Shown one piece after another: positions 1 to 64,000 of a stretch of 64,000 bases of DNA. The notes below the pieces were generated by a model. It did no database searches and was not told where the DNA came from. It was given only the letters and a program-made list of their open reading frames with translations. Source of the DNA: a virus. The stretch lies in the IMG/VR virus record IMGVR_UViG_3300033064_003894, positions 64,001 through 128,000 of that record. The stretch is one strand, 5' to 3'. Position numbers and translations under genes: made by a program. The first letter of the stretch is position 1. The number at the start of each line of letters is the position of its first letter.

Positions 1-52
1 ATTTATACCTCTTGCTACTTGGGAGGTTATATCTTCAGCAAAAGCGCTTAAA

Positions 53-448
53 GTGCCAATTTCTTGCTCTAATTCCAAAACTGAACACTCGTCAATAATT
101 GGGATACTTAACAAAATAACTAGTGAGTCATATGGATCTTTGATAAGATATAAGCCTTATGAGAAAAGAGATGTTCTGTGGCTAAATAACAGAATATTCG
201 ACATGCCAGTAGAAGATCAGATAAAGTTATATTGTGACAACATAACTGCTGTAATATATGACGGATTTAAAGATGAAAATTTGTTTGCTACGGACGACTA
301 TTTAACAGTAAGAAAGTACTTAGAAACTAGAAATTATTCTATGATGAGTGGAGACAAAAGGAAGAACAAAGAAATAATGAAATCTGTGCGTGCTGGCCAC
401 TCTAGATGCATATTTTATCGTGACTATATTACGTCTTTTTCTTCTTAA
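53..448 (+). CDS. hypothetical protein
   Basis: 131-aa ORF, no recognisable motif. Confidence 0.5.
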   Translation: MPISCSNSKTEHSSIIGILNKITSESYGSLIRYKPYEKRDVLWLNNRIFDMPVEDQIKLYCDNITAVIYDGFKDENLFATDDYLTVRKYLETRNYSMMSGDKRKNKEIMKSVRAGHSRCIFYRDYITSFSS

Positions 449-857
449 TCTTCTTAAGAATAGGAGACCTTTTAACCAATATTTCGCACAGTCTATTGTC
501 ATTTACTGAAATACCACTATGTCTTTTATTATCTTCTATTGCATCAGCGACAGTGTCTAATATGTTCTGTATATCTATTTTTCCTCCCCACTTAGTTGCT
601 GATGGGAAGGAGTCAAGCTTAGTTATAGTGACGCATATTTCATCTATAAGACAATCATACTCAAGAGTCATTGACATATAATTGTCAAAAGGAATATCCC
701 ATCCTGCGTTTATAGCCTCTAGCCTTATGGCCTCAGCAAGATCCTTTTCATCCTTTCTTGCCTTAGAATTTGTCACGAACCGGCCCTTGAAAATATAATT
801 GTTATTTTTTTTTCCTTTTGGGACCCGGAACCTAACGGTTATTTTGTCATTTTTCAC
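429..857 (-). CDS. rusA: RusA-like Holliday junction resolvase
   Basis: RusA-type pattern: VPKGKKN, KIDIQNILDTVADAI, GISVNDNR. Confidence 0.6.
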   Translation of the reverse strand: MKNDKITVRFRVPKGKKNNNYIFKGRFVTNSKARKDEKDLAEAIRLEAINAGWDIPFDNYMSMTLEYDCLIDEICVTITKLDSFPSATKWGGKIDIQNILDTVADAIEDNKRHSGISVNDNRLCEILVKRSPILKKIKKKKT

Positions 858-900
858 GTGAAACCATTATAGTAAAAAAAAATATTTTAGAAACTGACTG

Positions 901-1263
901 TTACATTATGTATTCATTAACAACTTCTTTAGCTTCAGTGAAACATTTTTTAGAAATAGTGTATATGTCTATTGCACATGAATCACATAAATCCTCTTCC
1001 TCTTGAAGATTAATATCTATAGAATTCATATGAACTCCCCAATGAGAAAGTTCGTGCAGGTAAACTAACGTTAATTCTTCTATGCTTATAGGTGCCGTTT
1101 TATTTAGCCAAATCCTTTGTGTTCTTCGAGAATAAACTCCAAAAGCCTTGGATAGAAAAAACTTAGGTGCTATAGTTAAAAGACTGCCAGTGTGAAATTC
1201 TGGCAAACAACCGTCATAGATCTGTCTCCTTATAAAAGAAGAAACAGTTTTTTTATTGCTCAT
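901..1263 (-). CDS. HExxH zinc metallopeptidase (ImmA/IrrE-like)
   Basis: VYLHELSHW followed by EEEDLCD. Confidence 0.65.
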   Translation of the reverse strand: MSNKKTVSSFIRRQIYDGCLPEFHTGSLLTIAPKFFLSKAFGVYSRRTQRIWLNKTAPISIEELTLVYLHELSHWGVHMNSIDINLQEEEDLCDSCAIDIYTISKKCFTEAKEVVNEYIM

Positions 1264-1993
1264 TTGTTATGGTATTGTTATTATTCTTTGTATGACAAAC
1301 TTCGCCACCGTAACTTGCGTAAAAAGGCGGCCGACAGTGTATGCTTCTATGAATTCAATTTATAGAGAAGATATATATTCAGTACTTGTAGAATGTGACA
1401 AGAAGTCTAATTTTGGTGATATTGAATGCTCTAAGTATATATTTGATGACAAGTATGAATGCTGGAATAGGTCTCACGCGTTGAATATTGGGATACAGCA
1501 CATATTAAAAGAAACAGATGCTAATTACATTATGATATACGATTGCGATAATTATGCATCACATGAAACCATTTCTGATATAATTGATTATACCAAAGAA
1601 AAAGATATTTTTTTCCCAAGAATAAGCAATTACGACTACAAAAAAACAACTGGCTTTGTTGTTGCATCTAGAGACAGGTTTGAGAACGACAAGTTTGATG
1701 AAAGACTTTTTTATTGGGGATACGAAGACGATGATTGGGCGTATAGGACAAAGAATTACAAAACATTTGACAAAAGTGCTATAGTAGATCTTGGAGATGT
1801 TGTACACTTAAGGGATAGAAGGAGATATACTCAAAGGCCACCAGGAATGAAGAAGTGGAACTGTTGGGAATACAATAGGATGATTGTAGACTATAAACTT
1901 GGAGTCAAGCCTGAACAGATGAAGTTTTCTAAGGGAGAGAACAGAGATGTATGGCCTAAAGAGTGGATGGACAGGTCAGAATACTACCTATGA
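1256..1993 (+). CDS. glycosyltransferase (GT-A; GT2/GT7-like); likely start ATG 1292
   Basis: WNRSHALNIG, DxD (YDCD), FDERLFYWGYEDDDW. Confidence 0.8.
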   Translation: MLICYGIVIILCMTNFATVTCVKRRPTVYASMNSIYREDIYSVLVECDKKSNFGDIECSKYIFDDKYECWNRSHALNIGIQHILKETDANYIMIYDCDNYASHETISDIIDYTKEKDIFFPRISNYDYKKTTGFVVASRDRFENDKFDERLFYWGYEDDDWAYRTKNYKTFDKSAIVDLGDVVHLRDRRRYTQRPPGMKKWNCWEYNRMIVDYKLGVKPEQMKFSKGENRDVWPKEWMDRSEYYL

Positions 1994-2742
1994 AGTTCAA
2001 TCTAGTTTGTTATAATAAGCTCTTTTATGATGATATAAGCAAAAGTCTTGCTAAATATAACATCACATATTCTAAAGAGTTTGATATTCTAATAGTGGTA
2101 TCACCAAATATAGGAGAAAGACTAATGCATGAGTATTTGTCTATGAATTCAATAGAAGAAAAGCGTCTATTCTATGATCACATCCAGTCATCTATAATTA
2201 AGTGCAAATCTCATGTTATTTTTATATGCCCTCCAGTCATACACGGAGGAAGATATGAAGACTCAATGGATGCCAGCATCATATCTATGATGGACATTGT
2301 ATATAATCACAGCAAGAAAATGGGTCTGTCAAAAAAGTTAGGGACTGTTTTTGTTGAGGCAGTGTACGGTATGAAAGAATTTGATCATCAAATAAGCATG
2401 TTCGACTCTATAATGAAGATGTGCTCTAATGTATATGATAATGGATTTATATATTCAGCTATAAATAAGAAGTCAAAAAGGAGGCTCTGTAAGATAGATT
2501 CAATTTCAGAGGCAATAATATATTTTATAAAAAACATGTCTAATTCAACAATACACATAACGTCGCCACTTTATACAGTTGATAACGTAGTAGGGATGGC
2601 TGCAAGCCTAACAGGTAAAAAGTACAATATTGCATACTATGATCAGGGCCTTATAAGTGAATACAAAATAAATGGCCCAACATATGATGCTGGGCCGCAA
2701 GAGGATCGAATTAGAGAGGCTTTTCTTCTTTTAGATAAATGA
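1963..2742 (+). CDS. hypothetical protein, possibly degenerate sugar epimerase/SDR fold
   Basis: 259-aa ORF following the GT; weak resemblance only (VEAVYG). Confidence 0.4.
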   Translation: MDGQVRILPMKFNLVCYNKLFYDDISKSLAKYNITYSKEFDILIVVSPNIGERLMHEYLSMNSIEEKRLFYDHIQSSIIKCKSHVIFICPPVIHGGRYEDSMDASIISMMDIVYNHSKKMGLSKKLGTVFVEAVYGMKEFDHQISMFDSIMKMCSNVYDNGFIYSAINKKSKRRLCKIDSISEAIIYFIKNMSNSTIHITSPLYTVDNVVGMAASLTGKKYNIAYYDQGLISEYKINGPTYDAGPQEDRIREAFLLLDK

Positions 2743-3264
2743 CAGAGCAATTCCTTCACGAAGACCCTCAAAAGTGCAAGTAGTTGACGTATAAGAGAAT
2801 TTTGAATCGAACTCTTTAATTCCATCTAGAGTCATAAAGTTAAAGGCTCCAATCCATAGTATTGTGCAAGATGACTTGTTAACGAGATTATTTTTCAATA
2901 AGTTAAGTCCCCTTCCCTTGCCAGCAAAGCGAGGAGCATCAACGATTATAAAATCGTAATTGCCTTCTAGTCCATCAAAGATCTGAGTTCCATCACAATC
3001 AATTATAGGCATATGCTCAATTACTATAGGAGAAGATGGATCGATCTTCTTTTGTATGTGAGACATGACAATCTCTTCTTCTTCTACGCATCTAATATTA
3101 TGCATATCCTGAAGACATGCAGCGATATTAGATGCGCCAAGAATAAGAATATTTTCAGGCTTAATCTTTTTTACAAGATTTCTTGAAAAAATACAAACAT
3201 CATCAGATGCTCCCCAAGCCTCTGGGGCAATCCGCATTTTCTTTATAGCTTCCGAGGCGATCAT
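2731..3264 (-). CDS. class I SAM-methyltransferase-like protein
   Basis: IKPENILILGAS and YDFIIVDAP motifs. Confidence 0.5.
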   Translation of the reverse strand: MIASEAIKKMRIAPEAWGASDDVCIFSRNLVKKIKPENILILGASNIAACLQDMHNIRCVEEEEIVMSHIQKKIDPSSPIVIEHMPIIDCDGTQIFDGLEGNYDFIIVDAPRFAGKGRGLNLLKNNLVNKSSCTILWIGAFNFMTLDGIKEFDSKFSYTSTTCTFEGLREGIALSFI

Positions 3265-3295
3265 TCGGACATTTTAAAGTGCACGTTGTTGAAAA

Positions 3296-3388
3296 TCAAC
3301 TAAAAATAACTGATCCTACTGCGACACCTATAAGAAAAACAACAATCTCTCTATTGTGCTCTCGAATGAATTGTTTAATTTTATCCAT
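3296..3388 (-). CDS. 30-aa small membrane protein (not in ORF track): MDKIKQFIREHNREIVVFLIGVAVGSVIFS
   Basis: Hand-translated ATG..TGA ORF with a hydrophobic C-terminal helix; fills an intergenic gap; TATAAT upstream on the minus strand. Confidence 0.55.
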   Translation of the reverse strand: MDKIKQFIREHNREIVVFLIGVAVGSVIFS

Positions 3389-3492
3389 CTGTAGTAGTTT
3401 GTTCTTTTGTCCCAATCTTAAAAGACAGAACGATGCAATTATAATATAACAAAAAAATTGGTTAATAAACTAAGATTTTTATTTAGCGTTAC

Positions 3493-4479
3493 TTAAGCCG
3501 AAACGCTTTGGGACGCTTCTTTTTTTACCCCTGAGGAAGATATATAAGATTTGATGATTTCCAACAGATCTGATGGAGAATACTTAGAGGCGTCTTTTGA
3601 TGGCGATGTTGCAGTTCCTCTGCTAGCCATCGTTCCTGATTGAGAGAAAAGCCAATTTTCTTCGTCTATTAAAGATCTAAGCTCTGACACGTTAACTTCA
3701 TATAGGTCTTTATTCCTTATAATGCCAATGTCATTATCCTGAGAATAGACTATTATGTCGACATTTTCTCTGAACAGTCTCTTAACTATGTGCTTACTTG
3801 CAAGCGCTTTACTTCCATCGGCAATTGCCATTATGAATCCGTTATGCTCAACAGTGACAATATTTTTGCAAGCATGTTTTGCTCTCTTGGTCGTAGTCAT
3901 TCTGAAAAGCATTCCGTCAAGGATCTCAAAGAGAACCTGTTGTATTGAAGACAGGCTTTCATCTGCGTCAGACTCTGACTCGTAAAGATTTTTAAGACTT
4001 TCAAACACGCACAGAAGGTCCACCATGTGTGGCAAGAAGTGAGTCTTTCTGTTATTGTTTGCCCAAGGCCCGTCTTCTGTAAGAGTCGCATTCAGATAGT
4101 TTCCAAGGTGCGCCATAGAAGAATAACCATTTAGTACATCAGCTACAGACGCATCAGTATTTGGATCTTCTGAAATATCTCTTACTGAATTTATAACCCT
4201 AGAGAAACACCCACGGGTTACAAAGATTGATTTTTTTCTTCCAGTTTCCTTGTCCGTTATTTTTATTTCTTCTGGACCATATCTAATCTGTTCGCCATTT
4301 ACGGCGTCTTTTGCTTGCAATCCAATTGAGACATCGTCATCTGACATGTCACTACCAGACCAATTATTAGACTCGTAGCAAATAGCTTCTTCTGGTATTT
4401 CAAACGCTCTGCAATATAGCCAAGCAGCTGCTGCGCCATCTAAGTTTAAATGCCTAGGAAGGATGATTCTTTTTTTCAT
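3493..4479 (-). CDS. hypothetical protein, MYG1/DHH-like (possibly degenerate)
   Basis: N-terminal IILPRHLNLDGAAAAWL and C-terminal WLFSQSGTMASRG resemble MYG1-type hydrolases. Confidence 0.4.
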   Translation of the reverse strand: MKKRIILPRHLNLDGAAAAWLYCRAFEIPEEAICYESNNWSGSDMSDDDVSIGLQAKDAVNGEQIRYGPEEIKITDKETGRKKSIFVTRGCFSRVINSVRDISEDPNTDASVADVLNGYSSMAHLGNYLNATLTEDGPWANNNRKTHFLPHMVDLLCVFESLKNLYESESDADESLSSIQQVLFEILDGMLFRMTTTKRAKHACKNIVTVEHNGFIMAIADGSKALASKHIVKRLFRENVDIIVYSQDNDIGIIRNKDLYEVNVSELRSLIDEENWLFSQSGTMASRGTATSPSKDASKYSPSDLLEIIKSYISSSGVKKEASQSVSA

Positions 4480-4931
4480 TGTATGTATGCCGACGCTTCT
4501 TTATACCCAGTCGGACGTGGGTCTTCAACGAGTACGTTTTGAACTTCGCCATGCACGGTTGTGTGTATAACTAACTTTGCTTTCTCTAAGTCTTTAGAGC
4601 TTAAAGGAATTTCGTATTTTGTGTATATGTCTATTATTTTGACTAGCTCTAATACTATACGAGACACCTGAGGTCTGGCTACTATTAGCGCAGCCCTTGC
4701 AGTATCTGGGTCTACTGATTTACATTCCTTTTCCTCAAAGGCTACTCCACCAAGATTGCCTTGCGATGGATCTCTCAAAAGTGAAAAACCCTGAAAGATC
4801 TTAACAGAAGGGAGTCCAGACCCAGGAGGAGGAGTCGCAATTATTGTATTTAGAGATATAAAAATCTGATTTCCAGGGACTTCTAATATGGTTGGCTGAT
4901 CTGGTTTTGATTGGTTCATTTTATTTACCAC
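4476..4931 (-). CDS. hypothetical protein
   Basis: 151-aa ORF coupled to the next gene. Confidence 0.55.
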   Translation of the reverse strand: MVNKMNQSKPDQPTILEVPGNQIFISLNTIIATPPPGSGLPSVKIFQGFSLLRDPSQGNLGGVAFEEKECKSVDPDTARAALIVARPQVSRIVLELVKIIDIYTKYEIPLSSKDLEKAKLVIHTTVHGEVQNVLVEDPRPTGYKEASAYIQ

Positions 4932-4938
4932 ACGAGAT

Positions 4939-5712
4939 GTGGTAACATATTATACCTTTGATAGGGGTAGTTTTTACATGAGGAAGACAAAACTAAAAGG
5001 AGTGATAAGTGACATTCATGTTCCATTTCACGATGTAGCAGCTACTGCTCAAGCTATTGAGTATCTTAAAGATGCCGGAATTGATGAGCTAACGCTTCTT
5101 GGAGATATCTGCGATTTTATGGCAGTGAGCAGGTTTAGCCGTTCTCTTGAAAGAAGGGCTGGACTTAAATATGAATTAGACTCAACTATAGAGTTCTTGG
5201 ACGTTGTAAGGCAGACATTCAAAAAAATAAAAATAAATTATGTATGCGGAAACCACGAAGAGCGATGGGAAAAATATCTTATGGATAAGAGCCCAGAGCT
5301 CATAGGTTTAGAAGGAATGACAATACAAGAAAAGCTTAGGCTAAAGGACTTTAATATACAGTGGCATGAGACAAAATATATAGACAATGACATGGTATTT
5401 TATCATGGAGTCGGGCGCTCGTCAGGTGACGCAGGAGGTAGCGTAAAGCTTTGGCTTAACCACTTTATGACATCAGTAATAATTGGACACGTGCATAAGC
5501 AAGCAGTTCTGTACAAAAGAACTGGCACTGGAAGGGTTTTAGTAGGAATAGAAAACCCAACTCTTAGCCAGCTTGACCCAGAGTATGAGCCGACAGGAAC
5601 AAGCAACTGGCAGCAGGGAGGAACAGTATTATTAATGGATTACGCTAACAACGTAAATATACCCTATCCATTCCAAATATGTAATGGGAAACTGTACGCA
5701 TCAAAATTTTAA
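4939..5712 (+). CDS. calcineurin-like metallophosphoesterase; likely start ATG 4978
   Basis: SDIH, GDICD, GNHE, HG, GHVH motifs. Confidence 0.9.
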   Translation: MVTYYTFDRGSFYMRKTKLKGVISDIHVPFHDVAATAQAIEYLKDAGIDELTLLGDICDFMAVSRFSRSLERRAGLKYELDSTIEFLDVVRQTFKKIKINYVCGNHEERWEKYLMDKSPELIGLEGMTIQEKLRLKDFNIQWHETKYIDNDMVFYHGVGRSSGDAGGSVKLWLNHFMTSVIIGHVHKQAVLYKRTGTGRVLVGIENPTLSQLDPEYEPTGTSNWQQGGTVLLMDYANNVNIPYPFQICNGKLYASKF

Positions 5713-6514
5713 AAAAAAATATATTAAAGGTACGTATTACACATTTTTGAGATGTCACCAGGTCTAAGAGGTCCCACTCCACTTCAATTTCACCTCGCAG
5801 AGTTTCTACGATCGACGACGTCGACGTGTACATGCATTCGAAAATCGAAAATGTGGATCCGGATAAACTTGTGGGTTAACTCCACTGCTCGTGTAGAGCT
5901 CACGTGTACCGACTTTCTGTAAGTCGAAGTGAATTCCTATTCCTTACTTTTAAGTAAGTGATAGATGAAAAGGTATCCTTTTCAAAGAAATAATACGGGT
6001 TTTTATAAGTTACTTTTTTTTCTTTAATAATCTCAATTAATTAGATACTCTCTTTTGAACTAGCTATACTTTCCGACATTTACCGAAAACGCTAAACCTA
6101 CGCGCGTCGCCTGGCCCTGCAGGTTTCGAGGAGAGGACATTCTCTACCCACCCCATCTGGATTAATTTTTGATTAAAGTGAAAGTTACAAATGCCTGCCA
6201 GGCGTGGGTCGCGACGGCGGGTTTAAATTATCCGGGCCCGCCGGCGCCTTTGTAAATGAAAATTTACCTGTCTTCACTTTTAGTGAAGTGACCATTGTTA
6301 TGGAATCCACAACCGAAATTGAGCTAGCTATAACTTATGTTGCATACTCTTTTTTCAACCTGCATAAGTTTATTTTCACCTTTATGGCTAAAGGTTTGTA
6401 GGTTAACTTCTTAACCACACATCTAAGGTTCTTAAGGAATCCTTAAGATGATTGCAACATTGCTTTATACCCAGAATGAATTCTTTTTTTAGTTTTATAT
6501 GATATAATTAGATC
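5713..6514. other. palindrome-dense non-coding region (natural polylinker-like array plus gapped dyads)
   Basis: Largest intergenic gap; many distinct 6-8-bp palindromes and at least seven gapped inverted repeats read directly from the sequence. Confidence 0.8.
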
Positions 6515-9500
6515 ATGAGGCTTGAAAAATTCAAAGCTCACGTAGAGAAAGCAATAAGTGACTCTTTGACAGACATTTCTGTCGGTTCAGGTCAAAAAAT
6601 AAGCTTTACGGGAGTATCTATGCCAGATGCTAAATATGGCATCTCTGAAGAGATTAAGGCAAAGATGACCGGATCTTCTTATGGAATACCTGTAAGGGCC
6701 TCATTTGAGACTTTAGATGAAGAGACGGGAGAGAAAGAAAAAAAGACGGTTCAAATATTTAAATTGCCAATGAGGACAAACCGTGGCACGTTTATTTGGA
6801 ATGGTAACGAGGTAAACATTAAGAATCAATATAGGAGAAGGCCGGGAGTGTACACATATTACTCTCAGGCTGATGGAGGACTATATTCTTCTAATTTTAA
6901 TATGTCAAAGGGTAGAGCCAAATTCTCTAAGAAGGTTAGGGTAGTAATTAACCCGGAAACTCTTAAATACGAGCTTAGACTTGGTGGATCAAAATTTGAA
7001 ATATATCCAATATTAAGAGCATACGGAATGTCAGACTCTGAGATAAGTGGAATTATGGGGAAAGATCTATATGACGCAAACTATATAGATGATTATGAAA
7101 AGGTTATAAGAAAGCTAGCCAAGTTTAGGACCGGGAAAGAGTACAAGAATATAGATGACGCATCTAAAGATATTGTTTCAGAGTTTTCAGAGATATCATT
7201 TGATGGAGGTATTAATGAATACACTCTTGGAAAGGATTTCTCGTCTATAAACAAAGACTTTTGGGGCAAGGTTATCGTTAAGCTAAGAGACGTGGCTGCT
7301 GGCAAGAAAGATCCGGACGATCCAGATGCTTCTTATTTCAGAGAATATCTTGAGCCAGAAGACAACATAATTGAGGCGATAAACAGCACTGCTGCGTCAA
7401 TATCTTCTAAAATAAAACAGAGAAGGGGGAAGTCCAATATAGGTAGAATACTTCAAAATATTAATTTTGATAAAGAAGTAAATAACCTTTTCACTACTGG
7501 GTCTTTGAAGGACATAAGAGATCAGTCTAATCCTGTTGACTGGTACACAGGTCTTGACTCCTTAACAATTTACGGACCTGGAGGGATAAGTGGGGCTCTT
7601 AGTGTGACAGAAGGAATGAGGCGTCTTCAGCCAACGCTGCTTGGATTTTCTGACCCAGTAAATACTCCTGACGACGGAGATAAGGTTGGAGTTGTTCTAT
7701 ACAAGACGACTGGAGCTGTAATAAAAGACAGGAAACCTCATATTAAAGTTAAGGACAAGAGCGGAAAGACCGTGGTGCTTCCAATTATAGACTTCTATCA
7801 CCAAAAAATAGGAATTGGCGATTACTCTCAAAAAGGAAAAATAGACTTAATATTTAAAGGGTCGGCTACGACAGGACTGTCTACTGACGTTAAGTACTTC
7901 ATACCAGAAGAATATCTTTTTAGCCACACTTCGAATCTTATACCAATGATAAGCTCAACGTATGGAGTTAGAGCAAACGTAGCCTCAAAGCAGATGGGTC
8001 AAGCTCTGCCTCTAAAGGACGCGGAAGAGGCCTTTGTCCAATCTGAATATGCAAAAAACAAAAAGGCAAAGTATCTTCAGGAGGGGCTAGATATGGACGA
8101 ATACGGAAATGTTAGGTCTGTATCAAACGGAGTTGTTGACTCTGTAAGTAAGACTTCAGGAAAGATCACAATAAGGATGGATGATGGAAAGAAGGTTACT
8201 CATGATGTACCAACGCACTATCCACTTAATTCAGAAAGCTTCTCTCATAACAATATAGTAGTGTCATCTGGTGACGAGGTTAAGAAGGGTCAAGTCATCG
8301 CAGAGTCTATATTTAGTAGAAATGGTGGGCTGGCAATAGGGAAGAACTTGAGAACGGCATTCCTGCCATATAAAGGATATAATTTTGAAGATGGCTTTGT
8401 GATAAGTGAAGGCGCGTCACAAAAGATGACGTCTCTTCATATGCACAAGTTTGAGGTATCTCTTGGTGGAGGGGTAAGGGCAGGGAAGAGACTGTATGTA
8501 TCTGTATTTCCAAATAAAGCGGCTCTAATAAAGCTAGACAACTATGATGATAGCGGTTCATTGAAAGAGGGCGCGTTGGTTTCATATGGGGCACCAGTAA
8601 TACTTGCGATTGAGAACAGGGACCTTACTCCTCAGCAGGCAACTATTGCGTCATTTAACAAAACAATGGCTAGTCTCATACAACCAAAAGACGTAAGCCC
8701 TATATACGAGGTTGAGTTCCCATCTAAGGTGGTTAGGGCTTATAAGGACAATAAAAGAATTATTGTGATGATCGAAAGCGAAGAGCCAATGGTTGAAGGC
8801 GATAAAATTGCTACAAGGTATGGAGGTAAAGGGATTGTTACAAAAATAGTTCCAGATGCATTAATGCCGGCATCGGAATCTGGCGAACCTGTAGAGGTTT
8901 TGTTTAATCCGCATGGTCTTCCGAGCCGGCTTAACTCGTCTCAGATTGTGGAGAATGCTCTTGGTAAGGTGTCAGAAAAGACAGGGAAGAAGTTCTTCAT
9001 ACCTGGGTTCTCAAAAGAGAGTTTTATTGATATAGCTAAGAGGGAGCTGTCTGCTGCTGGTCTATCTGATGAGGAGACCTTAATTGACCCTGAAACTGGA
9101 AAGCGTCTAGATAGGGTAGGCGTAGGAAATATGTATTACATGAAACTTAAGCATAGCGTAAGAAAGAAGCTTAAGTCTGGAGACGTAGGAGAATATGACA
9201 CAATTTTTGAGCAGCCAAAGAAGACCGAAAGAAACACAGCGAGAGGAATAGATGGACTGTCTCTTTATTCTCTGCTAGCTTCTGGGGCAAGGGCAAACCT
9301 TGCAGACATGGCGTCAGTTAAAGCAAATAGAAACGATGAGTTCTGGCGTGCCCTTCAGATGGGCATGCCTACGCCGTCACCAAAAGATCTCACAACAACT
9401 AAATATTTTACGTCTCTTTTGACTGGAATTGGGTTAAACGTAAATAAAACAAAGGATTTTCTGTCTATATACCCAGCGACAGACTCAGATATTGAGAGGA

Positions 9501-12500
9501 GAAGTGGAGGAGAAATAAGAGAAGCAAAGTTTATAAGAAGTAGAGACCTTAAGCCAGAAGACGGAGGATTTTACGACCCTTCAATTACTGGTGGCGCAAG
9601 AGGAGAAAAGTGGTCACACATATCTATTGGAACAACCATTCCTAATCCAATATTTGAAGAGCCTATTAAGGCTGTACTTGGCCTTAACAAGGATAAGTAT
9701 ACAGGTATTATGTCAGGAAAGTATAAAGTAAATGAAGCCGGAGATATAGATGATGATGGCAAGTATTCAGGAGGATTGGCCATTAAACATATGCTTGACA
9801 TTGTTGATGTCAACGCAGAAATAGACTCAATAAGGATAGAGAGCAAGCGTTATGTTGACGAAAAAAACTGGTCTGGCTTAAATCAAGCAAACCGGAAAAT
9901 AAGAATTCTTCTGAACGCTAAAAATCTAGGAAAGCCTCTTGGATCATTGTATACCATATCTAAGATCCCTGTATTGCCTCCAAGATTTAGGCAGATGATT
10001 ATGCTTAGTGATGGGACAATTCAAAACCCGCCAATTAATGAACTATACAGCGCCATAAAGCTTGAGGCTGATGGACTTAATACAGTACGTGACATTGGTA
10101 TAGATACAGAGGAAGAGGTAGTCAAGAGGGGCAATTCTATATATAAGCATGTATCTGCCGCATTCGGCGTGTCAGATCCTGTCTCGTTTGCTCTAAGGAT
10201 GAGAGCTATTGACGGAGGCATATTAAGACAAATTTCTCCTACCGACAAGCAAATGAAGGAAGGTTTTATTGGGAAAAGAATGCTTAACAAGCCTCAGTCT
10301 TTGAGTGGAGGCTCAACAATTATTTCAGATCCGGAGCTTCCTATGGATGAAGTTGGAGTTCCTTATGAGATGGCGAAGCAGATAATGAAGCCATTTACGA
10401 TACGCAAGATGGTTCAGTCTGGTTATACTCCTCTTAATGCCATTAAGGAAATAGAGGGGGACTCTCAAATGGCTCGTATTAAACTTGAAGAGGTTGTAAA
10501 GGAGAGACCTGTTCTAGTAAATAGGCATCCATCTCTACATAAGTTCAACTTCATGTCTCAGTGGGCAAAGATTGTCCCAGGAAGCGCTATTAGGCTTAAC
10601 CCGCTCGTTACTGGCGGGCTGAATGCAGATTTCGACGGGGACTCAATGATAGGAGATATAACGATTGCGTGTAAGTCAATGGCTGGTGTTGACCCGTCTG
10701 GAGGAGTAATAGACCATTCGTATTCAAGCATTGATATTGGAGATTTCCCAAGAAATGGAATAAAAGAAACAAAGAAAAACAAAACAGTATACTTCGTTCC
10801 TCCTGGGATATACGTTCCATCTGTATCTAAAGACGGAGTTCCTGAACTAATGAGGGTTACTGAATACCACGAGCACGATAACTGTGAGGAGTATATAGTA
10901 AAGCTTCATAATGGACACACGATTACTGTAAGTGGAGATCACAGTCTTACGTACTTCAACCCTGAAACGGCAGAGTTTGATAAGGTGTCTCCTGAAAACG
11001 CCTCGCATTTAGTTATTCCTAGGCTTGTTAAATTCAAGTCTACAACAGGTGCCAAGTTCCCAGAGGTCATTGAAAGAGGCGTGGCTAGGTCAGAAATAAT
11101 TTCAACCATTGGATTTTTCTGTGCAATCCTTAGGTTTAACCCAAGGTTAAGAAGCTACTCCTTTGCAAGGCACGCGTTGCTTGAAGAGCGCGTAGACATA
11201 ATCTCCAAATATTATGGTGCAGGGATAGATAAAGGAATATTTGTATGTCGCTTTATAAGTGATTGGATCTCTAAATACATTAACTGCTCAGATGAGCCAA
11301 GAATTCCATCTTACATATTGAGTATAAACGACGATGACCGCGCGGCTTTTGTATCAGGACTGCTTCAGGGTTCATCACTTATCTCCAAAAAAGACGGTCG
11401 CGGAGACATCTTTGAATGTTTTAAAGTAAAGAACTATCTTGGAGACATGGAGATTTTATTTAGGTCAGTTGGCATAGACGCCAATACCTTTATGCAAAAG
11501 AATCAGAATAAGAGAACTCCAGTATATTTTACAATTAATGCATCTACTGGAGACATGAGAAACTTTGTGCTTGACAATCCTGGACTGTTTTCCACACAAT
11601 TCATGGACAGATTTTATAAAACAAAAATATCTGAGATACCGGCAAAGTGTGTGAGTTCTGACATAATGCCTGTGCCGGTATGGATTTCGACGTACATAAG
11701 GTACACGGTTAAGGATAGGATTGACAACGAATCATTCAACAAAATGGTTTACAATGCATACAAGGATGTTCCATACGAGAAGTGGGTCGAGTCTGGAAGT
11801 GAAGTGTGGAACAGAAGAGTTATTAAGTTTTTCTTGGACAAAATGTCTGACGAAGAGATAGCAGGGATACCAGAAAACTTCCGAAGACTTGTGTATAATG
11901 AATCTATACGTTGGGAGCTAGTTGAGAGTGTAACTAAAACTGGACGAAAGATTAGAATGTATGACCTGACAGTTGAAGAAAACAAAAACTTTGTTGACTC
12001 AAAAGGGTATCTTGTGTGGGACACGATGAACATACATGCACCTGTTTCTGATAGAGCAGTGGTTGAGGCAGCGACAAAGCTTCTACCTAGCAAATTTCTT
12101 TATGGACCAGATAGGCATATTCTTCCAATGCCAAGTAACGAGTCAATTCTTGGCATATACATGTTATCTAAGAAGACTCTTAAGGATTCAGGAGAATCCT
12201 ATTCAAGCCTGGATAAAGCAGAGGGAGACTTCCTTAGCAATAAACTAAATATGAATGACTATATTAAGCTTAATGGCAAGAAGACAACCCTTGGAGGTGA
12301 GATTTTGGTGTCTGCCGTTAAGGAAAAGTTTAAAGATAAACTTCGAGCGTCAGACATAGATAAAAAGTATCTGCAATCTTTAGTTACTGAAATATATAAG
12401 GAGTCTCCTGAAGACGCAGCAGAGGCACTTAACAAGCTCAAAGACATTGGATATAAATATTCATATTTATATGGATTTAGCATATCACTTAATGACTTTG

Positions 12501-13909
12501 ATGCTCCTAACGATTTGAGGTCATATACAAAGGGGGTTATGGATTCTTTAGGTGACGACAATAAGAACTCTGAGAAGATGGATATTAAGCTTAGGGGGGC
12601 AGAGACGAAATTCCATAAGTTCTTTGATGACAATAGGCTCATGCAAATGTCCAGATCTGGCGCTAAAGGAAGCTGGAGCAATATTGCTCAAATGCTTCTT
12701 GCCCCTGGATATATGGAAGGAGCCGGAGGAATGATAGGAGAGAATCCAGTAAAGACAGGATATGCAGAGGGCATGTCTCCGTCTGATTATCTTAATACAT
12801 TATATGCAGCAAGAAGCGGCATTGTCAGTAAAGTTAGAGGTGTGGCCAAAGGAGGAGAGCTTGCGAAGAGCGAGGTTCACACAGCTATAGAAATTGTGAT
12901 AACAGAAAAAGACTGCGGAACGATTAATGGAATATACATGGACAGAGACGATAAGTTTATTGTTGGCAGGTTTGACGTAAGAGCTAAAGAGATAGATGAA
13001 CAGTACCTGTCTTCACATAAAGGTAAGCAGATAAAAGTGAGAAGTCCGTTGACATGCGAATCAATAAAAGGACTCTGCTCTATTTGCTACGGAATAAATG
13101 ACCAAGGCGTTATGCCTAAAGTTGGAGATCACGTTGGAATTGATGCTGCTCAAAGTACAACTGAGAGAATCACACAAAGCTTACTTCGAGCATTCCACGG
13201 AGGACGAGGAGCAAAAGAAAAGGGGACGACTGACCTAGCTAAAAACCTTCACAATTTGTTCGGAAAAATGCCGAAAACGTTTTCTGGAGAAGCCCCTGTA
13301 TCTATAGAGCCTGGAGTCGTAAAAAGAATTAATAAATCTCCTGCTGGAGGGTGGGATATATACGTTGACAATGAAAGATATAGAACCAGTGTTGAGGTTG
13401 ACCCCATAGTTTCTGTTGGAGACTCTGTGTCTCGTGGTCAAAAGCTAACTACAGGAATGGAGAATCCTCGTTCAATACTAAGAACTGGAGGATTAATTGG
13501 TGCTCGTCGCTTCATAACTGGTAAAATGAGAGAGATGTATAAGGGAACAGGAGTAGACATGAATCCAGTCCATTTTGAGGTTGTAACTAGGGGATTGACA
13601 GAGCACGCTCGCGTCATAGACCCAGGAGAGAGTCAGTATGAGTATGGAGATATTGACACAATAGCAACAATTGAACACAAAATTAAAAACGGAGAAAAGG
13701 TAAGATATGAACCAATTATGGCTGGAGCAGACAGGATACCTATCTATAGAAAAGATTTCTTATCTCAATCTGCAAGGCGAGAAGGTAAGAGGGGGATTAT
13801 TGAGTCAGCAGCCTCAGGAGCAAAATCAGAGTTGCATGGCGTAAATCCATTAAACTCCTGGATGCTAGGAGAGTTTAGGCCGACTATAGGTGATGGTGGA
13901 GTATACTAA
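6515..13909 (+). CDS. rpoBC: multi-subunit-type DNA-directed RNA polymerase, beta-beta' fusion, with intein
   Basis: beta motifs GYNFEDG, GDKIATRYGGKG, NPHGLPSRLN, YYMKLKH (to ~9442); beta' motifs PVLPPRFR, NRHPSLH, NADFDGD, SGAKGS, DCGT, VRSPLTC..C..CYG, trigger-loop AAQSTTERITQSLLRAFH. Confidence 0.95.
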   Translation: MRLEKFKAHVEKAISDSLTDISVGSGQKISFTGVSMPDAKYGISEEIKAKMTGSSYGIPVRASFETLDEETGEKEKKTVQIFKLPMRTNRGTFIWNGNEVNIKNQYRRRPGVYTYYSQADGGLYSSNFNMSKGRAKFSKKVRVVINPETLKYELRLGGSKFEIYPILRAYGMSDSEISGIMGKDLYDANYIDDYEKVIRKLAKFRTGKEYKNIDDASKDIVSEFSEISFDGGINEYTLGKDFSSINKDFWGKVIVKLRDVAAGKKDPDDPDASYFREYLEPEDNIIEAINSTAASISSKIKQRRGKSNIGRILQNINFDKEVNNLFTTGSLKDIRDQSNPVDWYTGLDSLTIYGPGGISGALSVTEGMRRLQPTLLGFSDPVNTPDDGDKVGVVLYKTTGAVIKDRKPHIKVKDKSGKTVVLPIIDFYHQKIGIGDYSQKGKIDLIFKGSATTGLSTDVKYFIPEEYLFSHTSNLIPMISSTYGVRANVASKQMGQALPLKDAEEAFVQSEYAKNKKAKYLQEGLDMDEYGNVRSVSNGVVDSVSKTSGKITIRMDDGKKVTHDVPTHYPLNSESFSHNNIVVSSGDEVKKGQVIAESIFSRNGGLAIGKNLRTAFLPYKGYNFEDGFVISEGASQKMTSLHMHKFEVSLGGGVRAGKRLYVSVFPNKAALIKLDNYDDSGSLKEGALVSYGAPVILAIENRDLTPQQATIASFNKTMASLIQPKDVSPIYEVEFPSKVVRAYKDNKRIIVMIESEEPMVEGDKIATRYGGKGIVTKIVPDALMPASESGEPVEVLFNPHGLPSRLNSSQIVENALGKVSEKTGKKFFIPGFSKESFIDIAKRELSAAGLSDEETLIDPETGKRLDRVGVGNMYYMKLKHSVRKKLKSGDVGEYDTIFEQPKKTERNTARGIDGLSLYSLLASGARANLADMASVKANRNDEFWRALQMGMPTPSPKDLTTTKYFTSLLTGIGLNVNKTKDFLSIYPATDSDIERRSGGEIREAKFIRSRDLKPEDGGFYDPSITGGARGEKWSHISIGTTIPNPIFEEPIKAVLGLNKDKYTGIMSGKYKVNEAGDIDDDGKYSGGLAIKHMLDIVDVNAEIDSIRIESKRYVDEKNWSGLNQANRKIRILLNAKNLGKPLGSLYTISKIPVLPPRFRQMIMLSDGTIQNPPINELYSAIKLEADGLNTVRDIGIDTEEEVVKRGNSIYKHVSAAFGVSDPVSFALRMRAIDGGILRQISPTDKQMKEGFIGKRMLNKPQSLSGGSTIISDPELPMDEVGVPYEMAKQIMKPFTIRKMVQSGYTPLNAIKEIEGDSQMARIKLEEVVKERPVLVNRHPSLHKFNFMSQWAKIVPGSAIRLNPLVTGGLNADFDGDSMIGDITIACKSMAGVDPSGGVIDHSYSSIDIGDFPRNGIKETKKNKTVYFVPPGIYVPSVSKDGVPELMRVTEYHEHDNCEEYIVKLHNGHTITVSGDHSLTYFNPETAEFDKVSPENASHLVIPRLVKFKSTTGAKFPEVIERGVARSEIISTIGFFCAILRFNPRLRSYSFARHALLEERVDIISKYYGAGIDKGIFVCRFISDWISKYINCSDEPRIPSYILSINDDDRAAFVSGLLQGSSLISKKDGRGDIFECFKVKNYLGDMEILFRSVGIDANTFMQKNQNKRTPVYFTINASTGDMRNFVLDNPGLFSTQFMDRFYKTKISEIPAKCVSSDIMPVPVWISTYIRYTVKDRIDNESFNKMVYNAYKDVPYEKWVESGSEVWNRRVIKFFLDKMSDEEIAGIPENFRRLVYNESIRWELVESVTKTGRKIRMYDLTVEENKNFVDSKGYLVWDTMNIHAPVSDRAVVEAATKLLPSKFLYGPDRHILPMPSNESILGIYMLSKKTLKDSGESYSSLDKAEGDFLSNKLNMNDYIKLNGKKTTLGGEILVSAVKEKFKDKLRASDIDKKYLQSLVTEIYKESPEDAAEALNKLKDIGYKYSYLYGFSISLNDFDAPNDLRSYTKGVMDSLGDDNKNSEKMDIKLRGAETKFHKFFDDNRLMQMSRSGAKGSWSNIAQMLLAPGYMEGAGGMIGENPVKTGYAEGMSPSDYLNTLYAARSGIVSKVRGVAKGGELAKSEVHTAIEIVITEKDCGTINGIYMDRDDKFIVGRFDVRAKEIDEQYLSSHKGKQIKVRSPLTCESIKGLCSICYGINDQGVMPKVGDHVGIDAAQSTTERITQSLLRAFHGGRGAKEKGTTDLAKNLHNLFGKMPKTFSGEAPVSIEPGVVKRINKSPAGGWDIYVDNERYRTSVEVDPIVSVGDSVSRGQKLTTGMENPRSILRTGGLIGARRFITGKMREMYKGTGVDMNPVHFEVVTRGLTEHARVIDPGESQYEYGDIDTIATIEHKIKNGEKVRYEPIMAGADRIPIYRKDFLSQSARREGKRGIIESAASGAKSELHGVNPLNSWMLGEFRPTIGDGGVY
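10643..12022 (+). mobile_element. intein (460 aa) in RNAP beta' directly after NADFDGD; Ser1...Trp-Asp/Thr+1; degenerate LAGLIDADG region
   Basis: Removal restores NADFDGD-TMNIH (cf. NADFDGDQMAVH); block B TVSGDHSL; block F MYDLTVEENKNF. Confidence 0.88.
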
Positions 13910-14610
13910 TGTTTTCAGAAAAACTTATAACAATTGCATGCGATGGAGACGACTTAGGTGTTCAGTGCAGAAACACATATGAAAGCCTTTGTGAGGCGCT
14001 TATAGATGACTTTTGGTTTGTAGTTTTGCCAAAAAATGAGAATCAAGCCTATCAACTTAATAGTTGGACAAAGAACAAGAATAACATAATTATTGCAAAT
14101 CATAATGAAGGCGTAGGTGGATATGTAGACAGGAATATATTTTTTGAGTACTTTCCTAAAAATAAGGTCTATACGCACATAATATCTGGTGTGATTGCAT
14201 CAGACGCATATTTTCAATTCTGCATATCTAAGCTTGAGGATAAAACAGTCGGAGCCGTTGGAGGAATAGGGTATTCCGCTCATGGAAATTGGGAGAGCAT
14301 AGAGGGAAACATGGTTCTTCCTAAGCATCTTTGTCACGTTCTGGATGACGCCCTTTGGTCATGGAAGAATACAGGATATAGGTATGGACCTCCGTTCCAG
14401 AGTCTTCCAGGTGGACACTATGATCATCAGATGCATCTCCACCAGCTTGGTCTAAATCTATGGTCTGGGCCATCAGAGTCTATAATAATGCTTCCAGAGG
14501 GATATGACATAATGGAAAATAATGATGAGTCGGTAAAGTATTTAGAAGACACCTGGAGAGATAAGATAGAGTTCCTTTTCCCGTCAGATGTAATGGAAAC
14601 GTACTCATGA
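13909..14610 (+). CDS. glycosyltransferase-like protein (GT2-like, degenerate)
   Basis: NEGVGG..RN and DKTVGAVG patterns of GT2; no clear DxD. Confidence 0.45.
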   Translation: MFSEKLITIACDGDDLGVQCRNTYESLCEALIDDFWFVVLPKNENQAYQLNSWTKNKNNIIIANHNEGVGGYVDRNIFFEYFPKNKVYTHIISGVIASDAYFQFCISKLEDKTVGAVGGIGYSAHGNWESIEGNMVLPKHLCHVLDDALWSWKNTGYRYGPPFQSLPGGHYDHQMHLHQLGLNLWSGPSESIIMLPEGYDIMENNDESVKYLEDTWRDKIEFLFPSDVMETYS

Positions 14611-14933
14611 TAGAGATGTCATTAATAGAGGTAGCCTTATCGATAATAGCGTCAGTAGGTATGACTATAATCATAACGCAAAGCACGTTATTTAAGAAGC
14701 CAAGAGACATCGTGTTTGCAAAAACAGTGATGCCATGGAAAACATTTCTTATGTGTCCTATATGTATAGGGTTCTGGGCAGGCATTATATCTTTTTCTAT
14801 TTTAGGAAAAAATTTTTCTATATTTGATATGTTCCTATATGGGTGCGTAGGGTCTGGAGTAAACCACTTCGTAGTGCTATGGAATAGGTCCATCATATCT
14901 GACTCACCCTCTAAATGTGGAAAATGCCAATAG
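14607..14933 (+). CDS. small membrane protein (DUF1360-like)
   Basis: Hydrophobic helices with FLMCPICIGFW. Confidence 0.6.
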   Translation: MIEMSLIEVALSIIASVGMTIIITQSTLFKKPRDIVFAKTVMPWKTFLMCPICIGFWAGIISFSILGKNFSIFDMFLYGCVGSGVNHFVVLWNRSIISDSPSKCGKCQ

Positions 14934-15277
14934 ATGCATCTACTAGAGAGAGAGTGTTCGAGAGAGCATATTGGAGGTGTGAAATGTGTCATTCTCTTGG
15001 TAAGCCCTATAACCAATTAGAGATACACCATATCGTAACCAAGGCAAGAGGTGTTGGGTGGACCTTCCTTAATCATGAGCTAAACCTATGTCTTCTATGT
15101 CACGGGTGTCACATGAATGTCCATAAGCAGGGGATAAAGCAGTGGCTATCTAAACGACCTCCAGACGTTTGCTATCAATGTGATCAGGTTCTGGTTCCGC
15201 TTGAAGACAGTCGTGGGGTTGGGTGCCAAGAATGTAAAGAGGTACTTTTTCAGACTGTTCATTCTTCTTTATTATAA
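14915..15277 (+). CDS. HNH endonuclease
   Basis: RERVFER..RCEMC, EIHHIV, NLCLLCHGCH. Confidence 0.85.
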   Translation: MWKMPIDASTRERVFERAYWRCEMCHSLGKPYNQLEIHHIVTKARGVGWTFLNHELNLCLLCHGCHMNVHKQGIKQWLSKRPPDVCYQCDQVLVPLEDSRGVGCQECKEVLFQTVHSSLL

Positions 15278-16412
15278 ATCTTGTGATAGCTGCGAGTATT
15301 TTTGTGTTAGGATGTATGCCGCATAAATTTATTAAATCAGGTATATATTTTGAAAATCTAGATACGCTGTGCACATCGGAAGAAAGGATATAAACAATTC
15401 GTCCAGAAACAACATTTGAGAATTCGAAAGAGTCTCCGCTGTATAAGTTATTTATCTCTCTTAGCGCCATAGCTCTTGTTTTATCTATATAAGCTTTAGT
15501 GCATTTTATTCTAACCGTAGTGTTTAATCCTAGCACTGGTTCTTTCCTATTTAGCTCTGACTTAAATATTCTTGTTTTCTTGCCGTTAACAACAAGTTTA
15601 TACCTATATGAAAGTTTACATATTGAATTAATTAGTATTTCTACAAAGTCATCGATGAACTTAAAGTCATTGTAGAAAATCTTGATGTAAATGTTATCAA
15701 TGTATCGTATGTAATTTATTGAAAGCTTTTTTGGATACTCAAACTTATTGTCAATTCTACGTAGACGATCAAAAAGTCGACTTTTAATAGAAGCTGAAAT
15801 GTACTCTCCGGAAGTTAGTGAATATTGGGAGTGCATAGCCTTTGGACACGATGACTTCTTACTAATCTTCTCTCCATTTATTGTTATTTGAGTATCAGAA
15901 GTAGAAGCTTCTAGTCTAGACAGACAAGACAGTATTATGCAGTCAAAGCCTTGAAGGTATATATTGCTAATGTCTTGAGACATAGCGCTGCCCTGTGAAA
16001 GAACTCTAACGTCGTTCCCTACAAAAACAAACGCATTGTCGACAAAAGTGATTAAATTTTTGTGTTTAGAGGCGAAGCAGTCATAAAAGATTGAGTGATA
16101 AAAATTTTTAAAGTCAAGTCCTATAAGTACACTTTTATCTCCTTCATCAACCGGGCTTCGTTTTGTTATCAAAGACAAGACCAGAGCCTTCATATTTGTT
16201 CCACCAAAAGGATATCCAAAAACAGACTTCTTTAAATTAACACTCGTGTTATGTAATGAGTCGGAGCCATCGAAGATAAATCCTCTAAGCGCCCACAGTT
16301 TTTCATAATGGTCGTTCGTTGTACCAAAGTCGTGAACTAATCGGAAAGAGCTTTTATCTTTTTTTGGTATAAGAACGGCTCTAGGTAATACTCTTTTTGA
16401 GCCTTCTTGCAT
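15150..16412 (-). CDS. retron-like reverse transcriptase with non-canonical YIDN active site
   Basis: IPKKDKSSFRLV, LDFKNFYHSI, LSQGSAMSQDISN, YIRYIDN (YIDN at 15693-15704), NGKKTR, VLG. Confidence 0.85.
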   Translation of the reverse strand: MQEGSKRVLPRAVLIPKKDKSSFRLVHDFGTTNDHYEKLWALRGFIFDGSDSLHNTSVNLKKSVFGYPFGGTNMKALVLSLITKRSPVDEGDKSVLIGLDFKNFYHSIFYDCFASKHKNLITFVDNAFVFVGNDVRVLSQGSAMSQDISNIYLQGFDCIILSCLSRLEASTSDTQITINGEKISKKSSCPKAMHSQYSLTSGEYISASIKSRLFDRLRRIDNKFEYPKKLSINYIRYIDNIYIKIFYNDFKFIDDFVEILINSICKLSYRYKLVVNGKKTRIFKSELNRKEPVLGLNTTVRIKCTKAYIDKTRAMALREINNLYSGDSFEFSNVVSGRIVYILSSDVHSVSRFSKYIPDLINLCGIHPNTKILAAITRFIIKKNEQSEKVPLYILGTQPHDCLQAEPEPDHIDSKRLEVV

Positions 16413-16433
16413 TAGTGTATTATTCCGTATAAA

Positions 16434-17630
16434 ATGACAATATTAATGGGAGCACCCCAGGTACCGTCGTCGTCATACTCTAGCACACATTTTGGTGTTG
16501 TTAAGGGGCCATATACAAGAAATAGCGAGGACTCTAAGTCTCAAGAGTATACAGGACTGTATTGGGTATCTATAGACACAGCAAGTGGCACCTCTATAGA
16601 TAGGGTCTGTATGGTTTCTTCTACGTCATACAGCTACTCGCAAGGTGTAGGAATGTTCAGGCTGCCCTCTCCAGGAGAGTCAGTTTTGGTTGCAAGGACA
16701 GTAAATAATCAATTTTATATTATTGGCGGAACGGCACAAAGGACTATAGGAAATCTTGACTCTGCCATACCAAAATTAGGATCTCCTCTTAAACCAATTT
16801 CAGAAAATGAGTTAATTATAGTAGGGAATAGAACTGACTTTCCTCTTAGCCAATCATATATTAAGTTTAGCAAGTCTGGAAGCATACGTATTCAGGCAGG
16901 CGAATATCCTAAAATAGTTCTATCTAAGTCTAAGGGAGAGATAGAGGAATCTTCTTACAGGAAAACTACGTGGACAAGGAGTGGATATGAAAAATGGGGC
17001 GTTGATGGGTCAGTGTCTTATGGGATACGTGAGCCAATGAAGGCTCCAGCGAAATGGGAGCGATACGTAAGAACTAGAGAGGCTGACAACTCTGCACCCT
17101 TTGTTCATACTCAAGAGGGGGACCTTGAAGGAGACAGGGATATACTGACTAAGGTTGACGCAATTATTTTCTCAAAGAACGTAAATAATAAATCATTTTC
17201 AATATCATATAAGAGCGGCAAAACAGTAATGGGCTTTGGAGCCATTGGTTTGCCATCAAATGGACTTGTTAGGCCAAAGGTTACGCAAATGCAATCAATT
17301 ATTGACAGCTCGTCTTCAAGCATTACTATCAATCCTGATCTAAATAATATGATTTTAAGATCTTATGATATAATTATTAGAGGCGGTAGGACCAGCTCAG
17401 ACAGAACAGGAAAAGTAACAATAGAGGGCCGGGAGCTCTCTGTACAAATGACAGGACCAATATCAATACGTGGCACTTCGGAAATATTCATAAGTGCCCC
17501 AAACATTAGGATGTCGTCTAACGTAATTGTTGATGGCACACTAACGGTTAACGGTACGGCTAATGTAAATGGCACAATTTTATGTTCTGGTCCTGTTTTT
17601 GGGAATCCGTGCACTTGGACACCTAATTAA
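16434..17630 (+). CDS. baseplate spike/hub protein (gpV/Gp5-like)
   Basis: OB-fold signature GMFRLPSPGESVLV; C-terminal beta-helix-like repeats (VIVDGTLTVNGTANVNG). Confidence 0.7.
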   Translation: MTILMGAPQVPSSSYSSTHFGVVKGPYTRNSEDSKSQEYTGLYWVSIDTASGTSIDRVCMVSSTSYSYSQGVGMFRLPSPGESVLVARTVNNQFYIIGGTAQRTIGNLDSAIPKLGSPLKPISENELIIVGNRTDFPLSQSYIKFSKSGSIRIQAGEYPKIVLSKSKGEIEESSYRKTTWTRSGYEKWGVDGSVSYGIREPMKAPAKWERYVRTREADNSAPFVHTQEGDLEGDRDILTKVDAIIFSKNVNNKSFSISYKSGKTVMGFGAIGLPSNGLVRPKVTQMQSIIDSSSSSITINPDLNNMILRSYDIIIRGGRTSSDRTGKVTIEGRELSVQMTGPISIRGTSEIFISAPNIRMSSNVIVDGTLTVNGTANVNGTILCSGPVFGNPCTWTPN

Positions 17631-19487
17631 ATGGAAACTAACCTAGGAAACAACGTAGGTCTATGGCCTCAAAAGATCTTTGAGTACGTTAGCGCAGAAT
17701 ACAACTATATAATTCCATATATACAGAATATATCATTCAAGAGAATTGACATTGTAAATGGAGCGGCAATTGGTGGCATCACGATTGGTAATAAATCTTC
17801 TGGAATGATGGCAATTGTGCCATTAATAGTCTCAGAATTCAACCTTGCCCCAATGGACGTAATGATTATGGAAGAAGACTTGTATATTCCAATGACAGAG
17901 GCAAGAGTTTTGGAATATCTTGGACAAAACTTTGGGTCTCACATACCTAAAACAAATAATAACTATAGCACAGGAGGACGTATGCCAGTGACCCCTTTGC
18001 CTCCTGGGCACAGAAATGGCGACGTAAATAAGTATTCTAGTATATTTAGGCACGCATCTGAAAAGGCTGGCTTTGGACCAGGAGTACTTAAAATTATAAT
18101 GGACAGTATGCCTCACCTTATAAAAAAAGACGAGTCTGTTGCAAAGAGAGTTATGTCAGTGATCTCAGACATCCCGTACAGAGCTGTATGGATAAAGAGA
18201 GACTCTGACAAGAATACATGGACTGCTATATGTTCTGATGACGCAGGAAGAATAAATTTAATCGATGGCAAGGATGCGATAATACGAACTCTTTCTAAGT
18301 TTGATCCAGAGGTTGCCGAAGAGATGAAGGTGTCTGACAACATATATTTTAGTAAATATGGGAATAAGCCTATTGTCTTTGAGTCCATATCAGAGCTACC
18401 TGAAGTTCTTAGTAACACAGGAAGGGTTGCCGTGTTTGGGAAAAACAAAGATCTTATTGTAGGTCAATTTTATCATAGAGTTTCAGATATGGCAGGGAGG
18501 AGTCTAGGCCTGAGCATTTGGTTTAATGACAGCAACTGGTCAGTATCAGAGGAGATGACTGGTTACATGATACGAGAGGGACATGCTGATCGTACTCCTA
18601 CGGTTAAAAATAGAAGAAGTTACTGCTTTAGTTTTATTCATAGTGACAATGACTATATGTGCACAATGCCTTTCAAGGTTGTGTCTGAACCTAAAATAGA
18701 GGGTGGAGACTCTAAAGAAATGATAGTAGATATTGTCGACTCTAATGGGAAAGATGCAGTTCTATATTATAGCTCAGATGTATTCAAGCCTCACTGTAAT
18801 AAAGCAGGAGATAAAATAAGATACTATATTCCAAGAGATTGGAAGATGCATGATGTAGGAGAGTGCAAAATATCTCTATCGTATGTAGGAGGAAAATCAT
18901 TAGCAGATTTGGCGTCAACTGCAGCAAACACTATATCTCTGTCATTATTGGATGGCGTGTATTACATATCAGGAGAGCATTCAAAAAATTTGGCAACATC
19001 ATTCGACGGAGATTATGATCCCAGGCTAGGGAAGTCTGCAGACACATTAAATAAGGCCATATGGAACCTGGTAATGTTTGGCATGTCAGAAGGAGATGCA
19101 AGAATGTGTATTTCTTCATTGCACGAACACGGAGGCAGGATAACTATAGGGAATATAGCACCATTTGTAGCGTACGAGCCAAAGATTAGGGGAATACCTA
19201 CGGAGCTTATAAGTCTAGCAAGTTCTGTATCTAGCGAATCAGTTGACTCTATCCTTGGTCTTGGCATGTCTGACATATTGTCAAGGGATGAGCTAAGCCA
19301 GCATTCGCTCGAAATAAGAAAGCTTGAGAGCGTTTTGGCGAAACTGCTATTCAATGTTAGGATAGGTGCGTTAAACATTGAAGAGGATATGATAGTCAAG
19401 GCAATGAAATATCTTTCTGTTGTCGTAGACGAGATAGAAGCGTCAAACTCTTCAATAGTAAGAGAAAAGAAGAAAGAGGGACTATAA
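17631..19487 (+). CDS. hypothetical protein, probably virion-associated
   Basis: 618-aa ORF co-oriented with spike and terminase. Confidence 0.55.
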   Translation: METNLGNNVGLWPQKIFEYVSAEYNYIIPYIQNISFKRIDIVNGAAIGGITIGNKSSGMMAIVPLIVSEFNLAPMDVMIMEEDLYIPMTEARVLEYLGQNFGSHIPKTNNNYSTGGRMPVTPLPPGHRNGDVNKYSSIFRHASEKAGFGPGVLKIIMDSMPHLIKKDESVAKRVMSVISDIPYRAVWIKRDSDKNTWTAICSDDAGRINLIDGKDAIIRTLSKFDPEVAEEMKVSDNIYFSKYGNKPIVFESISELPEVLSNTGRVAVFGKNKDLIVGQFYHRVSDMAGRSLGLSIWFNDSNWSVSEEMTGYMIREGHADRTPTVKNRRSYCFSFIHSDNDYMCTMPFKVVSEPKIEGGDSKEMIVDIVDSNGKDAVLYYSSDVFKPHCNKAGDKIRYYIPRDWKMHDVGECKISLSYVGGKSLADLASTAANTISLSLLDGVYYISGEHSKNLATSFDGDYDPRLGKSADTLNKAIWNLVMFGMSEGDARMCISSLHEHGGRITIGNIAPFVAYEPKIRGIPTELISLASSVSSESVDSILGLGMSDILSRDELSQHSLEIRKLESVLAKLLFNVRIGALNIEEDMIVKAMKYLSVVVDEIEASNSSIVREKKKEGL

Positions 19488-19876
19488 TGAAGTGCACATA
19501 TATATATGATGATGACTCTAAATGCGATGGCGACCAATTTGGTGGGTATGAATTCTGTATAGAACACTATAAATCCGCCATAGCAAAGACTAAGGCGATG
19601 GATGATACGAGGGATCGCGAGGCCTTATACGATGAGGCATTAAAGTCAATACCGCCCGTAGTTACTTCGCTAGAGCAGATAAGAGATGTTCTCGGTATTG
19701 CGATTCCTCACCTTATATTTGGAAACATGTCTCCGAAGATTGTTGATGCACTAACCAGAGCCTGCCTTGCTCAGGCTAGAATACTTGAAATAACAGAGAT
19801 TGATCAAAAGCTAAAACAGCTGGAGAAGCTGGCATCAAACGACATGCGTTATACAACGGCGTTAAGCGATGAATAG
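19487..19876 (+). CDS. hypothetical protein with N-terminal C-C-C-H zinc motif; terminase small subunit candidate
   Basis: KC..KC..FCIEH then helical C-terminus; upstream of the terminase large subunit. Confidence 0.4.
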   Translation: MKCTYIYDDDSKCDGDQFGGYEFCIEHYKSAIAKTKAMDDTRDREALYDEALKSIPPVVTSLEQIRDVLGIAIPHLIFGNMSPKIVDALTRACLAQARILEITEIDQKLKQLEKLASNDMRYTTALSDE

Positions 19877-20104
19877 ATGTCCAATATCGACGCGAGACTT
19901 AAAAAACTAGAGAATGCCCTTATTGACAGAGCAAGAGTTTTAAGGGCAACGGAAGACACCATAAGAAATCCGCTTGAGAATATAGATGAGGTCTTTGAAC
20001 TGTGCGTAAAAGGTTCAATAAAGGTAGTTCTTGAATCAAATGTTTACATATTTAAAACATCAGATACAATAGATAACGAAAATGAGATACCAGTCAATAG
20101 GTGA
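19877..20104 (+). CDS. hypothetical protein
   Basis: 75-aa ORF abutting neighbours. Confidence 0.55.
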   Translation: MSNIDARLKKLENALIDRARVLRATEDTIRNPLENIDEVFELCVKGSIKVVLESNVYIFKTSDTIDNENEIPVNR

Positions 20105-20414
20105 TATGCTACTACTTAAGGGTCTAGAAAAGGTTGCATTTGTTGCAACGCTAGCGAAAGGCGTACAGGCTATTGGATCTAAAGTGGTAGGTGCTGTCCC
20201 CAAGAAAGCTAGAAGCTTTTTGAAAGCTTCCACTCCATCAATGGTAGGCGGGGCAGCAGTTGGAGGAGCAGTTGGAGCGGTTACAGGCGGGCTTAGTGAC
20301 GACAGTACAGCTCTGAAAGGGCTAGGGAAAGGACTGCTTGGAGGAGCTGCATCTGGTGCAGGAGTTTACGCTGGTGGTAAGGGATGGGCGTCTTTAGCAA
20401 AAAAAACAAAATAG
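20082..20414 (+). CDS. glycine-zipper protein, possible internal virion protein
   Basis: GGAAVGGAVGAVTGG and GLLGGAASGAG; EKVA K-x-A motif near the N-terminus. Confidence 0.55.
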   Translation: MRYQSIGDMLLLKGLEKVAFVATLAKGVQAIGSKVVGAVPKKARSFLKASTPSMVGGAAVGGAVGAVTGGLSDDSTALKGLGKGLLGGAASGAGVYAGGKGWASLAKKTK

Positions 20415-20443
20415 GACAACACTTAGCGTTGCCCTACTAGAGG

Positions 20444-20722
20444 CTAAGACATTGCAGCTTTAGCTTCTTTCCTTTCTGCTCTAGCCAACGCCCTTTCTCT
20501 CTCGTTAAGATCGGTGCGCTTTTGGCTCAAGGCAAGAGCCGCTTCCTCTTTCTTGCACACATCTTCAGCGAAGTCAATAGCTTCTTGTCTTTCGATTAAG
20601 GTGCGTTTTTTTAGACGCTGGTTGTTTGCCGAGAAGCCTGCGGAAATTGCAAAGCCGGCAATGAAGCCCCTTAGAAGACCGCCAACTACAACTCTTCCTA
20701 GCGTGATGATGATTGGACCCAT
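20444..20722 (-). CDS. small membrane-anchored coiled-coil protein
   Basis: AGGAG Shine-Dalgarno, hydrophobic N-terminus, charged helix; GGTATAAAAT upstream. Confidence 0.6.
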   Translation of the reverse strand: MGPIIITLGRVVVGGLLRGFIAGFAISAGFSANNQRLKKRTLIERQEAIDFAEDVCKKEEAALALSQKRTDLNERERALARAERKEAKAAMS

Positions 20723-20800
20723 TTTTCTCCTTTGTTAGGGTTCAGTATTTTATACCATTAAGGGTTGCATTTTTAAGGTACAAAGGCTAAAATCTAAGCA

Positions 20801-21730
20801 ATGAAAATAGGATGCTTTGTGTCCACAAATGAAGACCTACTTACTCAAACTCTAGTTAGTGGTCTTAAAAGTCTTGGGCACGATGTAGTGTCAGACAGGG
20901 GTAATAATTACACAAGAAAGGTAGATTATGAAAAGGAAGACGGGTTTGACCTATTTATAGAGTTTTCTAATGCATGCGTTGACACGATGTTAGCCTTTAA
21001 CGTGTCTTCTGCGCACAATGGGCAACTTGTATATGTCAATGGGTGCGACTTTGAAGATGAACATTTCTTAGAAATATATCAAGATAGCTTTAGGTATCCT
21101 TCAGACTACAAGGTCTATTTTAGAAGAGAGTACAGATCTAAACTTGCAAACGGTAATGAGTATCCTCTTCAGTTTGGCATAGAGGACCGGTATCTTAAAT
21201 ATAACAACAAAGATAAGAGCATCTTTGCAACGTTTCCATCTAATGGAGAATATGCCAACAGGCTTAGTTTAAAAAGCTATATAGAGGAAAATTTCTCAGA
21301 TGTAATCACTGGACGTATAGGAAATTGGGTTCACCAGTCACCAAAAGATGACCGTGACCTATATTATGAGCATATAAGCAAAGCTAAAGCCATAGTTGTT
21401 GCGCATGGTTGGGGAGAGGATACGGCAAGATTTTATGAGTCAGTGGCAACTGGAGCTATAGTTATTGCTCAAAGATTTACTATAGACGTATACAGGCCGT
21501 TTACTCACGGAGAAAACATATTGTTTTGGGACCATCCGTCTGAAGTAGTTAAATACCTAAAAGAAGTCCGTGATGGGAAATGGGATCATATAGGCCCAGC
21601 ATGTAAGGAGTTCGCGCTAAAAAATCACACAGTCAAAGAGAGGGCTAAGTACTTTTTTGATATATTGAAGAAAATAGAGTTTTATTCATTGGCAGAGAGT
21701 GGTGCAGGCGCTATACTTCAGAAGTCGTAA
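20801..21730 (+). CDS. glycosyltransferase (GT-B fold)
   Basis: YYEHISKAKAIV, EDTARFYESVATGA, FTHGEN, NHTVKERA. Confidence 0.75.
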   Translation: MKIGCFVSTNEDLLTQTLVSGLKSLGHDVVSDRGNNYTRKVDYEKEDGFDLFIEFSNACVDTMLAFNVSSAHNGQLVYVNGCDFEDEHFLEIYQDSFRYPSDYKVYFRREYRSKLANGNEYPLQFGIEDRYLKYNNKDKSIFATFPSNGEYANRLSLKSYIEENFSDVITGRIGNWVHQSPKDDRDLYYEHISKAKAIVVAHGWGEDTARFYESVATGAIVIAQRFTIDVYRPFTHGENILFWDHPSEVVKYLKEVRDGKWDHIGPACKEFALKNHTVKERAKYFFDILKKIEFYSLAESGAGAILQKS

Positions 21731-22541
21731 AAAAAACATGAAAAATGACCTAGGAATTGTTGTACCAGTAAGAGGACAAGAGGCTTACACAAGAAAGTTT
21801 TTAGCTAACTTGGACAGTGAGCTCTCAGACTTTATGTATGATAAGAAAGTCAACGTTGTGCTTATGGACTCTGGCGGACACGAAGAATTTTCTGTTGGGA
21901 AGGATCATAGGCTATTGGAAGGGATAAGGGATATAGAAGGTATTACGTTTACATATCACAAGGTTGAGAACCCTGACGAGTCGTCTTACTATAAAATATG
22001 GAACGACGGGACAAAGTTGTCGGACGCAAAAAACGTTATAATGTCAAACAATGATATACTCGTTGTCCCAAGAACTATATATGACTTAAACTATGGTCTA
22101 GACAATGGGTACGAGTTGGTGTCTCCCGCTCAGGTGGCTACGGAGAGAGAAATAGAGGACACCAAGATAAACCATTTCACTGAGGTATTAGTCGTAGACG
22201 GTAGGGTTAGCTTTGTGGGATGGCTATTTGGGTACACAAGAGAATACTTCGATTCAGTCGGAGGGTTCAACGAGAAATATAAGTTATGGTTTGCCGATTC
22301 TGAATTCTTTATTCGGTCACATGGCAGGAAAGTTTGCGTTATAAGCAGCGCTGGAGTTTTCCACTTTTTCAGTAAAACGGTCTCCACGCTTGGACGGGAT
22401 AAGCTGTGGAGTGTAGTCAAAGAGGATTTCGAAACTCAAAAGCTTGTATCAAAAGAGCTTGGCGTAGAAATAGATGGAAGGACTGATGAAGAGTATGCAT
22501 CTATGTTTGAGAGATATTGGAGTCAAGTAGGGGCGTCTTAA
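21699..22541 (+). CDS. glycosyltransferase family 2; likely start ATG 21738
   Basis: GIVVPV, WNDG, MSNNDI, VGGFNEKYKLWFADSE. Confidence 0.85.
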   Translation: MVQALYFRSRKKNMKNDLGIVVPVRGQEAYTRKFLANLDSELSDFMYDKKVNVVLMDSGGHEEFSVGKDHRLLEGIRDIEGITFTYHKVENPDESSYYKIWNDGTKLSDAKNVIMSNNDILVVPRTIYDLNYGLDNGYELVSPAQVATEREIEDTKINHFTEVLVVDGRVSFVGWLFGYTREYFDSVGGFNEKYKLWFADSEFFIRSHGRKVCVISSAGVFHFFSKTVSTLGRDKLWSVVKEDFETQKLVSKELGVEIDGRTDEEYASMFERYWSQVGAS

Positions 22542-22545
22542 CTTA

Positions 22546-25335
22546 ATGCAGGAGATAAAGATACCAACTAGTAAGCTTATAGAAAAGGCTTTCTATGTTG
22601 ACATGGACCTTCCGTTCTCATTTAAGGAGCGTGAGTATCTTCTTCCTATATACGACAATAATGATAAAATCATTGTTCTATATTTTGCAAGACAGTCGGA
22701 AAAAAGCGTTTTAGAGTTTTCTCGTGTAATAAACCAATATGGCGAAAGAGTCCAAATAAAAGATTTGAATGTTGGAGATAAAGTCGCAACATTAAATACC
22801 GATGGCGTGACCATTGGCACAAGCCGTGTCATTTGGAAATCAAGAAGATACAAAAAAGACTGCTTAAGACTAAATACAAAACTAAATTATTCAATAGAGG
22901 TTGCAGGAACTCATCCAATTAGGCAGTGGAATCGTTGGACGGAAGCGAAAGCTTTAGCAGTTGGAGATAGAATTGCAACAGCACGTTTTATTGAGACGAA
23001 TCATGAAGAAAATAATATACCAGATGATGTAATTAAATTTATAGGATATATGATTGCTGATGGTAGTATTATAAAAGCGATAAGCTTTACGCAACGTATA
23101 GATTCTCTAGTATTGAAAGACTTTAGGGATATTTGCTCTAATATGGGATTTGTATATAGAGAACGTTACAGAAATAGTGATGTATTAATGCTTCACTTTG
23201 TGACTAAATCTCCGGCAGCAGAGTTATTGAGAAAATATGGTATTTACGGAAAATCTTCTTTTAATCATGCACTCCCCGCCTGTTTAATGAGGTTAGATCT
23301 TAGACAAACGAAAATACTTATTGAATCATTGTGGTCGTGTGATGGATATGTTAAGAAGTGCGAAGGTGAAGAGACTGACTACAAAATTTCTTACTGTTCT
23401 GTATCTAAAGGGCTATTAGAACAAATGCAGGCATTGCTCTGGAAATTTAAGATAGCTTCAAGAATAAGAAAATTTAAGCCGACCTTATATAAAGGAACGG
23501 GAAAGTATGCATATAGTTTATATGTAAGAACTAGAGAGAGTCAAAATATTTTCCATGAAACATTTAAAATTATTGGTAAAGAGTCATGCTTTGTTTGTGC
23601 CCAATCAAGAGACAACAGAGATACATTTCCTATTGAAATCAATGAGGATATATATGAATTAGAAAGGACTAGGGTGAAACCGAGAAGTCATAAGCCTCTA
23701 TATAAAAACGGTCTAAGGAAGACCTTAGAATATCCCTTAAGCAAAGTTAAATTCCGCAAATACTTAAAGCATTTCAGGACAGCTGGAGGTTATGATCAAG
23801 CATTGGTGGATAAATTAGATATACACTCAGACACGGACCTTTTTTGGGATAAGATTGAAAGCGTAGAAGATATAGGAGAACAGTGGTGTTACGACATTGA
23901 AGTAGAGGGAACGAATAATTTCTTGGTTGATGGGGTTGTCACTCATAATAGTACAACATTGGCAAATAAAATACTTTTAAATAGTATTACGAACAGGAGA
24001 TTTAGATCTCTTTACGTCACCTCAGCGGATGCTCAGGCTAAAGAATTTTCAGTAGATAAGCTGCAACCTAAATTAAAGTATTCTCCGACAATAAATAGGC
24101 ACTTTTGGGGCTCTCAGCCAGAAGCAGACAACGTGTTTTCTAAAGAGCTTAAGAATGGAAGCAGAATATTGATAAGGAGTATGTTTAAGAGTGCAGATAG
24201 GATAAGGGGAATTTCAGCAGACCTCCTGGCGGTCGACGAATTGCAGGACATAAATCCTGATTTCCTCGCAGTAGCGGAAGAGTGTCTTTCTCACTCAAAT
24301 TATAAGCTAAGAATGTATGCTGGGACGCCTGACACCGCTTTGGATGCATTAGATCAGGTCTGGTCATTTTCTGATAAAACAGAGTTCGTATTTAAATGTC
24401 CTAAAGGCCATTGGAACAGACAAGACCATGCAATGGTGGCAAGAATTACCAAGGCTGGAATTTTATGCAAAACATGTGGAGAGGTATTAGATAGGCGTAC
24501 CGGTGAATGGGTGGTTATGAATAAACAAGGAAGATATAAAGGATACAGAACTAGTCAAATGATGGTGCCGTGGATAACGGTTGATGAGCTTATAGATAAA
24601 AGAGAGCGTTACTCATCTAAGAGGTTTTTTAACGAAGTTGCAGCTCTTCCTTATGATGCGATAGGTGCTCCTATAAATGAAGGGCACTTAAGAAAATGTT
24701 GCGATGAAGGGTTTAAGATGATCAAAGACGGGGTCTATCCAAAAATAGATAGAAATGTTCATGTATTTATGGGCTCCGATTGGGGCTCTGGGTCCGCCTC
24801 ATACACAGTAATAAGTTTTTGGGCTCATATAGGTGGGAAGTGGACGCTGTTAAGGGCAAAGAAATATACAGGCGTCGAGTCTGATCCGGCTTTACAAATG
24901 AATTTAATACTATCTGAAATGGACAGAATTAATCCTATAAGAGTAGGGTCTGACTGGGGGTTTGGATTCCTTAACAACGCTCAACTAAAACTTCATTATA
25001 AAAAGGGTGAGGTGTGTGAAATATTTAGCAGTTCTGGAGCTAGCCCGATAACTAGAGACAGCTTATCTGGAAGGTTTGTGATCAACAGGTCATATATGAT
25101 GAGCAGAGTATTTAATATGATATTAGAGGAGAGGGTAAGGTTCCCGTGCTGGGAAGACTTTGCTCAGTTTGCTCCAGACATTCTTTCTATTAGAGCTGAC
25201 GACCCGGATGAAAAGCCAGGACAGAGACAGATAAAATATGTACGTGTTGCGCCAGATGATTTTTTTCATTCAATGATGTACGCATTAATTATGGGTGAAA
25301 TTCATACAGGAAAGCTCTTGATAGATGCCATTTGA
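22546..25335 (+). CDS. terL: terminase large subunit (GpA-like) with intein
   Basis: Walker A RQSEK|STT split by the intein; DRIRGISAD, Walker B LAVDE, GTP, Zn motif CPKGH..CKTC, nuclease GSDWG, PDDFFHS. Confidence 0.9.
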   Translation: MQEIKIPTSKLIEKAFYVDMDLPFSFKEREYLLPIYDNNDKIIVLYFARQSEKSVLEFSRVINQYGERVQIKDLNVGDKVATLNTDGVTIGTSRVIWKSRRYKKDCLRLNTKLNYSIEVAGTHPIRQWNRWTEAKALAVGDRIATARFIETNHEENNIPDDVIKFIGYMIADGSIIKAISFTQRIDSLVLKDFRDICSNMGFVYRERYRNSDVLMLHFVTKSPAAELLRKYGIYGKSSFNHALPACLMRLDLRQTKILIESLWSCDGYVKKCEGEETDYKISYCSVSKGLLEQMQALLWKFKIASRIRKFKPTLYKGTGKYAYSLYVRTRESQNIFHETFKIIGKESCFVCAQSRDNRDTFPIEINEDIYELERTRVKPRSHKPLYKNGLRKTLEYPLSKVKFRKYLKHFRTAGGYDQALVDKLDIHSDTDLFWDKIESVEDIGEQWCYDIEVEGTNNFLVDGVVTHNSTTLANKILLNSITNRRFRSLYVTSADAQAKEFSVDKLQPKLKYSPTINRHFWGSQPEADNVFSKELKNGSRILIRSMFKSADRIRGISADLLAVDELQDINPDFLAVAEECLSHSNYKLRMYAGTPDTALDALDQVWSFSDKTEFVFKCPKGHWNRQDHAMVARITKAGILCKTCGEVLDRRTGEWVVMNKQGRYKGYRTSQMMVPWITVDELIDKRERYSSKRFFNEVAALPYDAIGAPINEGHLRKCCDEGFKMIKDGVYPKIDRNVHVFMGSDWGSGSASYTVISFWAHIGGKWTLLRAKKYTGVESDPALQMNLILSEMDRINPIRVGSDWGFGFLNNAQLKLHYKKGEVCEIFSSSGASPITRDSLSGRFVINRSYMMSRVFNMILEERVRFPCWEDFAQFAPDILSIRADDPDEKPGQRQIKYVRVAPDDFFHSMMYALIMGEIHTGKLLIDAI
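22705..23949 (+). mobile_element. intein (415 aa) with LAGLIDADG homing endonuclease in terminase Walker A
   Basis: Starts SVLEFSRV, ends CYDIEVEGTNNFLVDGVVTHN/S; FIGYMIADGS and LIESLWSCDGY motifs. Confidence 0.92.
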
Positions 25336-26111
25336 AAACTCATCGGTGATATGCCGCCAGCCTTTCCTCCGCTTCTCATCCATATTGGTAGCGCTAATTC
25401 CTTTTTATATATAGAGTTCAAAAACTTCTTTGCAATCACCTGATACTTTTTATTATTTATAGAGTCGATAAGGTCCAGAATCGTTCCGTCAGAAAGCATG
25501 CTAGACATTGTTTTATCTATATTTACGCAGGATTTAGCCCTAAAGCTGTTATTTTCTATTATTACAGAAGATACGGCAAGCATCGAAACGTCATTCTCAA
25601 CAGATGGAGTAATATGTCTATTTATTACAAAAGAGTATCTAGTTCCAAGCCCAAAGTTTGCGCCATTAAAGTCTATGATTTTAAATTCAGACTTAGACTT
25701 CATTATGTTCCATGGAGACAGATCGTTGTGATATATACCAAATCTATGCATTTGCTCTATGGGCTCTATGCAGAAATTAAACACATCAGAGGCCTTTTCA
25801 TTTTCTATCTCTCTATATCTGTCCATTATTATTAGAGAGTGGGCACAAGGGAAAGAGGTTTTTATTAGATTTTTGTATATGTGTGGGAAACCTACTATGC
25901 CAGAGAGTCTTTTCAATATGTAGTGCTCATGCATTGATTCATAAAACTCAGCTAAATGCTGGTCATCCTTTAAGTTGAAAAATAGAAGCTTAGCGCAGTG
26001 TTTTTTTGTTTTATTTATACTGTAAACTGCTTTTTCGAACCCATAAGAACCCATAATGTCTTCAAAAAAAAGGTTTTTATGGTCCAAAATCTTATAACTA
26101 TTTTCAATCAT
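25302..26111 (-). CDS. Hanks-type Ser/Thr protein kinase
   Basis: CAKL (VAIK-like), GIYHNDLSPWNIM catalytic loop, IIDFNG. Confidence 0.8.
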   Translation of the reverse strand: MIENSYKILDHKNLFFEDIMGSYGFEKAVYSINKTKKHCAKLLFFNLKDDQHLAEFYESMHEHYILKRLSGIVGFPHIYKNLIKTSFPCAHSLIIMDRYREIENEKASDVFNFCIEPIEQMHRFGIYHNDLSPWNIMKSKSEFKIIDFNGANFGLGTRYSFVINRHITPSVENDVSMLAVSSVIIENNSFRAKSCVNIDKTMSSMLSDGTILDLIDSINNKKYQVIAKKFLNSIYKKELALPIWMRSGGKAGGISPMSFQMASIKSFPV

Positions 26112-26533
26112 TCTACAGTCAAGTTAGAGATATTTTCGCCTGCAATTTTTAGTATGTTTTCTGGGCACTCTGTCTTTCTGAGACCATAAAGACATTTTAT
26201 CATTTTTGCTTTTTCTTGACTAGATATTCTCCCACCTCTTACACTGACAGAAGGAAGCCCTAAAAGTTTTCTCCTATGATTAACTGTTGACTGAATAACA
26301 GATTTATGTGCACTTGAATTGTTACCCACCGACCAAAACAATATTATCTCGTCATCAGACACCTTGAGAGATCCAGTGCCATTCATTTGTTGATGAAGGC
26401 GTACTCTTTTTTGTGTAATATAAGCTGGCTTAATATAAGTACCTTTCTGTATAGCATAAGTCACTGCGAATGACCTTGTTGACTTATATCTATTTTGTAT
26501 TTTCTTTAGAAGCCCTAGTATGGTTCTTGCCAT
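26108..26533 (-). CDS. hypothetical basic protein
   Basis: 141-aa ORF in a minus-strand gene string. Confidence 0.5.
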   Translation of the reverse strand: MARTILGLLKKIQNRYKSTRSFAVTYAIQKGTYIKPAYITQKRVRLHQQMNGTGSLKVSDDEIILFWSVGNNSSAHKSVIQSTVNHRRKLLGLPSVSVRGGRISSQEKAKMIKCLYGLRKTECPENILKIAGENISNLTVE

Positions 26534-27056
26534 TAGTTTCCACCCGTTTATTTTTTACTTTGTGAGGTTGCGTTCTTGTGTTCCAAAACACAGAACCGTC
26601 ATTTTTCCCATATCCAGTGTCAGGCTCAGTCTCTTTAGTTTTTACAACTCTAAGACACTGGCTTATTAGTTTTCCATATTGTTTATTTTTAGATGTCTGC
26701 GGAAGATCCCACATTACTGAGGACATAAAAGACCGAACAGCCTCTACTAGTCCATCAACGGGATCCATTCTTTGAATCTTATACCTTAAATTCCTGAAGT
26801 GTTTACACGACTTACATATGTTTCCTCTTCCAGATCTATTTTTTGTCTGAATGCTCATCATGAACGGTGGGAAAAATTCTAAACAATCCGAACACTGTAT
26901 CAACATAAGCTCTGATGCTATATCTATAGGTCCTCCACCCTTCCCTATTTCTAAGATTACATCTTTTGCTACCTGAGTATCTTTTCCGCTCTTTGCATAG
27001 TAAATAATAGCAGTTATTATATTAGATAACTGTTCTTGAGTAAGTACATTTTTCAT
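26490..27056 (-). CDS. hypothetical protein with two CxxC motifs
   Basis: CSDC...CKSC. Confidence 0.55.
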   Translation of the reverse strand: MKNVLTQEQLSNIITAIIYYAKSGKDTQVAKDVILEIGKGGGPIDIASELMLIQCSDCLEFFPPFMMSIQTKNRSGRGNICKSCKHFRNLRYKIQRMDPVDGLVEAVRSFMSSVMWDLPQTSKNKQYGKLISQCLRVVKTKETEPDTGYGKNDGSVFWNTRTQPHKVKNKRVETNGKNHTRASKENTK

Positions 27057-27505
27057 TATACTCCAGTAGACCCAAGACCTCCGGCTCCCCTATCTGTGAC
27101 ATCTTCAAAGTATTCATTTCTTGTTACGTATTCAATATCGGCAATAGTAACCTTCTGTATCGTTAGCTGAGCGACACGTTCACCTTGAGATAGGTTAATA
27201 TCCATATTACCAACGTTAGCGAGAATAAGTTTAATCTCACCACGGTAGTCGCTGTCAATTTTCCCAGGAGAATTGGCAATAATAAGCCCTCTAGCAGATT
27301 GACCGCTCTTCATGCTAAGAAGTCCCTCATATCCTTTTGGAATGATAATTCTAATTCCAGTCTCTATAATCTGAACTCTTCTAGGAAGAAGAGTTACAGC
27401 ATTTCTAGACGCAATGTCTATTCCAGAAGATCCGTCAGTGTGGTATTTGGGGTCAGGAAGAAATTGTTCTTCCTTTAGAATCTTAATTGTAACGTTTGCA
27501 GTCAT
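27056..27505 (-). CDS. dut: dUTPase (trimeric)
   Basis: SSGID, KSG, PGKIDSDYRGEI, RVAQL, RGAGGLGSTG. Confidence 0.95.
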   Translation of the reverse strand: MTANVTIKILKEEQFLPDPKYHTDGSSGIDIASRNAVTLLPRRVQIIETGIRIIIPKGYEGLLSMKSGQSARGLIIANSPGKIDSDYRGEIKLILANVGNMDINLSQGERVAQLTIQKVTIADIEYVTRNEYFEDVTDRGAGGLGSTGV

Positions 27506-27519
27506 TTTTTTAAGTTAAG

Positions 27520-27594
27520 TGGAGCCCCCTCCCAGAATCGAACTGAGCTATCTAGTTTACAAAACTAGGGCATCGCCAACAATGCTTAAGGGGC
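27520..27594 (-). tRNA. tRNA-Thr(TGT)
   Basis: Cloverleaf; anticodon arm CTAGT-TT TGT AA-ACTAG; encoded CCA. Confidence 0.9.
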
Positions 27595-27595
27595 G

Positions 27596-27685
27596 TGGCG
27601 GAGGAGGAGGGAGTCGAACCCCCATTACGCTATGACACGTTTAGCCGATTTCAAGTCGGTGTGCTACGCCAGTTGCCGCTCCTCC
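27596..27685 (-). tRNA. tRNA-Ser(TGA)
   Basis: Loop CT TGA AA, long variable arm, G73, CCA; D-arm atypical. Confidence 0.82.
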
Positions 27686-27691
27686 GAACCG

Positions 27692-28525
27692 TTATTGTAT
27701 CAAAGTTCCAGACTTTACAACAAAACTTTCTTTTTCTAAAGATATCTTTTTATATGGATCAAATCTTCGTCCCTCTCCAATTGCGTGTATACCTACTGGG
27801 TTATTCGTAAGTAATGTAGTCAGGTGTGCAGTGTCAACAACTTCATGACTGTGACCATATATGCAGACATCAAAATAATTTAACAGTTCTTCGTTTATGT
27901 CTGCACAGAAAAAAGAGTTGAATCTAGAGTCTGGACCAGTTTTATACATATCATGAGTGCATCTGTAAGATGGCAGGAAATGCGACAAAAGAACCTTATG
28001 TTTATAATTACAAACTTCGTGTTTTCTGAACTGATCAATAGAGTTGCAGGCAATTTGGTGAAGCTCTCTAATTGAAGAAGCTCTAAATCTTGCATTCATG
28101 TATTTTATCTGTCTAAAATCCTGAATTCTAGAAACAATATCATACTCTTGAACTGGGTCTTTAAGTCCAGACCATAAGGTGGTTCCAAAAACAACTATGT
28201 TTTTATCAATAGAGCACGAGCTATTATTTAAAATTTTAATCCTTCCTTTATGGTTGGAAGAATTGAATTTCTTAATAATATGGTTAGTAGGCTCTATTCC
28301 TCTTTTGTAGTATTCGTGGTTTCCTGGGACAAAGATAAGCTTCCTGTATTTGTATTTCTTCTGAATGCTCTCTATGTACGGTATGCTTACTTTTATATCA
28401 TTTGAGACGTCTCCGACTACAGCTAAAATGTCGGCAGATTTCTCGATAGAGAAGTCTCGCCGCTTTTTTCCTATAAACTCATTGTAGTCAACGTGAATAT
28501 CAGAGATGTATTGGATGTCAGTCAT
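27692..28525 (-). CDS. calcineurin-like metallophosphoesterase
   Basis: ISDIH, VGD, PGNHE, HFLP, YGHSH; start moved to ATG 28525 because the longer ORF overlaps a tRNA. Confidence 0.9.
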   Translation of the reverse strand: MTDIQYISDIHVDYNEFIGKKRRDFSIEKSADILAVVGDVSNDIKVSIPYIESIQKKYKYRKLIFVPGNHEYYKRGIEPTNHIIKKFNSSNHKGRIKILNNSSCSIDKNIVVFGTTLWSGLKDPVQEYDIVSRIQDFRQIKYMNARFRASSIRELHQIACNSIDQFRKHEVCNYKHKVLLSHFLPSYRCTHDMYKTGPDSRFNSFFCADINEELLNYFDVCIYGHSHEVVDTAHLTTLLTNNPVGIHAIGEGRRFDPYKKISLEKESFVVKSGTLIQ

Positions 28526-28531
28526 GATTGA

Positions 28532-28608
28532 TGGTAGTGGAGGACGGAGTCGAACCGACACTGTCAGGCTCCTAAAGCCTGTTTCTCTTCCATTTGGAAT
28601 ACTCCACC
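28532..28608 (-). tRNA. tRNA-Leu(TAG), short variable loop
   Basis: CAGGC-TT TAG GA-GCCTG; GGTTCGACTCC; CCA. Confidence 0.85.
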
Positions 28609-28652
28609 ATTGCCAGTTGATTAATTATACCAAATTATATACAATCGTTTAG

Positions 28653-29300
28653 ATGAAAGAGTCATTCATACAGATAGGGGCAGGAGCTGGAGATTTAGAC
28701 CCGCGTGCAAATTATAGAGACGGGTTCACTGAAACTGTGAAAGGTATTCCACGAGACAAAATCGATAAAATAATTTTAGTTGAACCAAATCCAATAAATA
28801 TTCCACTTCTGAAAGAGTGCTGGAAAGAGTATCCAGAGGCGGAAATTTATGAGATCGGGATAGTCCCAAAAGAATTTGGAGACAAAAACCTTATACTATA
28901 TTATTGCCCAAGCGACGCCCCTCATTATCAGGTTGCGTCTATAAAAAAGGAGCATGTTAAAAAGCATTATGGAGAGAATTGTACACTAAAGGAATTCACT
29001 ATAAAGACAAGGCACCTTGAAGAGTTCATTTCTGAAGCCGCCGGGTCCGCAAGTATTGGAATATTAGCTCTTGATATAGAAGGAATTGATGCTGAAGTTG
29101 TTCTAGAAATGAAATTTGGGTTCAATTTGAGATATCTATCATTTGAGGACACACACCTTGGAAATGACAAAGAGCGCGTAATTAAGCACTTATGTGATAG
29201 TGGTTTCAGGTATTCTGGCACTGGCCTTGACCACAGAGGGTTAGATTCTTTATATGTTAATGAAAAGTGTGATAAGAAAAATTTGCTTATAATACGATAA
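28653..29300 (+). CDS. FkbM-family methyltransferase
   Basis: FIQIGAGAGD, ILVEPNP, LALDIEGID. Confidence 0.85.
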   Translation: MKESFIQIGAGAGDLDPRANYRDGFTETVKGIPRDKIDKIILVEPNPINIPLLKECWKEYPEAEIYEIGIVPKEFGDKNLILYYCPSDAPHYQVASIKKEHVKKHYGENCTLKEFTIKTRHLEEFISEAAGSASIGILALDIEGIDAEVVLEMKFGFNLRYLSFEDTHLGNDKERVIKHLCDSGFRYSGTGLDHRGLDSLYVNEKCDKKNLLIIR

Positions 29301-29339
29301 ATTTGTGGATTGTTAGTTATTAAATAGTAAACTGCTTCT

Positions 29340-29903
29340 ATGAGGTTCACAAACAACTGGTTTGACTGCAGCGCGAATAATTTTATTAAGTTCCTGTCGC
29401 CACATAAAGGTGAGCCTGGTATTAAATATTTAGAAATAGGGTCTTATGAGGGCAGGAGCGCTCTAAGCATTGCTGATCATATACTTACTGGATTAGGTAG
29501 TGAGATTCATTGCGTAGACACATTTGAAGGTTCAATCGAGCACACAGAAAAACAAAAGGATTCTCTATATGATAGGTTTATGAATAACCTAAAAGGCTCA
29601 GGCATTAAAAACGTTACTGTTCACAAGATGACTAGTAGAGAGTACTGGATGAACAATAATGAGATGTTCGATTTTATATATATAGATGGAGACCACAATT
29701 CGTGTACAGTAATAGAGGACGCAATGTGTGCATGGCAGAGAATAAAGCCAGGAGGCGTAATAGCGTTTCATGATTACGAAGGAGGCGGCGAGCCAATATG
29801 CACACCAAAGCCAGCGATTGATTTCTTTTTGCTGTCACATTATGGCAAGTATGATTTGCTGCTGAAGGGATACCAGGTTTGGGTAAGAAGGAAAATTCTA
29901 TAG
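29340..29903 (+). CDS. class I SAM methyltransferase (Methyltransf_24-like)
   Basis: YLEIGSYEGRS, CVDTF, FDFIYIDGDH, KPGGVIAFHDY. Confidence 0.9.
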   Translation: MRFTNNWFDCSANNFIKFLSPHKGEPGIKYLEIGSYEGRSALSIADHILTGLGSEIHCVDTFEGSIEHTEKQKDSLYDRFMNNLKGSGIKNVTVHKMTSREYWMNNNEMFDFIYIDGDHNSCTVIEDAMCAWQRIKPGGVIAFHDYEGGGEPICTPKPAIDFFLLSHYGKYDLLLKGYQVWVRRKIL

Positions 29904-30314
29904 GTCTATAAAGACAACGTCTTTGCCTTGATTAAGGCTAATATTAAGAATCTTGTAAGCTCTATGTCGATTGCGTCTATTTATAAAGACAACAACAGAA
30001 AGGTTAAGTAAAATGGAAGAGAATGGCTCATAATGAGAAGGAGCTGTTGGTGGCCTTATCTTAAAAAGTGTGAAATGTTTGTTGCAGGAGTGTTTTACCA
30101 CAAAAAATCTTAAACTGTAGGCATTTAATAGTTCTTTATATGAACTGGCATAGACAAATATGTCGCACTGTGACATGAGGATTCTGTATGATAAAACCAT
30201 ATTATGGTTTCTTTCTGAACATGCTTCGCCAAGTCCTGTAATAAGACGAATTCCTTTATTACAGACGTTGAAATCATGGAGATATTTTAGTAGAGTGGCA
30301 GTCATTATTTTCAT
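29898..30314 (-). CDS. hypothetical protein
   Basis: 138-aa ORF, no motif. Confidence 0.4.
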   Translation of the reverse strand: MKIMTATLLKYLHDFNVCNKGIRLITGLGEACSERNHNMVLSYRILMSQCDIFVYASSYKELLNAYSLRFFVVKHSCNKHFTLFKIRPPTAPSHYEPFSSILLNLSVVVFINRRNRHRAYKILNISLNQGKDVVFIDL

Positions 30315-30344
30315 TCGAAGTTACGAAAAATAATAGATATATTT

Positions 30345-30932
30345 TTATATAGGCAGACTATTTCTGTATACAGAGTCAGTCGTAAAGTGATCAATGTTTA
30401 CGCAAAGTCTGTTTCTGCACGTAAGGTATATAAATCTGTATTTCTTTCTATTGTCCCACCAGTTAAACTTTTCAGCAACAGCATGACGAACAGGTCCGTT
30501 TCTTATTGCTTTAGCTGTGCAAGATGGAGACCCATGTGTAAGGCTTCCAGTCCAAATAAGACATTTGCCATCTTTCTTTGTATGTCTTTTCATCATATCT
30601 TCGAACGACATAACTTTTAAATGTCGTCCGTCTATCTTTTCTATCTCAAGAGCCTTCTTCTTTTGATAATAAGCCCTATCATTTCTCTTTTTAGCATAGG
30701 ATTCTCTGCACTCAGGACAAAGCCTAAGATTTCTCCTATTAAATGATGCGCTCGTATACTTCTTTTTGCACCCGATTGTTGTACAGTCATGATATGAAAT
30801 AAGTTCAGAACCTTTTTCTTTGTTGTTTGTGCAAACAATACACAAGTCATCTTCTACAATATATCTAGTTAGTCGGCATCCTTCGCAATATCCAATTTTA
30901 AGATCTGGCTTGACTTCAAGTTCTTCGGTCAT
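30345..30932 (-). CDS. Cys-rich protein with HNH-like zinc-binding loop
   Basis: CLIWTGS...TCRNRLCVNIDHF; several N-terminal CxxC. Confidence 0.6.
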   Translation of the reverse strand: MTEELEVKPDLKIGYCEGCRLTRYIVEDDLCIVCTNNKEKGSELISYHDCTTIGCKKKYTSASFNRRNLRLCPECRESYAKKRNDRAYYQKKKALEIEKIDGRHLKVMSFEDMMKRHTKKDGKCLIWTGSLTHGSPSCTAKAIRNGPVRHAVAEKFNWWDNRKKYRFIYLTCRNRLCVNIDHFTTDSVYRNSLPI

Positions 30933-30948
30933 GATTTCTTATTGTTGG

Positions 30949-31024
30949 TGGTATGTGGGCCGGGACTCGAACCCGGACTAAGAGATTCAAAATATCTGGT
31001 GCTGACCAATTACACTACTCACAT
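30949..31024 (-). tRNA. tRNA-Gln(TTG)
   Basis: Loop TT TTG AA; CCGGG-TTCGAGT-CCCGG; CCA; one mismatch each in acceptor and anticodon stems. Confidence 0.78.
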
Positions 31025-31038
31025 TTAGTTTGGTAAGG

Positions 31039-31116
31039 TGGTAGGGGTGGTCGGATTCGAACCGACACTGTACGAATCTTAAGTTCGTTGCCTGCTGCCA
31101 ATTGGGCTACACCCCC
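31039..31116 (-). tRNA. tRNA-Leu(TAA), short variable loop
   Basis: ACGAA-CT TAA GA-TTCGT; CCA. Confidence 0.88.
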
Positions 31117-31122
31117 AGTAAA

Positions 31123-31419
31123 CTAAGCCCTCTTCTTTAAACCACTATATGTATCTTTATTTATATATCTAACCATCTCGTTCCAAAGGATAATTCTTAA
31201 TGTTTGATCTCTCATAACGCCTCCAGTCTCAGAATTAGTCCAAGGAGTTTCATCAAATGGTTTAGCAGGTTTACGTATTAATGACCAGTAACGATTAGTA
31301 TAAACTAAATTTTTCATTAATATCCTTTTATATGTTACTTCTACTTCAATTTCGAGTAAAGATGACGTTTCCCCTACAGAAGCCTTAGTTACTTTAGTTA
31401 CTTTATAAGACGTCTTCAT
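31123..31419 (-). CDS. hypothetical protein
   Basis: 98-aa ORF coupled (ATGA) to nadV. Confidence 0.55.
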   Translation of the reverse strand: MKTSYKVTKVTKASVGETSSLLEIEVEVTYKRILMKNLVYTNRYWSLIRKPAKPFDETPWTNSETGGVMRDQTLRIILWNEMVRYINKDTYSGLKKRA

Positions 31420-32801
31420 TGTGCGGATATTTTTCTTATGTCTTCAAAAGACTGATCTACAAGAAGCCTTCCGTTTTGGTAAACAGTAACAAGCTGTGCG
31501 TCCATGTCAGGGATGCCTTCTCTTCCGGTTTGGTATTTTCCTTGAACTTTGTAAAGCTCAAGACGTCCCTTTTTCGAGTTCTTGCTCTGGTCACTATGTG
31601 GGCGCTTGAAGACGTCGAAACCTTTACCATCACGCTCAGTGTAGCTTGCCTTAAAGGCGAACCTTTGAGTGTCACGATCAACCTTTTGAAGAAGTCCACC
31701 ACCCATCCCAAATGACCAGTTCTCAATAGCAAACCCTTTAAGCGTCATCTCTCTAATGAACTCACGTATGCTATCGAAATTCATTCCATCTCCTTGAATA
31801 ATCCTTATGTAAGGAGGAAGCACTTTATGGCCCGTTGGGTTTTTTGTGTACCCAAACTTATTCATGAGAGCTTCTACGATAAAGGTGTTCACTTCAGTGA
31901 TATGTCCGCTGTCAGGTCTAATTACAACACGACCGTCTCTAGCTTTCACTTGCTCAGCGAGCTCACCACACCAGAAGTCAGAAACAGCTTTCTTGATGTC
32001 CCACGAGTCAGAGACTATAGAGACAATACCTTTCGGGTAAACATTTAGCATGTTCTTGAAGGCCTCAAGCTCTCCGTGCTCACCCCAAGAGGTCATGGTC
32101 GAGTGTTCAGACGCTGGAACGCTGTATCCAGCTACCTGCTCTCCGTAGTAATCTTTTAGAAGCTTTAAGGCCGGAAGATTGTCAGTTCCACGAAAGTTCA
32201 CTAAGTGAGAAGCTCCTCCAATCCCTGCGGCTTCCATCGTAGTAGCGCCACGACATCCAAAGTCATGAAGCATAAACATTAGAGTATCCTCTATGTTTAC
32301 GCACCCAGTCGACTTCAATGCATCTCTAAGGATCTTTTTGATGTAGTACGACTGCGTTCCGACGGTAGAACTGTACCACGACTGCACCAGGAGAGTTTCC
32401 AGGAAGCTGGTAAGCCAGAAGCACTTAGGATCGGTATTCTCTACCGTCATAAGAACGTTGCTCTGTGGGATCACTGAGCCCTCTGGTACGGCCATTATTC
32501 TTACTGGAAGTTGTCCACCATGGTTTTTCAATATATGCTTCCAGCCTTTAATATTAAAATGTGAATCATCTCCGAAATGTCCCTTAGACATATCAGAAGC
32601 TTCTTGTATTTCAACTTCTGTTACTACTTGCCCAAGCATGTAACGTTTTAGAATATACTGTAGTCCAAAGAAAAGAGTGTTTGGGAACTTAGCTCCTTGC
32701 CTTGATTCGAAATAAGAGTAAATCTTTGTAGTACCATGAGGGTATTGTTTGTCGTGAGTAAGCTTATAGCTGTCACTAAACAGTATGATGTTGTCTTTCA
32801 T
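31416..32801 (-). CDS. nadV: nicotinamide phosphoribosyltransferase (NAMPT/NadV)
   Basis: DSYKLTH..QYP, LHDFGCRG, SVPASEHS, SDSWD, IRPDSG, IIQGDG, FGMGGGLLQKVDRDT. Confidence 0.95.
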   Translation of the reverse strand: MKDNIILFSDSYKLTHDKQYPHGTTKIYSYFESRQGAKFPNTLFFGLQYILKRYMLGQVVTEVEIQEASDMSKGHFGDDSHFNIKGWKHILKNHGGQLPVRIMAVPEGSVIPQSNVLMTVENTDPKCFWLTSFLETLLVQSWYSSTVGTQSYYIKKILRDALKSTGCVNIEDTLMFMLHDFGCRGATTMEAAGIGGASHLVNFRGTDNLPALKLLKDYYGEQVAGYSVPASEHSTMTSWGEHGELEAFKNMLNVYPKGIVSIVSDSWDIKKAVSDFWCGELAEQVKARDGRVVIRPDSGHITEVNTFIVEALMNKFGYTKNPTGHKVLPPYIRIIQGDGMNFDSIREFIREMTLKGFAIENWSFGMGGGLLQKVDRDTQRFAFKASYTERDGKGFDVFKRPHSDQSKNSKKGRLELYKVQGKYQTGREGIPDMDAQLVTVYQNGRLLVDQSFEDIRKISAQ

Positions 32802-32806
32802 CGAAC

Positions 32807-33724
32807 TTATTGGCGTATGATTGAATTAAGCACAAGCTTAACTATTGGTTTATGCTGGTCTATAATCAAATTATCTAAATCCTCAAGCTTAAATAGTCCA
32901 GCATCGCAAATATCGTCATCGGCATACGGCTTTCCAAAAGAAAAATCAAATACAAAAACTGAAGACATTATTTTATCTTCCTCTTTCCTGTATCTCCAGT
33001 CTGTAGTTAAAAAGCTTCCAACATATCTTCCTGGAGGATGCACACCAATCCCTTTAACCTCTTCGCTTAGTTCTCTTGCGGCAGCGGATTCAAGGCTTTT
33101 ATCTGTAGGAGAAACGAATCCTCCCGGAAACCTCCATTTATCTTTAGGGTCTGTGTGTTTTTTGCAAAGAACAATGCTGTTATTATTCACATCAATTACT
33201 GCACAATCTACAGCTTGATACGCAACAGCATATCTTTGGAAAGAAGAATAAATAACGCCGCGTCTAAATTCAGAAGAAGATCTTACTTCATTAGAAACAA
33301 AATCTCTCATTTCTGTTCCAGAAATCTTGTAAGAATCCTCTAGCTCAACAACAGTGTGTTTCCCTTTGTAATGAGAAATGAAGCTATCCCTTGAACCGTA
33401 TAGAGTGACAGAAAGGTTCCCGCCAACTATTTCTCTAATCTTATTGTCAAGCTGATTGCTCCAGTCTTCATCAGATGGCATATCGATAACGTGTGAAACA
33501 TAAATGTTTGGATATTCATAAATAAGCATTTGCTGACGAGTTAGAAAATCTAGTGGATTTTGTCTTGTACCAAAAATATCAGGTGCTGACCCAATAAAAA
33601 TAACTACCTTTCTATGTCTTACAAGGGCAGAGTCAATGATTTCTTTATGTCCGTCATGTAGTTCATGTACTTGAAATCTTCCAATAATCACCCCTACGTC
33701 AGTTTTTGGAATTTTGACTTTCAT
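32807..33724 (-). CDS. nadM: bifunctional NMN adenylyltransferase / Nudix hydrolase
   Basis: IGRFQVHELHDGH, NPL, ISGTEMR; Nudix box PGGFV..D.SLESAAARELSEE. Confidence 0.92.
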   Translation of the reverse strand: MKVKIPKTDVGVIIGRFQVHELHDGHKEIIDSALVRHRKVVIFIGSAPDIFGTRQNPLDFLTRQQMLIYEYPNIYVSHVIDMPSDEDWSNQLDNKIREIVGGNLSVTLYGSRDSFISHYKGKHTVVELEDSYKISGTEMRDFVSNEVRSSSEFRRGVIYSSFQRYAVAYQAVDCAVIDVNNNSIVLCKKHTDPKDKWRFPGGFVSPTDKSLESAAARELSEEVKGIGVHPPGRYVGSFLTTDWRYRKEEDKIMSSVFVFDFSFGKPYADDDICDAGLFKLEDLDNLIIDQHKPIVKLVLNSIIRQ

Positions 33725-33726
33725 GA

Positions 33727-33996
33727 TTATCTATTTTTAATTAGTTTAGCAATCAAGATTGGCCAAAATATGACTAATATGATTTCTTTTCTCATTCCAG
33801 ACTCATATATTCTCTCTTCTTCTCCTTCATCATTAATAACTTTCTTTGTTACTCTGGAGTCCACATCAAATAAGAAATTGAGACTTACATTAAAAATCAT
33901 TCCTAGTGCAATATAAACAATCAAAATCAGAAGTAGGGTTGCCATTTTGTATGGGTTGGTATTGGTTGGTATTGGCACACGGTTAAGTACGCCCAA
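33727..33996 (-). CDS. small membrane protein
   Basis: Two hydrophobic segments, IFWPIL. Confidence 0.55.
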   Translation of the reverse strand: MGVLNRVPIPTNTNPYKMATLLLILIVYIALGMIFNVSLNFLFDVDSRVTKKVINDEGEEERIYESGMRKEIILVIFWPILIAKLIKNR

Positions 33997-33999
33997 TGC

Positions 34000-34626
34000 T
34001 CAGACAGACCGAATAATCTCTTCAGCGTATTTGGTCTTAATTGCCAGCTTGCTTTTCTCTACCCACATATGCTCAATTTCCTCGTATTCCACCAAGAACC
34101 AGTTGGTACCAATGTAACTAAGGTAAAGACGGTCTCTGTTGAGTGCGTAAGAAGTTACTGGATCCTTCTCAGGCTTTTTACGATTCTTGCATCGAAGGTT
34201 GCCGTAGTAGTCGATATCGGGACATTCAAGAAGAATGCCTTCTTCGTCCGTGTAGAAGCTAGATCGGTAAAAAGCCCTTTTACCATTAATAATACGGTAG
34301 TTCACGTATCTCTTAACGTGCTCCCTAAGATGAAAGCCACGAATGCTTCGGTTGCTGCAGGATTCGCAAATTTCCTTCCAAACATCATCCCACTTCCTTC
34401 CACAGTTATTTTCCAAGAACCTGTAAAGAGGCGTGAGTCTGTCTGCCATACCTTTTTTGGAACTCAAGCCGCATGAGTAAGGAAAACGCATGCCTTCTTT
34501 GGTGAAGTTGAATGCATCTTCGTCGTAATCCACAGAACGAATTTTCTTTCTGCGAACCATTTTGTACCCGCCGTATCCGTAGACGCGGCCAGTATCGATG
34601 ATCACGTGTTTCATGTCTTGTCTCAT
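34000..34626 (-). CDS. conserved-looking hypothetical protein
   Basis: MRQDMKHVI...PLYRFLENNCGRKWDDVWKEIC...HLREHV; preceded by GAGG and a uORF. Confidence 0.65.
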   Translation of the reverse strand: MRQDMKHVIIDTGRVYGYGGYKMVRRKKIRSVDYDEDAFNFTKEGMRFPYSCGLSSKKGMADRLTPLYRFLENNCGRKWDDVWKEICESCSNRSIRGFHLREHVKRYVNYRIINGKRAFYRSSFYTDEEGILLECPDIDYYGNLRCKNRKKPEKDPVTSYALNRDRLYLSYIGTNWFLVEYEEIEHMWVEKSKLAIKTKYAEEIIRSV

Positions 34627-34632
34627 GTTACC

Positions 34633-34662
34633 TCAAATTACTGTAATCATGTGTACCTCCTT
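34633..34662 (-). promoter_or_regulatory. strong Shine-Dalgarno plus 5-codon uORF MITVI*
   Basis: AAGGAGGT-ACAC-ATG ATT ACA GTA ATT TGA-GGTAAC-ATG. Confidence 0.55.
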
Positions 34663-34795
34663 TGTTTGAGTTAATGGAAAGCGGGACGGATTTTGTTCCA
34701 GGCTCCGTCCCTATTTTACCTTCTTCTTGACCAGCACTAAAATTGACTGAGAGATTGGTGGGGGAGGTGGGACTTGAACCCACGACCAACGAATT

Positions 34796-35245
34796 CACAT
34801 TTGTGTTGGTTTCCCAACTCTGTGGACTATTTCACACCCGTCGACTTTACGTTACGGGCCGGGTTGTTATTTCCGGTAATTAAGAAGACTGTACTTCTCC
34901 GGTAGTCTCTGAACCTTCAAGCGGTGTACCGCAAGATTGGCTGCAGATTGCCATTTCCGATAAGTTATAAGAAGTCATCCATTTTTTTATGGCTGCATGA
35001 CTTACTCCAAACATTTTCCCAACTTTGTTGAACGAGTTTTCATTAAGAAGATTTGTAAGTTCCTCTCTTGATGGACGATCAACTTTTCTGGAATGTATCC
35101 TGTAGCACTGAACGGAGCAGAACTCTCTCTGTCTTCGCTGCAATGTAGACCCACAGTGACACCTTTCTGTTACCTTATCGACTTTAGGTTTCCTGCAATT
35201 AAACCCGATCCCAACGGATCTTTCGAGTCCATTGGCACCTAGCTG
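34796..35245 (-). mobile_element. group I intron (450 nt) at tRNA position 36/37
   Basis: 5' exon ends in U, intron ends in G; IGS GTG; P AATTGCAGGAAA, Q AATCTGCAG, R GTTCAGAGACTA, S AAATAGTCC; P3 CGGGTT/AACCCG. Confidence 0.9.
34955..35180 (-). pseudogene. homing-endonuclease remnant (Zn/HTH C-terminal part) inside the intron
   Basis: FCSVQC..RKVDRPSREELTNLL..VGKMFGVSHAAIKKW; no nuclease core; boundaries approximate. Confidence 0.6.
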
Positions 35246-35407
35246 ATGAGTTCGCTGCTCTAAACCAACTGAGCTACACCCCCATTTTTATTTAAGGGAA
35301 TGGCACGGGGTTTATCCGTAATTATTAGCCTACTTGGTTTGATTTTTCTAGAATATTACAAACGGTTCGCTATCTAACTGATTATCTAGTAATCACGCAT
35401 TCTTTTT

Positions 35408-35485
35408 TGGTACTCACATGTGGATTTGAACCACAGACATCCACCTTATCAGGATGGCGCTCTTACCGGGCTGAGCTATGTGAGT
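35408..35485 (-). tRNA. tRNA-Ile(GAT)
   Basis: CCATC-CT GAT AA-GGTGG; CCA. Confidence 0.92.
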
Positions 35486-35496
35486 TTGTTTTAAAA

Positions 35497-35607
35497 TCTT
35501 GCTATAGGATCTCTACAAGTGTCACAACATCCCCTCACCGACCCAGTTCCGGAACTAATCGTTTAGTTGGGTATGATTCTATTACCTGAGTCTCCTCTAT
35601 AGCAAGA
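35497..35607 (-). ncRNA. candidate structured ncRNA in the tRNA cluster
   Basis: 11-bp closing stem TCTTGCTATAG/CTATAGCAAGA; inner ACCCA/TGGGT stem and AACTAA-ACGA-TTAGTT hairpin; strand inferred from flanking tRNAs. Confidence 0.4.
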
Positions 35608-35617
35608 CTGCTCTGGA

Positions 35618-35635
35618 GCTGTATTATAATACAGC
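35618..35635. promoter_or_regulatory. perfect 18-bp palindrome matching a CTGT-N8-ACAG (LexA-type) box
   Basis: GCTGTATTATAATACAGC; contains TATAAT on both strands. Confidence 0.45.
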
Positions 35636-35642
35636 AATTGAT

Positions 35643-35718
35643 TGGTACCCTCTGCGGGAATTGAACCCAGCATCAGCTCCTTGAAAGGGAGCTATCCTGA
35701 CCGTTAGAAGAAGAGGGC
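35643..35718 (-). tRNA. tRNA-Glu(TTC)
   Basis: GCTCC-CT TTC AA-GGAGC; CCA. Confidence 0.88.
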
Positions 35719-35722
35719 ATTG

Positions 35723-35796
35723 CGTCCCCAGCATGAGTCGAACATGCGACCTACGATTTAGGAAACCGTCGCTCTATCCAACTGAGCTATGAGGAC
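35723..35796 (-). tRNA. tRNA-Arg(CCT)
   Basis: ACGGT-TT CCT AA-ATCGT; GGATAGAGC D-loop; CCA not encoded. Confidence 0.9.
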
Positions 35797-35806
35797 ATTT
35801 AATTAG

Positions 35807-35879
35807 TGAGACCAGCAGGGATCGAACCTGCGACATTCTGGTTAAGAGCCAGATACTCTACCAACTGAGTTATGGTCCC
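35807..35879 (-). tRNA. tRNA-Lys(CTT)
   Basis: TCTGG-CT CTT AA-CCAGA; CCA not encoded. Confidence 0.92.
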
Positions 35880-35881
35880 TG

Positions 35882-35955
35882 TACTATCGGCTGGACTCGA
35901 ACCAGCAACCTTTCGCATATGAAACGAATGCTCTATCCGGTTGAGCTACGATAGC
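35882..35955 (-). tRNA. tRNA with CAT anticodon (elongator Met or Ile2)
   Basis: TTCGT-TT CAT AT-GCGAA; CCA not encoded. Confidence 0.8.
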
Positions 35956-36018
35956 GTACTGTTAAAACTAACAGAAATGTAGTTGAGGAGGAGGCAGTTT
36001 AATGCCTCCCCCTATCAA

Positions 36019-36273
36019 CTAGGCGTATCCATGTTCCTTCATGGAAGCAAGTACGCCTTCTAGCGATTCGTCAATCATTTCGATCATCTCTTCAATGTCT
36101 TGATTGCAAAGATCAGAGTAAAGAACCCAAAGCGCTGAACCCTTAAGGTTGCTATCATGCAAAGTCTCAATCAGATCTTCTCTTTCGTGCCTTAAAAGTT
36201 GTGCTATTACTGTTATTGCACCAGGGTTACCAAGAGAGATGTCATAGAGCTCATTTTCCGAGTATCCACTCAC
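36019..36273 (-). CDS. hypothetical protein
   Basis: GNPGAITV..LKGSALWVLYSDLC pattern. Confidence 0.65.
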   Translation of the reverse strand: MSGYSENELYDISLGNPGAITVIAQLLRHEREDLIETLHDSNLKGSALWVLYSDLCNQDIEEMIEMIDESLEGVLASMKEHGYA

Positions 36274-37049
36274 TGAGGCCCGAATCGCTCGATTCCAATA
36301 CCGGCGTTGTAATCTACAGACTGTATTGAGTAGCTATCTACGTACGATTGGCTCAAGAACGTAACCCCTGTTGGATCCCAAGTAACATTCTCTCCTCGTG
36401 CCCTAGCAATGCTGGTGAGTTGTGCGTATACGACATTACGTGATGATCCTATCATGATTCTAACACGGTACTCATTATCCATTACGCTAATCTTAATGAA
36501 GTCACGTCCGCCTCCAGCAGCGACTCCTGACGGTTCATCAGTAAGGTAGAATCGAATTCCACAGTTGTATGGTGCCATGCTTGGTGCAGACATGAACGAT
36601 ACAGAAGAAGGATCTTCATTAATTAAAGAACCGTGCTCAGAGATTTTAGTGTCTTCGCATGAAGTGTCATACGTTATATCCATTCGAATCTTCCAGATGT
36701 TTGAATCGTATGCCTGGAATGTGGCAGTTCGACCGAAGGCGTTTCCTTTGATTTTTCCTTTGAGCTCTGCCTTGCTCTCGACGTAAGCGTTCACTAGAAT
36801 AACGTTCTGCTCAGCCTTCCAAGCACCATCTTTTCCTTCAGGAACAATAACGATGATTGAATCACCGCCAAGAGTCTGTTTGTCTTTTGTTACGGCAGAC
36901 CACGTGATCTTGTACGTGCCAGCCTTTTTCGGATCTCCATGTATGGCGGTAGTTGCTCCACCCAACGTTTTGTCTTTTTCTTGTGCTGTCGCCTGAGACG
37001 AGAACATCGTCGCGGCAAAGGTAAGAAGTAAGAAGTAGTACTTTTTCAT
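36270..37049 (-). CDS. secreted/periplasmic protein
   Basis: Signal peptide MKKYYFLLLTFAATMFSSQATA-Q. Confidence 0.7.
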   Translation of the reverse strand: MKKYYFLLLTFAATMFSSQATAQEKDKTLGGATTAIHGDPKKAGTYKITWSAVTKDKQTLGGDSIIVIVPEGKDGAWKAEQNVILVNAYVESKAELKGKIKGNAFGRTATFQAYDSNIWKIRMDITYDTSCEDTKISEHGSLINEDPSSVSFMSAPSMAPYNCGIRFYLTDEPSGVAAGGGRDFIKISVMDNEYRVRIMIGSSRNVVYAQLTSIARARGENVTWDPTGVTFLSQSYVDSYSIQSVDYNAGIGIERFGPQ

Positions 37050-37108
37050 GTGGTTTCCCTATGGTTACGTAAAGCGAAATGCCTTACGTGTTCATCTAAA
37101 AGATGAAG

Positions 37109-37185
37109 TGGCTCCACGGATCGGACTCGAACCGACGACCATCTGATTAACAGTCAGACGCTCTGACCAACTGAGCTACCGTGGA
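37109..37185 (-). tRNA. tRNA-Asn(GTT)
   Basis: TCTGA-CT GTT AA-TCAGA; CCA. Confidence 0.93.
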
Positions 37186-37230
37186 AATTCCATCTACGTA
37201 TTTATTCCATAAAAATCATAAAAATATAAT

Positions 37231-37307
37231 TGGTAGGCGTTGAGGGACTCGAACCCACGACATCCTCCATGTAAAGGAGGTACTCTAACCGACTGAGCTA
37301 AACGCCT
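37231..37307 (-). tRNA. tRNA-Val(TAC)
   Basis: CCTCC-TT TAC AT-GGAGG; CCA. Confidence 0.92.
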
Positions 37308-37337
37308 AATGTTATTTCTTTTTTTTACTTTCTTTTT

Positions 37338-37760
37338 TTATTTATTAGTCGAATTTATCATTTCCATTACACTGAAACTTCCATGTCTTGTTATTTTGTC
37401 TTCCGGAACTCTATGATAACTACCGACATATAGAGAATATGATGCGGAAGAGTTACAAGAAGAATAGAAATACTTACCAAGGCAGTCTTTCTTTTGATCT
37501 ATTCTGCGCTGCATTTGGTTAGGAAGTATAATACAAAAAGAGCTAAATTGCTCTAAGTTTTTCCTTATAAATATCTCTGGACTGTATGTACAACAAAATC
37601 CATCAAACTCGACACCTTCAACGTCAACAGGCTCAGTTCCTAATGTAAATACCTTGACTGAACTGCTCCTGCACGAAGACAAGTCTTTAATGAACTTATT
37701 TTCGACAGACACTAAAGGAGTGAAGAGTACAAACGAATGTATAACTATAGCTGTCTTCAT
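37338..37760 (-). CDS. hypothetical protein
   Basis: 140-aa ORF with TGGTATAAG just upstream. Confidence 0.5.
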   Translation of the reverse strand: MKTAIVIHSFVLFTPLVSVENKFIKDLSSCRSSSVKVFTLGTEPVDVEGVEFDGFCCTYSPEIFIRKNLEQFSSFCIILPNQMQRRIDQKKDCLGKYFYSSCNSSASYSLYVGSYHRVPEDKITRHGSFSVMEMINSTNK

Positions 37761-37783
37761 ATGGTCTTATACCAAGCATTCAG

Positions 37784-39169
37784 TTAGTTTTCAAAGCCGA
37801 CAAAAGACGGTTGCCAGAAATTCCCCTTATCTTTGAATGCTTTAACTGCGGACAAGTAGGCTGATTTGCCTATATATTTATTCTTATTTTTAAAGATTTC
37901 TTCTCTTTGAGATCTTGAGAATCCAGTACCAACACGACCGATGACCTCTCCATCTGGAGACAAAGAGTATTCTAAAGATCCCATACTTCCTTTTGGTTTC
38001 CCATGCTTATCGATCTCCTCAATAATACCCCTAACATACACAGGGTACTCATCTCTAAACTTAAGCTTCATAGGAGTCTTCTTTCCTTCCTCATGCACTA
38101 TAATGCCCTCATGAGTTTGCCCATGTTGTTTATTTTTAATAGAAGAGTACAGAGCCCTCTTTTGCTCTTCTGTGTATGCGAATTCAGGAAGCTCTAATTG
38201 TGGCATTTTCTTCACTAGATCTTGAAGTATCGCAATCCTTCCCTTAAAGCTAGAGGCTAATGCTCCGCCGTCCATATTATAAACATCAAATGGAGACATC
38301 TTTAGTGATCCAAGTTCTTGCTGCTTAGACCGGCTCTTCATTACGCTGGAGTTTAGAATCCCGCCTATTTGATGTAGCTCTAGCGGAGCACCTTTTTTGT
38401 CTTTACCCCAAATCTCTCCACGTACGATCATCTTCTTTACATCTTTAGGTACCTTAGTCCTATAAAGATCTTCAAGCTTATGTGTATGTTCAATCAGTCC
38501 AGACTTAGCCCTTGCAGGATCTCTATATGAGAAAAGCCTTGGATGCTTACCAGGGTCAAGCACCATTAAATTGTGCGCGCCGTCAATTTTAGAAGAAAAA
38601 ATCTGCCTTGGATTGTTAAATTCAACATCATCTATAAGTTTATATTTTGGCTTTACATTAGAAATATTATATTTATCTTTAGTTGGAGTAATGTTTTTCA
38701 GGTACCACCCCTTATCATATCTCTTATCTTTTACTAGTATGAATTCTTCTGGGTACTTTTCATTATAAAGATTGAATCGTATATGGTTATCACCTGATCT
38801 TAAAATCTCAACATCAGAATCTATGACCTTCTTAATCTTTTCTCCGTCCCTTGTCTTTCCGTAAGTTGACCGTATTTCTCCTTCATAATTCATATATTCT
38901 TTTGTATGCGTTGGTTGCCTGAATACAATAATTCCAGGATCTCCAGGCTTCGGCATTTCTTTTTTAGTTGCCCAGCTGTGAGCAACGCCTGTATCAGGGT
39001 CTAACAGTCTAAGATCATAGTGGTCTCCAGCTCTTTTGGCTGGGTGTTTTTGTAATACAAACCGTGACATTTTAGGTATATCTGTCACGGAGACAGGGTC
39101 AAAATTTTTCCTGTCAGGAAGACCAGGAATGTCAGCATACTTAAACAAGTAGTCACCAAGCCTTGACAC
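37784..39169 (-). CDS. LigD 3'-phosphoesterase domain fused to ATP-dependent DNA ligase
   Basis: PE: FVLQKH.A.RAGDHYDLRL..SWA; ligase: KIDG, RGEIW, FDV, EGIIV, KLKF, GRVGTGFS. Confidence 0.88.
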   Translation of the reverse strand: MSRLGDYLFKYADIPGLPDRKNFDPVSVTDIPKMSRFVLQKHPAKRAGDHYDLRLLDPDTGVAHSWATKKEMPKPGDPGIIVFRQPTHTKEYMNYEGEIRSTYGKTRDGEKIKKVIDSDVEILRSGDNHIRFNLYNEKYPEEFILVKDKRYDKGWYLKNITPTKDKYNISNVKPKYKLIDDVEFNNPRQIFSSKIDGAHNLMVLDPGKHPRLFSYRDPARAKSGLIEHTHKLEDLYRTKVPKDVKKMIVRGEIWGKDKKGAPLELHQIGGILNSSVMKSRSKQQELGSLKMSPFDVYNMDGGALASSFKGRIAILQDLVKKMPQLELPEFAYTEEQKRALYSSIKNKQHGQTHEGIIVHEEGKKTPMKLKFRDEYPVYVRGIIEEIDKHGKPKGSMGSLEYSLSPDGEVIGRVGTGFSRSQREEIFKNKNKYIGKSAYLSAVKAFKDKGNFWQPSFVGFEN

Positions 39170-39205
39170 TTATGCATTTTATCATAAAAACCATAAAAAA
39201 ATAAT

Positions 39206-39565
39206 CTACAAGGAGGATATGACTAATGCAGTACAATCGCTTACATGCTCATATCCAGAGATTCCTCCTTCTTCAACTATTAAGATAAACGAATTATCGG
39301 AAGCAATCTTTTTCAACGCCTTTTTATATGATTCAGTGGCTTCTTTCATAAGCTGCTGCCATCTAGCTGTCCCCTCGACAATACCTTCTTTCTTTATAGT
39401 TTTATATGCTGGTATTTCTTCATAGATATCCTTAGATCTTATTGTGCCAACCTTATGGGCTTTACTTGCATCAAATGAGGAGGCGTCTCCATATCTAATT
39501 TCAGCGCGATCTAAGGTTACTCCGTCTTGTGGAGAAATTAAGGCAAGTAGTAGTATAGGTATCAT
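39206..39565 (-). CDS. exported OmpH/Skp-like small protein
   Basis: Short signal peptide; GTIRSKDIYEEIPAY..ALKKIASDNSFILIV..DCTALVISSL resembles OmpH ends. Confidence 0.5.
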   Translation of the reverse strand: MIPILLLALISPQDGVTLDRAEIRYGDASSFDASKAHKVGTIRSKDIYEEIPAYKTIKKEGIVEGTARWQQLMKEATESYKKALKKIASDNSFILIVEEGGISGYEHVSDCTALVISSL

Positions 39566-39578
39566 CTTGTATTATTAA

Positions 39579-39654
39579 TGGTGGAGACGATGGGACTCAA
39601 ACCCATAACTTCTACCTTGCAAAGATAGCACTCTATCAATTGAGTTACGTCCCC
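39579..39654 (-). tRNA. tRNA-Ala(TGC)
   Basis: TT TGC AA loop, G3:U70 pair, CCA. Confidence 0.88.
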
Positions 39655-39657
39655 AAG

Positions 39658-39735
39658 TGGTCTCCGCAGCAGGATTCGAACCTGCGGTCCTCTGCTACCC
39701 AAGAGCAGCGCTCTACCATGCTGAGCTATGCGGAG
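39658..39735 (-). tRNA. tRNA-Pro(TGG)
   Basis: CTGCT-CT TGG GT-AGCAG; CCA. Confidence 0.92.
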
Positions 39736-39742
39736 ATTAAAG

Positions 39743-39818
39743 TGGAGTGGCCGAAGAGACTCGAACTCTCGACATTCTCCTTGGAAGGGAGAAGCTCTAC
39801 CAACTGAGCTACGGCCAC
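39743..39818 (-). tRNA. tRNA-Gly(TCC)
   Basis: TCTCC-CT TCC AA-GGAGA; U73; CCA. Confidence 0.93.
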
Positions 39819-39838
39819 ATTGCAATTATAGCATAAAC

Positions 39839-40453
39839 TTATTTATCATACTTCTTTTTTAATCTTTCTAGCGTTTCAAGATCTCTATTTCTAGCTCGCT
39901 CTTTTGCTAATTTAGAGCTCTTTTTATTATTCTCTATTTTCTTTCTGTTTGACTCTAATCGTTTCTCGAAATCTTCGTCCGATTCTTCCACTACTCCGCA
40001 GATAGTAACTACGGATTTAAAGGTCAAAAAGTCGTTTTCTTCATAATATTTGTTCCGCTCTAAGCTAGATCTAATAGTTATAGTCGGAGTTATACCCTCT
40101 TTCTCTAACATCTCGATAGTCTGTTTGAGTATTATTTTAACATTATCTTTTGTAGAGGAAGAGTAATATCTTGACAATAAAGTTAATGAAGTGACTTCCA
40201 TAGTCGAACAAAACGCTTCTTTTAAAAAACGACTAAAGGGTTTTTCGTTTATCAATAAATCCTTGCTTATCTCGACATCTTCTCCTTTAAATTCCTCATC
40301 AAGACGTGAATCTAGTATAGTATATACTGAAAAATATCTGACACGTCCCTTAGAATCAGTAGTTGAATCATCAATCCTTCTACTTAGATAGTGTCTAAAT
40401 TTTTTATTAAGCTCTTTACTGTCTTGCTTTTCCATTGGTCCTCTCTGTTGCAT
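39839..40453 (-). CDS. hypothetical protein
   Basis: EESDEDFEKRL followed by a basic coiled coil. Confidence 0.6.
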   Translation of the reverse strand: MQQRGPMEKQDSKELNKKFRHYLSRRIDDSTTDSKGRVRYFSVYTILDSRLDEEFKGEDVEISKDLLINEKPFSRFLKEAFCSTMEVTSLTLLSRYYSSSTKDNVKIILKQTIEMLEKEGITPTITIRSSLERNKYYEENDFLTFKSVVTICGVVEESDEDFEKRLESNRKKIENNKKSSKLAKERARNRDLETLERLKKKYDK

Positions 40454-40463
40454 AATGGTTACA

Positions 40464-40649
40464 CTATCTTATATCTTCTTCTACTATGTAAAAATATATC
40501 TTACCGTCTTTTGTGAACACTGGAACTTCTTCTTCAGATTCCTGCCACATTTTAATATAATCTTCAGCCTTTCCCCTAGATAGGAATGATCGCATATAGT
40601 CATGTTTTCCAGGACTCTGCTCACTAAATACAACAAATATTTTAACCAT
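40464..40649 (-). CDS. hypothetical protein
   Basis: 61-aa ORF, KIFVV..FLSRGKAEDYI pattern. Confidence 0.55.
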   Translation of the reverse strand: MVKIFVVFSEQSPGKHDYMRSFLSRGKAEDYIKMWQESEEEVPVFTKDGKIYFYIVEEDIR

Positions 40650-41136
40650 TTAGTCCTGACTTCAGCCTCTCAACTTCCTCAAGAGCGTCTTTTGATTGCT
40701 GAAGAAGGCGTTTGATTTTAGATTTATTATGCGACAAAAACAGGTTTTTCTTTTTAATCTCTATATCATTTTTTAACTGTTCTTCTTTTTCGGTCTCCTC
40801 ACGTTCTGCCTTCATTACAACACTAATACAGACTATGGGTTTGTAATCATAATCGAAAGAAACTTCAATGTGTAAATATGATGTAATATACGAATCCTTA
40901 TTCTCTACAGCAAAGGACTTAATCCTCTTATTGGCAATAAGGCATTCTCTGTCAGTACATTTGGTCCCAACCATTCTTGCATTACTTTTAAGAAATTCAG
41001 AAATCTTATCAAATAAGACCTCTTTACTGATTCCGCGATCATCCAGTGCAAAATCAAGTTCAGCGCCTGCGAGTGCATTATAAGGACTAAATTCTTTAAC
41101 AAGGTAGCTGTTAAACTTTATCACTTTATTTTTCAT
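40642..41136 (-). CDS. hypothetical protein
   Basis: REETEKEE followed by a coiled coil. Confidence 0.55.
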   Translation of the reverse strand: MKNKVIKFNSYLVKEFSPYNALAGAELDFALDDRGISKEVLFDKISEFLKSNARMVGTKCTDRECLIANKRIKSFAVENKDSYITSYLHIEVSFDYDYKPIVCISVVMKAEREETEKEEQLKNDIEIKKKNLFLSHNKSKIKRLLQQSKDALEEVERLKSGLNG

Positions 41137-41259
41137 GCCTTTTCCACATACTTCTTTTCTAACATAGAGATCTTGGATGTTTTTGAAATAGAAAAGTCGA
41201 CTTCATAACTGAATACAAAAACCTGTAATATCCTTCTGATAGTCCCTCTAGAATCTTCA

Positions 41260-41901
41260 TCATTGATTACGCATTCGTCTCGCATCTTCTTTCTCCTTCT
41301 CTGTTGTTTTTATTTTTTCAAGAGCCACAGACAAAGCGTCAACGGCTCTAGGAGTTCTTAGTAGTTGAGCCATATCAACACCGGTTGATTTTAGCTCTTC
41401 TCCATATTTCGATGCATGGCAATTTATTCCTCCTTGAAGTTTGAATCGATAATCAATCCACCCCATATACCAGAACCAGTCTGTGTAATACAAGAAGGAG
41501 TCCTCATTAAAAGCTCTCACGTGTGTAGGATCTCTCCACGCATTTATAGATAGATCATATGGGACAGTGATTTTCATAACTCCGCCAACTTTAAGCAAAG
41601 ACAGGCAATTAGTCATAGCCGTAACCAAATCTGGTATATGCTCAAGCACGTCTTCAGCAAGAATCTCTTCATAAAATCCAACGCCGAGAGTCCCCGCATA
41701 ATAATCCACTTTTTCATCACAGTTACCTATCATTTCGAAAAACTCTTTATAGACCAAATCTTCTATTGAGATATCCGCAACAAGATCAGGATTTGTTCCT
41801 TCATCTATATCTATATTTAAATATCCAGGTAGTTTACTTTTGCCGCTTCCAATGTTAATCTTATTTGGAGCGCCTTCTTTGCCGAGACGGATGTGGCTCA
41901 T
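41260..41901 (-). CDS. SAM methyltransferase (type 11-like)
   Basis: INIGSG..GYLNID, DVLEHI, LLKVGG, AWRDPTH. Confidence 0.85.
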   Translation of the reverse strand: MSHIRLGKEGAPNKINIGSGKSKLPGYLNIDIDEGTNPDLVADISIEDLVYKEFFEMIGNCDEKVDYYAGTLGVGFYEEILAEDVLEHIPDLVTAMTNCLSLLKVGGVMKITVPYDLSINAWRDPTHVRAFNEDSFLYYTDWFWYMGWIDYRFKLQGGINCHASKYGEELKSTGVDMAQLLRTPRAVDALSVALEKIKTTEKEKEDARRMRNQ

Positions 41902-42900
41902 TTATTTGACTACCAACGCGAGAGTTTTGTCGTAAATCTCTTTATACAAATCCTTATTGTCTTTAAGAAGCTGAATGGTTTTAGGTCTTCCCTGTCCAAG
42001 CTTTATTTCTTCTTCTCCTTTGATATAGTATATCCAAGCGCCTCTTATATCTATTACGCCTACAGAGCTTGCGTTATCTAAAAGATCCGACTCAACTGAA
42101 AAACCAGATGCGAAGTCGAGAATCGCCACAGTTTCAAGATATGGAGTAGACGTCTTATTCTTAATATTCTTTATTTTTACCTTAATTCCTACCGGAATTG
42201 CGTTTTCCAGAATTGTCTCAACCTTAGTAGTTTTGATTCTTACAGAAGAATAGAATCTAAGTGCTCTTCCTCCAGGAGTAACCTCGCTTGGACCGAACGG
42301 ATTCATTGTCTCCCTTACTTGATTTATAAAAATAACAGAAGCATTTGAGTCGCTAAGCTTTGGGACCATCTTTCTTATTATCTGACCCATTAGCCTAGCA
42401 GCTAGGCCCATATGGGCATCTCCAATATCTCCCTCAATCTCCGCTCGTGGGACCAATGACGGCACGCTATCAATGACGATAAGTCCTATATCCTTATGCC
42501 CAAGCATAGCTTCTGCGATCTCTCCTGCCTCCTCACCTGAGTGAGGCCTAGAAAAGACAAAGAGTGGATCGTCAATGGACAATCCAAAGGCATTAAGATA
42601 AGAGACGTTTAGCCCATGCTCTGCATCTATATAGCAAACATGTTCACCGGCCGATGTTACAGCTTTAGCGAACTGAAGAGCTAGACCTGTTTTTCCGCTA
42701 GATTCGTTTCCGAACAGTTCAATAATCTTTCTCTTCGGTAGTCCGTTGCCGCCAAAGATTTTATCTATAGAGATAAGCCCAGAAGAAACACGTTCACAGT
42801 CTTCTGTTGACCAGTCAAAGTGGTTTTTTCCATACTGCTTTTTAAGCTCTTCTATTGTTGCAGTTATAGGTTTGTCTTTCATTGACCTTAAAGTGTACAC
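41902..42900 (-). CDS. recA: RecA recombinase
   Basis: GNESSGKT, YIDAEH, VIDSV, ARLMGQ, IFINQVR, TPGGRALRFYSSVR, KNKTSTP. Confidence 0.97.
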   Translation of the reverse strand: MYTLRSMKDKPITATIEELKKQYGKNHFDWSTEDCERVSSGLISIDKIFGGNGLPKRKIIELFGNESSGKTGLALQFAKAVTSAGEHVCYIDAEHGLNVSYLNAFGLSIDDPLFVFSRPHSGEEAGEIAEAMLGHKDIGLIVIDSVPSLVPRAEIEGDIGDAHMGLAARLMGQIIRKMVPKLSDSNASVIFINQVRETMNPFGPSEVTPGGRALRFYSSVRIKTTKVETILENAIPVGIKVKIKNIKNKTSTPYLETVAILDFASGFSVESDLLDNASSVGVIDIRGAWIYYIKGEEEIKLGQGRPKTIQLLKDNKDLYKEIYDKTLALVVK

Positions 42901-42921
42901 ATGCAGAGATATTAAAACAAC

Positions 42922-42954
42922 AAAAAAAAAGTCACAAGTGGGGTTCTTGTGACT
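42922..42954 (-). terminator. intrinsic terminator
   Basis: AGTCACAAG/CTTGTGACT hairpin with a U-tract on the minus strand. Confidence 0.75.
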
Positions 42955-42969
42955 TGTCGCTCAGGCGAC

Positions 42970-43821
42970 TTAGATTCTGTCTAGAACCTTCTTAATCAAT
43001 TCAGGATTGGTAAGATTGGTCTTAGGCTGAGGGAGCTCTTTGAGACCATCGAAACCAGTTATCCCGTAATGTATGTGATCACACCCGTTGCCGTCTGTTC
43101 CGAAGCACGTACTCTTGTCCTTTCCAGCGGAAAGAACATTGAACAGGATGCTGTTGTTGATTGGAGAGAAAGGGGCGTCAACACTCTTTTTCACTGCATC
43201 GAGAATCATGTCGTACATCTCACCCTTGTCAGTGTACTTAGAACTCCTTATGATCCTCCTTGCGAACTTGGGGATAGAACGCTTGGAGACGTACGTCTTG
43301 AAAGCGAACTCGCCCTCAATTGCCCAATCTGGCCCATCAACATTGTCGGATTTACGACATATGAAGTGACAGATGACAATTTCTTCGTTTGTCCTCGCCC
43401 AAAGGGAACATCTTTTTCCCTCTGTTCTGAGAAGAGTTTCATGATTAGGAGATGACCCAATAATCGGATCTCCCCTCATGTCGCAGACAACGTAAGTTTT
43501 GGTTGAATCAACGTCAACCTCTTGCGCTTCGGGGACGCGAATCGCAAGACTAACTCCTTGAACATGTTCGAAGAAAGAGCAGACCTCGTCTCTCGAAAAG
43601 ACAGGATCTCCTCCATAGCCCCTCGCTGGCCCAAAGATTTTCTTTGCCTCGATGCTAAGCAGACTGTCGCGTTTCAGCTTCTTCCCGAGCCTGACGAAGG
43701 ACGGGAACGACCCCTCAAGCTCTTCTGCTGAATCCCTAGGGAACTGAAGCTCAACAACTGGTATTTTGTATAAGACGTTTTCTGAATGCGCAGGGGAATC
43801 AAGATGATGTTTCTTAACCAT
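42970..43821 (-). CDS. hypothetical protein
   Basis: 283-aa ORF with own GGTATAA promoter and terminator; higher GC than neighbours. Confidence 0.65.
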   Translation of the reverse strand: MVKKHHLDSPAHSENVLYKIPVVELQFPRDSAEELEGSFPSFVRLGKKLKRDSLLSIEAKKIFGPARGYGGDPVFSRDEVCSFFEHVQGVSLAIRVPEAQEVDVDSTKTYVVCDMRGDPIIGSSPNHETLLRTEGKRCSLWARTNEEIVICHFICRKSDNVDGPDWAIEGEFAFKTYVSKRSIPKFARRIIRSSKYTDKGEMYDMILDAVKKSVDAPFSPINNSILFNVLSAGKDKSTCFGTDGNGCDHIHYGITGFDGLKELPQPKTNLTNPELIKKVLDRI

Positions 43822-43896
43822 TAGCCCAATGTTTTACAGATAGAGCGAAATTACTCCTTCTGTAAAGATTTATACCTTTTTTTACATAAAAATTAG

Positions 43897-44760
43897 TTGT
43901 TTGTTATATTTGGCATTCATGATAAAATAAATGCGATGTCATCTTCGTTTATTGCCGTATCGGCCGATGGTATTGTAAACTCTTTTCTGAGAGATCAAGG
44001 TTCATTATATGACCTTACAAGATCAGCCGCATTAGAGAACAGCCTTACACCAGATGAAATAGAACACCTTTCACAGGCTGTGAACAGAGAGGCTCAAGTC
44101 AGAATTTATGCAGAGAAAGGACCTTCTGGAGTATATGACTTTGAATTGGTTAAGGCCGCAGACGTTGTTAAGTCTCTCAATGAAGAGTACCCAGACGCAT
44201 TCTTTGTAAAGACCGCCAGCAAGCCAGACAACGGAGTATATGGAGAGGTCAAGTTCGTTGGAGAGACTGAAAGTGTCTTTGCATATGAAAAAGAGAAATA
44301 TTTGAGAATCGGACTTTCTAGGCTTAAAAACGTTGAAGAGGATTATCAGTTTGAGATTAACAAGATTGCTGGTGAAGTTGAAGACCTGTATCTTAAGATT
44401 AAGTCTCAAGTAAAGAATGCTCTGATTGACGACCCAAAGGGGTGCTCTGATTTGCTTAAGCAGGCTAATGAGATGGTGGGAGACGAGGGTGTTGAAATAA
44501 TTTCTATGATAATTAAAGAGATTTCAGAATCAGACCCATACTTTAGCGCGATGCTCCCATCATCTATGATAGTAGACGGGAATCCTCTTGAATATGACAG
44601 GCTGGAAGGATCAGACGGTATTGTAAAGGGTCTTAATACTTTAGTAAGGCAGCATGATGGATTTGACTATCAGGGCGGCAACTTAATGAAAATACGAGAG
44701 CATATTAGGTATGTAGAAGAGGAGATTATAAGCGATATGAGTCAGGAGAAAATTGTTTGA
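43897..44760 (+). CDS. putative head protein; likely start ATG 43931 region or 43936
   Basis: First gene of the head module; K-x-A motifs (VKTAS, NKIAG, LKQAN). Confidence 0.6.
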   Translation: MFVIFGIHDKINAMSSSFIAVSADGIVNSFLRDQGSLYDLTRSAALENSLTPDEIEHLSQAVNREAQVRIYAEKGPSGVYDFELVKAADVVKSLNEEYPDAFFVKTASKPDNGVYGEVKFVGETESVFAYEKEKYLRIGLSRLKNVEEDYQFEINKIAGEVEDLYLKIKSQVKNALIDDPKGCSDLLKQANEMVGDEGVEIISMIIKEISESDPYFSAMLPSSMIVDGNPLEYDRLEGSDGIVKGLNTLVRQHDGFDYQGGNLMKIREHIRYVEEEIISDMSQEKIV

Positions 44761-45050
44761 GTAGATCGGCATTGATTAGAGATGCGATGCATAAGTCTGC
44801 GTCTTGTCAAATGATAAAGATGGGGCTAGATCCTGCGGCAATGCCAAAGCCTGTACCTGTAGGAACAAAGATAGTTAGAGATACTCTAAAGATGGGATGG
44901 GGTGGTGTGAAAGGAATAGGAAAAGCTCTACCAGGTTTTGGTAAGGCTTCACTCAAGGGATTTATGTCGCCGGTATGGGCTCCAATAGCATCAGGAGCCT
45001 TTACGCTTGGGAAAGGAGTTTTGGGCGCAAAGAGAACAAAGTATTACTAA
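44757..45050 (+). CDS. Gly/Lys-rich putative internal virion protein
   Basis: HKSAS motif then amphipathic Gly-rich segment. Confidence 0.5.
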   Translation: MSRSALIRDAMHKSASCQMIKMGLDPAAMPKPVPVGTKIVRDTLKMGWGGVKGIGKALPGFGKASLKGFMSPVWAPIASGAFTLGKGVLGAKRTKYY

Positions 45051-45549
45051 AATGAATAAAACTGCAATACAACTTCGTAAGATACTGCATGAGGTGGCCC
45101 CAGCAATCGGCATACTTGGTACGGCAGCCCTAGTGTTTGATGGAATAGTTAGGCCAATGATAGATAAAAATAAGATGCGTGCAGAGCACTCATCTGCACT
45201 GAACATGATTAAGAAGAGCTATCCAGAGGAGAAGCATGAATTTGTTGATGCTGTTTTTGATATGATATCGAGGGCTACTCCAACTATTGCTGGTAATTAT
45301 TTGATAGCCAAGACGCTTGTTGACCAACAAATGTCTCATATGGAGGCAATCTCTGGGTCTCACCCTGCTGGCGCCCAAATAAGCATACCCACGATATCTG
45401 AGGCGATAAACATGGAGAAGAGTACTGTTCAGAGTAACAGCTCATTAAGGCCAAGACCTGAGGGTATTGCAAAGAACATTCTTAGCTTAGCTATGCTTGG
45501 CAAGACGGTTGGTGGAGATGAATTCTTTGGAGGAAGGCAGGGCATTTAA
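45007..45549 (+). CDS. putative virion protein; likely start ATG 45052
   Basis: MNKTA N-terminus, hydrophobic segment. Confidence 0.55.
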   Translation: MGKEFWAQREQSITKMNKTAIQLRKILHEVAPAIGILGTAALVFDGIVRPMIDKNKMRAEHSSALNMIKKSYPEEKHEFVDAVFDMISRATPTIAGNYLIAKTLVDQQMSHMEAISGSHPAGAQISIPTISEAINMEKSTVQSNSSLRPRPEGIAKNILSLAMLGKTVGGDEFFGGRQGI

Positions 45550-45588
45550 AGAAAACACACATTAGTCCTCCATGTACCATACGATCAT

Positions 45589-46998
45589 TTGTTACTAATG
45601 GAAAATAGAAGATTAACTGCATCATCATCATCAGGCAATGTGCCTGGTCAGGTGAAGATGTTCCTTGACAACATCAAGTCTGACGACAAGAGTGTTTATC
45701 TGTACATCCCAGCTGTAGCTGCAGGAGAATATTACGGACCCAACACATGGGGGGACTATTTTCCAGAAGAATCTTTAAAGAAGCATTACAAGTCATTTTA
45801 TAACGCAAAAGTATACAGGGGACATAAGAACTCAGACCCAAAGAAGTCAATAGGAGATGTAGTTCTTTCTGTGTATAACGACAGCAGGCATAGAATAGAG
45901 CTTGTTGTTAAAGTGTTTAGGGATATAGCGAAAGACGTTGCAGACGCGGCAGATGTTGGCAAGCCGGTCGGATTTTCTATGGGATGCCGAGTTCCTTACG
46001 AGGTATGCTCGCACTGTAAGGGAAAGTTTTATAAAACATCTGATAGGTGCTCACATTTAAGAGACCATATGAACAAACACCTTGATGGGAAACTTGTTTA
46101 TGCTGTTAACGAGCATCCGGACTTTTTCGATATATCGGAAACTCCAAAGCCTGCAGATAATACTATATGGCTAATAAAAAAGGTTGCTTCGTTAGAGTCA
46201 GGTGAAGAGGCGTCAGACGAGGACATTTCTCTGTCTCTAAGTGATCTTGCAGAGTTAGACATTTTGTCTCAGAGTATTAATAAAGAAGATATTGTTGCTA
46301 TGTCTAGATACGGGTTAGAGGACTTTGTTAAGTCCGCCAGCAGCCTTGGACTGTACGTAAAGCCAGAAGAATTTCAGTATGTGTTTCTATCCTCTGCAGG
46401 AAGGTCTGGTCTTGCGGATACACTTTATGATTCAGGAGTAACATTTTGCGACTACAATACTCCTCTAATGAAAGTGGCGGACGGCCTATATGACATGCTT
46501 ACGTCTAAAAACAAGCCAGAGGAGCATAGATTAAAATCGCGAGACATTCTTAAAGGGTACAACGGGAGGTTCATGCGCCCGGTGTTTGATAGAAAGACTG
46601 GCGAAGGTAGCATTAAATCTAACGATGCCGTCAACAATATTATGGGAGATATATCTAGTGCATATCTGGCATACAGAGGGAGTGAGACGTCGAAGGACCC
46701 AACATCTGAGGCAAACCAAGCATCTAACAATATTTTTAAATCTTCAAGCGCATCTTCTATCGCTATACCGGTTGCTGCAGGAATAGGTGCCAGCTACTTT
46801 GCTTCCGCAGACGCATGGAGGAGAGTTCGTCAAGGCAAGCCGGTGCCTGCGGTTGAAAAATTTATTGCTCAGAATCCAGCAATATCATCTCTTGTTATCG
46901 GCGGCGCGACCTGGAAAATCAACAAAAGGTTGTCTTCTGGTCTGTTTAAAAAGAAGCCGATAACCACAGCATCTGGAGCTCCAGCGGCTGCAAAGTAA
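45589..46998 (+). CDS. prohead maturation protease with zinc finger
   Basis: NTWGDYF, VYRGH (His), GFSMG (Ser), CSHC..CSH; lies upstream of scaffold and capsid. Confidence 0.75.
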   Translation: MLLMENRRLTASSSSGNVPGQVKMFLDNIKSDDKSVYLYIPAVAAGEYYGPNTWGDYFPEESLKKHYKSFYNAKVYRGHKNSDPKKSIGDVVLSVYNDSRHRIELVVKVFRDIAKDVADAADVGKPVGFSMGCRVPYEVCSHCKGKFYKTSDRCSHLRDHMNKHLDGKLVYAVNEHPDFFDISETPKPADNTIWLIKKVASLESGEEASDEDISLSLSDLAELDILSQSINKEDIVAMSRYGLEDFVKSASSLGLYVKPEEFQYVFLSSAGRSGLADTLYDSGVTFCDYNTPLMKVADGLYDMLTSKNKPEEHRLKSRDILKGYNGRFMRPVFDRKTGEGSIKSNDAVNNIMGDISSAYLAYRGSETSKDPTSEANQASNNIFKSSSASSIAIPVAAGIGASYFASADAWRRVRQGKPVPAVEKFIAQNPAISSLVIGGATWKINKRLSSGLFKKKPITTASGAPAAAK

Positions 46999-47005
46999 CA
47001 TATAT

Positions 47006-47066
47006 TTGACGGATTAACTAAAAGCAAGACAATAACGTAATGAGGCAGGGTAGCTCCTTGTCTCAT
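47006..47066 (+). promoter_or_regulatory. sigma70-like promoter plus 5' hairpin
   Basis: TTGACG-16 nt-GACAAT, then 11-bp stem ATGAGGCAGGG/CCTTGTCTCAT. Confidence 0.45.
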
Positions 47067-47090
47067 ATTCGTACAACCATAAAAAATAAA

Positions 47091-47612
47091 ATGACATTCA
47101 ACATTGACAACTTTATGGCCGTAGTGAAACAAGTAAAAGAGCTAAAGAAGCAAGCTGAAGCTGCGCCAATTGAGGCGGCAGCGGACGCGAGGGGACAGGC
47201 GATTGCCCAACAGGCTGCAGCTTCGCAAGTTGCCGCAGCTGGTAATGAGCAAGTGCAGGTTGCCGAAATGCTTGGCGGTTCAATGGGAGAGCAGCAAGCT
47301 CTTGCGGACGGGCAGAAGGAACTGGCTGATGGACAGAACCTTTTGGCTCAAGCCGCGCAGGAAATGGCAGTTGAAACTGTTATTAACCAGCCAACCAATG
47401 CAGAGACACTGCAAGCCAAAGTAGCTTCTGAAGACCGTATCGCGACAATCTTGGCGGCAGTCAAAGACGAGCTTGGAAAGCATGCTTCGGAAGAAGATGC
47501 AGACGAGCTTTATAAGACTGCGGAAGAGGCTGTTCAGTATGGTCGCTTGATGGCTCTTGGGTTCCTCGACGGCGTCCAAGAAATCCTCAACACCGACGGT
47601 GAAGGGGAGTAA
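47091..47612 (+). CDS. Ala/Gln/Glu-rich scaffold-like head protein
   Basis: Helical acidic protein with KQAE, KVAS, KHAS, KTAE motifs; start moved past the hairpin. Confidence 0.6.
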   Translation: MTFNIDNFMAVVKQVKELKKQAEAAPIEAAADARGQAIAQQAAASQVAAAGNEQVQVAEMLGGSMGEQQALADGQKELADGQNLLAQAAQEMAVETVINQPTNAETLQAKVASEDRIATILAAVKDELGKHASEEDADELYKTAEEAVQYGRLMALGFLDGVQEILNTDGEGE

Positions 47613-47617
47613 GCAGC

Positions 47618-47959
47618 ATGGCTGAAAGGCTAAACGAAATCCTAGTTAAACTAGGCCAAGACGACAGTGAGGAATCTTCGGCGCTTCTTGATAACATCAA
47701 CAAGCTTTCAGAAGAAAATCCTGAATTTTTTAAAGCTTATGTAAGTAAGCTAGAGAAAAGTGCCGAAGAGGCCGATATGGCTTATATGGCTGGGGCTCAG
47801 TTTGCTAATCAGCTATTAAAACTAGCTGCAGTACGGCAGGACACTGATGGCGTTCCGGATGAGTTAGTCGAGAAGACTGCCTCCCGGCACGGTGTATCTC
47901 AGGCGGCGCATTTGTTTGCAGAGTTTGGTTCAGCGATTCTACGTATGAAGGGTAATTAG
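47618..47959 (+). CDS. putative head/scaffold protein
   Basis: KSAE, KLAA, KTAS motifs. Confidence 0.6.
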   Translation: MAERLNEILVKLGQDDSEESSALLDNINKLSEENPEFFKAYVSKLEKSAEEADMAYMAGAQFANQLLKLAAVRQDTDGVPDELVEKTASRHGVSQAAHLFAEFGSAILRMKGN

Positions 47960-47970
47960 AAGTATTAGCT

Positions 47971-48375
47971 ATGGCTACTACGCATGATCTTACATCGATG
48001 TTGAAAGAAGCGCAAGAGCTATTGACCTCCACAGGGGGGACAATACAGCGACTTAGAAATTCATTGGTGCAGGAGCGTGCGGAGAAAACAGAGCTTATAT
48101 CTAAAATCGCCGCAATGTCACGCGAGTTTGAATTCCAAAAATTATTGGATGATATGATTGGCGAAGGCATCATAGGGTACGAATCAAAGAACGAAAAGCT
48201 AGAAGAAATGCTAAAGTCAGGATATGACCCGATTGTGTATCGGGAGGCTGTCAATATCGCTGCTGGTATGACTCAGCTTGGGAAGCTTAGCGACCAAGAA
48301 GAGTTAGAAAAAGATGCTGAGAACCCTTTAGATAGTGTTCTTATCAGCTTCATTCGAAACAAAAAACAATACTAA
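47971..48375 (+). CDS. putative scaffold protein
   Basis: Coiled coil upstream of decoration and capsid genes. Confidence 0.6.
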   Translation: MATTHDLTSMLKEAQELLTSTGGTIQRLRNSLVQERAEKTELISKIAAMSREFEFQKLLDDMIGEGIIGYESKNEKLEEMLKSGYDPIVYREAVNIAAGMTQLGKLSDQEELEKDAENPLDSVLISFIRNKKQY

Positions 48376-48396
48376 TAAAAAAATAGGGAAACAATA

Positions 48397-48972
48397 ATGG
48401 CTGTAACTAACGGAATGGGTGATTACGGAAGTCAGCAGACTGCCAATGGCGTCGTAGAATTGCTTTCCCCGCTTCAGATGGTATGGCGTCGTGGTATCGA
48501 GTGGGGCGGAACAGCTGCACTCTCAAGCGACGGCATCAGTGTAACGGTCACATCCACTAACCTTCCAAAGGAAGGCAACCTGGTTAGGATCAATTCAAGC
48601 GGGAAGGCGGTTTCTTTGACTGAAAATTTGGCAACTACTGACTCTGGAACGACTAGCCTTGCCCTTGTTTGGGTGGGGTATGAGGTATCAGATGCGGCGG
48701 CTTCGGACGTCATAACTGTTATCGATGCTCCGTGGTATCTCTTTGAGATATCATCGGAACGAGTTTCTGCGAGCTATGCATTAACAGCAGGCTTTCTAGT
48801 GTATTACGATGGCGCGGCGAACCTCTTCTATGGTGAGGAATTTACGGCTAGTGGTAAAACCAATAGCACGTATGGTTACCATTGCGGAGTTTCAGAAGGC
48901 GCAGCAACAAGGAATGGCTCAACGTACTTTAGAGTTCGTTGGAATCGTTCCACAAATATGGGGCAACTATAA
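48397..48972 (+). CDS. putative capsid decoration/cement protein
   Basis: Beta-rich, Thr/Ser/Gly-rich, immediately upstream of the capsid gene. Confidence 0.55.
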   Translation: MAVTNGMGDYGSQQTANGVVELLSPLQMVWRRGIEWGGTAALSSDGISVTVTSTNLPKEGNLVRINSSGKAVSLTENLATTDSGTTSLALVWVGYEVSDAAASDVITVIDAPWYLFEISSERVSASYALTAGFLVYYDGAANLFYGEEFTASGKTNSTYGYHCGVSEGAATRNGSTYFRVRWNRSTNMGQL

Positions 48973-48975
48973 GCT

Positions 48976-49983
48976 ATGGAAAAAATCAGCAAAGAAGCAT
49001 TGGCGGCTGCATTTGGAGAGATGCTCGACTCAGAAGGTGGCACCGACACGTTACGAGAAGCTGGCACGCAGTATGTGCGCCAGAAGATGCGTGAGGAGTC
49101 TTTCGTAAGAAAGATATTGCCAGCGGAAAAAGTCACAAAGCATGACCTGCAGCGCAACGTAAAAAATGATAGTCTAGAAAAGATCGTCGACCTGGAACCC
49201 AACTCAATGGCCGTAGCGGTTAACTTCCGCAGCGATACGATTGAGCAGTTCGTGGAAGGATCAAGATATGCTATTGCTTTCCATAACATCACAACTCCTG
49301 TCTATCATAAGACAGAAGAAGAGTTGCTGGCTTATGAGATGCCTGTAGTAGAAATCATCGAGCGCAACTCGGTGAAAGATGTTCAGGCGGCAGAAGACAG
49401 ACAGTTTATTAAGTATATTGCGGCAGCACTAACTCGTTCAAACCAGTGGCATTCAGTTGCCTCTGCGGCAAGCGGTGGTGACCCGTATACAGGAGCAATG
49501 ACAAGTGGTCGTTTCCTCACGCGTGCAATACGTGCGCTAGAGCAAAACAACCAACTCGTTGCAGATAAGCTGCTTATGTCAAAGTCGACCTACACTGATC
49601 TACTTGGACTAGGTACAGAACAATTGGGTGACGTTTTAAGAAGTGAAGTATTCCAAAACGGTTATATGACTGGTACCTTGTTTGGTAAGCAGTTCATCGT
49701 AACCCTTAAGGAGGACCTCGTTCCTTACGGCGCCATTATAGCGTTTACATCGCCCGAGTTTATGGGAAACTTCTACGTACTTGGAAACACCAAGTTCTGG
49801 ATAGAGAAGAAGGCAAACCTTATTTCCTGGAGAACCTGGGAAACGGTCGGTCTTGGTATCGGTAACATAAAAGCTATCGGTGCTCTCTTCTGGAATGATG
49901 CGCAAACTAGCACGCTGTTTGGCCTACCAGCCCACGCGGCTATTACGACAGTATCAATGACGTCATCGGTGTCGGTATTCTAA
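48976..49983 (+). CDS. major capsid protein (HK97 fold)
   Basis: 335 aa; VRQKMREESFVRKILP, KDVQAAEDRQF, TLFGKQFIVT, WETVGLGIGN; followed by a terminator. Confidence 0.8.
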   Translation: MEKISKEALAAAFGEMLDSEGGTDTLREAGTQYVRQKMREESFVRKILPAEKVTKHDLQRNVKNDSLEKIVDLEPNSMAVAVNFRSDTIEQFVEGSRYAIAFHNITTPVYHKTEEELLAYEMPVVEIIERNSVKDVQAAEDRQFIKYIAAALTRSNQWHSVASAASGGDPYTGAMTSGRFLTRAIRALEQNNQLVADKLLMSKSTYTDLLGLGTEQLGDVLRSEVFQNGYMTGTLFGKQFIVTLKEDLVPYGAIIAFTSPEFMGNFYVLGNTKFWIEKKANLISWRTWETVGLGIGNIKAIGALFWNDAQTSTLFGLPAHAAITTVSMTSSVSVF

Positions 49984-50004
49984 GAATAAACAGAGTCAAC
50001 AAGG

Positions 50005-50038
50005 TCGGGACCCGGTTTTGCTGGGTCCTGATTTTTTT
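50005..50038 (+). terminator. intrinsic terminator after the capsid gene
   Basis: TCGGGACCCGG-TTTTG-CTGGGTCCTGA then T7. Confidence 0.85.
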
Positions 50039-50050
50039 GTATAATCTGGC

Positions 50051-50398
50051 ATGTACAAGAACATAACAGACCAAGATGTAACTATCTGTGGTCATACAAA
50101 AGTGATAGTCCATCCAGGAGAGATTTACTACCCAGCAGCAGGAATGGAAAATCAGGTTTATTACCATGTATCAATGGGTCATCTTGCAGCTGCAGCATCT
50201 AAGAAAGAAAAGATAACTGCTGCACAGGTTGAAGTCGCCAAGGTGGCAGAAGAGGATGTAGTTGTTGAAGTAGTAGACAACTCTCTTGAAGTAGTAGACA
50301 ACTCTCTTGAAGTAGAAGAAGATGAGATAGATGATCTCCCTTCAGAGTCTACCTTGTCAACTCCAAAGAATAAGCTTCGTAGGCAAAAGAGATCTTAA
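50051..50398 (+). CDS. hypothetical protein, acidic low-complexity tail
   Basis: 115-aa ORF after the capsid gene. Confidence 0.6.
   Translation: MYKNITDQDVTICGHTKVIVHPGEIYYPAAGMENQVYYHVSMGHLAAAASKKEKITAAQVEVAKVAEEDVVVEVVDNSLEVVDNSLEVEEDEIDDLPSESTLSTPKNKLRRQKRS
50265..50315 (+). repeat. 21-bp in-frame tandem repeat (EVVDNSL x2.4)
   Basis: TTGAAGTAGTAGACAACTCTC repeated. Confidence 0.85.
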
Positions 50399-50437
50399 TT
50401 GCGGCCGCATAAATTTTAGATATAATAAATAAACTCT

Positions 50438-50923
50438 ATGGATAAATCCACTTTTGTTGCTTACGTGAGAGACCTTCTTCAGGACAGTCCTGAGTCGAAT
50501 GCTCTTTTGAATGGTAGAGAGATGGGAGATAAGACTTTAAATGCATGCGCTGAGCTTGCCTTGGCCGACTTTAATGCAACTCCTCCTGTCATAACAGGAT
50601 ATGGTATAGGTGACTTCCCTGCGTACTCTATTCTTATTTATGGGACAATGATTGAGGCGTTAACAATGTCTGGTATCTTGGCGTCTAGAAATAAGATTAA
50701 TTATAATGCTGGCGGTGTTCAGGTAGAAATAAATTCAAAGTCGACAGAATACATGAACTGGATATCATTACTTATGGGCAGATATCAACAGATGAAATCT
50801 CAATATAAACAAGCGCTGTCAATGAATAGTGCATATAGAGGAGTATCAAGCGAGTACCTCTTTGCTGGACTTGGCGACGCCGTTGGTGGATTAAGAAGCG
50901 ACATCATAGATGCTATGAACTAA
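50438..50923 (+). CDS. putative head-tail adaptor (neck) protein
   Basis: Helical N-terminus (YVRDLLQD), YNAGGVQVEI hairpin; gene position. Confidence 0.6.
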   Translation: MDKSTFVAYVRDLLQDSPESNALLNGREMGDKTLNACAELALADFNATPPVITGYGIGDFPAYSILIYGTMIEALTMSGILASRNKINYNAGGVQVEINSKSTEYMNWISLLMGRYQQMKSQYKQALSMNSAYRGVSSEYLFAGLGDAVGGLRSDIIDAMN

Positions 50924-50924
50924 C

Positions 50925-51182
50925 ATGAAAACTACACAAGAACGAATTGAAGAGTTCCTTAGCGGTCTTCCAGCCGATAGACTTGAAAGGTTTGCAGAAG
51001 CACTCACTAAAGTAGAAGAAAACATAAAGTACGCGGAGCTTTCTGAAATAACAGGTCAAACTGTTGATCAGATAAAGTCAGCTGAGCTTATTAATGATCT
51101 TGTAATGGAAGGGTTCTATTCAGGGCTTGACGATATTATGGATTCAGGCGGACTGTCTTCATTGATTAAGGAGAACAAATAA
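50925..51182 (+). CDS. putative virion protein
   Basis: IKYAE, IKSAE motifs. Confidence 0.55.
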   Translation: MKTTQERIEEFLSGLPADRLERFAEALTKVEENIKYAELSEITGQTVDQIKSAELINDLVMEGFYSGLDDIMDSGGLSSLIKENK

Positions 51183-51739
51183 TGAATAACGGGATTAAAC
51201 AGTACATACTTGACATTGACTCAGAAGCTATATTGTCTGCAAGGACTCAAGATGATAATTTTCTCAAGTTGGCTAGCTCTAAAAATGACAGTCTTGAGAA
51301 GGTAGCCTCTGAACTTGCAGAGGAGATATACCAAGAAATGAAGTCAGATGAAGACTTTAGGGATCATGTAATCTGTATATACAAGGAAGCTAAGATTTCT
51401 ATGCCATCCATTAAGGCTGGATTTTCCAAGCACGGGCCTATGGCGCTTGCCGGCATTGCAGCGGCAGGGTCTGGATACGCAATAGGAAAGTCTAGATCAA
51501 CAGATAAATCTGTTACTGGTCTAGCCAAAATGCTTGCAGCTGAGACCACGTCTGATATACAAACAGAACAAATTATGGGAAGGGAAATGATGAGGAATCG
51601 TAGCGCAATCCTGTCCTTGGCTAGAGCTCTTGATGGGCAAGTGGGCATAAAAAAGAAGGCTTCATGCACACTATCAAGCGCCGCATCTGTAGCTATGGCT
51701 GCGGCAAAGAATAAGAAAGTCATAAAAGCAGTGAAATAA
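51182..51739 (+). CDS. putative internal virion protein
   Basis: KLAS, KVAS, KEAK, KKAS motifs; hydrophobic ALAGIAAAGSGYAIG. Confidence 0.55.
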   Translation: MNNGIKQYILDIDSEAILSARTQDDNFLKLASSKNDSLEKVASELAEEIYQEMKSDEDFRDHVICIYKEAKISMPSIKAGFSKHGPMALAGIAAAGSGYAIGKSRSTDKSVTGLAKMLAAETTSDIQTEQIMGREMMRNRSAILSLARALDGQVGIKKKASCTLSSAASVAMAAAKNKKVIKAVK

Positions 51740-51742
51740 TGG

Positions 51743-52642
51743 ATGATTAATGTCAAAGTATCATGGCTGACTCCAAAGTCGGTCAGCATAATATGGGAAG
51801 AAATTCCATCAGAAACGGCTGCTAGTTATAGCGGCCACTTTTATGTTGCACAGAGGTCTAATGCAAAGAACGGCGAATTCTATAACTTAGGCTCTCCTGT
51901 TCTTCCAAGCTCCACGTTAAGCCTTATAGACGCAGACCTTCCTACAGAAAATAGGAACGATGTGTTTTTTTATCGCATACAAAGAAGGGCTGCAAATGGC
52001 GACATATTAAAGACGTCCAGCGTAGAGAATCCTAGAAGGGAGCGTCCATATATTGCTTTAGAAATAATAAGAAGAACGAACCTTCTCCTTAGACGATTAT
52101 CTGGTATACGTGCATTTCTTTTTACAAAGTCTTCTTCTGGAGAGAGATGTAGTTCATGCTGGGATCCAATAAAGGAAAGGAAGACCAAATCTCATTGTCC
52201 TATATGCCTAGGCGAAGATTATGTTGGTGGTTATTCTCAGGCAACTCCTATTCTTATTCTTCAGAACTCATCCTCTATATCTAAAGTGGTTGACATAACG
52301 GGATCAATGGAGAACATTGCTTCAAACTTTGTAACGTCTAACTATCCTCCAATAAAGCCAGGAGATTTAATAGTTCTTGACAGCTTTAGATTTTATCGAG
52401 TAGACAATGTATCTGCAATAAACTTTAGAGACGTAACCGTAGTTCAGGCTCTAGGCATGTCGTCTTTAGAGAAAGGAAGAGAGATAAGTAATTTAACAAT
52501 ACCAAGCTTTTCTGAGTTTGACGAAATGGATCTAATCCATAGGCAGTATGGAGGACTGTCAGGAGACACTCTTGACAAGACGATTGACAACAAGCTTGTT
52601 CATGGAGAGTTTTATATAGATAAAGAGGGGTACGCTAAGTGA
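51743..52642 (+). CDS. putative neck/head-closure protein with FN3-like N-terminus and zinc finger
   Basis: SIIWE..YVAQRS..FYRI; GERCSSCWD..CPICLGEDYVGGY. Confidence 0.6.
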   Translation: MINVKVSWLTPKSVSIIWEEIPSETAASYSGHFYVAQRSNAKNGEFYNLGSPVLPSSTLSLIDADLPTENRNDVFFYRIQRRAANGDILKTSSVENPRRERPYIALEIIRRTNLLLRRLSGIRAFLFTKSSSGERCSSCWDPIKERKTKSHCPICLGEDYVGGYSQATPILILQNSSSISKVVDITGSMENIASNFVTSNYPPIKPGDLIVLDSFRFYRVDNVSAINFRDVTVVQALGMSSLEKGREISNLTIPSFSEFDEMDLIHRQYGGLSGDTLDKTIDNKLVHGEFYIDKEGYAK

Positions 52643-52929
52643 AGAAGCTAAAGTCGGTAGATCAGCAAGAAAAGGTATACAAGTCATTTGATTTTGAATT
52701 CGTGTTTCGTGATAACTATAAAGAACTCCTTACTAAGGGCATAGAAGATAAATATGGCAAGAGAGCAAAGGTCGTGTGGTCTGGATTTTATCTTACAGTA
52801 GATTTGTCTGGTGGTAGCAAAAGTGACAGAAAGGAAATAGCTGATATTATGAGCGCTGTAGTAATGGAGGCGTATTCTAAAACGTCTAAGTACATTAGAT
52901 TTAGAGAATTAGGAGAGACTGATGCCTGA
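52639..52929 (+). CDS. hypothetical protein
   Basis: 96-aa ORF in the neck-tail string. Confidence 0.5.
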   Translation: MKKLKSVDQQEKVYKSFDFEFVFRDNYKELLTKGIEDKYGKRAKVVWSGFYLTVDLSGGSKSDRKEIADIMSAVVMEAYSKTSKYIRFRELGETDA

Positions 52930-53509
52930 AATCCACGATCCTGAACCTAAGGACCTGTATCCTTCATTCCCTATAAATGGGATGAAAGACATTATTTTGT
53001 CTTCCCTTAAGGGTTTTTACGCTAACCACAAAGAGTTCCCGTGGTCAAGCGATCAAAAAAAGTCAGCTATTGCAATATCAGACTCGTACCCGATAGATAG
53101 GGAAAACCATGACAGGTACCCTCTTATTGTAATAAAGAGAAACCCATTTCAGTTTAGGAATCGACATCTGAATCAATCCTTATATAATAATCTATCGGAT
53201 AGGCAATCAAAAATGGACATTCTTTATGGTACTCTCGACGTGCTTTGTACCTCAACGGTGGGATTAGAGGCGGATAGAATAGCAGAAGAAGTATTCCTAT
53301 TTCTTTGTTTTTACAGAGATCAAATAAGCATGAAAGGAATTTTTGACATTAGAAGCCTTGTGCTTGGGGAAGAGTCCATACAGAGAGCAGGATCAGATAC
53401 AGACACAGTTACTGTGCCAGTTAGGGCGGTTATTGAAGTCCCTTACTCATGGGAAGTCCTAGAGTTTGGGTCGACATTGGAAGACATACTTGTGCGTGTA
53501 AGAGAATAA
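52922..53509 (+). CDS. putative tail terminator/completion protein
   Basis: YPLIVIKR..LEADRIAEEV; immediately upstream of the sheath. Confidence 0.55.
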   Translation: MPEIHDPEPKDLYPSFPINGMKDIILSSLKGFYANHKEFPWSSDQKKSAIAISDSYPIDRENHDRYPLIVIKRNPFQFRNRHLNQSLYNNLSDRQSKMDILYGTLDVLCTSTVGLEADRIAEEVFLFLCFYRDQISMKGIFDIRSLVLGEESIQRAGSDTDTVTVPVRAVIEVPYSWEVLEFGSTLEDILVRVRE

Positions 53510-53512
53510 GTT

Positions 53513-55546
53513 ATGGCAAGCAGACTAAATCAACCTGGAGTAGAAGTTCAACAACTTACAGACGAGCGTCGTCCAACCGTGTTTCGTCCAGTAATGGTGC
53601 CATGTATTTTTGGCATCCACAACAACATTCAGAAGAATCTGGATCTTGTATATCACGCTGATGGAGCTGCAAATTCGGGCGTTGTAATAGCTTCCGGATT
53701 GTCAACCGTAACGTCTCAGATAATTAGTTCTTCTTCTTTGTCAGTATACGCTGAGACAACACGTGGGCTTGCACCGCTGACTATTACAACTCACTACACG
53801 GCCAGTTTTGATATAGAACTTGGTGTGACAAACCTTATCACAATAAAGGATCCTATTGATATAACTAAGCAGCTAGTCTCTACAAATTCTTCGACATCGA
53901 TAAACTCTCTATCTAGTGCAGGGACCAACTATGTAATCATAACGGACACAGGAGCAGACTTCTCTCAGGCAGGAATAAAGCCTGGAGATTTAATCACGAT
54001 TGATTTCGCAACATCTGTTAGAAATTCTAGCGGAGCATTTACTGGGCAAGATCTAACTGTTGTTGAGGTGTCAGACAGCCAGAACCTTAAATCTGTGTGG
54101 AGTAACAACAATTCATCATGGGTAAGCGAATACAGCGTTTCATACGCTGCATGGACTCCGACTATGACAGATGTTAGCGGTCAGATACTTGTAAGTTATA
54201 CGGGTAGGGTGATTAATGATGTAAATAAAATTGTAGAGATAATTAGTAATGAGGATGCTAGGAATCAGTTTGGTGTTCTTGAGCCTGAGAATCCTCTTGG
54301 ATATCATGTATTGTCAGCTCTCTCAGCAACAGACAAGTCATTATATGCAATGCGTGTAGCTACAGATGACACAGCAGGATATGACTCAGCTCTTGACTCT
54401 ATGAGGAACGAAGAAGACATTTACTTCGTAGTCCCAACTACGCAGTCTTCAACGGTGGCTTCATTATGTGAGGTGCACGTTGATTACATGAGTTTGCCTG
54501 AGAATAAGGCTGAGCGGGTGGCGTTCATTAACAGGACTGTTCCTGACTACGATGTAAAATTCAACCTTGACACTCCAATAGATATTTTGGAAGTTGGCCC
54601 CGCATCCACAGGACTGTCAATGAGCGACGCGGGATGGACATCAGGACTGCCATTCATAGTACCAGGAGACATTTGGAGGCCTAATGAGACAGTGATACTT
54701 TCAAATGGATCAGTAGTTAACAATTCAGATGTAAGATTGACTGTTATAGCAAAATCAGGAACAGTTGTTACTGTGTCCGGAGCAATAGCTTATTATAATG
54801 GTTTAGCTGCTCCTGCAACAACCGCCGTCGAAGGATTTTTTACAACCACAAACTACACCAAAGACAATAGAGCGAAGTATCTTTCAGCGCTTGGTGAGGC
54901 GTATGACAATAAGAGAATAATTAATGTTGTACCAGACAACTGCAAGATGTTCGTTTCTAGGATTAAGCAAAAGGCTCCTACTTGGGAGCTTTATGCTGAG
55001 AATGCAGAAGAAACAGTAAATGGAACAAATATATGCGCATCGTTAGCTGCGTATGCTTCTGCTGTTGCACCATCCAAGCCTCTAACTAACGAAATAGTCC
55101 CAGGCATCACAGATCTAATTGGGTCAAATGACATTATGACAAATGACCACTTAGACACTATTGCAGGAGGAGGAAACTGGATTCTTATTAGAACCAGAGG
55201 CGGTGGTATTTCAACAACGAGGCATCAACTAACGACAGCCGTCTCTGATGTGAACACAAGAGAATTCTCTGTGGTTAAGTCAATAGACTTCGCTGCTAAG
55301 ACGTTTAGGGCTTATCTGAGGCCTCTTGTAGGAAAGAGCACCATAACCGACAATTTTATTAAGAAGGTTCTCAGGCCTGTCACATTCGCTGCTATGCATG
55401 CATTAATTGAAGGTGGGACAGTGTCCGGCAAGTCATCAGTCCTTAGCATTGTTCAAAACACTGACGATCCTACTAAAATAACGATTGAAGTTAAGATAGT
55501 TCCGCTGTACCCAGCTAACTACTTCGTAGTGAAAATTTACGTATAA
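53513..55546 (+). CDS. contractile tail sheath protein
   Basis: N-terminal QPGVEVQ; C-terminal RHQLTT, REFSVVKSIDF, PLYPANYFVVKI. Confidence 0.88.
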   Translation: MASRLNQPGVEVQQLTDERRPTVFRPVMVPCIFGIHNNIQKNLDLVYHADGAANSGVVIASGLSTVTSQIISSSSLSVYAETTRGLAPLTITTHYTASFDIELGVTNLITIKDPIDITKQLVSTNSSTSINSLSSAGTNYVIITDTGADFSQAGIKPGDLITIDFATSVRNSSGAFTGQDLTVVEVSDSQNLKSVWSNNNSSWVSEYSVSYAAWTPTMTDVSGQILVSYTGRVINDVNKIVEIISNEDARNQFGVLEPENPLGYHVLSALSATDKSLYAMRVATDDTAGYDSALDSMRNEEDIYFVVPTTQSSTVASLCEVHVDYMSLPENKAERVAFINRTVPDYDVKFNLDTPIDILEVGPASTGLSMSDAGWTSGLPFIVPGDIWRPNETVILSNGSVVNNSDVRLTVIAKSGTVVTVSGAIAYYNGLAAPATTAVEGFFTTTNYTKDNRAKYLSALGEAYDNKRIINVVPDNCKMFVSRIKQKAPTWELYAENAEETVNGTNICASLAAYASAVAPSKPLTNEIVPGITDLIGSNDIMTNDHLDTIAGGGNWILIRTRGGGISTTRHQLTTAVSDVNTREFSVVKSIDFAAKTFRAYLRPLVGKSTITDNFIKKVLRPVTFAAMHALIEGGTVSGKSSVLSIVQNTDDPTKITIEVKIVPLYPANYFVVKIYV

Positions 55547-55551
55547 AAAAA

Positions 55552-56322
55552 ATGGCAACCTCCTCAGCATTCGACTTCGAGAACAACCAGGTTCAGCGCG
55601 AGCTTCTTGGCAGCAACTTTTTAAAGGGAGAGACCACTATAATTGCTGCTGGTCCTCCGTTTCTTAACTTTATGGGAATAACTAACAATATTAGTCCTGG
55701 ATCTGGAGGAGAATCAAGAAGAACAGACGTCCCTTCCCCAGGTCGACCATACTTCGGAGCGGCCGATCTTGGCGGTGTACCAGTATTTCCAATAGGCGTT
55801 ATTGAGAATGCCAACATTGTCCAACAGAGGCAGCTGAGAAGAATACCTGAAATTGGAAGCAAGAGGTTCCACTTCGTGTCTGGAAGAACTGCTGGTCAAA
55901 TAACTATATCTAGAGTAATGTTTCACGGGCCTAACCTATTACGTGTATTGTATGCCTATATAAATCCAGATAGGTTTACTAATGCAAGCGGCTCAATTGG
56001 TGAGCTTCTTGGAAATAACGCTGATAGCCTATATTCTTCAGGCCTAGACAACGCAAAGATTCTATCTAATCCTGGTTACGCTGACTTCTTCGTAAACCTA
56101 GACTCTACTTTATTCGACTATCCATTCGGACTTATGTTCTATTTTGAAGACAACAAGAGAGAACCGTACGGCGCGTTCTACTGCGAAGAGGCGCACATCG
56201 CGGCTCACCAGATGAATATTGGAGCGTCAACTACCGTTATAGCTGAGGCCGTTACAATTCAGTATGACCAGCTCGTGCCTATTGATCTTGGCAACAACAG
56301 CCTATTTGGAAGAAGTAGCTAA
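55552..56322 (+). CDS. tail tube protein
   Basis: Follows the sheath; IGVIEN..QQR..IPEIGS..VSGRTAGQITISR; IAEAVTIQYD. Confidence 0.75.
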   Translation: MATSSAFDFENNQVQRELLGSNFLKGETTIIAAGPPFLNFMGITNNISPGSGGESRRTDVPSPGRPYFGAADLGGVPVFPIGVIENANIVQQRQLRRIPEIGSKRFHFVSGRTAGQITISRVMFHGPNLLRVLYAYINPDRFTNASGSIGELLGNNADSLYSSGLDNAKILSNPGYADFFVNLDSTLFDYPFGLMFYFEDNKREPYGAFYCEEAHIAAHQMNIGASTTVIAEAVTIQYDQLVPIDLGNNSLFGRSS

Positions 56323-56326
56323 TTCT

Positions 56327-56755
56327 CTATTCAGAGATAGACCATAGTCTAACTCTCTTAATTGTATGAAGCTTTTTCCTTGCTTCTATCATGGCTCCCT
56401 GGTTTACAGTAATGCTAAACCTTGTTTGAAGTCCAGAGTGTATGAAGTTAGCAACACGAGTTTTGTTTGGGTCATCATTGCATACAACCCTAAAGATTAT
56501 ATTCTTGATGGGGAAATCATTACAACAAAACGATTTAGACTCTGAACCGATTAGACCTCTTTCGTAAGCCTCAATATCAGAGATTGAATGAAATATACTA
56601 GATCTTACCCTGTTAGGTCTTTTTAAAAAAATTGATATAGTAAGTATATCTCCGCTACATTCGCAGTAGCGGGACATTAAATCTGAAGTTTCAATCGACC
56701 CTACGAACAGGTCGTTTTGTTTTTCTTTTAGCAGTTCTTGGTTTGGAAACATCAA
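56327..56755 (-). CDS. hypothetical protein (last gene of the Ubl operon)
   Basis: 142-aa ORF overlapping the E1 3' end. Confidence 0.4.
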   Translation of the reverse strand: MMFPNQELLKEKQNDLFVGSIETSDLMSRYCECSGDILTISIFLKRPNRVRSSIFHSISDIEAYERGLIGSESKSFCCNDFPIKNIIFRVVCNDDPNKTRVANFIHSGLQTRFSITVNQGAMIEARKKLHTIKRVRLWSISE

Positions 56756-57464
56756 GAGATTCTACTATATTTGAGGACTCTGCTTCAACAACTTTTATGT
56801 GAATCATTTGCTCCATGTCATAAAACTGCTCGAACGGATTCTTTTTGCCTAGAATCGCATTACGAACGCCTGATCCAATAATACCTGCTATAGTGAAAAC
56901 AGTAAAGACAATTGCCTTTTCTGCACACGGAAGAGGAGTAACTGGACGATTAAGGCTTTCTATGTATTTAGATGCGAGAGTTGGTCTATCTTCTGAACTC
57001 ATCATGAAGAAGGAAGCTCCAGTAGAGCCCATTCTGGCATCAATAAGATAAGATGATTTTGATCCAGACCGAGAGAGAAAGACTGATCGTCTTGAATCTA
57101 TTGAATCTAGAGCAAACACTAGAATGTCAGTTTCTCTATCCATGGACTGGTTTGCAAATTCAACTACCGGATTAATGATTAGTTCGTTTCCGCAGAAATA
57201 TTTTAACTTTTCAGCAAGAGCTTCTGACTTTTGTTTACCTATGTCACTTTCAGTAAAGAACTGACTACCAAGGTTAGCCCTTTCAACGGTGTCCATATCT
57301 ATAAGAGTTAGGTTGCTAATTCCCATCTTTGCAAGACAGAAGGCGGCATTGCTGCCTATTCCTCCGCATCCGACTACGGTTACGCTCCTGTCTTTGTAAA
57401 GCTCAGGATCAAATAATCCAAACTGTCTAGAGAATTTTTCTCTATTTACTTCTAGATCTTCCAT
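56691..57464 (-). CDS. E1/ThiF-family ubiquitin-like activating enzyme
   Basis: FSRQ, VVGCGGIGS, IDMDTVERANLGSQ, DSIDSR, IDARMG, candidate catalytic Cys in PLPCAEK. Confidence 0.92.
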   Translation of the reverse strand: MEDLEVNREKFSRQFGLFDPELYKDRSVTVVGCGGIGSNAAFCLAKMGISNLTLIDMDTVERANLGSQFFTESDIGKQKSEALAEKLKYFCGNELIINPVVEFANQSMDRETDILVFALDSIDSRRSVFLSRSGSKSSYLIDARMGSTGASFFMMSSEDRPTLASKYIESLNRPVTPLPCAEKAIVFTVFTIAGIIGSGVRNAILGKKNPFEQFYDMEQMIHIKVVEAESSNIVESLDVSKPRTAKRKTKRPVRRVD

Positions 57465-57465
57465 T

Positions 57466-59217
57466 TTAACTTATCGACTTTGCTAGTTTAACTGGTTCAT
57501 GCCTAACTATGCTTATAAGAGAGCTATTCTTTAATCCTATAGTCTTTATATATTTCAGAAGAGTATCTTCTGTCGAGCATTCATCCTCTACATCAGACAA
57601 GGGTATACCATTTTTCATTAAAGGAAGTAAGGAATAGGAAAAAGCGGCGATGCCTGTCAAATCTAATGATGACGCAGTTCCTCTAATTATAGACTCTATC
57701 GACTTTATAGTCTGAAGCATTATTGGCTCACTAATTACCTCTATTCGTTTAGATGCCGATGTTTTAGACATAAGTATCAAAACTTCTTCTGTGAACATTC
57801 CACATAGTGCGAATTTATATATTAATCTTTCTTCCTCAAGCGTAAAATTACCAATGCCTCTAATAGATTGGAAGGACACTTTTAATTTATCAAGCAGATG
57901 GTTGTCTGAGTCATACAAAGACCGAACTAAGTACTTAACAGAAATACTATCTTCTTGCTGCTTCTCTGTATCTCCAACAGAGAGGTATGAAGGAACAAAG
58001 ATCTTTTTTGTTGAGTACAGAGCTTCTGTGCCAAACGATGCCGCAATGTCATACATCGAGAATGGAGCAGATACACGCGAAAAGGCATCCTTGTAGAACT
58101 CTTTTTCAACATTTGACTTTATGTTCTTAATATTACATGCACGGCCAGAATCTTTTGCTAAGTGTATATTTTCAGATATACTCTTTAATAGGTCATTTCC
58201 AGCAGAAGTTGCTTGTATTGATGGGAGTGCGGACAAAGGAGAGTCCATAATGTACAGCATTTCTTTATCTGGATTTGCCTGAAACATTGCCACAATCATT
58301 GAGGCTAAGTATTTGCCAACTGTTCCACTTTCAACAAACAGCATTCTCTCAAATGGAACATCTCCAGAGTAATAATTCCTAAGCGCCTCGACTAGTGCGT
58401 CTTTGCCGCTGCATTTCAGACCGTCTTTGTGTATAACAAACGATACAAGTTGCTGTAATGTGAACGTTTCGTAATTGTTTCTTAATTCATATGCCCGTGT
58501 CCGAAGTGACGGTAAAATGTACGTATCTTGATCGAAACCTTTCGCAACTTTAGGTTTTTCGAAATATCCTGGAAATAAATCTAAGTCCTCGTCTTGGGTT
58601 GGATTTACCCACGGAGTGGGAGGAGCGTAGCTCTTTTTTGTTACTTTCTCTTTTATCTCTTCTACCGTCTGATCGTCTAATTCGTCGATAATAGCGATAA
58701 CAGGACACTCAATTGCGATCCTTATAGGACTAAATAGGTCTATTCTGCCAATTATCTCTTGCCTCTTGTTGAATACGCATGACAGAAAGAAACTTGAGTC
58801 TTCTCCAAGAGCTATAATTCCTTTTTCGTCTACGTCTGAGATGAACACTGGCATGTTTACGTGACTATGTCCCCAGTACCTTAGCCTAGGGTATATTGTC
58901 TTAGAGAACTCTTCAAATTTCCCTTCTTTTGTAAAAGACTCAATAAAGTCTGCAAACATTTCTTTTGTTACATTTACACTAGCACCGTCCACAAGTTGTG
59001 GCGGGATATAGAGCTTATCAACGACAAAAGTTTTCTTATCTTCTAATACATCTGCAGTTCCTAGCCAAGCTATTTCTGTGTCTACATGTTTAGTAATTGC
59101 CTGCTGCTTAATAAGCAAAGAGTTGCTCATTCTTATTGAGTAGCCCATTGAGGCCCCATCTTTTAAGCTTATGATAAACTTTTCATTTGACTTTATTTCA
59201 GTCTTCATTCTCGCCAC
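57466..59217 (-). CDS. JAB/MPN+ (JAMM) metallopeptidase with long C-terminal extension
   Basis: EIAWLG..YIPPQ..WGHSHVNMPVFISDVD (E...HxH-x7-S-x2-D). Confidence 0.88.
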   Translation of the reverse strand: MARMKTEIKSNEKFIISLKDGASMGYSIRMSNSLLIKQQAITKHVDTEIAWLGTADVLEDKKTFVVDKLYIPPQLVDGASVNVTKEMFADFIESFTKEGKFEEFSKTIYPRLRYWGHSHVNMPVFISDVDEKGIIALGEDSSFFLSCVFNKRQEIIGRIDLFSPIRIAIECPVIAIIDELDDQTVEEIKEKVTKKSYAPPTPWVNPTQDEDLDLFPGYFEKPKVAKGFDQDTYILPSLRTRAYELRNNYETFTLQQLVSFVIHKDGLKCSGKDALVEALRNYYSGDVPFERMLFVESGTVGKYLASMIVAMFQANPDKEMLYIMDSPLSALPSIQATSAGNDLLKSISENIHLAKDSGRACNIKNIKSNVEKEFYKDAFSRVSAPFSMYDIAASFGTEALYSTKKIFVPSYLSVGDTEKQQEDSISVKYLVRSLYDSDNHLLDKLKVSFQSIRGIGNFTLEEERLIYKFALCGMFTEEVLILMSKTSASKRIEVISEPIMLQTIKSIESIIRGTASSLDLTGIAAFSYSLLPLMKNGIPLSDVEDECSTEDTLLKYIKTIGLKNSSLISIVRHEPVKLAKSIS

Positions 59218-59274
59218 AAATCGATGACAAAAAAATTAATTATATTTGTTTTAAATTTTCTAGCCGATTAACGG

Positions 59275-59487
59275 CTACAGACCAGCGTCGAAGTTAGGGG
59301 CCAACATCACGTGGGACCCCGGCTGGAGCTGTACGCTCTTGTCTGCGCGAGTCCCGTTAAGGAGAACGCTGTAGTTTACCTTGGTGCTGCCAGAAGCGGA
59401 GATTGCATCCTGCACGGTCATGCCGGGCTGGAACGGAACTCTCACTTGATCTTGGCCAGGCACCTGTACGATGATTTCATTTGCCAT
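59275..59487 (-). CDS. ubiquitin-like beta-grasp protein (ThiS/MoaD-like), C-terminus ...FDAG-L
   Basis: 70 aa; GMTVQDAI, VLLNG, LQPGSHVML; AGGA Shine-Dalgarno. Confidence 0.85.
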   Translation of the reverse strand: MANEIIVQVPGQDQVRVPFQPGMTVQDAISASGSTKVNYSVLLNGTRADKSVQLQPGSHVMLAPNFDAGL

Positions 59488-59580
59488 GTTGTATTTCCTT
59501 CTTGTAAGTTTGTTGGGATTACTGAAATATTAAATAGGACTAACATGTGATATTATTCCGTACAAAGTGAAAATTTTTAG

Positions 59581-61479
59581 TTAGAATCTTGGCTCAACGT
59601 CTCTAATTTCAAAGACGCCCAGGTTTACGTCTATCGGATCAGCTATAACTTGTTGATGTCTGTTTTCTACTTCATGCCAAGCATAGCCAACATAGTTGGC
59701 ATCGCCGACTTGAGCATCGCCGACTTGAGCATCGCCGACTTGAGCATCGACGACTTGAGCCTGCTGATGCATCTCTATGAACCTAGCCAGAATAGGTTCA
59801 TTAATATTCACGTTGAGTGGTTTTGGATACTGTTTGTTATATACATCCTTTAAGTCTTTTTCTAATTTCACAAGATCTGCATGGTTAAATAAGGATGACA
59901 TCAAATCATTAATAGCAAATATTATCTCTGGCTCTTTCACCCCGTAGAAGAATGAATACTTAAGTGAAGCAGCAATCTCGGTTGTGTTGTCAATCCCTTC
60001 ATCTGAGCAAAAGTCTGAAACATAATTAATTGCGCCAACAAGATTTTTAACATTAAAGAGAATACCGTTTGAGACAAACTTACCCATAGAGATTAGCTTA
60101 CTAGACCTTATTTTTACAATGTCATTTTTAAGAGCGACAACCTTATTAGAAAAAGCGGCACTTGACAAAGTTTTACACCACAGTGAGCAAATTGTTTCGA
60201 CAGAATAATATTGTTCAGGGTTGATATAGCCCGAATCTTTGTTGTAAGTGTTCATGACCTCTGACAATAAGCTCATCATAGAAAAGATGTCACCTGTTGC
60301 GCAATATGACTTAAGCGCTCCTTCGTACGATCCTAAGCAAACTTCGTTATCCACACTTACGTGTGGATGTCTAATAGTCTCCCTAAGCCCGTGATCAGGA
60401 ATCTCAGCTCGTTCACCACATGAAGGCCCGGAAATCAAATCCGCATATGCACAAACTCTATTCGACTCAAGACTATATACGACCATTATATCGTAAAAAC
60501 CGACACTAGTAGGAGATACTTGAACACTTATCATATCTGTTTGTGACGAGACTTTTTTTATAGCACACTTGATGGTTAATCTAAATTTAACCTGGTATGC
60601 CTGAGACAAAGAGATGAATTTTGAAATGTCACGATTGAGTAAATCAGTTACTGAGCATCTTTTGCTAATATAATTGTCAGAAGAATGATCTCTATTTGAG
60701 AGTCCACTACTAAATGGCGAGCATATAACATTTTTTTTGCTTTCATTTATTAGATATCCATTAGAGATTATAGAGAATTCTTCTAACTTACAGTTATTTG
60801 TATGTGAAAAATTATTACCTTTATATATAGAAGAGTCTACGCCGTCAATTATAGCTGCAGCCAATGAAGCACGCACTATCGCTCCATTTATATTTGCCAC
60901 ACTATGAGCATACGTTTGTTTATTATATCTAGAAATGTTCAGGTTATGAATAGCTGAACTGTTAGAAGAAATCAAATATGGTCTAGGAATAATATTAAAG
61001 CATTCCTTACTTACTATTACGCCATCGTACATCTTAAGTAGACGAATAAAACTCCTAATCTCCTCGGATGACACATAAAGAACAATGTTTGTTAAATATA
61101 TCCCCTCTATTGACGAAACGAACTTCATAGTTATTGGTATTTTCTTTATTAAATAAAAATCATAAAACGCGTCATTAGATCTTTCAAATGGGAAAACTGT
61201 AATATCAAACGAATTCATTGGACCTGCACCAGATTTTATAGCAGAAGGAATTAGTGCATTGATGGTTAATGTTAATACACTTTTATATGAACCAACAGAC
61301 CGCCTTGTCTTTATATTAACTGTCTTTATTGGCCTGCCATAGAGAATAGTTACTCGTTTACTTTTCAATGGCAAGGCATCGTTCTTTTTTGGAGACCAAT
61401 GCAGTTCAGAAGTATTAACCACTGCGTGAAATAGTTTGTTAATATATGAAAGGTTGGTACGGCATGTAATTAATGCCAA
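59581..61479 (-). CDS. large protein with prokaryotic E2-like (UBC-fold) domain
   Basis: RHPHVSVDNEVCLG (cf. HPN(I/V)...CL; Cys codon 60337-60339) followed by a helix and TYN. Confidence 0.7.
   Translation of the reverse strand: MALITCRTNLSYINKLFHAVVNTSELHWSPKKNDALPLKSKRVTILYGRPIKTVNIKTRRSVGSYKSVLTLTINALIPSAIKSGAGPMNSFDITVFPFERSNDAFYDFYLIKKIPITMKFVSSIEGIYLTNIVLYVSSEEIRSFIRLLKMYDGVIVSKECFNIIPRPYLISSNSSAIHNLNISRYNKQTYAHSVANINGAIVRASLAAAIIDGVDSSIYKGNNFSHTNNCKLEEFSIISNGYLINESKKNVICSPFSSGLSNRDHSSDNYISKRCSVTDLLNRDISKFISLSQAYQVKFRLTIKCAIKKVSSQTDMISVQVSPTSVGFYDIMVVYSLESNRVCAYADLISGPSCGERAEIPDHGLRETIRHPHVSVDNEVCLGSYEGALKSYCATGDIFSMMSLLSEVMNTYNKDSGYINPEQYYSVETICSLWCKTLSSAAFSNKVVALKNDIVKIRSSKLISMGKFVSNGILFNVKNLVGAINYVSDFCSDEGIDNTTEIAASLKYSFFYGVKEPEIIFAINDLMSSLFNHADLVKLEKDLKDVYNKQYPKPLNVNINEPILARFIEMHQQAQVVDAQVGDAQVGDAQVGDANYVGYAWHEVENRHQQVIADPIDVNLGVFEIRDVEPRF
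59699..59760 (-). repeat. 15-bp in-frame tandem repeat (AQVGD x4)
   Basis: GCATCGCCGACTTGA repeated; one copy has a substitution. Confidence 0.9.
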
Positions 61480-61535
61480 GTCCTCTATTAGTGTTGCTAA
61501 ATTATTACGTAGCTTTTTCTTTTCTTTCTGGTTGC

Positions 61536-62381
61536 TTATGGCTTTACTCCTAACTCTCCCATGCAGGTCGTGTAAAATTCACACATTGTCTTTTTACATA
61601 AGAAGGAGTTTGTATTATATGCGAATATCTCTGGGTTTGATATGCCGGCCTTAATGAAGCTAATTGCCCAGTTTATTTTTTTCTCTACAAAGCCAAGGTG
61701 AGCAGCAGTTACAGGCTCTTCTATTTGTATTACCTCAGGATCTCCTCGCTTCTTAAGAAGAGCAATATCATACCTTGTAGACTTACTGTTTATACCATTC
61801 TTGTTCGCTAAATAGGCATACGAAGTATTCTGCCATCTAGACTCTATATTTCCCCATCTTTTCCAGGCGGTCTTGTTGTCTATAACAACATTGGATGTGT
61901 CAATTGTGTCTATATATCCATGGAATGGGATCTCTAGAGAATCGTCAGAAAGATGCGCCTGGACGTGTGACGGCTCTACGCTAGGGAAGACTTCTCTGTT
62001 AAACAAGATAATTCCTTTATGACAGCTTGATTTTGCAGTGTCAATCTGTTCTCCCTTAGAGCCCTCATCATCAAATATGATTTCTCCACTTTGCTCATTT
62101 ATATACGCTTCTGCGTAATCAGTTAGAACAGATACAGGCAAATCCTTTCCTTCTCTCTTTTTTGACCGGTAGTTAAAATCTAAAGTTTTATCGAAGGCTG
62201 ACCCTACAAACATTTTAAAGCTATCCCTTGTTATGGGGCGTTGCTGTAAAATATATCTCTTGTAGAATAGCTGAGGGCAAATCTCAAGAGAGGAGATTGC
62301 CGAATACGACAACCTCCTCACAGGATACAAACTACCTTTTAGAGAGTTTCGTTCTTCAAATTCATTAGAAGGGTGGGTCAT
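61536..62381 (-). CDS. PD-(D/E)XK nuclease (RecB/Cas4-like)
   Basis: LSYSAI..CP, GSAFD, GYIDTI..VIDNKT, QNTSY, C..MCEFY..C; start moved to ATG 62381. Confidence 0.85.
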   Translation of the reverse strand: MTHPSNEFEERNSLKGSLYPVRRLSYSAISSLEICPQLFYKRYILQQRPITRDSFKMFVGSAFDKTLDFNYRSKKREGKDLPVSVLTDYAEAYINEQSGEIIFDDEGSKGEQIDTAKSSCHKGIILFNREVFPSVEPSHVQAHLSDDSLEIPFHGYIDTIDTSNVVIDNKTAWKRWGNIESRWQNTSYAYLANKNGINSKSTRYDIALLKKRGDPEVIQIEEPVTAAHLGFVEKKINWAISFIKAGISNPEIFAYNTNSFLCKKTMCEFYTTCMGELGVKP

Positions 62382-62904
62382 TGGCTGGGCGATAGGTGCC
62401 CTCTCCGTAAACTGGTCTACGTTGACCCTCTCCGTAAGCGGGACTACGTTGATTCTGCGGAGGATCATTATATCTAGGCTGAGATAGCTGAGCTTGTCCC
62501 TTATTCTGACTCTGATCTCTTGGATTAAGGTCTTCAAGCTGCCCAATTGCTCCAGGCGGGTGATGTTTCACATTATAAAACACTCCTCCGTCGTTACGTT
62601 GAGAGCCATGAGACACCTCAAGGTCAAGGATCTTGCCTTTCAGCTGATCAGTTTCAAGACCTCCATCCATGCCAATAGCGTCGCAAAGCTCGCGAAGCTT
62701 CCATCCGAATTTCTTAGTATTGTATGAGCAGAATAATGATCCTGCGTTTGTTCTATAACCTATCCTTACAGAGTAGCTTGCATCTGGTTTAACAGAGGCA
62801 TTGCAATAGAATATCTCTGCTCTAAAGTTACCTTTCGGGTGTATGGGGTCTTTATCCCCTTTATTTTGTTGTTGTCCATCAGGACTATTCAGCGGAATTT
62901 TCAT
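62365..62904 (-). CDS. single-stranded DNA-binding protein-like (DUF669-type)
   Basis: PKGNFRAEI, WKLRELC, Q/P-rich linker, C-terminal NDPPF. Confidence 0.65.
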   Translation of the reverse strand: MKIPLNSPDGQQQNKGDKDPIHPKGNFRAEIFYCNASVKPDASYSVRIGYRTNAGSLFCSYNTKKFGWKLRELCDAIGMDGGLETDQLKGKILDLEVSHGSQRNDGGVFYNVKHHPPGAIGQLEDLNPRDQSQNKGQAQLSQPRYNDPPQNQRSPAYGEGQRRPVYGEGTYRPANDPPF

Positions 62905-63679
62905 CTTTTCTTGTTGTTCGTTTTTTTGCTTTTGAAAGCATCTTTTGTAAGCTGTCTATGGCAAGTTTAATTGTTGCCTCTCTAGCAGCATACGGGATAG
63001 AGTTTATCATATAGGAGGCTTTAGTCATAATTGCAGCGACTATATAGTGCGGCAATATGGTTGTGTCCGTTGTGGATATTTTAAGGTTTTCAACATTACC
63101 ACATTGAGGGCAAATCTTGTCTGCAAACTTAGAAATATTTCTAATATTAGACTGACCCATCTTAATATCTTGTATAGTCCTCTTTAGGTCTTCCTTTGTT
63201 ATCCCAGCAGGATCCCTAGTTTTTACTGCTCTTGTGATGATTTCTTCTGGTATCCCAAGAGTGTCAGACAAGACGCCGTAGAATTTCTCTTCATATTTTG
63301 TAGCACTAAACATTCGTAGCCAGATCCTCTCAAGATTTGAAACTGTTGACGCTATATTTATAGATCCAAAATCTGTTGAGTCGACCTTGTCTTTTATAAT
63401 TCGCTTTATTTCTATAATACATCGATCTTCTTCTCCTCCGATTATACATTCTATGCTTGAGTGCCCAAGTCGCTTATAAGCAGAAATTATGTTTGAGTCT
63501 TTAAAGCATAAAAAATAGTTTTCCATTCTGAATACAATTGGTTTAATTACCATTCGATTCTTCTGTATATATTCTATAGTTTTGCCTATGTTTGGTCCGT
63601 AGCCACGGACTTGTCTTATTAAGTCTAGGCTTATTTTGCCAATACCGTTCGGATGACTAAAAAGAGGTTGCTCTGGCAC
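62885..63679 (-). CDS. hypothetical protein, possibly ParB-like N-terminus
   Basis: IKPIVFR..AYKRLG..IECI weak ParB pattern; CPQC. Confidence 0.4.
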   Translation of the reverse strand: MPEQPLFSHPNGIGKISLDLIRQVRGYGPNIGKTIEYIQKNRMVIKPIVFRMENYFLCFKDSNIISAYKRLGHSSIECIIGGEEDRCIIEIKRIIKDKVDSTDFGSINIASTVSNLERIWLRMFSATKYEEKFYGVLSDTLGIPEEIITRAVKTRDPAGITKEDLKRTIQDIKMGQSNIRNISKFADKICPQCGNVENLKISTTDTTILPHYIVAAIMTKASYMINSIPYAAREATIKLAIDSLQKMLSKAKKRTTRKDENSAE

Positions 63680-64000
63680 GAACGTCCTCCTGAGGTGTTT
63701 TGAATTGCATAGTTTCTGTATCGAATACCAAGGTTACGTCAATGTTAGCCTTTCCTCTTCTATTTTTCAAGACACGAATTACAAATTTATCTTCTCCTGT
63801 GCTTACGCCAGGTCTGAAACTTCCAAGTATGATGTCAGCAGACTCTTCAGTTTGCCCACTATCTCTTCCAGAGCTTATCTCAACAATTGCCTCAGAGTTC
63901 TCTACAGATCTATTTACCTGGTGAAGATAGAAAACTGCCATTTCATGACGCTTTGCTATAGTTTTAAGTCCCTTTGCAAGTCCACTTATATGCTCATAGC
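63657..64000 (-). CDS. dnaB: replicative DNA helicase, C-terminal part (runs off the window)
   Basis: ISGLAKGLKTIAK..HQVNR..RDSGQTEESADIIL..KNRRG. Confidence 0.88.
   Translation of the reverse strand, partial: YEHISGLAKGLKTIAKRHEMAVFYLHQVNRSVENSEAIVEISSGRDSGQTEESADIILGSFRPGVSTGEDKFVIRVLKNRRGKANIDVTLVFDTETMQFKTPQEDVRARATSF

What the first reader, a model, noticed from the sequence alone, without database searches (positions are those of the whole stretch)
5809..5936. Natural polylinker: twelve different 6-bp palindromes in 128 bp
Seen, in order: CGATCG 5809, GACGTC 5817, GTCGAC 5820, TGTACA 5827, ATGCAT 5832, TTCGAA 5837, GGATCC 5855, TCCGGA 5858, GTTAAC 5875, GAGCTC 5896, CACGTG 5901, GAATTC 5931. 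All differ and many overlap. About 2 are expected at uniform composition (128/64). Established: these are the PvuI, AatII, SalI, BsrGI, NsiI, BstBI, BamHI, BspEI, HpaI, SacI, PmlI and EcoRI sites. Inference: a non-coding library of type II R-M sites could be a decoy or sponge, a sensor of host methylation or restriction state upstream of the RNA polymerase gene, or a deliberately cleavable locus that triggers RecA-dependent replication. An origin, a packaging site or a structured RNA are alternatives. I know of no described phage element like this.
Basis: partly seen in the sequence, partly recalled or inferred. Interest (0 to 1): 0.85.

Follow-up and report, generated by a model that had tools for sequence, protein, structure and literature searches.

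The report
Heritable hexamer-palindrome islands upstream of phage RNAP
A gene-free spacer in front of an uncultured phage's RNA polymerase gene is packed with short perfect DNA palindromes, and its closest relatives keep the same density at the same place although the sequence is unalignable, so the symmetry is being maintained for a reason not yet known.

Summary
All 12 hexamer palindromes lie at the stated positions, against about 2.2 expected, and this is the densest 128 bp in the 139.8-kb contig.

- **Extent:** the cluster is part of a wider feature. The whole 802-bp ORF-free gap (5713-6514) between a metallophosphoesterase gene and a fused beta-beta' RNA polymerase gene holds 35 palindromes against 13.9 expected. 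These include five GC-rich 8-mers in a second island.
- **Not an artefact:** a second contig carries the identical gap, and no vector match was found.
- **Not general:** the 11 other ORF-free gaps of the genome show no excess.
- **Form of the excess:** it is strictly unspaced, strictly Watson-Crick, capped at 6 bp and indifferent to the word used.
- **Relatives:** the gaps of the two closest relatives are also enriched (32 vs 13.4; 20 vs 11.9) without alignable sequence. Together with the window they form one well-supported clade. Five more distant relatives have hairpins at this locus but no palindrome excess.

My best reading (about 0.35) is a selection-maintained panel of duplex-DNA dyad words, most plausibly read by type IIP restriction-modification-like proteins. 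A local template-switch mutational by-product is nearly as likely (0.3). The sponge and cleavable-locus ideas are disfavoured. This scan earlier reported a similar palindrome-packed hypervariable spacer in an unrelated bacterium (e1-1201608).

The parts
4939..5712 (+). Upstream flanking gene: calcineurin-like metallophosphoesterase (257 aa)
   Evidence: Pfam Metallophos_2 and PHROG 221. Homologues at 50-62% identity sit in the same position in L004, L010, L005, L006 and L007.
5713..6514 (.). ORF-free spacer: the whole palindrome-rich and hairpin-rich feature
   Evidence: 35 hexamer palindromes against 13.9 +/- 3.4 expected, and 11 octamers against 3.7. 11 perfect hairpins against 1.6. It is the top region of the genome for both measures. 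It is identical in a second contig except for an A9/A10 run at 5711-5719.
5745..5945 (.). GC-rich island 1 (about 46% GC, flanks 22-33%)
   Evidence: Composition profile. 12 palindromes against 2.8 expected. RNA folding no better than shuffles on either strand.
5809..5936 (.). The reported cluster: 12 different hexamer palindromes in 128 bp
5910..5983 (+). Three short perfect or near-perfect hairpins closing island 1 (5910-5926, 5937-5964, 5967-5983). The last carries the conserved AAGG-N3-CCTT core at 5970-5980.
   Evidence: Sequence, the repeat finder pair I6, motif census.
5965..6070 (+). AT-rich stretch with three sigma-70-like promoter matches pointing towards island 2 and the RNAP gene
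   Evidence: These are consensus matches only: 7 were found in the scanned region against 3.2 +/- 2.1 in shuffles, which is not significant.
6095..6260 (.). GC-rich island 2 (about 54% GC) with five GC-rich 8-bp palindromes
   Evidence: five 8-mers against 0.83 expected (P=0.0005), and 8 hexamers against 3.1. Weak folding signal, z -2.1 on the + strand.
6252..6288 (+). Two short hairpins closing island 2 (6252-6267, 6272-6288)
   Evidence: Sequence.
6430..6448 (+). 9-bp-arm dyad carrying the conserved AAGG-AAT-CCTT core, about 70 bp before the RNAP start
   Evidence: the repeat finder pair I13. The core recurs in the gaps of L010, L007 and L009; a GGAG/CTCC variant occurs in L005 and L006.
6515..13909 (+). 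Downstream flanking gene: single-chain beta-beta' RNA polymerase with an intein (2464 aa)
   Evidence: Pfam Rpb2_6, Rpb1_2, Rpb1_3, Rpb1_4, Rpb1_5 and Intein_splicing. Relatives at 44-60% identity.

Best explanation
The cluster is the densest part of an inherited, locus-specific sequence property. In one clade of uncultured phages, the gene-free spacer between the metallophosphoesterase and RNA polymerase genes contains GC-rich islands, each closed by short hairpins. The window and L010 have two such islands each. Perfect, unspaced 6-bp dyads are kept there at about 2.5 times expectation while the actual sequence turns over completely.

I read the dyads as words on duplex DNA kept by purifying selection, not as RNA stems.

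Inference: the readers are two-fold symmetric DNA enzymes. The only known class that collectively reads arbitrary unspaced hexamer palindromes is the type IIP restriction-modification proteins (methyltransferases and endonucleases).

Inference: the islands would then display a panel of such words next to the promoter region of the polymerase gene. Whichever words the current host binds or methylates would alter events at that locus, for example read-through into the polymerase gene.

The locus does not work as a titrating sponge or a unique cut site.
For: - **Real and reproducible:** 12 against 2.2 locally, and 35 against 13.9 in the gap. A second contig carries the identical gap.
- **Locus-specific:** the 11 other ORF-free gaps of the genome hold 41 against 48.5 expected.
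- **Inherited as a property, not a sequence:** the L010 gap has 32 against 13.4 (0 of 500 shuffles), 29 distinct words and up to 10 in 128 bp. The L004 gap has 20 against 11.9 (P=0.02). The gaps are not alignable.
- **Clade mapping:** window, L010 and L004 form a clade with 100/99 support. The five relatives outside it with DNA in hand show no excess.
- **Spacer 0 only:** z is 6.0 (window) and 5.2 (L010) at spacer 0. Other spacers give z of 2.5 or less in the window; L010 has one at z 3.1 and the rest at 1.4 or less.
- **Capped at 6 bp:** the 4-to-6 extension rate is 0.49 and 0.48 against 0.26 in the genome (P=3e-5 and 9e-5). The 6-to-8 rate is at background.
- **Watson-Crick only:** one-mismatch hexamers, including G:T, are at background.
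- **No trail of decayed palindromes in the window:** the one-mismatch excess is -8.8 +/- 9.4, against +27.7 predicted by neutral decay.
- **No confounding pattern:** no purine-pyrimidine alternation bias (3 of 12, read from the sequence) and no helical periodicity.
Against: - No reader protein, methylation or cleavage has been shown, and the host is unknown.
- Most words are common elsewhere in the genome, so it is unclear what an extra copy adds.
- Odd or interrupted sites (spacer 1, and 4-6) and 4-mers on their own are not enriched, although many restriction-modification systems use them.
- L010 shows some excess of one-mismatch words (+14 +/- 7 in its islands), so the selection argument is clear only for the window.
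- Only three lineages carry the trait.
- Hairpins with loops are also enriched at this locus in every relative. A general dyad-generating process is therefore not excluded.
Confidence: 0.35

Rival explanations
1. Mutational by-product. The spacer is a fast-evolving, hairpin-rich control region. Short-range template switching, or processing of hairpin-capped breaks, keeps creating perfect inverted copies there. The palindromes are neutral debris that persists because nothing in the spacer is constrained.
For: - Perfect hairpins (stem of 6 or more, loop 0-6) are enriched in the homologous gap of all eight loci tested, with P of 0.012 or less.
- Template switching is documented to create and perfect inverted repeats (PMC7202029, PMC8794818, PMC13100816).
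- L010 islands show a modest excess of one-mismatch words.
- An earlier follow-up in this scan reached this reading for a similar spacer (e1-1201608).
Against: - The excess is confined to spacer 0 and stops at 6 bp, whereas the looped dyads in the same gap have arms of 6-13 bp.
- No other non-coding gap of the genome is affected.
- The distant relatives have the hairpins without the palindromes.
- The window has no trail of decayed palindromes, a 3.9 sd shortfall against the neutral-decay prediction.
Confidence: 0.3
2. RNA-level function. Each island is the body of a small RNA or leader of about 200 nt. The self-complementary hexamers act as weak homotypic pairing sites for dimerisation or multivalent RNA-RNA networking, as in retroviral dimer-initiation palindromes.
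For: - The islands have a module-like layout. In L010 each island is followed by the same 43-nt terminator-like plus hairpin element, 98% identical.
- L010 island A and the L005 block fold better than shuffles, with z -3.2 and -4.4.
- A cap at 6 nt would suit weak reversible pairing.
Against: - G:U-tolerant near-palindromes are not enriched.
- Palindromes are not preferentially placed in stem-flanked loops: 11% against 7% in the window, and 3% against 6% in L010.
- Island 1 folds no better than shuffles.
- No Rfam match.
- Transcription has not been shown.
Confidence: 0.1
3. Replication origin or packaging site whose protein-binding dyads give the palindrome excess.
For: It is the longest non-coding region next to a key gene, and it has alternating AT-rich and GC-rich segments and many dyads.
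Against: - No iterons or repeated binding words. Every palindrome is essentially a different word.
- The cumulative GC skew has its minimum at 45.3 kb of the contig and does not turn at 69.7 kb.
- No contig ends at the gap.
Confidence: 0.08
4. Chance cluster picked out because a very large scan will contain such outliers.
For: A raw count of 12 or more per 128 bp occurs in 4% of Markov-1 simulated genomes. Many windows were scanned.
Against: - Twelve distinct palindromes occurred in 0 of 1000 simulations.
- The remainder of the gap and the second island are independently enriched.
- The homologous gaps of L010 (z about 5) and L004 are enriched.
- 25 control loci reach at most 5-9 per 128 bp.
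Confidence: 0.03
5. Artefact: cloning-vector polylinker, synthetic DNA or an assembly chimera.
For: It looks like a multiple cloning site.
Against: - No match to 72,556 plasmid records or 50,697 phage records.
- A second contig of 76 kb is identical over 15.4 kb apart from one homopolymer base.
- The region is flanked on both sides by syntenic phage genes.
- Different, unalignable 'polylinkers' sit at the same locus in related phages from other data sources.
Confidence: 0.01

Closest known systems
Type IIP restriction-modification recognition sites and their avoidance in phage genomes (PMC6286503)
   Same: The enriched objects are perfect, unspaced palindromes with the excess at 6 bp, the canonical form of type IIP sites. 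The same genome shows classic avoidance of a few such words: CTCGAG 0 against 23.5 expected, CCCGGG 0 against 7, CCGCGG 0 against 5.7, GCGCGC 1 against 6.7 and CGATCG 2 against 13.6.
   Different: Known biology is depletion of such sites in phages. Here there is a local, heritable enrichment of many different ones. No cognate enzymes are known, and the sites are not unique in the genome.
Quasipalindrome / short-range template-switch mutation hotspots (PMC7202029, PMC8794818, PMC13100816)
   Same: A replication-error route that makes inverted repeats perfect and can build hairpins in promoters and RNAs. The spacer is also rich in perfect hairpins.
   Different: Those events act on arms separated by a loop and tend to lengthen arms. 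Here the excess has spacer 0, is capped at 6 bp, occurs at one locus only, and leaves no imperfect relics in the window.
GC clusters of yeast mitochondrial DNA (PMC4478555)
   Same: GC-rich, palindrome-containing islands embedded in AT-rich intergenic spacers.
   Different: Those are multi-copy mobile families with shared sequence. These islands are single-copy and share no sequence with each other or with the islands of relatives.
Synthetic multiple cloning sites
   Same: A run of different 6-bp restriction sites, some overlapping.
   Different: No vector similarity. The sites are not unique in the replicon. The region is present in independent metagenome assemblies, and in diverged form in related phages.
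Palindrome-packed hypervariable spacer reported earlier in this scan (e1-1201608, Elusimicrobia)
   Same: A short intergenic stretch built of perfect palindromes, where a relative keeps the symmetry but not the sequence.
   Different: A different organism and context (between divergent promoters). It has palindromes of 6-20 bp with some in triplicate. Here nearly all words are different and the excess stops at 6 bp. I did not re-examine that locus.
Retroviral dimer-initiation hexamer palindromes (own knowledge)
   Same: Six-nucleotide self-complementary words.
   Different: Those sit in hairpin loops and act in RNA. Here the words are not loop-embedded and G:U variants are not enriched.

Membership tests
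Cloning-vector polylinker / synthetic artefact | Sequence identity to known vectors or constructs | tested here: not met
   No blastn match in the plasmid or phage collections.
Cloning-vector polylinker / synthetic artefact | Confined to one assembly, with junctions to unrelated DNA | tested here: not met
   A second contig is identical over 15.4 kb apart from a 1-nt homopolymer difference. Syntenic genes lie on both sides in relatives. Read-level mapping could not be run.
Cloning-vector polylinker / synthetic artefact | Sites unique in the replicon | tested here: not met
   Eleven of the 12 words occur 12-56 times in the contig. Only CGATCG is rare, with 2 copies.
Array of type IIP restriction-modification sites (decoy, sponge, sensor) | Perfect unspaced palindromes of 4-8 bp | tested here: met
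   The excess occurs at spacer 0 only, is Watson-Crick only, and peaks at 6 bp.
Array of type IIP restriction-modification sites (decoy, sponge, sensor) | Words correspond to systems of the host | tested here: inconclusive
   The host is unknown. Four of the five words most avoided genome-wide are absent from the gap, and one (CGATCG) is present.
Array of type IIP restriction-modification sites (decoy, sponge, sensor) | Copy number or uniqueness sufficient to titrate or to be a privileged target | tested here: not met
   The locus is single-copy, and about 2,160 other hexamer palindromes lie in the same genome.
Array of type IIP restriction-modification sites (decoy, sponge, sensor) | Binding, methylation or cleavage at the sites | not testable with these tools
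   This needs a methylome or biochemistry. One N6/N4 methyltransferase-like gene exists elsewhere on the contig.
Template-switch (quasipalindrome) hotspot | Inverted repeats able to form hairpins (arms plus loop) | tested here: inconclusive
   Hairpins are enriched at the locus in all relatives. The palindrome excess itself has no loop and arms of 3 bp.
Template-switch (quasipalindrome) hotspot | Imperfect relatives or decay products of the repeats alongside the perfect ones | tested here: not met
   Window: one-mismatch excess of -8.8 +/- 9.4 against +27.7 predicted. L010 is ambiguous.
Template-switch (quasipalindrome) hotspot | Reconstructable switch events between close relatives | not testable with these tools
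   The only available relatives are either identical or saturated.
Structured non-coding RNA | Folding energy below shuffled controls | tested here: not met
   Island 1 gives z -0.65 (+) and -0.54 (-), and island 2 gives z -2.1 and -1.5. L010 island A gives -3.2 and island B -1.2.
Structured non-coding RNA | Match to a described family, or covariation | tested here: not met
   No Rfam hit at E of 1 or below. Covariation cannot be tested because the gaps do not align.
Mobile GC-cluster / palindromic repeat family | Multiple related copies in the genome | tested here: not met
   There is a single match in the contig, and no repeat families in the gap beyond 9-17-nt chance pairs.
Replication origin | Iterons or repeated binding words, and a skew turn | tested here: not met

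The most novel reading that the evidence does not exclude
A phage clade maintains, by selection, a non-coding display panel of about 20-30 different type IIP-like hexamer words next to the promoter region of its own RNA polymerase gene. It would be the first cis-acting DNA element whose function depends on being recognised by whichever restriction-modification proteins the current host carries, for example a switch or bait dependent on methylation or binding. The mirror image of restriction-site avoidance would then be an adaptive trait.
Probability: 0.2. Interest if true: 0.9.

Novelty: new variant of a known kind. Interest (0 to 1): 0.66.

Why it matters
Phages are known to purge short palindromes to escape restriction. 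This genome does so for a few words, yet it concentrates dozens of other palindromes in one spacer, and the trait has outlived the sequence itself in related phages.

If selection keeps them, there is an undescribed kind of cis-element that is defined by symmetry rather than sequence, possibly a direct interface with host restriction-modification proteins.

If a local mutational process makes them, the locus is a clean natural example of a site-specific palindrome generator.

Either way it offers a concrete, small and testable target: two islands of about 200 bp in front of an essential phage gene.

Tried and rejected
- **DNA searches:** searches of the gap and the RNAP gene against phage and plasmid records found nothing.
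- **Protein-guided scans:** scans of viral contigs with single proteins found nothing. With an alignment they found only distant relatives.
- **N-terminal fragment search:** a search for partial proteins found none.
- **Representative-library search:** it added no closer clade member.
- **Exact 16-mer from the cluster:** it hit 8 unrelated viral contigs by chance.
- **Coding potential:** rejected. The short ORFs in the islands have no tblastx conservation.
- **tRNA and Rfam:** nothing in the window's gap. L004 has a tRNA-Cys in its gap.
- **Two islands as a template/variable repeat pair:** rejected. The bodies do not align and only the 43-nt 3' element is shared in L010.
- **Z-DNA-type purine-pyrimidine alternation:** rejected. 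3 of 12 words alternate, which is the expectation.
- **Helical or codon periodicity of palindrome positions:** none.
- **Kissing-loop placement:** not supported.
- **G:U signal:** a weak hint in window 8-mers only (15 against 7) that is absent in L010.
- **Link to the nearby reverse transcriptase:** no specific association. RT homologues are also present in L003 and L005, which lack the palindromes.
- **Recurrence upstream of more distant fused RNAP genes:** none.

Full report
**1. What is there**

The window is bases 64,001-128,000 of a 139,837-bp linear viral contig from a metagenome. Its GC content is 40% and its estimated completeness is 79%.

The finding lies in an 802-bp ORF-free spacer, 5713-6514. 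Upstream is a calcineurin-like metallophosphoesterase gene (4939-5712). Downstream is a 2464-aa single-chain beta-beta' RNA polymerase gene that carries an intein (6515-13909).

All twelve hexamer palindromes are at the stated coordinates.

**2. Is it more than chance?**

Local dinucleotide shuffles give 2.2 +/- 1.4 palindromes, and none of 2000 shuffles reaches 12.

This is the single densest 128-bp window of the contig; the runners-up hold 8-9.

One caution applies. In Markov-1 simulations of the whole genome, a raw count of 12 or more turns up in 4% of runs, mostly from AT repeats. Twelve different palindromes never occurred in 1000 simulations.

'All different' is not special in itself. 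Random draws from 64 words behave that way.

Other parts of the spacer show the same excess independently:
- The remainder of the spacer holds 21 against 11.0 expected (P=0.002).
- A second GC-rich island, 6095-6260, has five 8-bp palindromes against 0.83 expected (P=0.0005).
- The whole spacer holds 35 against 13.9.
- The spacer is also the genome's top region for perfect short hairpins, with 11 against 1.6.

**3. Not an artefact**

- The gap has no match in 72,556 plasmid records or 50,697 phage records.
- A second contig of 76 kb, recorded under a JGI sample, is identical over 15.4 kb including the entire spacer. The only difference is an A9/A10 run at 5711-5719.

**4. Shape of the excess**

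- **Locus-specific:** the eleven other ORF-free gaps of the genome together hold 41 palindromes against 48.5 expected.
- **Spacer 0 only:** 3-bp half-sites with spacer 0 give z = 6.0. Spacers 1-8 give z of 2.5 or less.
- **Capped at 6 bp:** the 4-to-6 extension rate is 0.49 against a genome rate of 0.26 (P=3e-5). The 6-to-8 rate (0.31) is at background, and the 8-to-10 rate is below it.
- **Watson-Crick only:** hexamers with one mismatched pair, G:T included, are at background.
- **No decayed relics in the window:** if palindromes were made and then decayed neutrally, the 21.5 surplus perfect words should be accompanied by about 28 surplus one-mismatch words. The observed surplus is -8.8 +/- 9.4.
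- **No secondary pattern:** there is no purine-pyrimidine alternation bias, no positional periodicity, and no preference for words that are rare or common in the genome.
- **RNA folding:** island 1 is no better than shuffled controls (z -0.65 and -0.54). Island 2 is weak (z -2.1). Rfam and tRNA scans are empty.

**5. Relatives**

The polymerase has relatives at 44-60% identity in other metagenomes.

Synteny is conserved. The order metallophosphoesterase, then a 0.7-1.5-kb ORF-poor spacer, then the polymerase is seen in L004, L005, L006, L007 and L010. A reverse-transcriptase-like gene downstream of the polymerase is seen in L003, L004 and L005.

The spacers are not alignable with one another, at the DNA level or in translation.

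Hairpins are enriched in every one of these spacers, with P of 0.012 or less.

The unspaced-palindrome excess is found only in the closest relatives:

| Locus | Palindromes observed vs expected | Notes |
|---|---|---|
| Window | 35 vs 13.9 | 12 in the densest 128 bp |
| L010 | 32 vs 13.4 | 0 of 500 shuffles; 29 distinct words; up to 10 per 128 bp; 4-to-6 extension 0.48, P=9e-5 |
| L004 | 20 vs 11.9 | P=0.02 |
| L003, L005, L006, L007, L009 | none above expectation | L005 and L009, the two tested by spacer, are enriched at spacers 3, 5 and 7 instead (ordinary 3-nt-loop hairpins) |

A maximum-likelihood tree of the polymerase N-terminus puts window, L010 and L004 in one clade with 100/99 support.

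Twenty-five control loci reach only 5-9 palindromes per 128 bp.

**6. Architecture (partly inferred)**

In L010 the spacer holds two GC-rich islands of up to 64% GC. Each is followed by the same 43-nt element, 98% identical. The element is a weak terminator-like hairpin plus T-run, followed by a 7-bp hairpin with an AAA loop. The island bodies do not align with each other.

L004 has an equivalent 3' element.

The window has two islands, each closed by two or three short hairpins. An AAGG-N3-CCTT hairpin core recurs in the spacers of the window (5970 and 6434), L010, L007 and L009. A GGAG-N3-CTCC variant occurs in L005 and L006. The AAGG core is nearly absent from the rest of the genome, with one other copy.

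Sigma-70-like promoter matches lie between the islands, but their number is not significant.

I therefore treat the spacer as a conserved control region built of 'AT-rich stretch, GC-rich island, hairpins' modules. Transcription of these modules has not been shown.

**7. Interpretation**

- **Chance and artefact** are effectively excluded.
- **RNA structure or RNA self-pairing** is disfavoured. There is no G:U tolerance, no loop placement and no folding signal in island 1.
- **Origin or packaging roles** lack iterons, a skew turn or contig ends at the locus.
- **Titrating sponge or privileged cut site** does not fit. Eleven of the twelve words occur 12-56 times elsewhere. Four of the five words this genome almost completely avoids are missing from the spacer, including all three avoided GC-only words, even though island 2 is dense in other GC-only palindromes. 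Any palindrome matching the host's enzymes therefore seems to be purged here as elsewhere.

Two readings remain.

(a) *Selection on perfect unspaced 6-bp dyads as duplex-DNA words.* The cap at 6 bp, the strict pairing, the locus specificity, the clade inheritance and the missing decay trail favour this. The only known reader class for arbitrary hexamer palindromes is type IIP restriction-modification proteins. I give this 0.35; the mechanistic part is inference.

(b) *A locus-specific mutational generator.* This could be short-range template switching or processing of hairpin ends. It is favoured by the general dyad richness of the locus, by published precedent (PMC7202029, PMC8794818, PMC13100816), and by some one-mismatch surplus in L010. 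I give this 0.3.

**8. Novelty**

I found no description of such an element; a full-text search for 'natural polylinker' returned nothing.

The known rule is avoidance of these sites in phages (PMC6286503).

Yeast mitochondrial GC clusters (PMC4478555) share the GC-island-in-AT-spacer look, but they are multi-copy mobile families.

This scan earlier reported a comparable palindrome-packed hypervariable spacer in an Elusimicrobia bacterium (e1-1201608). The phenomenon may therefore be more general. Here it is quantified as spacer-0, 6-bp-capped and clade-inherited.

Noticed in passing
whole contig (window plus flanks): Near-total avoidance of five hexamer palindromes, observed against Markov-1 expectation: CTCGAG 0 vs 23.5, CCCGGG 0 vs 7.0, CCGCGG 0 vs 5.7, GCGCGC 1 vs 6.7, CGATCG 2 vs 13.6. 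This is a likely footprint of the host's restriction systems.
   Followed up: partly
window 5970-5980 and 6434-6444; L010 1254 and 1548; L007 2507 and 2672; L009 2883; L005 3339, 3527 and 3698; L006 1844: A small hairpin with a 3-nt A/T-rich loop (AAGG-N3-CCTT, or GGAG-N3-CTCC) recurs in the RNAP-upstream spacer of nearly all relatives. The AAGG form has only one other copy in this genome and the GGAG form two. It is a candidate conserved regulatory element, such as a promoter, terminator or protein site.
   Followed up: partly
L010 1225-1267 and 1519-1561: A 43-nt direct repeat, 98% identical, follows each GC-rich island although the island bodies are unalignable. It consists of a terminator-like hairpin plus T-run and a second hairpin.
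   Followed up: partly
window 6515-13909: Single-chain beta-beta' RNA polymerase with an intein of about 400 aa inside the beta' part. Relatives carry zero to several inteins or LAGLIDADG inserts, and their lengths range from 2458 to 3173 aa.
   Followed up: no
window 15150-16412 (-): A divergent reverse-transcriptase-like gene. It scores below Pfam's cut-off for RVT_1 and gives weak PADLOC RT hits. Homologues at 29-36% identity sit in the same position downstream of the polymerase in L003, L004 and L005.
   Followed up: partly
window 27520-39818 (-): Fifteen tRNA genes, all on the minus strand, in several small clusters.
   Followed up: no
L004 3309-3380 (-): A tRNA-Cys gene sits inside the homologous spacer of this relative. 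Other relatives carry small ORFs of 66-114 aa there, so the spacer also behaves as a variable cargo site.
   Followed up: no
window 5711-5719: A9 against A10 homopolymer difference is the only difference between the two contigs over 15.4 kb.
   Followed up: yes
contig 132272-132586 (-), outside the window: One N6/N4 DNA methyltransferase-like gene (open frame of 485 aa). No C5 or D12-class methyltransferase was found.
   Followed up: no
L005 3560-3660: In this more distant relative, the block that corresponds to the islands is a well-folding multi-stem element (z -4.4). This suggests a structured RNA at the locus in the sister clade.
   Followed up: partly

Follow-up and report, generated by a model that had tools for sequence, protein, structure and literature searches.

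The window analysed here, a stretch of 64,000 nucleotides corresponding to bases 64001–128000 of a 139,837-bp IMG/VR virus record (IMGVR_UViG_3300033064_003894) judged 79% complete, encodes a protein that we class as a virus-only variant among the retron-related reverse transcriptases (RTs). Two of the three canonical catalytic aspartates, that of motif A and the first of motif C, are present in this protein, and the second motif C aspartate is asparagine in all 15 sequences of the family to which it belongs. As an explanation of these features, we propose with moderate confidence that the protein is a working but remodelled stand-alone RT-type polymerase that acts in trans.

The reverse transcriptase and its family

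The positions of the gene, its motifs and its immediate neighbours are collected in Table 1. The 420-aa translation carries RT motifs 1–7 in order on an intact ORF, in agreement with the original prediction for this locus, and the YIDN, VLG and QGxxxSQ signatures named there were all recovered when the translation was read and checked against the family alignment. Motif 1 is LIPKK, the motif A stretch is GLDFKNFYH, the motif C stretch is YIRYIDN (D239 is encoded by GAT at 15696–15698 and N240 by AAC at 15693–15695), motif D is VNGKKT, with K279, and motif E/7 is PVLGLN. The N-terminus is short, with motif 1 starting near residue 10, and this is a family trait, as is a long variable insertion ahead of motif C. 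The insertion had been put at roughly 60 aa, and the HMM alignment bears this out: 96 residues separate the QG of motif B from the tyrosine of YIDN, versus ~35 in the RT of retron Ec86. The QG–YxDN spacing is 82–116 aa family-wide, and the inserted sequence is variable. In the AlphaFold2 model (mean pLDDT 60; core 70–85) the pLDDT of this insertion is below 50, and a sliding fold scan gave no RNA structure signal within the DNA encoding it. In the family alignment the homologues all stop near residue 395 of the window protein, and in a PDB profile search the thumb of the family profile matches residues 214–321 of the Ec86 RT. The GC content of the gene (0.352) is lower than that of the genome (0.403).

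Table 1. Coordinates of the RT gene, its motifs and adjacent features in the window
Feature	Position	Strand	Evidence and remarks
RT-like ORF P0001, 420 aa	15150..16412	-	Intact ORF; RT profile and fold matches
Family-conserved core, residues 1–395: fingers, palm, retron-like helical thumb	15228..16412	-	
C-terminal tail, ~25 aa, lineage-specific	15150..15227	-	Absent from all homologues; overlaps 3' end of convergent HNH gene
Motif A catalytic Asp100 (GAC), LDFKNFYH	16113..16115	-	Present in every member having the region
Motif B QGSAMSQDISN, residues 140–150	15963..15995	-	Q, G, S, S, Q, D and N family-invariant
Variable insertion, ~60 aa, residues ~165–228, between motifs B and C	15729..15920	-	
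Motif C Y237-I-D239-N240 (TAC ATT GAT AAC)	15693..15704	-	D-N invariant, 15/15
Promoter-like word GGAATAA	16420..16426	-	7 nt before RT ATG
Convergent HNH endonuclease gene	14915..15277	+	Pfam HNH E=1.3e-5; PHROG HNH families
Divergent spike-like gene	16434..17630	+	Weak Phage_spike match, E=0.028; syntenic in relatives

An exhaustive phmmer search of 1.84 billion representatives returned only six relatives of this protein (E 9e-42 to 8e-17), and a profile search of a 5.8-billion-sequence set yielded six further relatives. The family as analysed comprises 15 sequences, ~13 of them distinct, with all homologues coming from metagenomic contigs. Searches for the RT among the genomes of 185,579 prokaryote species and in 50,697 deposited phage records found no homologue, and the DNA sources of the relatives are viral or metagenomic contigs only: two IMG/VR contigs (one phage; one contig of 156 kb, 93% complete), two JGI contigs (same phage), a TARA scaffold and an ENA contig. 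The 156-kb relative, called G001 below, carries the RT locus L002; G000 denotes the 139,837-bp record itself.

Identity is 24–60% among members and 26–31% to the window protein. Across the 15 sequences, Y-[IM]-R-Y-[IV]-D-N is invariant, and so are A-F-V, Q-G-S, S-Q-D, N150, D157, N276, K279, N-R, L-G, N297 and several thumb residues, while QGSxxSQDxxN, INxxK and [VI]LG[LM]N show little or no variation. The IPK lysine, the motif 2 arginine and the motif A aspartate are kept in every member having those regions; the fingers lysine and arginine, the aromatic gate of motif A, the first motif C aspartate and the motif D lysine are kept or nearly so. Among the four members for which DNA is available, the asparagine codon is AAC twice and AAT twice, and the flanking tyrosine, arginine and aspartate codons also vary synonymously. 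This synonymous variation, together with the family-wide asparagine, indicates purifying selection on motif C, and the conservation of YxDN in homologues that had been proposed as a check is established for all 15.

The assignment of the protein to the RTs is beyond chance, and the matches of the window protein taken singly, though weak, agree with one another. Pfam RVT_1 matches the window protein at E=1.8e-4, under the gathering score, and NCBIfam retron_St85 matches it at E=2.4e-8 (1e-13 for the best family member). In PADLOC, the window protein alone was matched by a CRISPR-associated RT model (2e-8) and by retron type XIII (7e-8), the retron types I–XIII being those of Mestre et al. (2020; PMC7736814). 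When members were scanned singly, retron RT models were the best for every member, reaching down to 2e-15, with retron types XI, XIII, XII and IX at ~1e-15 versus 2e-10 for the CRISPR RT, 2e-6 for Drt2 and 7e-5 for AbiA. Retron models were also the best across members in NCBIfam (Ec67 5e-11; a group II model 2e-7 in a single member), all scores nevertheless lying far under the family cut-offs, as in the 33.6 bits obtained vs the 235 of retron_St85. Among solved structures, the best for the family profile was the retron Ec86 RT (1.3e-8), mostly owing to the helical thumb, which matched over its full length.

A Foldseek search with the AlphaFold2 model placed prokaryotic RTs in general on top, and re-ranking with VIA-align gave Z scores of 16.0 for retron Eco2, 14.9 for Ec83, 14.7 for Eco7 and 14.6 for Ec78, versus 14.4 for DRT2, 13.7 for G2L4 and 11.6 for a DGR RT; an ESM Atlas search returned RT clusters only. 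Retron RTs are, by profile and fold, the nearest known relatives of the protein, as ranked against PADLOC, NCBIfam and PDB profiles, and the term "retron-related" is supported, as is the "retron-like" label of the original prediction. An Abi/UG (DRT) identity was rejected because the best profile match goes to retron models instead, the Drt2, UG20–23 and AbiA models scoring 1e-3 to 1e-6 vs 1e-15 for the retron models. A group II intron protein was likewise rejected, as no Rfam intron match was found at E<=1 across 13800–17700 or genome-wide at gathering score.

Genomic setting, expression and the search for a partner RNA

Four contexts are available for the study of synteny, namely the window, L002–5/G001, L006 (TARA) and L007, and all four share one order: a fused beta-beta' RNAP, a 233-aa gene, a gene for a membrane protein of ~108 aa, the HNH gene, the RT gene on the opposite strand and the spike gene, with a 618-aa protein downstream of the spike and onward to the large terminase. 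The position and orientation of the RT are constant in these contexts, whose neighbour proteins are just 27–65% identical, and the RT, with ~30% identity to its relatives, diverges as fast as the spike. The 233-aa neighbour family consists of 13 clusters, borne by contigs of the same lengths as RT-bearing ones (139837, 136858, 64268, 42207, 28483 and 9055), and this matching distribution suggests that the RT occurs throughout the lineage as sampled. The best explanation is that the RT is a fixed gene of one lineage of uncultured, ~140–160-kb aquatic myoviruses. The phage is of myovirus type, with a tail sheath, a major head protein and a terminase that bears an intein. Among cultured phages, Vibrio phages D69, D148 and D181 and Salmonella phage Arash come closest to it, sharing ~28–30% identity in capsid and RNAP; no RT was detectable in these four phages, and D69 has no opposite-strand gene past the RNAP.

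The HNH gene adjoins the RT gene in 4/4 contexts. This context is conserved. The adjacency may suggest that the HNH protein works together with the RT, for instance in nick-primed synthesis, but overall synteny accounts for it just as well. In L002 and L006, a co-oriented ORF is coupled to the RT stop, which it overlaps (219 and 187 aa, respectively; 28% mutual identity). It matches no Pfam or PHROG family and has no homologue in the window's genome or in L007, and because it is missing from these two, it is not a required partner. An antisense ORF at 14480–15016 (178 aa) was taken as spurious, as it overlaps conserved plus-strand genes.

The RT gene is antisense within a block of virion and RNAP genes. 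Its start at 16412 and the spike start at 16434 leave the 21 bp given in the original prediction, and across loci the gap to the divergent gene is 21–33 bp. A word of the form GGTATAA-N6-ATG was observed 10 times in G000 vs 0.4 expected in shuffles and 5 times vs 0.5 in G001; one copy marks the RT start precisely in both L002/G001 and L006, and the window has the variant GGAATAA-N7-ATG. The A-T part of GGAATAA also serves as the -10 element in a match of sigma-70-like type at 16446–16419, and the start predicted from this -35/-10 pair is the A of the ATG. A GGTATAA-type word also stands ahead of a family A DNA polymerase gene in G001 and of an exonuclease-like gene in G000. The placement of a promoter-like word 6–7 nt before the ATG points to a leaderless RT mRNA, and from these sequence features we infer that the RT would have its own transcript and belong to a non-structural expression class.

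The description of the gene as an orphan RT that leaves no room upstream for an msr/msd holds, given the 21–33-bp gap and the lack of any Rfam match at E<=1 around the RT gene. In the 300 nt upstream of the RT, the fold z was -0.08 in the window, -0.03 in L002 and -2.7 in L006, a signal confined to L006, and a sliding fold scan with mononucleotide shuffles detected no consistent structure across the four loci. Rfam matches genome-wide at gathering score were tRNAs only, and in an nhmmer comparison of all non-coding gaps of G000 vs G001, only tRNA regions were conserved.

Two candidates for a trans-acting RNA had been put forward, at 5713–6514 and 35497–35607, and neither proved to be conserved in the relative or linked to the RT. 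The former is a gap rich in palindromes; its two strands fold equally well, it is unconserved in G001, and its Rfam match is at chance level only. The latter, delimited here as 35490–35635, folds well (z -3.1) and has no counterpart in the 93%-complete G001. This element is 146 nt long and lies inside a tRNA cluster, on the same strand. In G001, a tandem repeat beside the tRNAs was also considered and proved to be coding. Since there is no RNA gene beside the RT, the RT would, on the reading favoured below, have to act in trans, and a partner RNA encoded farther away may be hidden in the portion that the 79%-complete genome record lacks.

Comparison with retrons and other reverse transcriptases

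The phage family resembles the retron RTs (Ec86/Eco1, Ec67/Eco2, Ec83, Ec78/Eco7) in its best profile scores and best fold matches and in that the whole thumb aligns, and it has in common with them the QG of motif B, the INxxK of motif D and the glycine of the VTG triplet. There are also differences. The YADD of retrons is YxDN in the phage family, the retron N-terminal extension of ~40–50 aa is absent and a palm insertion of 60–100 aa has been added. In retrons, region X carries NAxxH between RT2 and RT3, and its histidine is the most conserved residue (PMC7736814). Region X of the phage family reads HGYPxGNxN[MA]xx[LM], so that the asparagine is kept and the histidine position is L, M, V or I in all members, in line with the original prediction, in which NAxxH was not recognisable. 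Region Y, the VTG of RT7 in retrons, where glycine is the most conserved residue, is [VIM]LG in all members, with the glycine kept and the threonine replaced by leucine. Furthermore, unlike retrons, the phage family has no msr/msd and no conserved effector, and its members were found on phage or metagenome contigs only. By the NAxxH histidine, the msr/msd and the conserved effector, it therefore falls outside the retrons, with VTG partly kept.

A survey of IMG/VR (Hlife 2024, PMC13681634) describes the viral retron-like RT clades RTC3 and RTC5 and suggests roles beyond DGR mutagenesis. It reports no YxDN, no comparable synteny and no leaderless arrangement. The present family may be among its clades. 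As RVT_1 scores under the gathering threshold here, a Pfam-based screen may have missed the phage family. Our literature search found no paper on YxDN in prokaryotic or phage RTs, nor on this family.

Natural RTs with an Asp-to-Asn change at the same motif C position do exist in nematode BEL/Pao elements (belpaoviruses), which carry YVDN RTs in intact elements with identical LTRs (bioRxiv 10.1101/2021.11.23.469668) and appear intact and recently mobile. However, these are RTs of eukaryotic LTR retroelements, with no specific kinship to the phage family, and the likeness is convergent. A further parallel is G2L4, a domesticated group II intron-like RT with a YIDD motif that functions in DNA repair (bioRxiv 10.1101/2022.03.14.484287). 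Like the phage protein, G2L4 is a free-standing RT whose ancestral RNA partner is gone and whose motif C is altered (beta-branched x), and its fold is matched at the Z of 13.7 given above; unlike the phage protein, it keeps both aspartates and belongs to the group II branch, and its cellular role in DNA metabolism is documented, a repair role of the phage protein being conjectural.

Possible functions and implications

In the reading that we favour, the RT would have originated in the retron branch of prokaryotic RTs and become a fixed phage gene, its active site having been remodelled, with the second motif C aspartate always asparagine, rather than lost. The residues of the fingers and motifs A–E that hold dNTP, primer and template would have been retained, whereas the palm would have gained a variable loop of ~60–100 aa and the retron-type N-terminal extension would have gone missing. 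The gene would be transcribed separately, antisense to the flanking virion and RNAP operon and leaderless via the phage promoter word, and its template or primer, encoded elsewhere than next to the gene, would be supplied in trans and could be DNA, a tRNA or a transcript of phage or host. That all other metal-, dNTP- and primer-contact residues are fixed, and that the asparagine never varies, argues for an active site in use rather than a relic. Judging from these residues, polymerisation would presumably still occur, though perhaps with limited processivity or a changed preference for metals. Precedents for an active D-N site are the nematode YVDN elements described above and the mononegavirus polymerases, whose native catalytic motif is GDN (PMC12518664). 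Counter-evidence comes from HIV-1 RT, whose metal binding at the polymerase site is disrupted by D186N (PMC1976467) and whose D185N/D186N double mutant is devoid of polymerase activity (PMC5498913), so that activity of the window protein is not guaranteed. The conserved pocket would also be compatible with a role limited to binding nucleotide or nucleic acid.

As for the role of such a polymerase, it could lie, in order of preference, in phage nucleic-acid metabolism or repair, in phage–host or phage–phage conflict, or elsewhere; the conserved position and the promoter word common to replication genes make us lean towards routine nucleic-acid metabolism. A further proposal, which we put forward tentatively as possible rather than probable, is that this virus-only, retron-derived branch re-tuned its catalytic centre for a reaction other than msDNA synthesis that is routine in infection. 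The re-tuning would comprise the Asp-to-Asn change, the large palm insertion and the loss of the RNA-binding N-terminus, and the reaction might be DNA synthesis of a short, Mn-dependent or primer-independent kind, carried out on tRNAs or on transcripts of phage or host.

The original prediction had suggested a dead RT or a decoy against host defences. A catalytically dead pseudo-enzyme, which would bind nucleic acid or nucleotide and might serve as an RNA chaperone or as a decoy or sponge directed at retron or DRT components of the host, is unlikely in our judgement, although several observations are in keeping with it: engineered loss of the second motif C aspartate inactivates HIV-1 RT (PMC5498913, PMC1976467), both the region-X histidine and the N-terminal extension of retrons are missing, and the RT sits among fast-evolving genes. 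Against these stands the invariance of the remaining catalytic and dNTP-contact positions, which pseudo-enzymes rarely keep. In addition, the asparagine is fixed rather than variable, and D-N active sites exist in nature. A decoy in particular would be anti-defence cargo and as such expected to be patchy, whereas the RT is syntenic in every readable relative and co-distributed with its core neighbours.

It is distinctly improbable that the gene belongs to a true retron or a retron-like exclusion system, in which an msr/msd-type RNA would lie elsewhere or be too divergent for recognition and the msDNA would guard against competing phages. Such a system would suit the nearest known relatives being retron RTs, the fast-evolving ORF coupled to the RT stop in L002 and L006 could be its effector, and the structured 146-nt element in the tRNA cluster, on the same strand, could be taken for its RNA. 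However, neither the window nor L007 has the partner ORF, the 146-nt element is without a G001 counterpart, only tRNAs being conserved among the non-coding gaps, no RNA flanked by inverted repeats lies beside the RT, and the position of the promoter word allows no 5' leader; moreover, the protein lacks the histidine of NAxxH and has VLG in place of VTG.

A DGR RT that diversifies the adjacent spike gene or a tail gene has very little to commend it. Motif B ends in SQ, an ending that Simon and Zimmerly reportedly described in 2008 for DGR RTs, and the gene adjoins the spike gene; with respect to the DGR-type motif 4, [LIV]GxxxSQ, the window RT has the SQ, preceded by QG. However, self-comparison of the 139.8-kb record and of the 156-kb, 93%-complete relative revealed no TR/VR pair, the only long imperfect repeats found show no adenine bias, and the DGR RT fold match (Z 11.6) falls below those of retron RTs (14–16), with no DGR RT among the PDB profile hits. 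Finally, gene decay or an assembly or sequencing error at the asparagine codon, the outcome that YxDD homologues and relaxed selection would have signalled and for which nothing speaks except that Asp and Asn codons are one base apart, is a negligible prospect and is excluded by D-N in 15/15 independent assemblies, the synonymous use of both AAC and AAT, and intact ORFs.

The best-known role of phage-encoded RTs is DGR mutagenesis, and prophage retron-type and Abi-type RTs serve defence. A retron-derived RT that is fixed in large phages of lytic type, with no adjacent RNA gene and with a conserved non-canonical active site, would point to an unrecognised use of reverse transcription, or else of DNA synthesis of an RT-like kind, in infection. 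The YxDN family would also be a natural experiment on the function of the second motif C aspartate. An active protein would provide a compact RT scaffold whose metal or template properties are unusual; an inactive one would be a rare conserved RT pseudo-enzyme in viruses. Should the proposal of a re-tuned reaction be true, these proteins would represent a new functional class of phage RTs beside DGRs.

RNA polymerase and large terminase genes

The β (Rpb2 domains) and β′ (Rpb1 domains) portions of RNA polymerase (RNAP) form a single fused ORF in the window, unlike the case for Vibrio phage D69, in which the RNAP regions are split over separate ORFs. This fusion is kept in relatives at 48% identity. 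The fused protein also has an intein-like insertion at residues ~1425–1830, immediately C-terminal of the NADFDGD catalytic loop. In the stretch preceding this gene, both strands fold equally well, and no alignment with a relative could be obtained. The large terminase of the window is interrupted by an intein, whereas that of the related locus L002 is an insertion-free protein of 516 aa.

Features of the window and of related phage loci
Feature	Coordinates	Strand	Remarks
Palindrome-rich stretch without genes	5713–6514		802 bp; precedes RNAP gene; contains GC-rich blocks
Fused RNAP β-β′	6515–13909	+	2464 aa
Large terminase (GpA_ATPase)	22546–25335	+	Split by intein carrying LAGLIDADG homing endonuclease
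tRNAs	27520–39818		At least 15
Nicotinamide phosphoribosyltransferase (NAMPT)	31416–32801	-
Group I intron match	34803–35258 (within 34754–35284)	-	49.5 bits (gathering score 50); E=4e-11
Gap inside tRNA cluster	35490–35635	-	146 nt
ORF of unknown kind	L002 11136–11795	+	219 aa; overlaps RT stop codon
ORF of unknown kind	L006 3163–3726	+	187 aa; overlaps RT stop codon
ORF holding tandem repeat	L020 15183–15899 (G001 95183–95899)		238 aa; adjoins tRNA genes

ORFs of related phages

The ORFs overlapping the stop codon of the reverse transcriptase (RT) gene in two lineages, represented by L002 and the TARA scaffold locus L006, show rapid evolution, with the words LPKYYKI and SLKFPY common to both; such an ORF is missing from the window and from L007, a further related RT-bearing locus. 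The tandem repeat in the related phage genome G001 comprises 3.2 copies, 98% identical, of a 93-bp unit and encodes a repeated peptide of the VDNFPATQTVDGS type.

tRNA region and candidate RNAs

The window phage encodes NAMPT within its tRNA region, and far fewer tRNAs were found in the corresponding region of G001 (five in 40 kb scanned). ARAGORN called no tRNA gene at the group I intron match; tRNA-like half sequences lie at both sides of the match (34754–34786 and 35249–35284), and the whole is probably a tRNA gene split by an intron. The gap inside the tRNA cluster matches no Rfam family and lacks a counterpart in G001. Its fold (z -3.1) consists of a small hairpin and, after it, a long closed stem, and the gap may represent a phage small RNA.

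What the first reader, a model, noticed from the sequence alone, without database searches (positions are those of the whole stretch)
56327..61479. Complete phage-encoded ubiquitin-like conjugation cassette (E2, Ubl, JAB, E1) beside the tail tube gene
Seen: four consecutive minus-strand genes encode an E2-like domain with HPHV...CLG, a 70-aa beta-grasp Ubl, a JAMM peptidase with intact E...HSH...S..D, and a ThiF/E1 with GxGxxG and a candidate catalytic Cys. No ThiG, MoaE or cysteine synthase is nearby, which argues against sulfur transfer. Established: E1+E2+JAB+Ubl operons are bacterial protein-conjugation systems, and the Bil anti-phage system conjugates a Ubl to phage tail proteins. Inference: here the phage itself carries the whole pathway, possibly to tag host proteins, modify its own virion, or out-compete or strip host Bil/CBASS Cap2-Cap3-type conjugates. 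The E2 (632 aa) and JAB (583 aa) each carry several hundred residues of unrecognised sequence that could supply target specificity in place of an E3.
Basis: partly seen in the sequence, partly recalled or inferred. Interest (0 to 1): 0.92.

Follow-up and report, generated by a model that had tools for sequence, protein, structure and literature searches.

The report
Phage-encoded ubiquitin-like protein-tagging cassette
An uncultured 140-kb tailed phage carries its own four-gene ubiquitin-style tagging kit (tag, activating enzyme, carrier enzyme, trimming protease); such kits have been studied only in cells, mostly as anti-phage defence, and what the phage tags is unknown.

Summary
Four consecutive minus-strand genes at 56691-61479 encode four parts.
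- E1: a ThiF-type enzyme (Pfam 2e-27) with a family-invariant Cys180.
- JAB: a JAMM peptidase with invariant E48, H117, H119, S127 and D130. The family profile hits Rpn11 at 2.5e-5.
- Ubl: a 70-aa beta-grasp protein. The family profile hits archaeal SAMP2 at 9e-7. It ends Gly-Leu.
- E2: a 632-aa protein whose core (residues 262-432) has a diverged UBC fold with an HPH-x7-C-x-G active-site loop.

The cassette is a divergent member of a large family. At least 85 IMG/VR viral contigs carry JAB, E1, the same E2-like core and a Ubl. Those Ubls end Lys-Gly plus a 1-3-residue cap and are sometimes 2-3 tandem copies. Only 16 hits appeared in 185,579 prokaryotic genomes, all on MAG contigs.

The link to the tail genes is local to this phage; relatives place the cassette in replication modules. 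No sulfur-transfer partner is present in the record.

I found no paper describing this. Earlier reports of this same scan describe the same kind of cassette on at least seven other phage genomes. The target and biological role remain unknown. I class it as a new variant of a known kind.

The parts
59581..61479 (-). E2-like protein, 632 aa (P0001). It has a lineage-specific N-terminal region (residues 1-261), a UBC-like core (262-432) and a lineage-specific C-terminal region (433-632).
   Evidence: ORF and translation. No Pfam, PADLOC, PHROG or NCBIfam hit. The family profile matches it at E 5.9e-17.
60184..60696 (-). UBC-like E2 core domain (residues 262-432).
60331..60369 (-). Predicted E2 active-site loop, H371-P-H373 x7 C381-L-G383. 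Cys381 is the candidate catalytic cysteine.
   Evidence: In the family the His is kept in 89/89, the Cys in 88/89 and the Gly in 89/89 sequences. The profile aligns this loop with the HPN/HPH...Cys loop of UBE2W, UBE2D and UBE2L3.
59275..59487 (-). Ubiquitin-like protein precursor, 70 aa (P0003). It ends Ala68-Gly69-Leu70, so Leu70 is a one-residue cap.
   Evidence: Family profile A5 hits SAMP2 at 9e-7, and also RnfH, MoaD and ThiS. It is 91% identical to the L006 copy, which ends Gly-Leu-Asn. Family Ubls end Lys-Gly plus a 1-3-residue cap. The gene has 56% GC against 40% for the genome.
57466..59217 (-). JAB/JAMM metallopeptidase, 583 aa (P0002). The catalytic domain is residues 21-199 (58621-59157). 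Residues 200-583 (57469-58620) are an unexplained extension.
   Evidence: Invariant E48, H117, H119, S127 and D130. The profile hits Rpn11 at 2.5e-5. Pfam Prok-JAB matches weakly in 36 of 61 relatives. The extension gave no usable hit in the ESM Atlas.
56691..57464 (-). Minimal E1 (ThiF-type adenylating enzyme), 257 aa (P0004). The GxGxxG motif is at 57354-57371 and candidate catalytic Cys180 at 56925-56927.
   Evidence: Pfam ThiF 2e-27. PDB hits include Uba1, MoeB, MccB and UBA5. All NCBIfam hits fall below their curated cut-offs. Cys180 is invariant in 71 sequences.
56327..56755 (-). Unconserved 142-aa ORF that overlaps the E1 3' end. It is probably not part of the system.
   Evidence: No family hit. 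No homologue in 89 related loci.

Best explanation
The cassette is a phage-encoded ubiquitin-like protein-conjugation pathway.

Proposed steps, all inferred from homology:
1. The 70-aa pro-Ubl is trimmed by the JAB peptidase after Gly69, removing Leu70.
2. The small ThiF-type E1, probably a homodimer like MoeB and ThiF, adenylates Gly69 with ATP.
3. The E1 takes the Ubl as a thioester on Cys180.
4. The Ubl passes to Cys381 in the HPH...C loop of the UBC-like E2.
5. The E2, whose large and fast-evolving N- and C-terminal regions stand in for an E3, transfers the Ubl to lysines of target proteins.
6. The JAB peptidase can probably also remove the tag.

The genes sit in a leftward block with a PD-(D/E)XK nuclease. 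In relatives they sit in replication modules. I therefore take the system to act inside the infected cell during early or middle infection, on host or phage non-virion proteins, and not as a tail-assembly factor.

What is shown: gene presence, catalytic motifs, folds, and family-wide co-occurrence. What is inferred: every chemical step, the timing, and the targets.
For: - E1: Pfam ThiF 2e-27. Cys180 is invariant and the adenylation motifs are conserved.
- JAB: the JAMM residues are invariant. The profile hits Rpn11, BRCC36 and JAMM1.
- Ubl: the profile hits SAMP2 at 9e-7.
- Ubl ends: family Ubls are always capped after Gly and are sometimes 2-3 tandem copies, like polyubiquitin precursors. This gives the JAB peptidase an obligatory maturation role.
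- E2: the UBC fold is recovered from two independent models. The HPH...C loop aligns with that of eukaryotic E2s. The Cys is kept in 88/89 sequences.
- Linkage: the four components co-occur in about 80-85 of 89 loci although gene order is shuffled. No fifth gene is conserved.
- Evolutionary rates: compared with relative L006, the Ubl is 91% identical, the JAB N-terminus 80% and the E2 C-terminal region 47%. That pattern fits a conserved tag with a rapidly changing specificity module.
- Sulfur transfer: the record holds no ThiG, MoaE, rhodanese or PP-loop ATPase.
Against: - There is no biochemical evidence.
- The window protein's own model has pLDDT of only 65.
- The window E2 has a degenerate form of the family's downstream N..D.AG motif.
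- The Ubl's nearest solved relative, SAMP2, also works as a sulfur carrier.
- The record is only about 79% complete by CheckV, so a partner gene could lie outside it.
- The targets, the timing and the host are unknown.
Confidence: 0.65

Rival explanations
1. The chemistry is as in the best explanation, but the role is defence against competitors. In this reading the cassette is a Bil-like weapon that the phage carries to tag and disable structural proteins of co-infecting phages (superinfection exclusion).
For: Bil systems have the same four part types and act by tagging a phage tail protein (10.1101/2023.09.04.556158; PMC11601596). The fast-evolving non-catalytic regions of the E2 (47% identity against 91% for the Ubl) fit an arms race. 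In this window the cassette abuts the tail genes.
Against: No PADLOC model hits the E2, JAB or Ubl. The E1 lacks the IAD-AAD-CYS architecture described for BilD. The family is nearly confined to viral contigs: 85 viral loci against 16 MAG contigs in 185,579 species genomes. It sits in replication modules and not in variable accessory islands.
Confidence: 0.15
2. Counter-defence reading. The JAB peptidase strips host Bil or CBASS (Cap2) conjugates, or the Ubl, E1 and E2 compete with or mis-tag host defence proteins.
For: JAB enzymes reverse such conjugates in the host systems (PMC11601596). The cassette is phage-borne and probably expressed before the late genes.
Against: A stripping function would not need an E1, an E2 and a capped or poly-Ubl precursor. 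All four parts are conserved together. Nothing ties the family to hosts that carry Bil or CBASS; the hosts are unknown.
Confidence: 0.1
3. Sulfur-carrier system. E1 adenylates the Ubl, which becomes a thiocarboxylate used for thiolation of tRNA, DNA or a cofactor. The 'E2' would be a non-catalytic scaffold.
For: The Ubl profile's best solved relatives are SAMP2, MoaD and ThiS. The E1's nearest NCBIfam models are ThiF and MoeB. The phage encodes tRNAs according to first-reader notes, which I did not check.
Against: The record holds no rhodanese, PP-loop thiolase, ThiG or MoaE. All ThiF and MoeB hits fall far below their cut-offs. The E2-like Cys and His are near-invariant. The capped and tandem Ubl precursors and the obligatory JAB partner are hallmarks of conjugation systems.
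Confidence: 0.06
4. The E2-like protein is a UEV/RWD-type non-enzymatic adaptor. Conjugation, if any, would be E2-independent as in archaeal sampylation, with E1 transferring the Ubl directly.
For: The fold matches are only moderate and include RWD and UEV proteins such as Knl1, GCN2 RWD and VPS37A. The closest solved relatives of the Ubl and JAB are the archaeal SAMP2/JAMM1 pair, from a system that has no E2.
Against: The Cys is kept in 88/89 and the His in 89/89 sequences, in the loop that aligns with the E2 catalytic loop. The one Cys-less copy is a second paralogue next to a Cys-bearing one. That arrangement resembles an E2-UEV pair and implies the Cys matters.
Confidence: 0.08

Closest known systems
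Bil (BilABCD, Type I/II; operon class 6d of Iyer et al. 2006) bacterial ISG15-like anti-phage systems
   Same: It has the same four part types: a Ubl, a UBC-fold E2 with a catalytic Cys, a JAB/JAMM peptidase and an E1. It encodes no E3, so the E2 is presumed to pick targets (PMC11601596).
   Different: This cassette is carried by phages, not bacterial defence islands. Its E1 is a single 257-aa ThiF domain, not IAD-AAD-CYS. Its E2 family matches no catalogued model. Its Ubl is a single SAMP2-like beta-grasp with a capped Gly, or 2-3 tandem copies in relatives. No PADLOC hit was found for the E2, JAB or Ubl.
Archaeal sampylation (SAMP1/2, UbaA, HvJAMM1/PfJAMM1)
   Same: These are the closest solved relatives of the Ubl (SAMP2, 9e-7). 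PfJAMM1 is among the JAB profile's hits at 7.5e-3, though Rpn11 at 2.5e-5 is the best. Both systems use a small ThiF-type E1.
   Different: Sampylation has no E2, whereas this family has a conserved E2-like protein with Cys and His. SAMPs end Gly-Gly uncapped or with short extensions. The E1 scores 36.8 bits against a cut-off of 450 for the UbaA model.
Type II CBASS Cap2 (E2-E1 fusion)/Cap3 (JAB) and the 6A-MBL and Bub (6E) operons
   Different: Here the genes are separate, with no CD-NTase and no DUF6527. The chemistry is Cys-based, not the Ser/Tyr oxyester chemistry of Bub. A dedicated Ubl is present.
PRTRC (ParB-related, ThiF-related cassette) of plasmids and ICEs
   Same: It is also a ThiF-type E1 in a mobile-element cassette. 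PRTRC_ThiF is among the E1 hits at 2.4e-13.
   Different: The score is 50 bits against a cut-off of 144.75. No PRTRC model hits the other three proteins. No ParB is adjacent.
Lambda/T1 tail-assembly TAPI (Ubl) and TAPK (JAB+NlpC) (Iyer et al. 2006, PMC1779556)
   Same: It is a phage-borne Ubl plus JAB pair.
   Different: The lambda pair has no E1 or E2 and lies inside the tail-assembly operon. Here the cassette is on the opposite strand from the tail genes and lies in replication modules in relatives.

Membership tests
Bil (BilABCD) | [quoted passage not shown] | tested here: not met
   The E1 is 257 aa with one ThiF domain (residues 24-215). Family E1s are about 220-280 aa.
Bil (BilABCD) | A UBC-fold E2 with a catalytic Cys. 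| tested here: met
   UBC-like fold. Cys381 is conserved in 88/89 sequences. Catalysis itself was not tested.
Bil (BilABCD) | Sequence membership by defence-system HMMs (PADLOC). | tested here: not met
   No PADLOC hit for the E2, JAB or Ubl. The E1 hits only the nucleotide-binding part of Cap2-type 'E1-E2' models.
Bil (BilABCD) | Host-encoded anti-phage defence. | not testable with these tools
   The carrier is a virus record. The family is found in 85 viral contigs against 16 MAG contigs. No phenotype could be tested.
JAB/JAMM (MPN+) metallopeptidases | The E ... H-x-H-x7-S-x2-D zinc site. | tested here: met
   E48, H117, H119, S127 and D130 are invariant in 61 sequences. The profile hits Rpn11 at 2.5e-5.
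E1/ThiF/MoeB adenylating enzymes | A Rossmann GxGxxG motif, adenylation motifs, and a Pfam ThiF score above cut-off. | tested here: met
   96.3 bits against a cut-off of 28.1. The motifs are conserved.
UBC/E2 superfamily | An alpha-beta4-loop-alpha fold with an HPN-like flap followed by the catalytic Cys. | tested here: met
Pfam UQ_con / Prok-E2_A-E | A match to the curated HMMs. | tested here: not met
   None of the 64 family members matches at E up to 0.1. The only link is an ESM Atlas lead to a cluster in which 39% of members carry Prok-E2_D (score 0.86).
ThiS/MoaD sulfur-carrier pathways | A partner ThiG, MoaE, rhodanese or PP-loop thiolase. | tested here: not met
   None in the 139,837-bp record. 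The record is about 79% complete.
PRTRC | NCBIfam PRTRC models above their cut-offs. | tested here: not met
   PRTRC_ThiF scores 50 bits against a cut-off of 144.75. There are no other PRTRC hits.

The most novel reading that the evidence does not exclude
Tailed phages, including crAss-like and jumbo-size lineages, own a widespread and uncatalogued ubiquitin-like conjugation system: a polyubiquitin-like capped precursor, a minimal E1, a new E2 family and a JAB maturase. They would use it offensively during infection to tag host proteins or their own replication-stage proteins. That would be a prokaryotic-virus counterpart of ubiquitin-system manipulation by eukaryotic viruses and a mirror image of Bil defence.
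Probability: 0.45. Interest if true: 0.9.

Novelty: new variant of a known kind. Interest (0 to 1): 0.74.

Why it matters
Ubiquitin-like conjugation in bacteria has so far been characterised as host defence (Bil, Type II CBASS, Bub). A complete, conserved and virus-owned pathway would show that phages also use protein tagging.

It would add three new objects:
- a new E2 family,
- a minimal E1 of about 225 aa,
- capped or tandem Ubl precursors.

The system is also small enough to test. The four proteins can be reconstituted in vitro. Distant versions occur in crAss-like phages. An annotation note cites a phiCrAss001 counterpart for the metalloprotease gene only, so target discovery there might be feasible if that phage proves to carry the set.

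Tried and rejected
- **Direct family scans.** Pfam, PADLOC, PHROGs and NCBIfam scans of the E2, JAB and Ubl gave nothing above threshold.
- **Single-sequence PDB searches.** Searches with the E2 and JAB proteins gave only noise.
- **Large protein databases.** The word-indexed search of 5.8 billion proteins found no relative of the E2. The exhaustive HMMER search found only two fragments.
- **Isolate-phage searches.** Megablast of the cassette against INPHARED found no match. tblastn with the Ubl and with a central JAB member also found none.
- **ESM Atlas.** It gave no usable lead for the JAB C-terminal extension and only weak leads for the E2. The extra domains therefore remain unexplained.
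- **Promoter and terminator scan.** The counts were no better than shuffled sequence.
- **Retron link.** I tested this and rejected it for this genome: no RVT_1 is present.
- **Literature.** Searches found no paper on a phage-borne E1/E2/JAB/Ubl set. The library is incomplete, so this is not proof of absence.
- **Tail association.** I rejected it as a functional clue, because relatives sit in replication modules.
Full report
**Setting.** The window is bases 64001-128000 of a single 139,837-bp IMG/VR virus record. The record is linear and about 79% complete by CheckV. It is a tailed phage. The window holds a major head protein (phrog_2522, 9e-15), a tail sheath (phrog_2839, 2.8e-15) and a UvsX-like recombinase. 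The phage is far from any isolate: the sheath is at most 25% identical to those of Vibrio phage D181 and Salmonella phage Arash, and megablast of the cassette finds nothing.

**The observation.** Five minus-strand ORFs lie at 56327-61479.

- **E1 (56691-57464).** This is a 257-aa ThiF-family protein (Pfam 2e-27, 96 bits against a cut-off of 28). Its solved relatives are Uba1, MoeB, MccB, TcdA and UBA5. Every NCBIfam equivalog, including ThiF, MoeB, UbaA, PRTRC_ThiF and 6A-MBL Cap2, scores far below its cut-off. It is therefore a generic member of the superfamily and not an orthologue of a named enzyme.
- **Ubl (59275-59487).** On its own it only brushes Pfam Ub-Mut7C (2e-3, below cut-off).
- **JAB (57466-59217) and E2 (59581-61479).** Neither hits anything in Pfam, PADLOC, PHROGs or NCBIfam.

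**Relatives.** The JAB protein has distant homologues of 320-340 aa. Their contigs all show the same neighbourhood: a 340-465-aa unknown protein, the JAB protein and a ThiF protein, near DnaB and primase genes. Each upstream unknown protein shares the motif HPH[VI]-x(6-7)-CLG with the window E2.

A scan of IMG/VR with the JAB alignment returned 85 viral contigs, of which 80 were kept. Counts below are over the 89 related loci (L001-L089: nine metagenome contigs plus those 80 viral contigs).

- JAB and ThiF occur in the same locus in 85 of the 90 loci examined, these 89 plus the window, next to each other in the common gene orders.
- An iterated profile of the E2-like core finds it in 84 of the 89 loci; the window's own E2 also matches, at E 5.9e-17.
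- An iterated Ubl profile finds a Ubl gene in 79 of the 89 loci, as well as the window's own.
- Gene order varies. E2-J-E1-U occurs 28 times, U-E2-J-E1 19 times and U-E1-J-E2 18 times; the window has E2-U-J-E1.
- No fifth gene is conserved. The next commonest neighbour is a DnaB-like helicase, in 35 loci. The window's 142-aa ORF has no homologue and is not part of the set.

A scan of one genome from each of 185,579 prokaryotic species found only 16 hits. All are on MAG contigs, all 16 carry the JAB and E1 genes, and most also carry the E2-like and Ubl genes. The family is therefore essentially viral. The search patterns in the two scans differed slightly, so the two counts are indicative only.

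**JAB.** Across 61 non-redundant sequences, E48, H117, S118, H119, S127 and D130 (window numbering) are invariant. That is the JAMM signature E...HxHx7SxxD. The family profile hits Rpn11 (2.5e-5), BRCC36, P. furiosus JAMM1 and CSN5. Pfam Prok-JAB matches weakly in 36 of 61 members. The window protein carries a further 384 residues (200-583) that relatives lack. No tool explains this region.

**Ubl.** The family profile's best solved match is P. furiosus SAMP2 (9e-7), followed by Haloferax SAMP2, RnfH, MoaD and ThiS. It is therefore a ThiS/MoaD/SAMP-type beta-grasp protein.

Only one of the 80 ends directly on Gly. Around fifteen loci encode two or three head-to-tail Ubl units, for example L008:1079-1705. 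This resembles a polyubiquitin precursor. It gives the JAB peptidase an obligatory role as maturase.

The window Ubl is the odd one out in several ways:
- It ends Ala-Gly-Leu.
- Its gene has 56% GC in a 40% GC genome, which places it in the top 1.65% of equal-sized windows.
- It is 91% identical to the copy in the related fragment L006. Over the same fragment the JAB N-terminus is 80% identical and the E2 C-terminal region only 47%.

A highly conserved tag next to a fast-changing E2 appendage is what a conjugation system with evolving target specificity would show. The GC anomaly is unexplained. It could reflect codon optimisation or a replacement of the gene.

**E2.** This was the weakest link and also the finding's stated refutation test.

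- **Sequence.** The family core has a near-invariant x-P-H ... C-x-G loop, with His in 89/89, Cys in 88/89 and Gly in 89/89 sequences. The single Cys-less copy is a second paralogue beside a Cys-bearing one.
- **Profile against the PDB.** Of the 38 weak hits (E 0.5-1.7), 35 are ubiquitin-conjugating enzymes. They align on strands 3-4, the HPN/HPH flap and the catalytic Cys, for example UBE2W HPHVYSNGHICL.

In the viral structure library the nearest models are uncharacterised proteins of uncultured Caudovirales. One of them is the 435-aa protein of crAss-like phage cr128_1 (E 0.018, probability 0.97). In that genome this protein lies directly upstream of a JAB-like gene (HSH-x7-S-x2-D) and a ThiF gene, inside the replication module.

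**E1 detail.** In 71 non-identical family E1s, the GxGxxG motif, the D-x-D-x-V-E-x-x-N..Q motif and the D..(x)..R motif are conserved. One Cys, window Cys180, is invariant. From my own knowledge, not tested here, it lies about where ThiF Cys184 sits. No CxxC zinc site is conserved.

**Sulfur transfer.** No rhodanese, PP-loop ATPase, ThiG or MoaE occurs anywhere in the record, while control genomes respond to the same searches. Together with the conserved E2 Cys and the capped or tandem precursors, this makes a pure sulfur-carrier role unlikely. I put it at about 6%.

**Most likely mechanism.**
1. The JAB peptidase removes Leu70.
2. The E1 adenylates Gly69 and forms a thioester at Cys180.
3. 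The Ubl moves to E2 Cys381.
4. The E2's own variable N- and C-terminal regions choose the target lysines. No E3 is encoded.
5. The JAB peptidase may also deconjugate.

Every chemical step is an inference from homology.

The cassette sits on the strand opposite the structural genes, downstream of a PD-(D/E)XK/Cas4-like nuclease (61536-62546). In relatives it sits in replication modules. This points to early or middle expression and intracellular targets, not tail assembly. I cannot tell whether the role is host takeover, regulation of the phage's own proteins, exclusion of rival phages or counter-defence. I give the generic conjugation reading 0.65 and list the role-specific variants as rivals.

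**Comparison with known systems.** The cassette works like Bil, with a Ubl, an E2, a JAB peptidase, an E1 and no E3. It fails Bil membership on E1 architecture and on HMM matches. It also differs from:
- sampylation, which has no E2;
- Cap2/Cap3, which is a fusion acting on a CD-NTase substrate;
- Bub, which uses oxyester chemistry and a DUF6527 protein;
- PRTRC, whose models score below their cut-offs;
- the lambda TAPI/TAPK pair, which has no E1 or E2.

**Novelty.** My literature searches found no description of a phage-borne E1/E2/JAB/Ubl set. The library is partial.

After I had reached the results above, this scan's own notebook showed that follow-up agents have reported the same kind of cassette on at least seven other phage genomes. 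Their reports include the Gly-Asn ends, the replication-module position and the crAss-like and jumbo-phage versions. This instance is therefore not the first sighting within the scan. It is a divergent member, with an expanded E2 and JAB, an Ala-Gly-Leu tag end and a GC-rich tag gene.

No reverse transcriptase is present in this genome.

I class the finding as a new variant of a known kind.

Noticed in passing
L008:1079-1705 (also L032:2264-2896, L001:5493-5924, L080:7485-8573): These are tandem poly-Ubl genes with two or three head-to-tail beta-grasp units. Each unit ends Lys-Gly-Asn, like a polyubiquitin precursor. They lie next to the E2/JAB/E1 genes.
   Followed up: partly
window 59275-59487: The Ubl gene has 56.3% GC in a 40.3% GC genome, which is the top 1.65% of 213-nt windows. 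Its neighbours have 36-39% GC. The cause is unknown: codon optimisation or gene replacement.
   Followed up: partly
L106 (NC_055885.1, crAss-like phage cr128_1) 2276-5660; L107 (Dulem virus 41) 2901-5651: crAss-like phages carry a distant version inside their replication module. In cr128_1 it comprises a 435-aa protein whose predicted structure matches the E2 model, a JAB-like protein (H-x-H-x7-S-x2-D) and a ThiF protein, and no Ubl was detected by my profile. In Dulem virus 41 only the JAB-like and ThiF genes were shown.
   Followed up: partly
L004:6967-7998, L002:6363-7757, L001:6637-7989, P0014: Many E2-like relatives end in clusters of CxxC pairs. These could be a zinc-ribbon or RING-like add-on, that is, a possible built-in E3 element. 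The window E2 lacks this.
   Followed up: no
L061:2961-4568 and L061:4569-5930: Two adjacent E2-like paralogues. The second lacks the conserved Cys, which is reminiscent of E2-UEV pairs.
   Followed up: no
L047:8091-12008, L054:3597-7514, L068:8044-12006, L075:8043-12002, L080:8661-12110, L088:759-5831: The E2-like core is embedded in giant proteins of 1149-1690 aa on contigs of about 117-180 kb. The three of them scanned (L047, L088, L080) gave no Pfam hit.
   Followed up: partly
window 59698-59760: The C-terminal region of the E2 contains a short Asp-Ala-Gln-Val-Gly repeat (x3) of unknown meaning.
   Followed up: no
window 61536-62546: A PD-(D/E)XK/Cas4-like exonuclease gene (Pfam 9e-11) lies directly upstream on the same strand. 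crAss-like relatives also have a PD-(D/E)XK exonuclease a few genes away.
   Followed up: no
Its identity rests on position only.
   Followed up: partly
window 56327-56755: A 142-aa ORF overlaps the E1 stop by 65 nt. An internal Met27 start would begin 14 nt after the E1 stop. It has no homologues anywhere I searched.
   Followed up: partly
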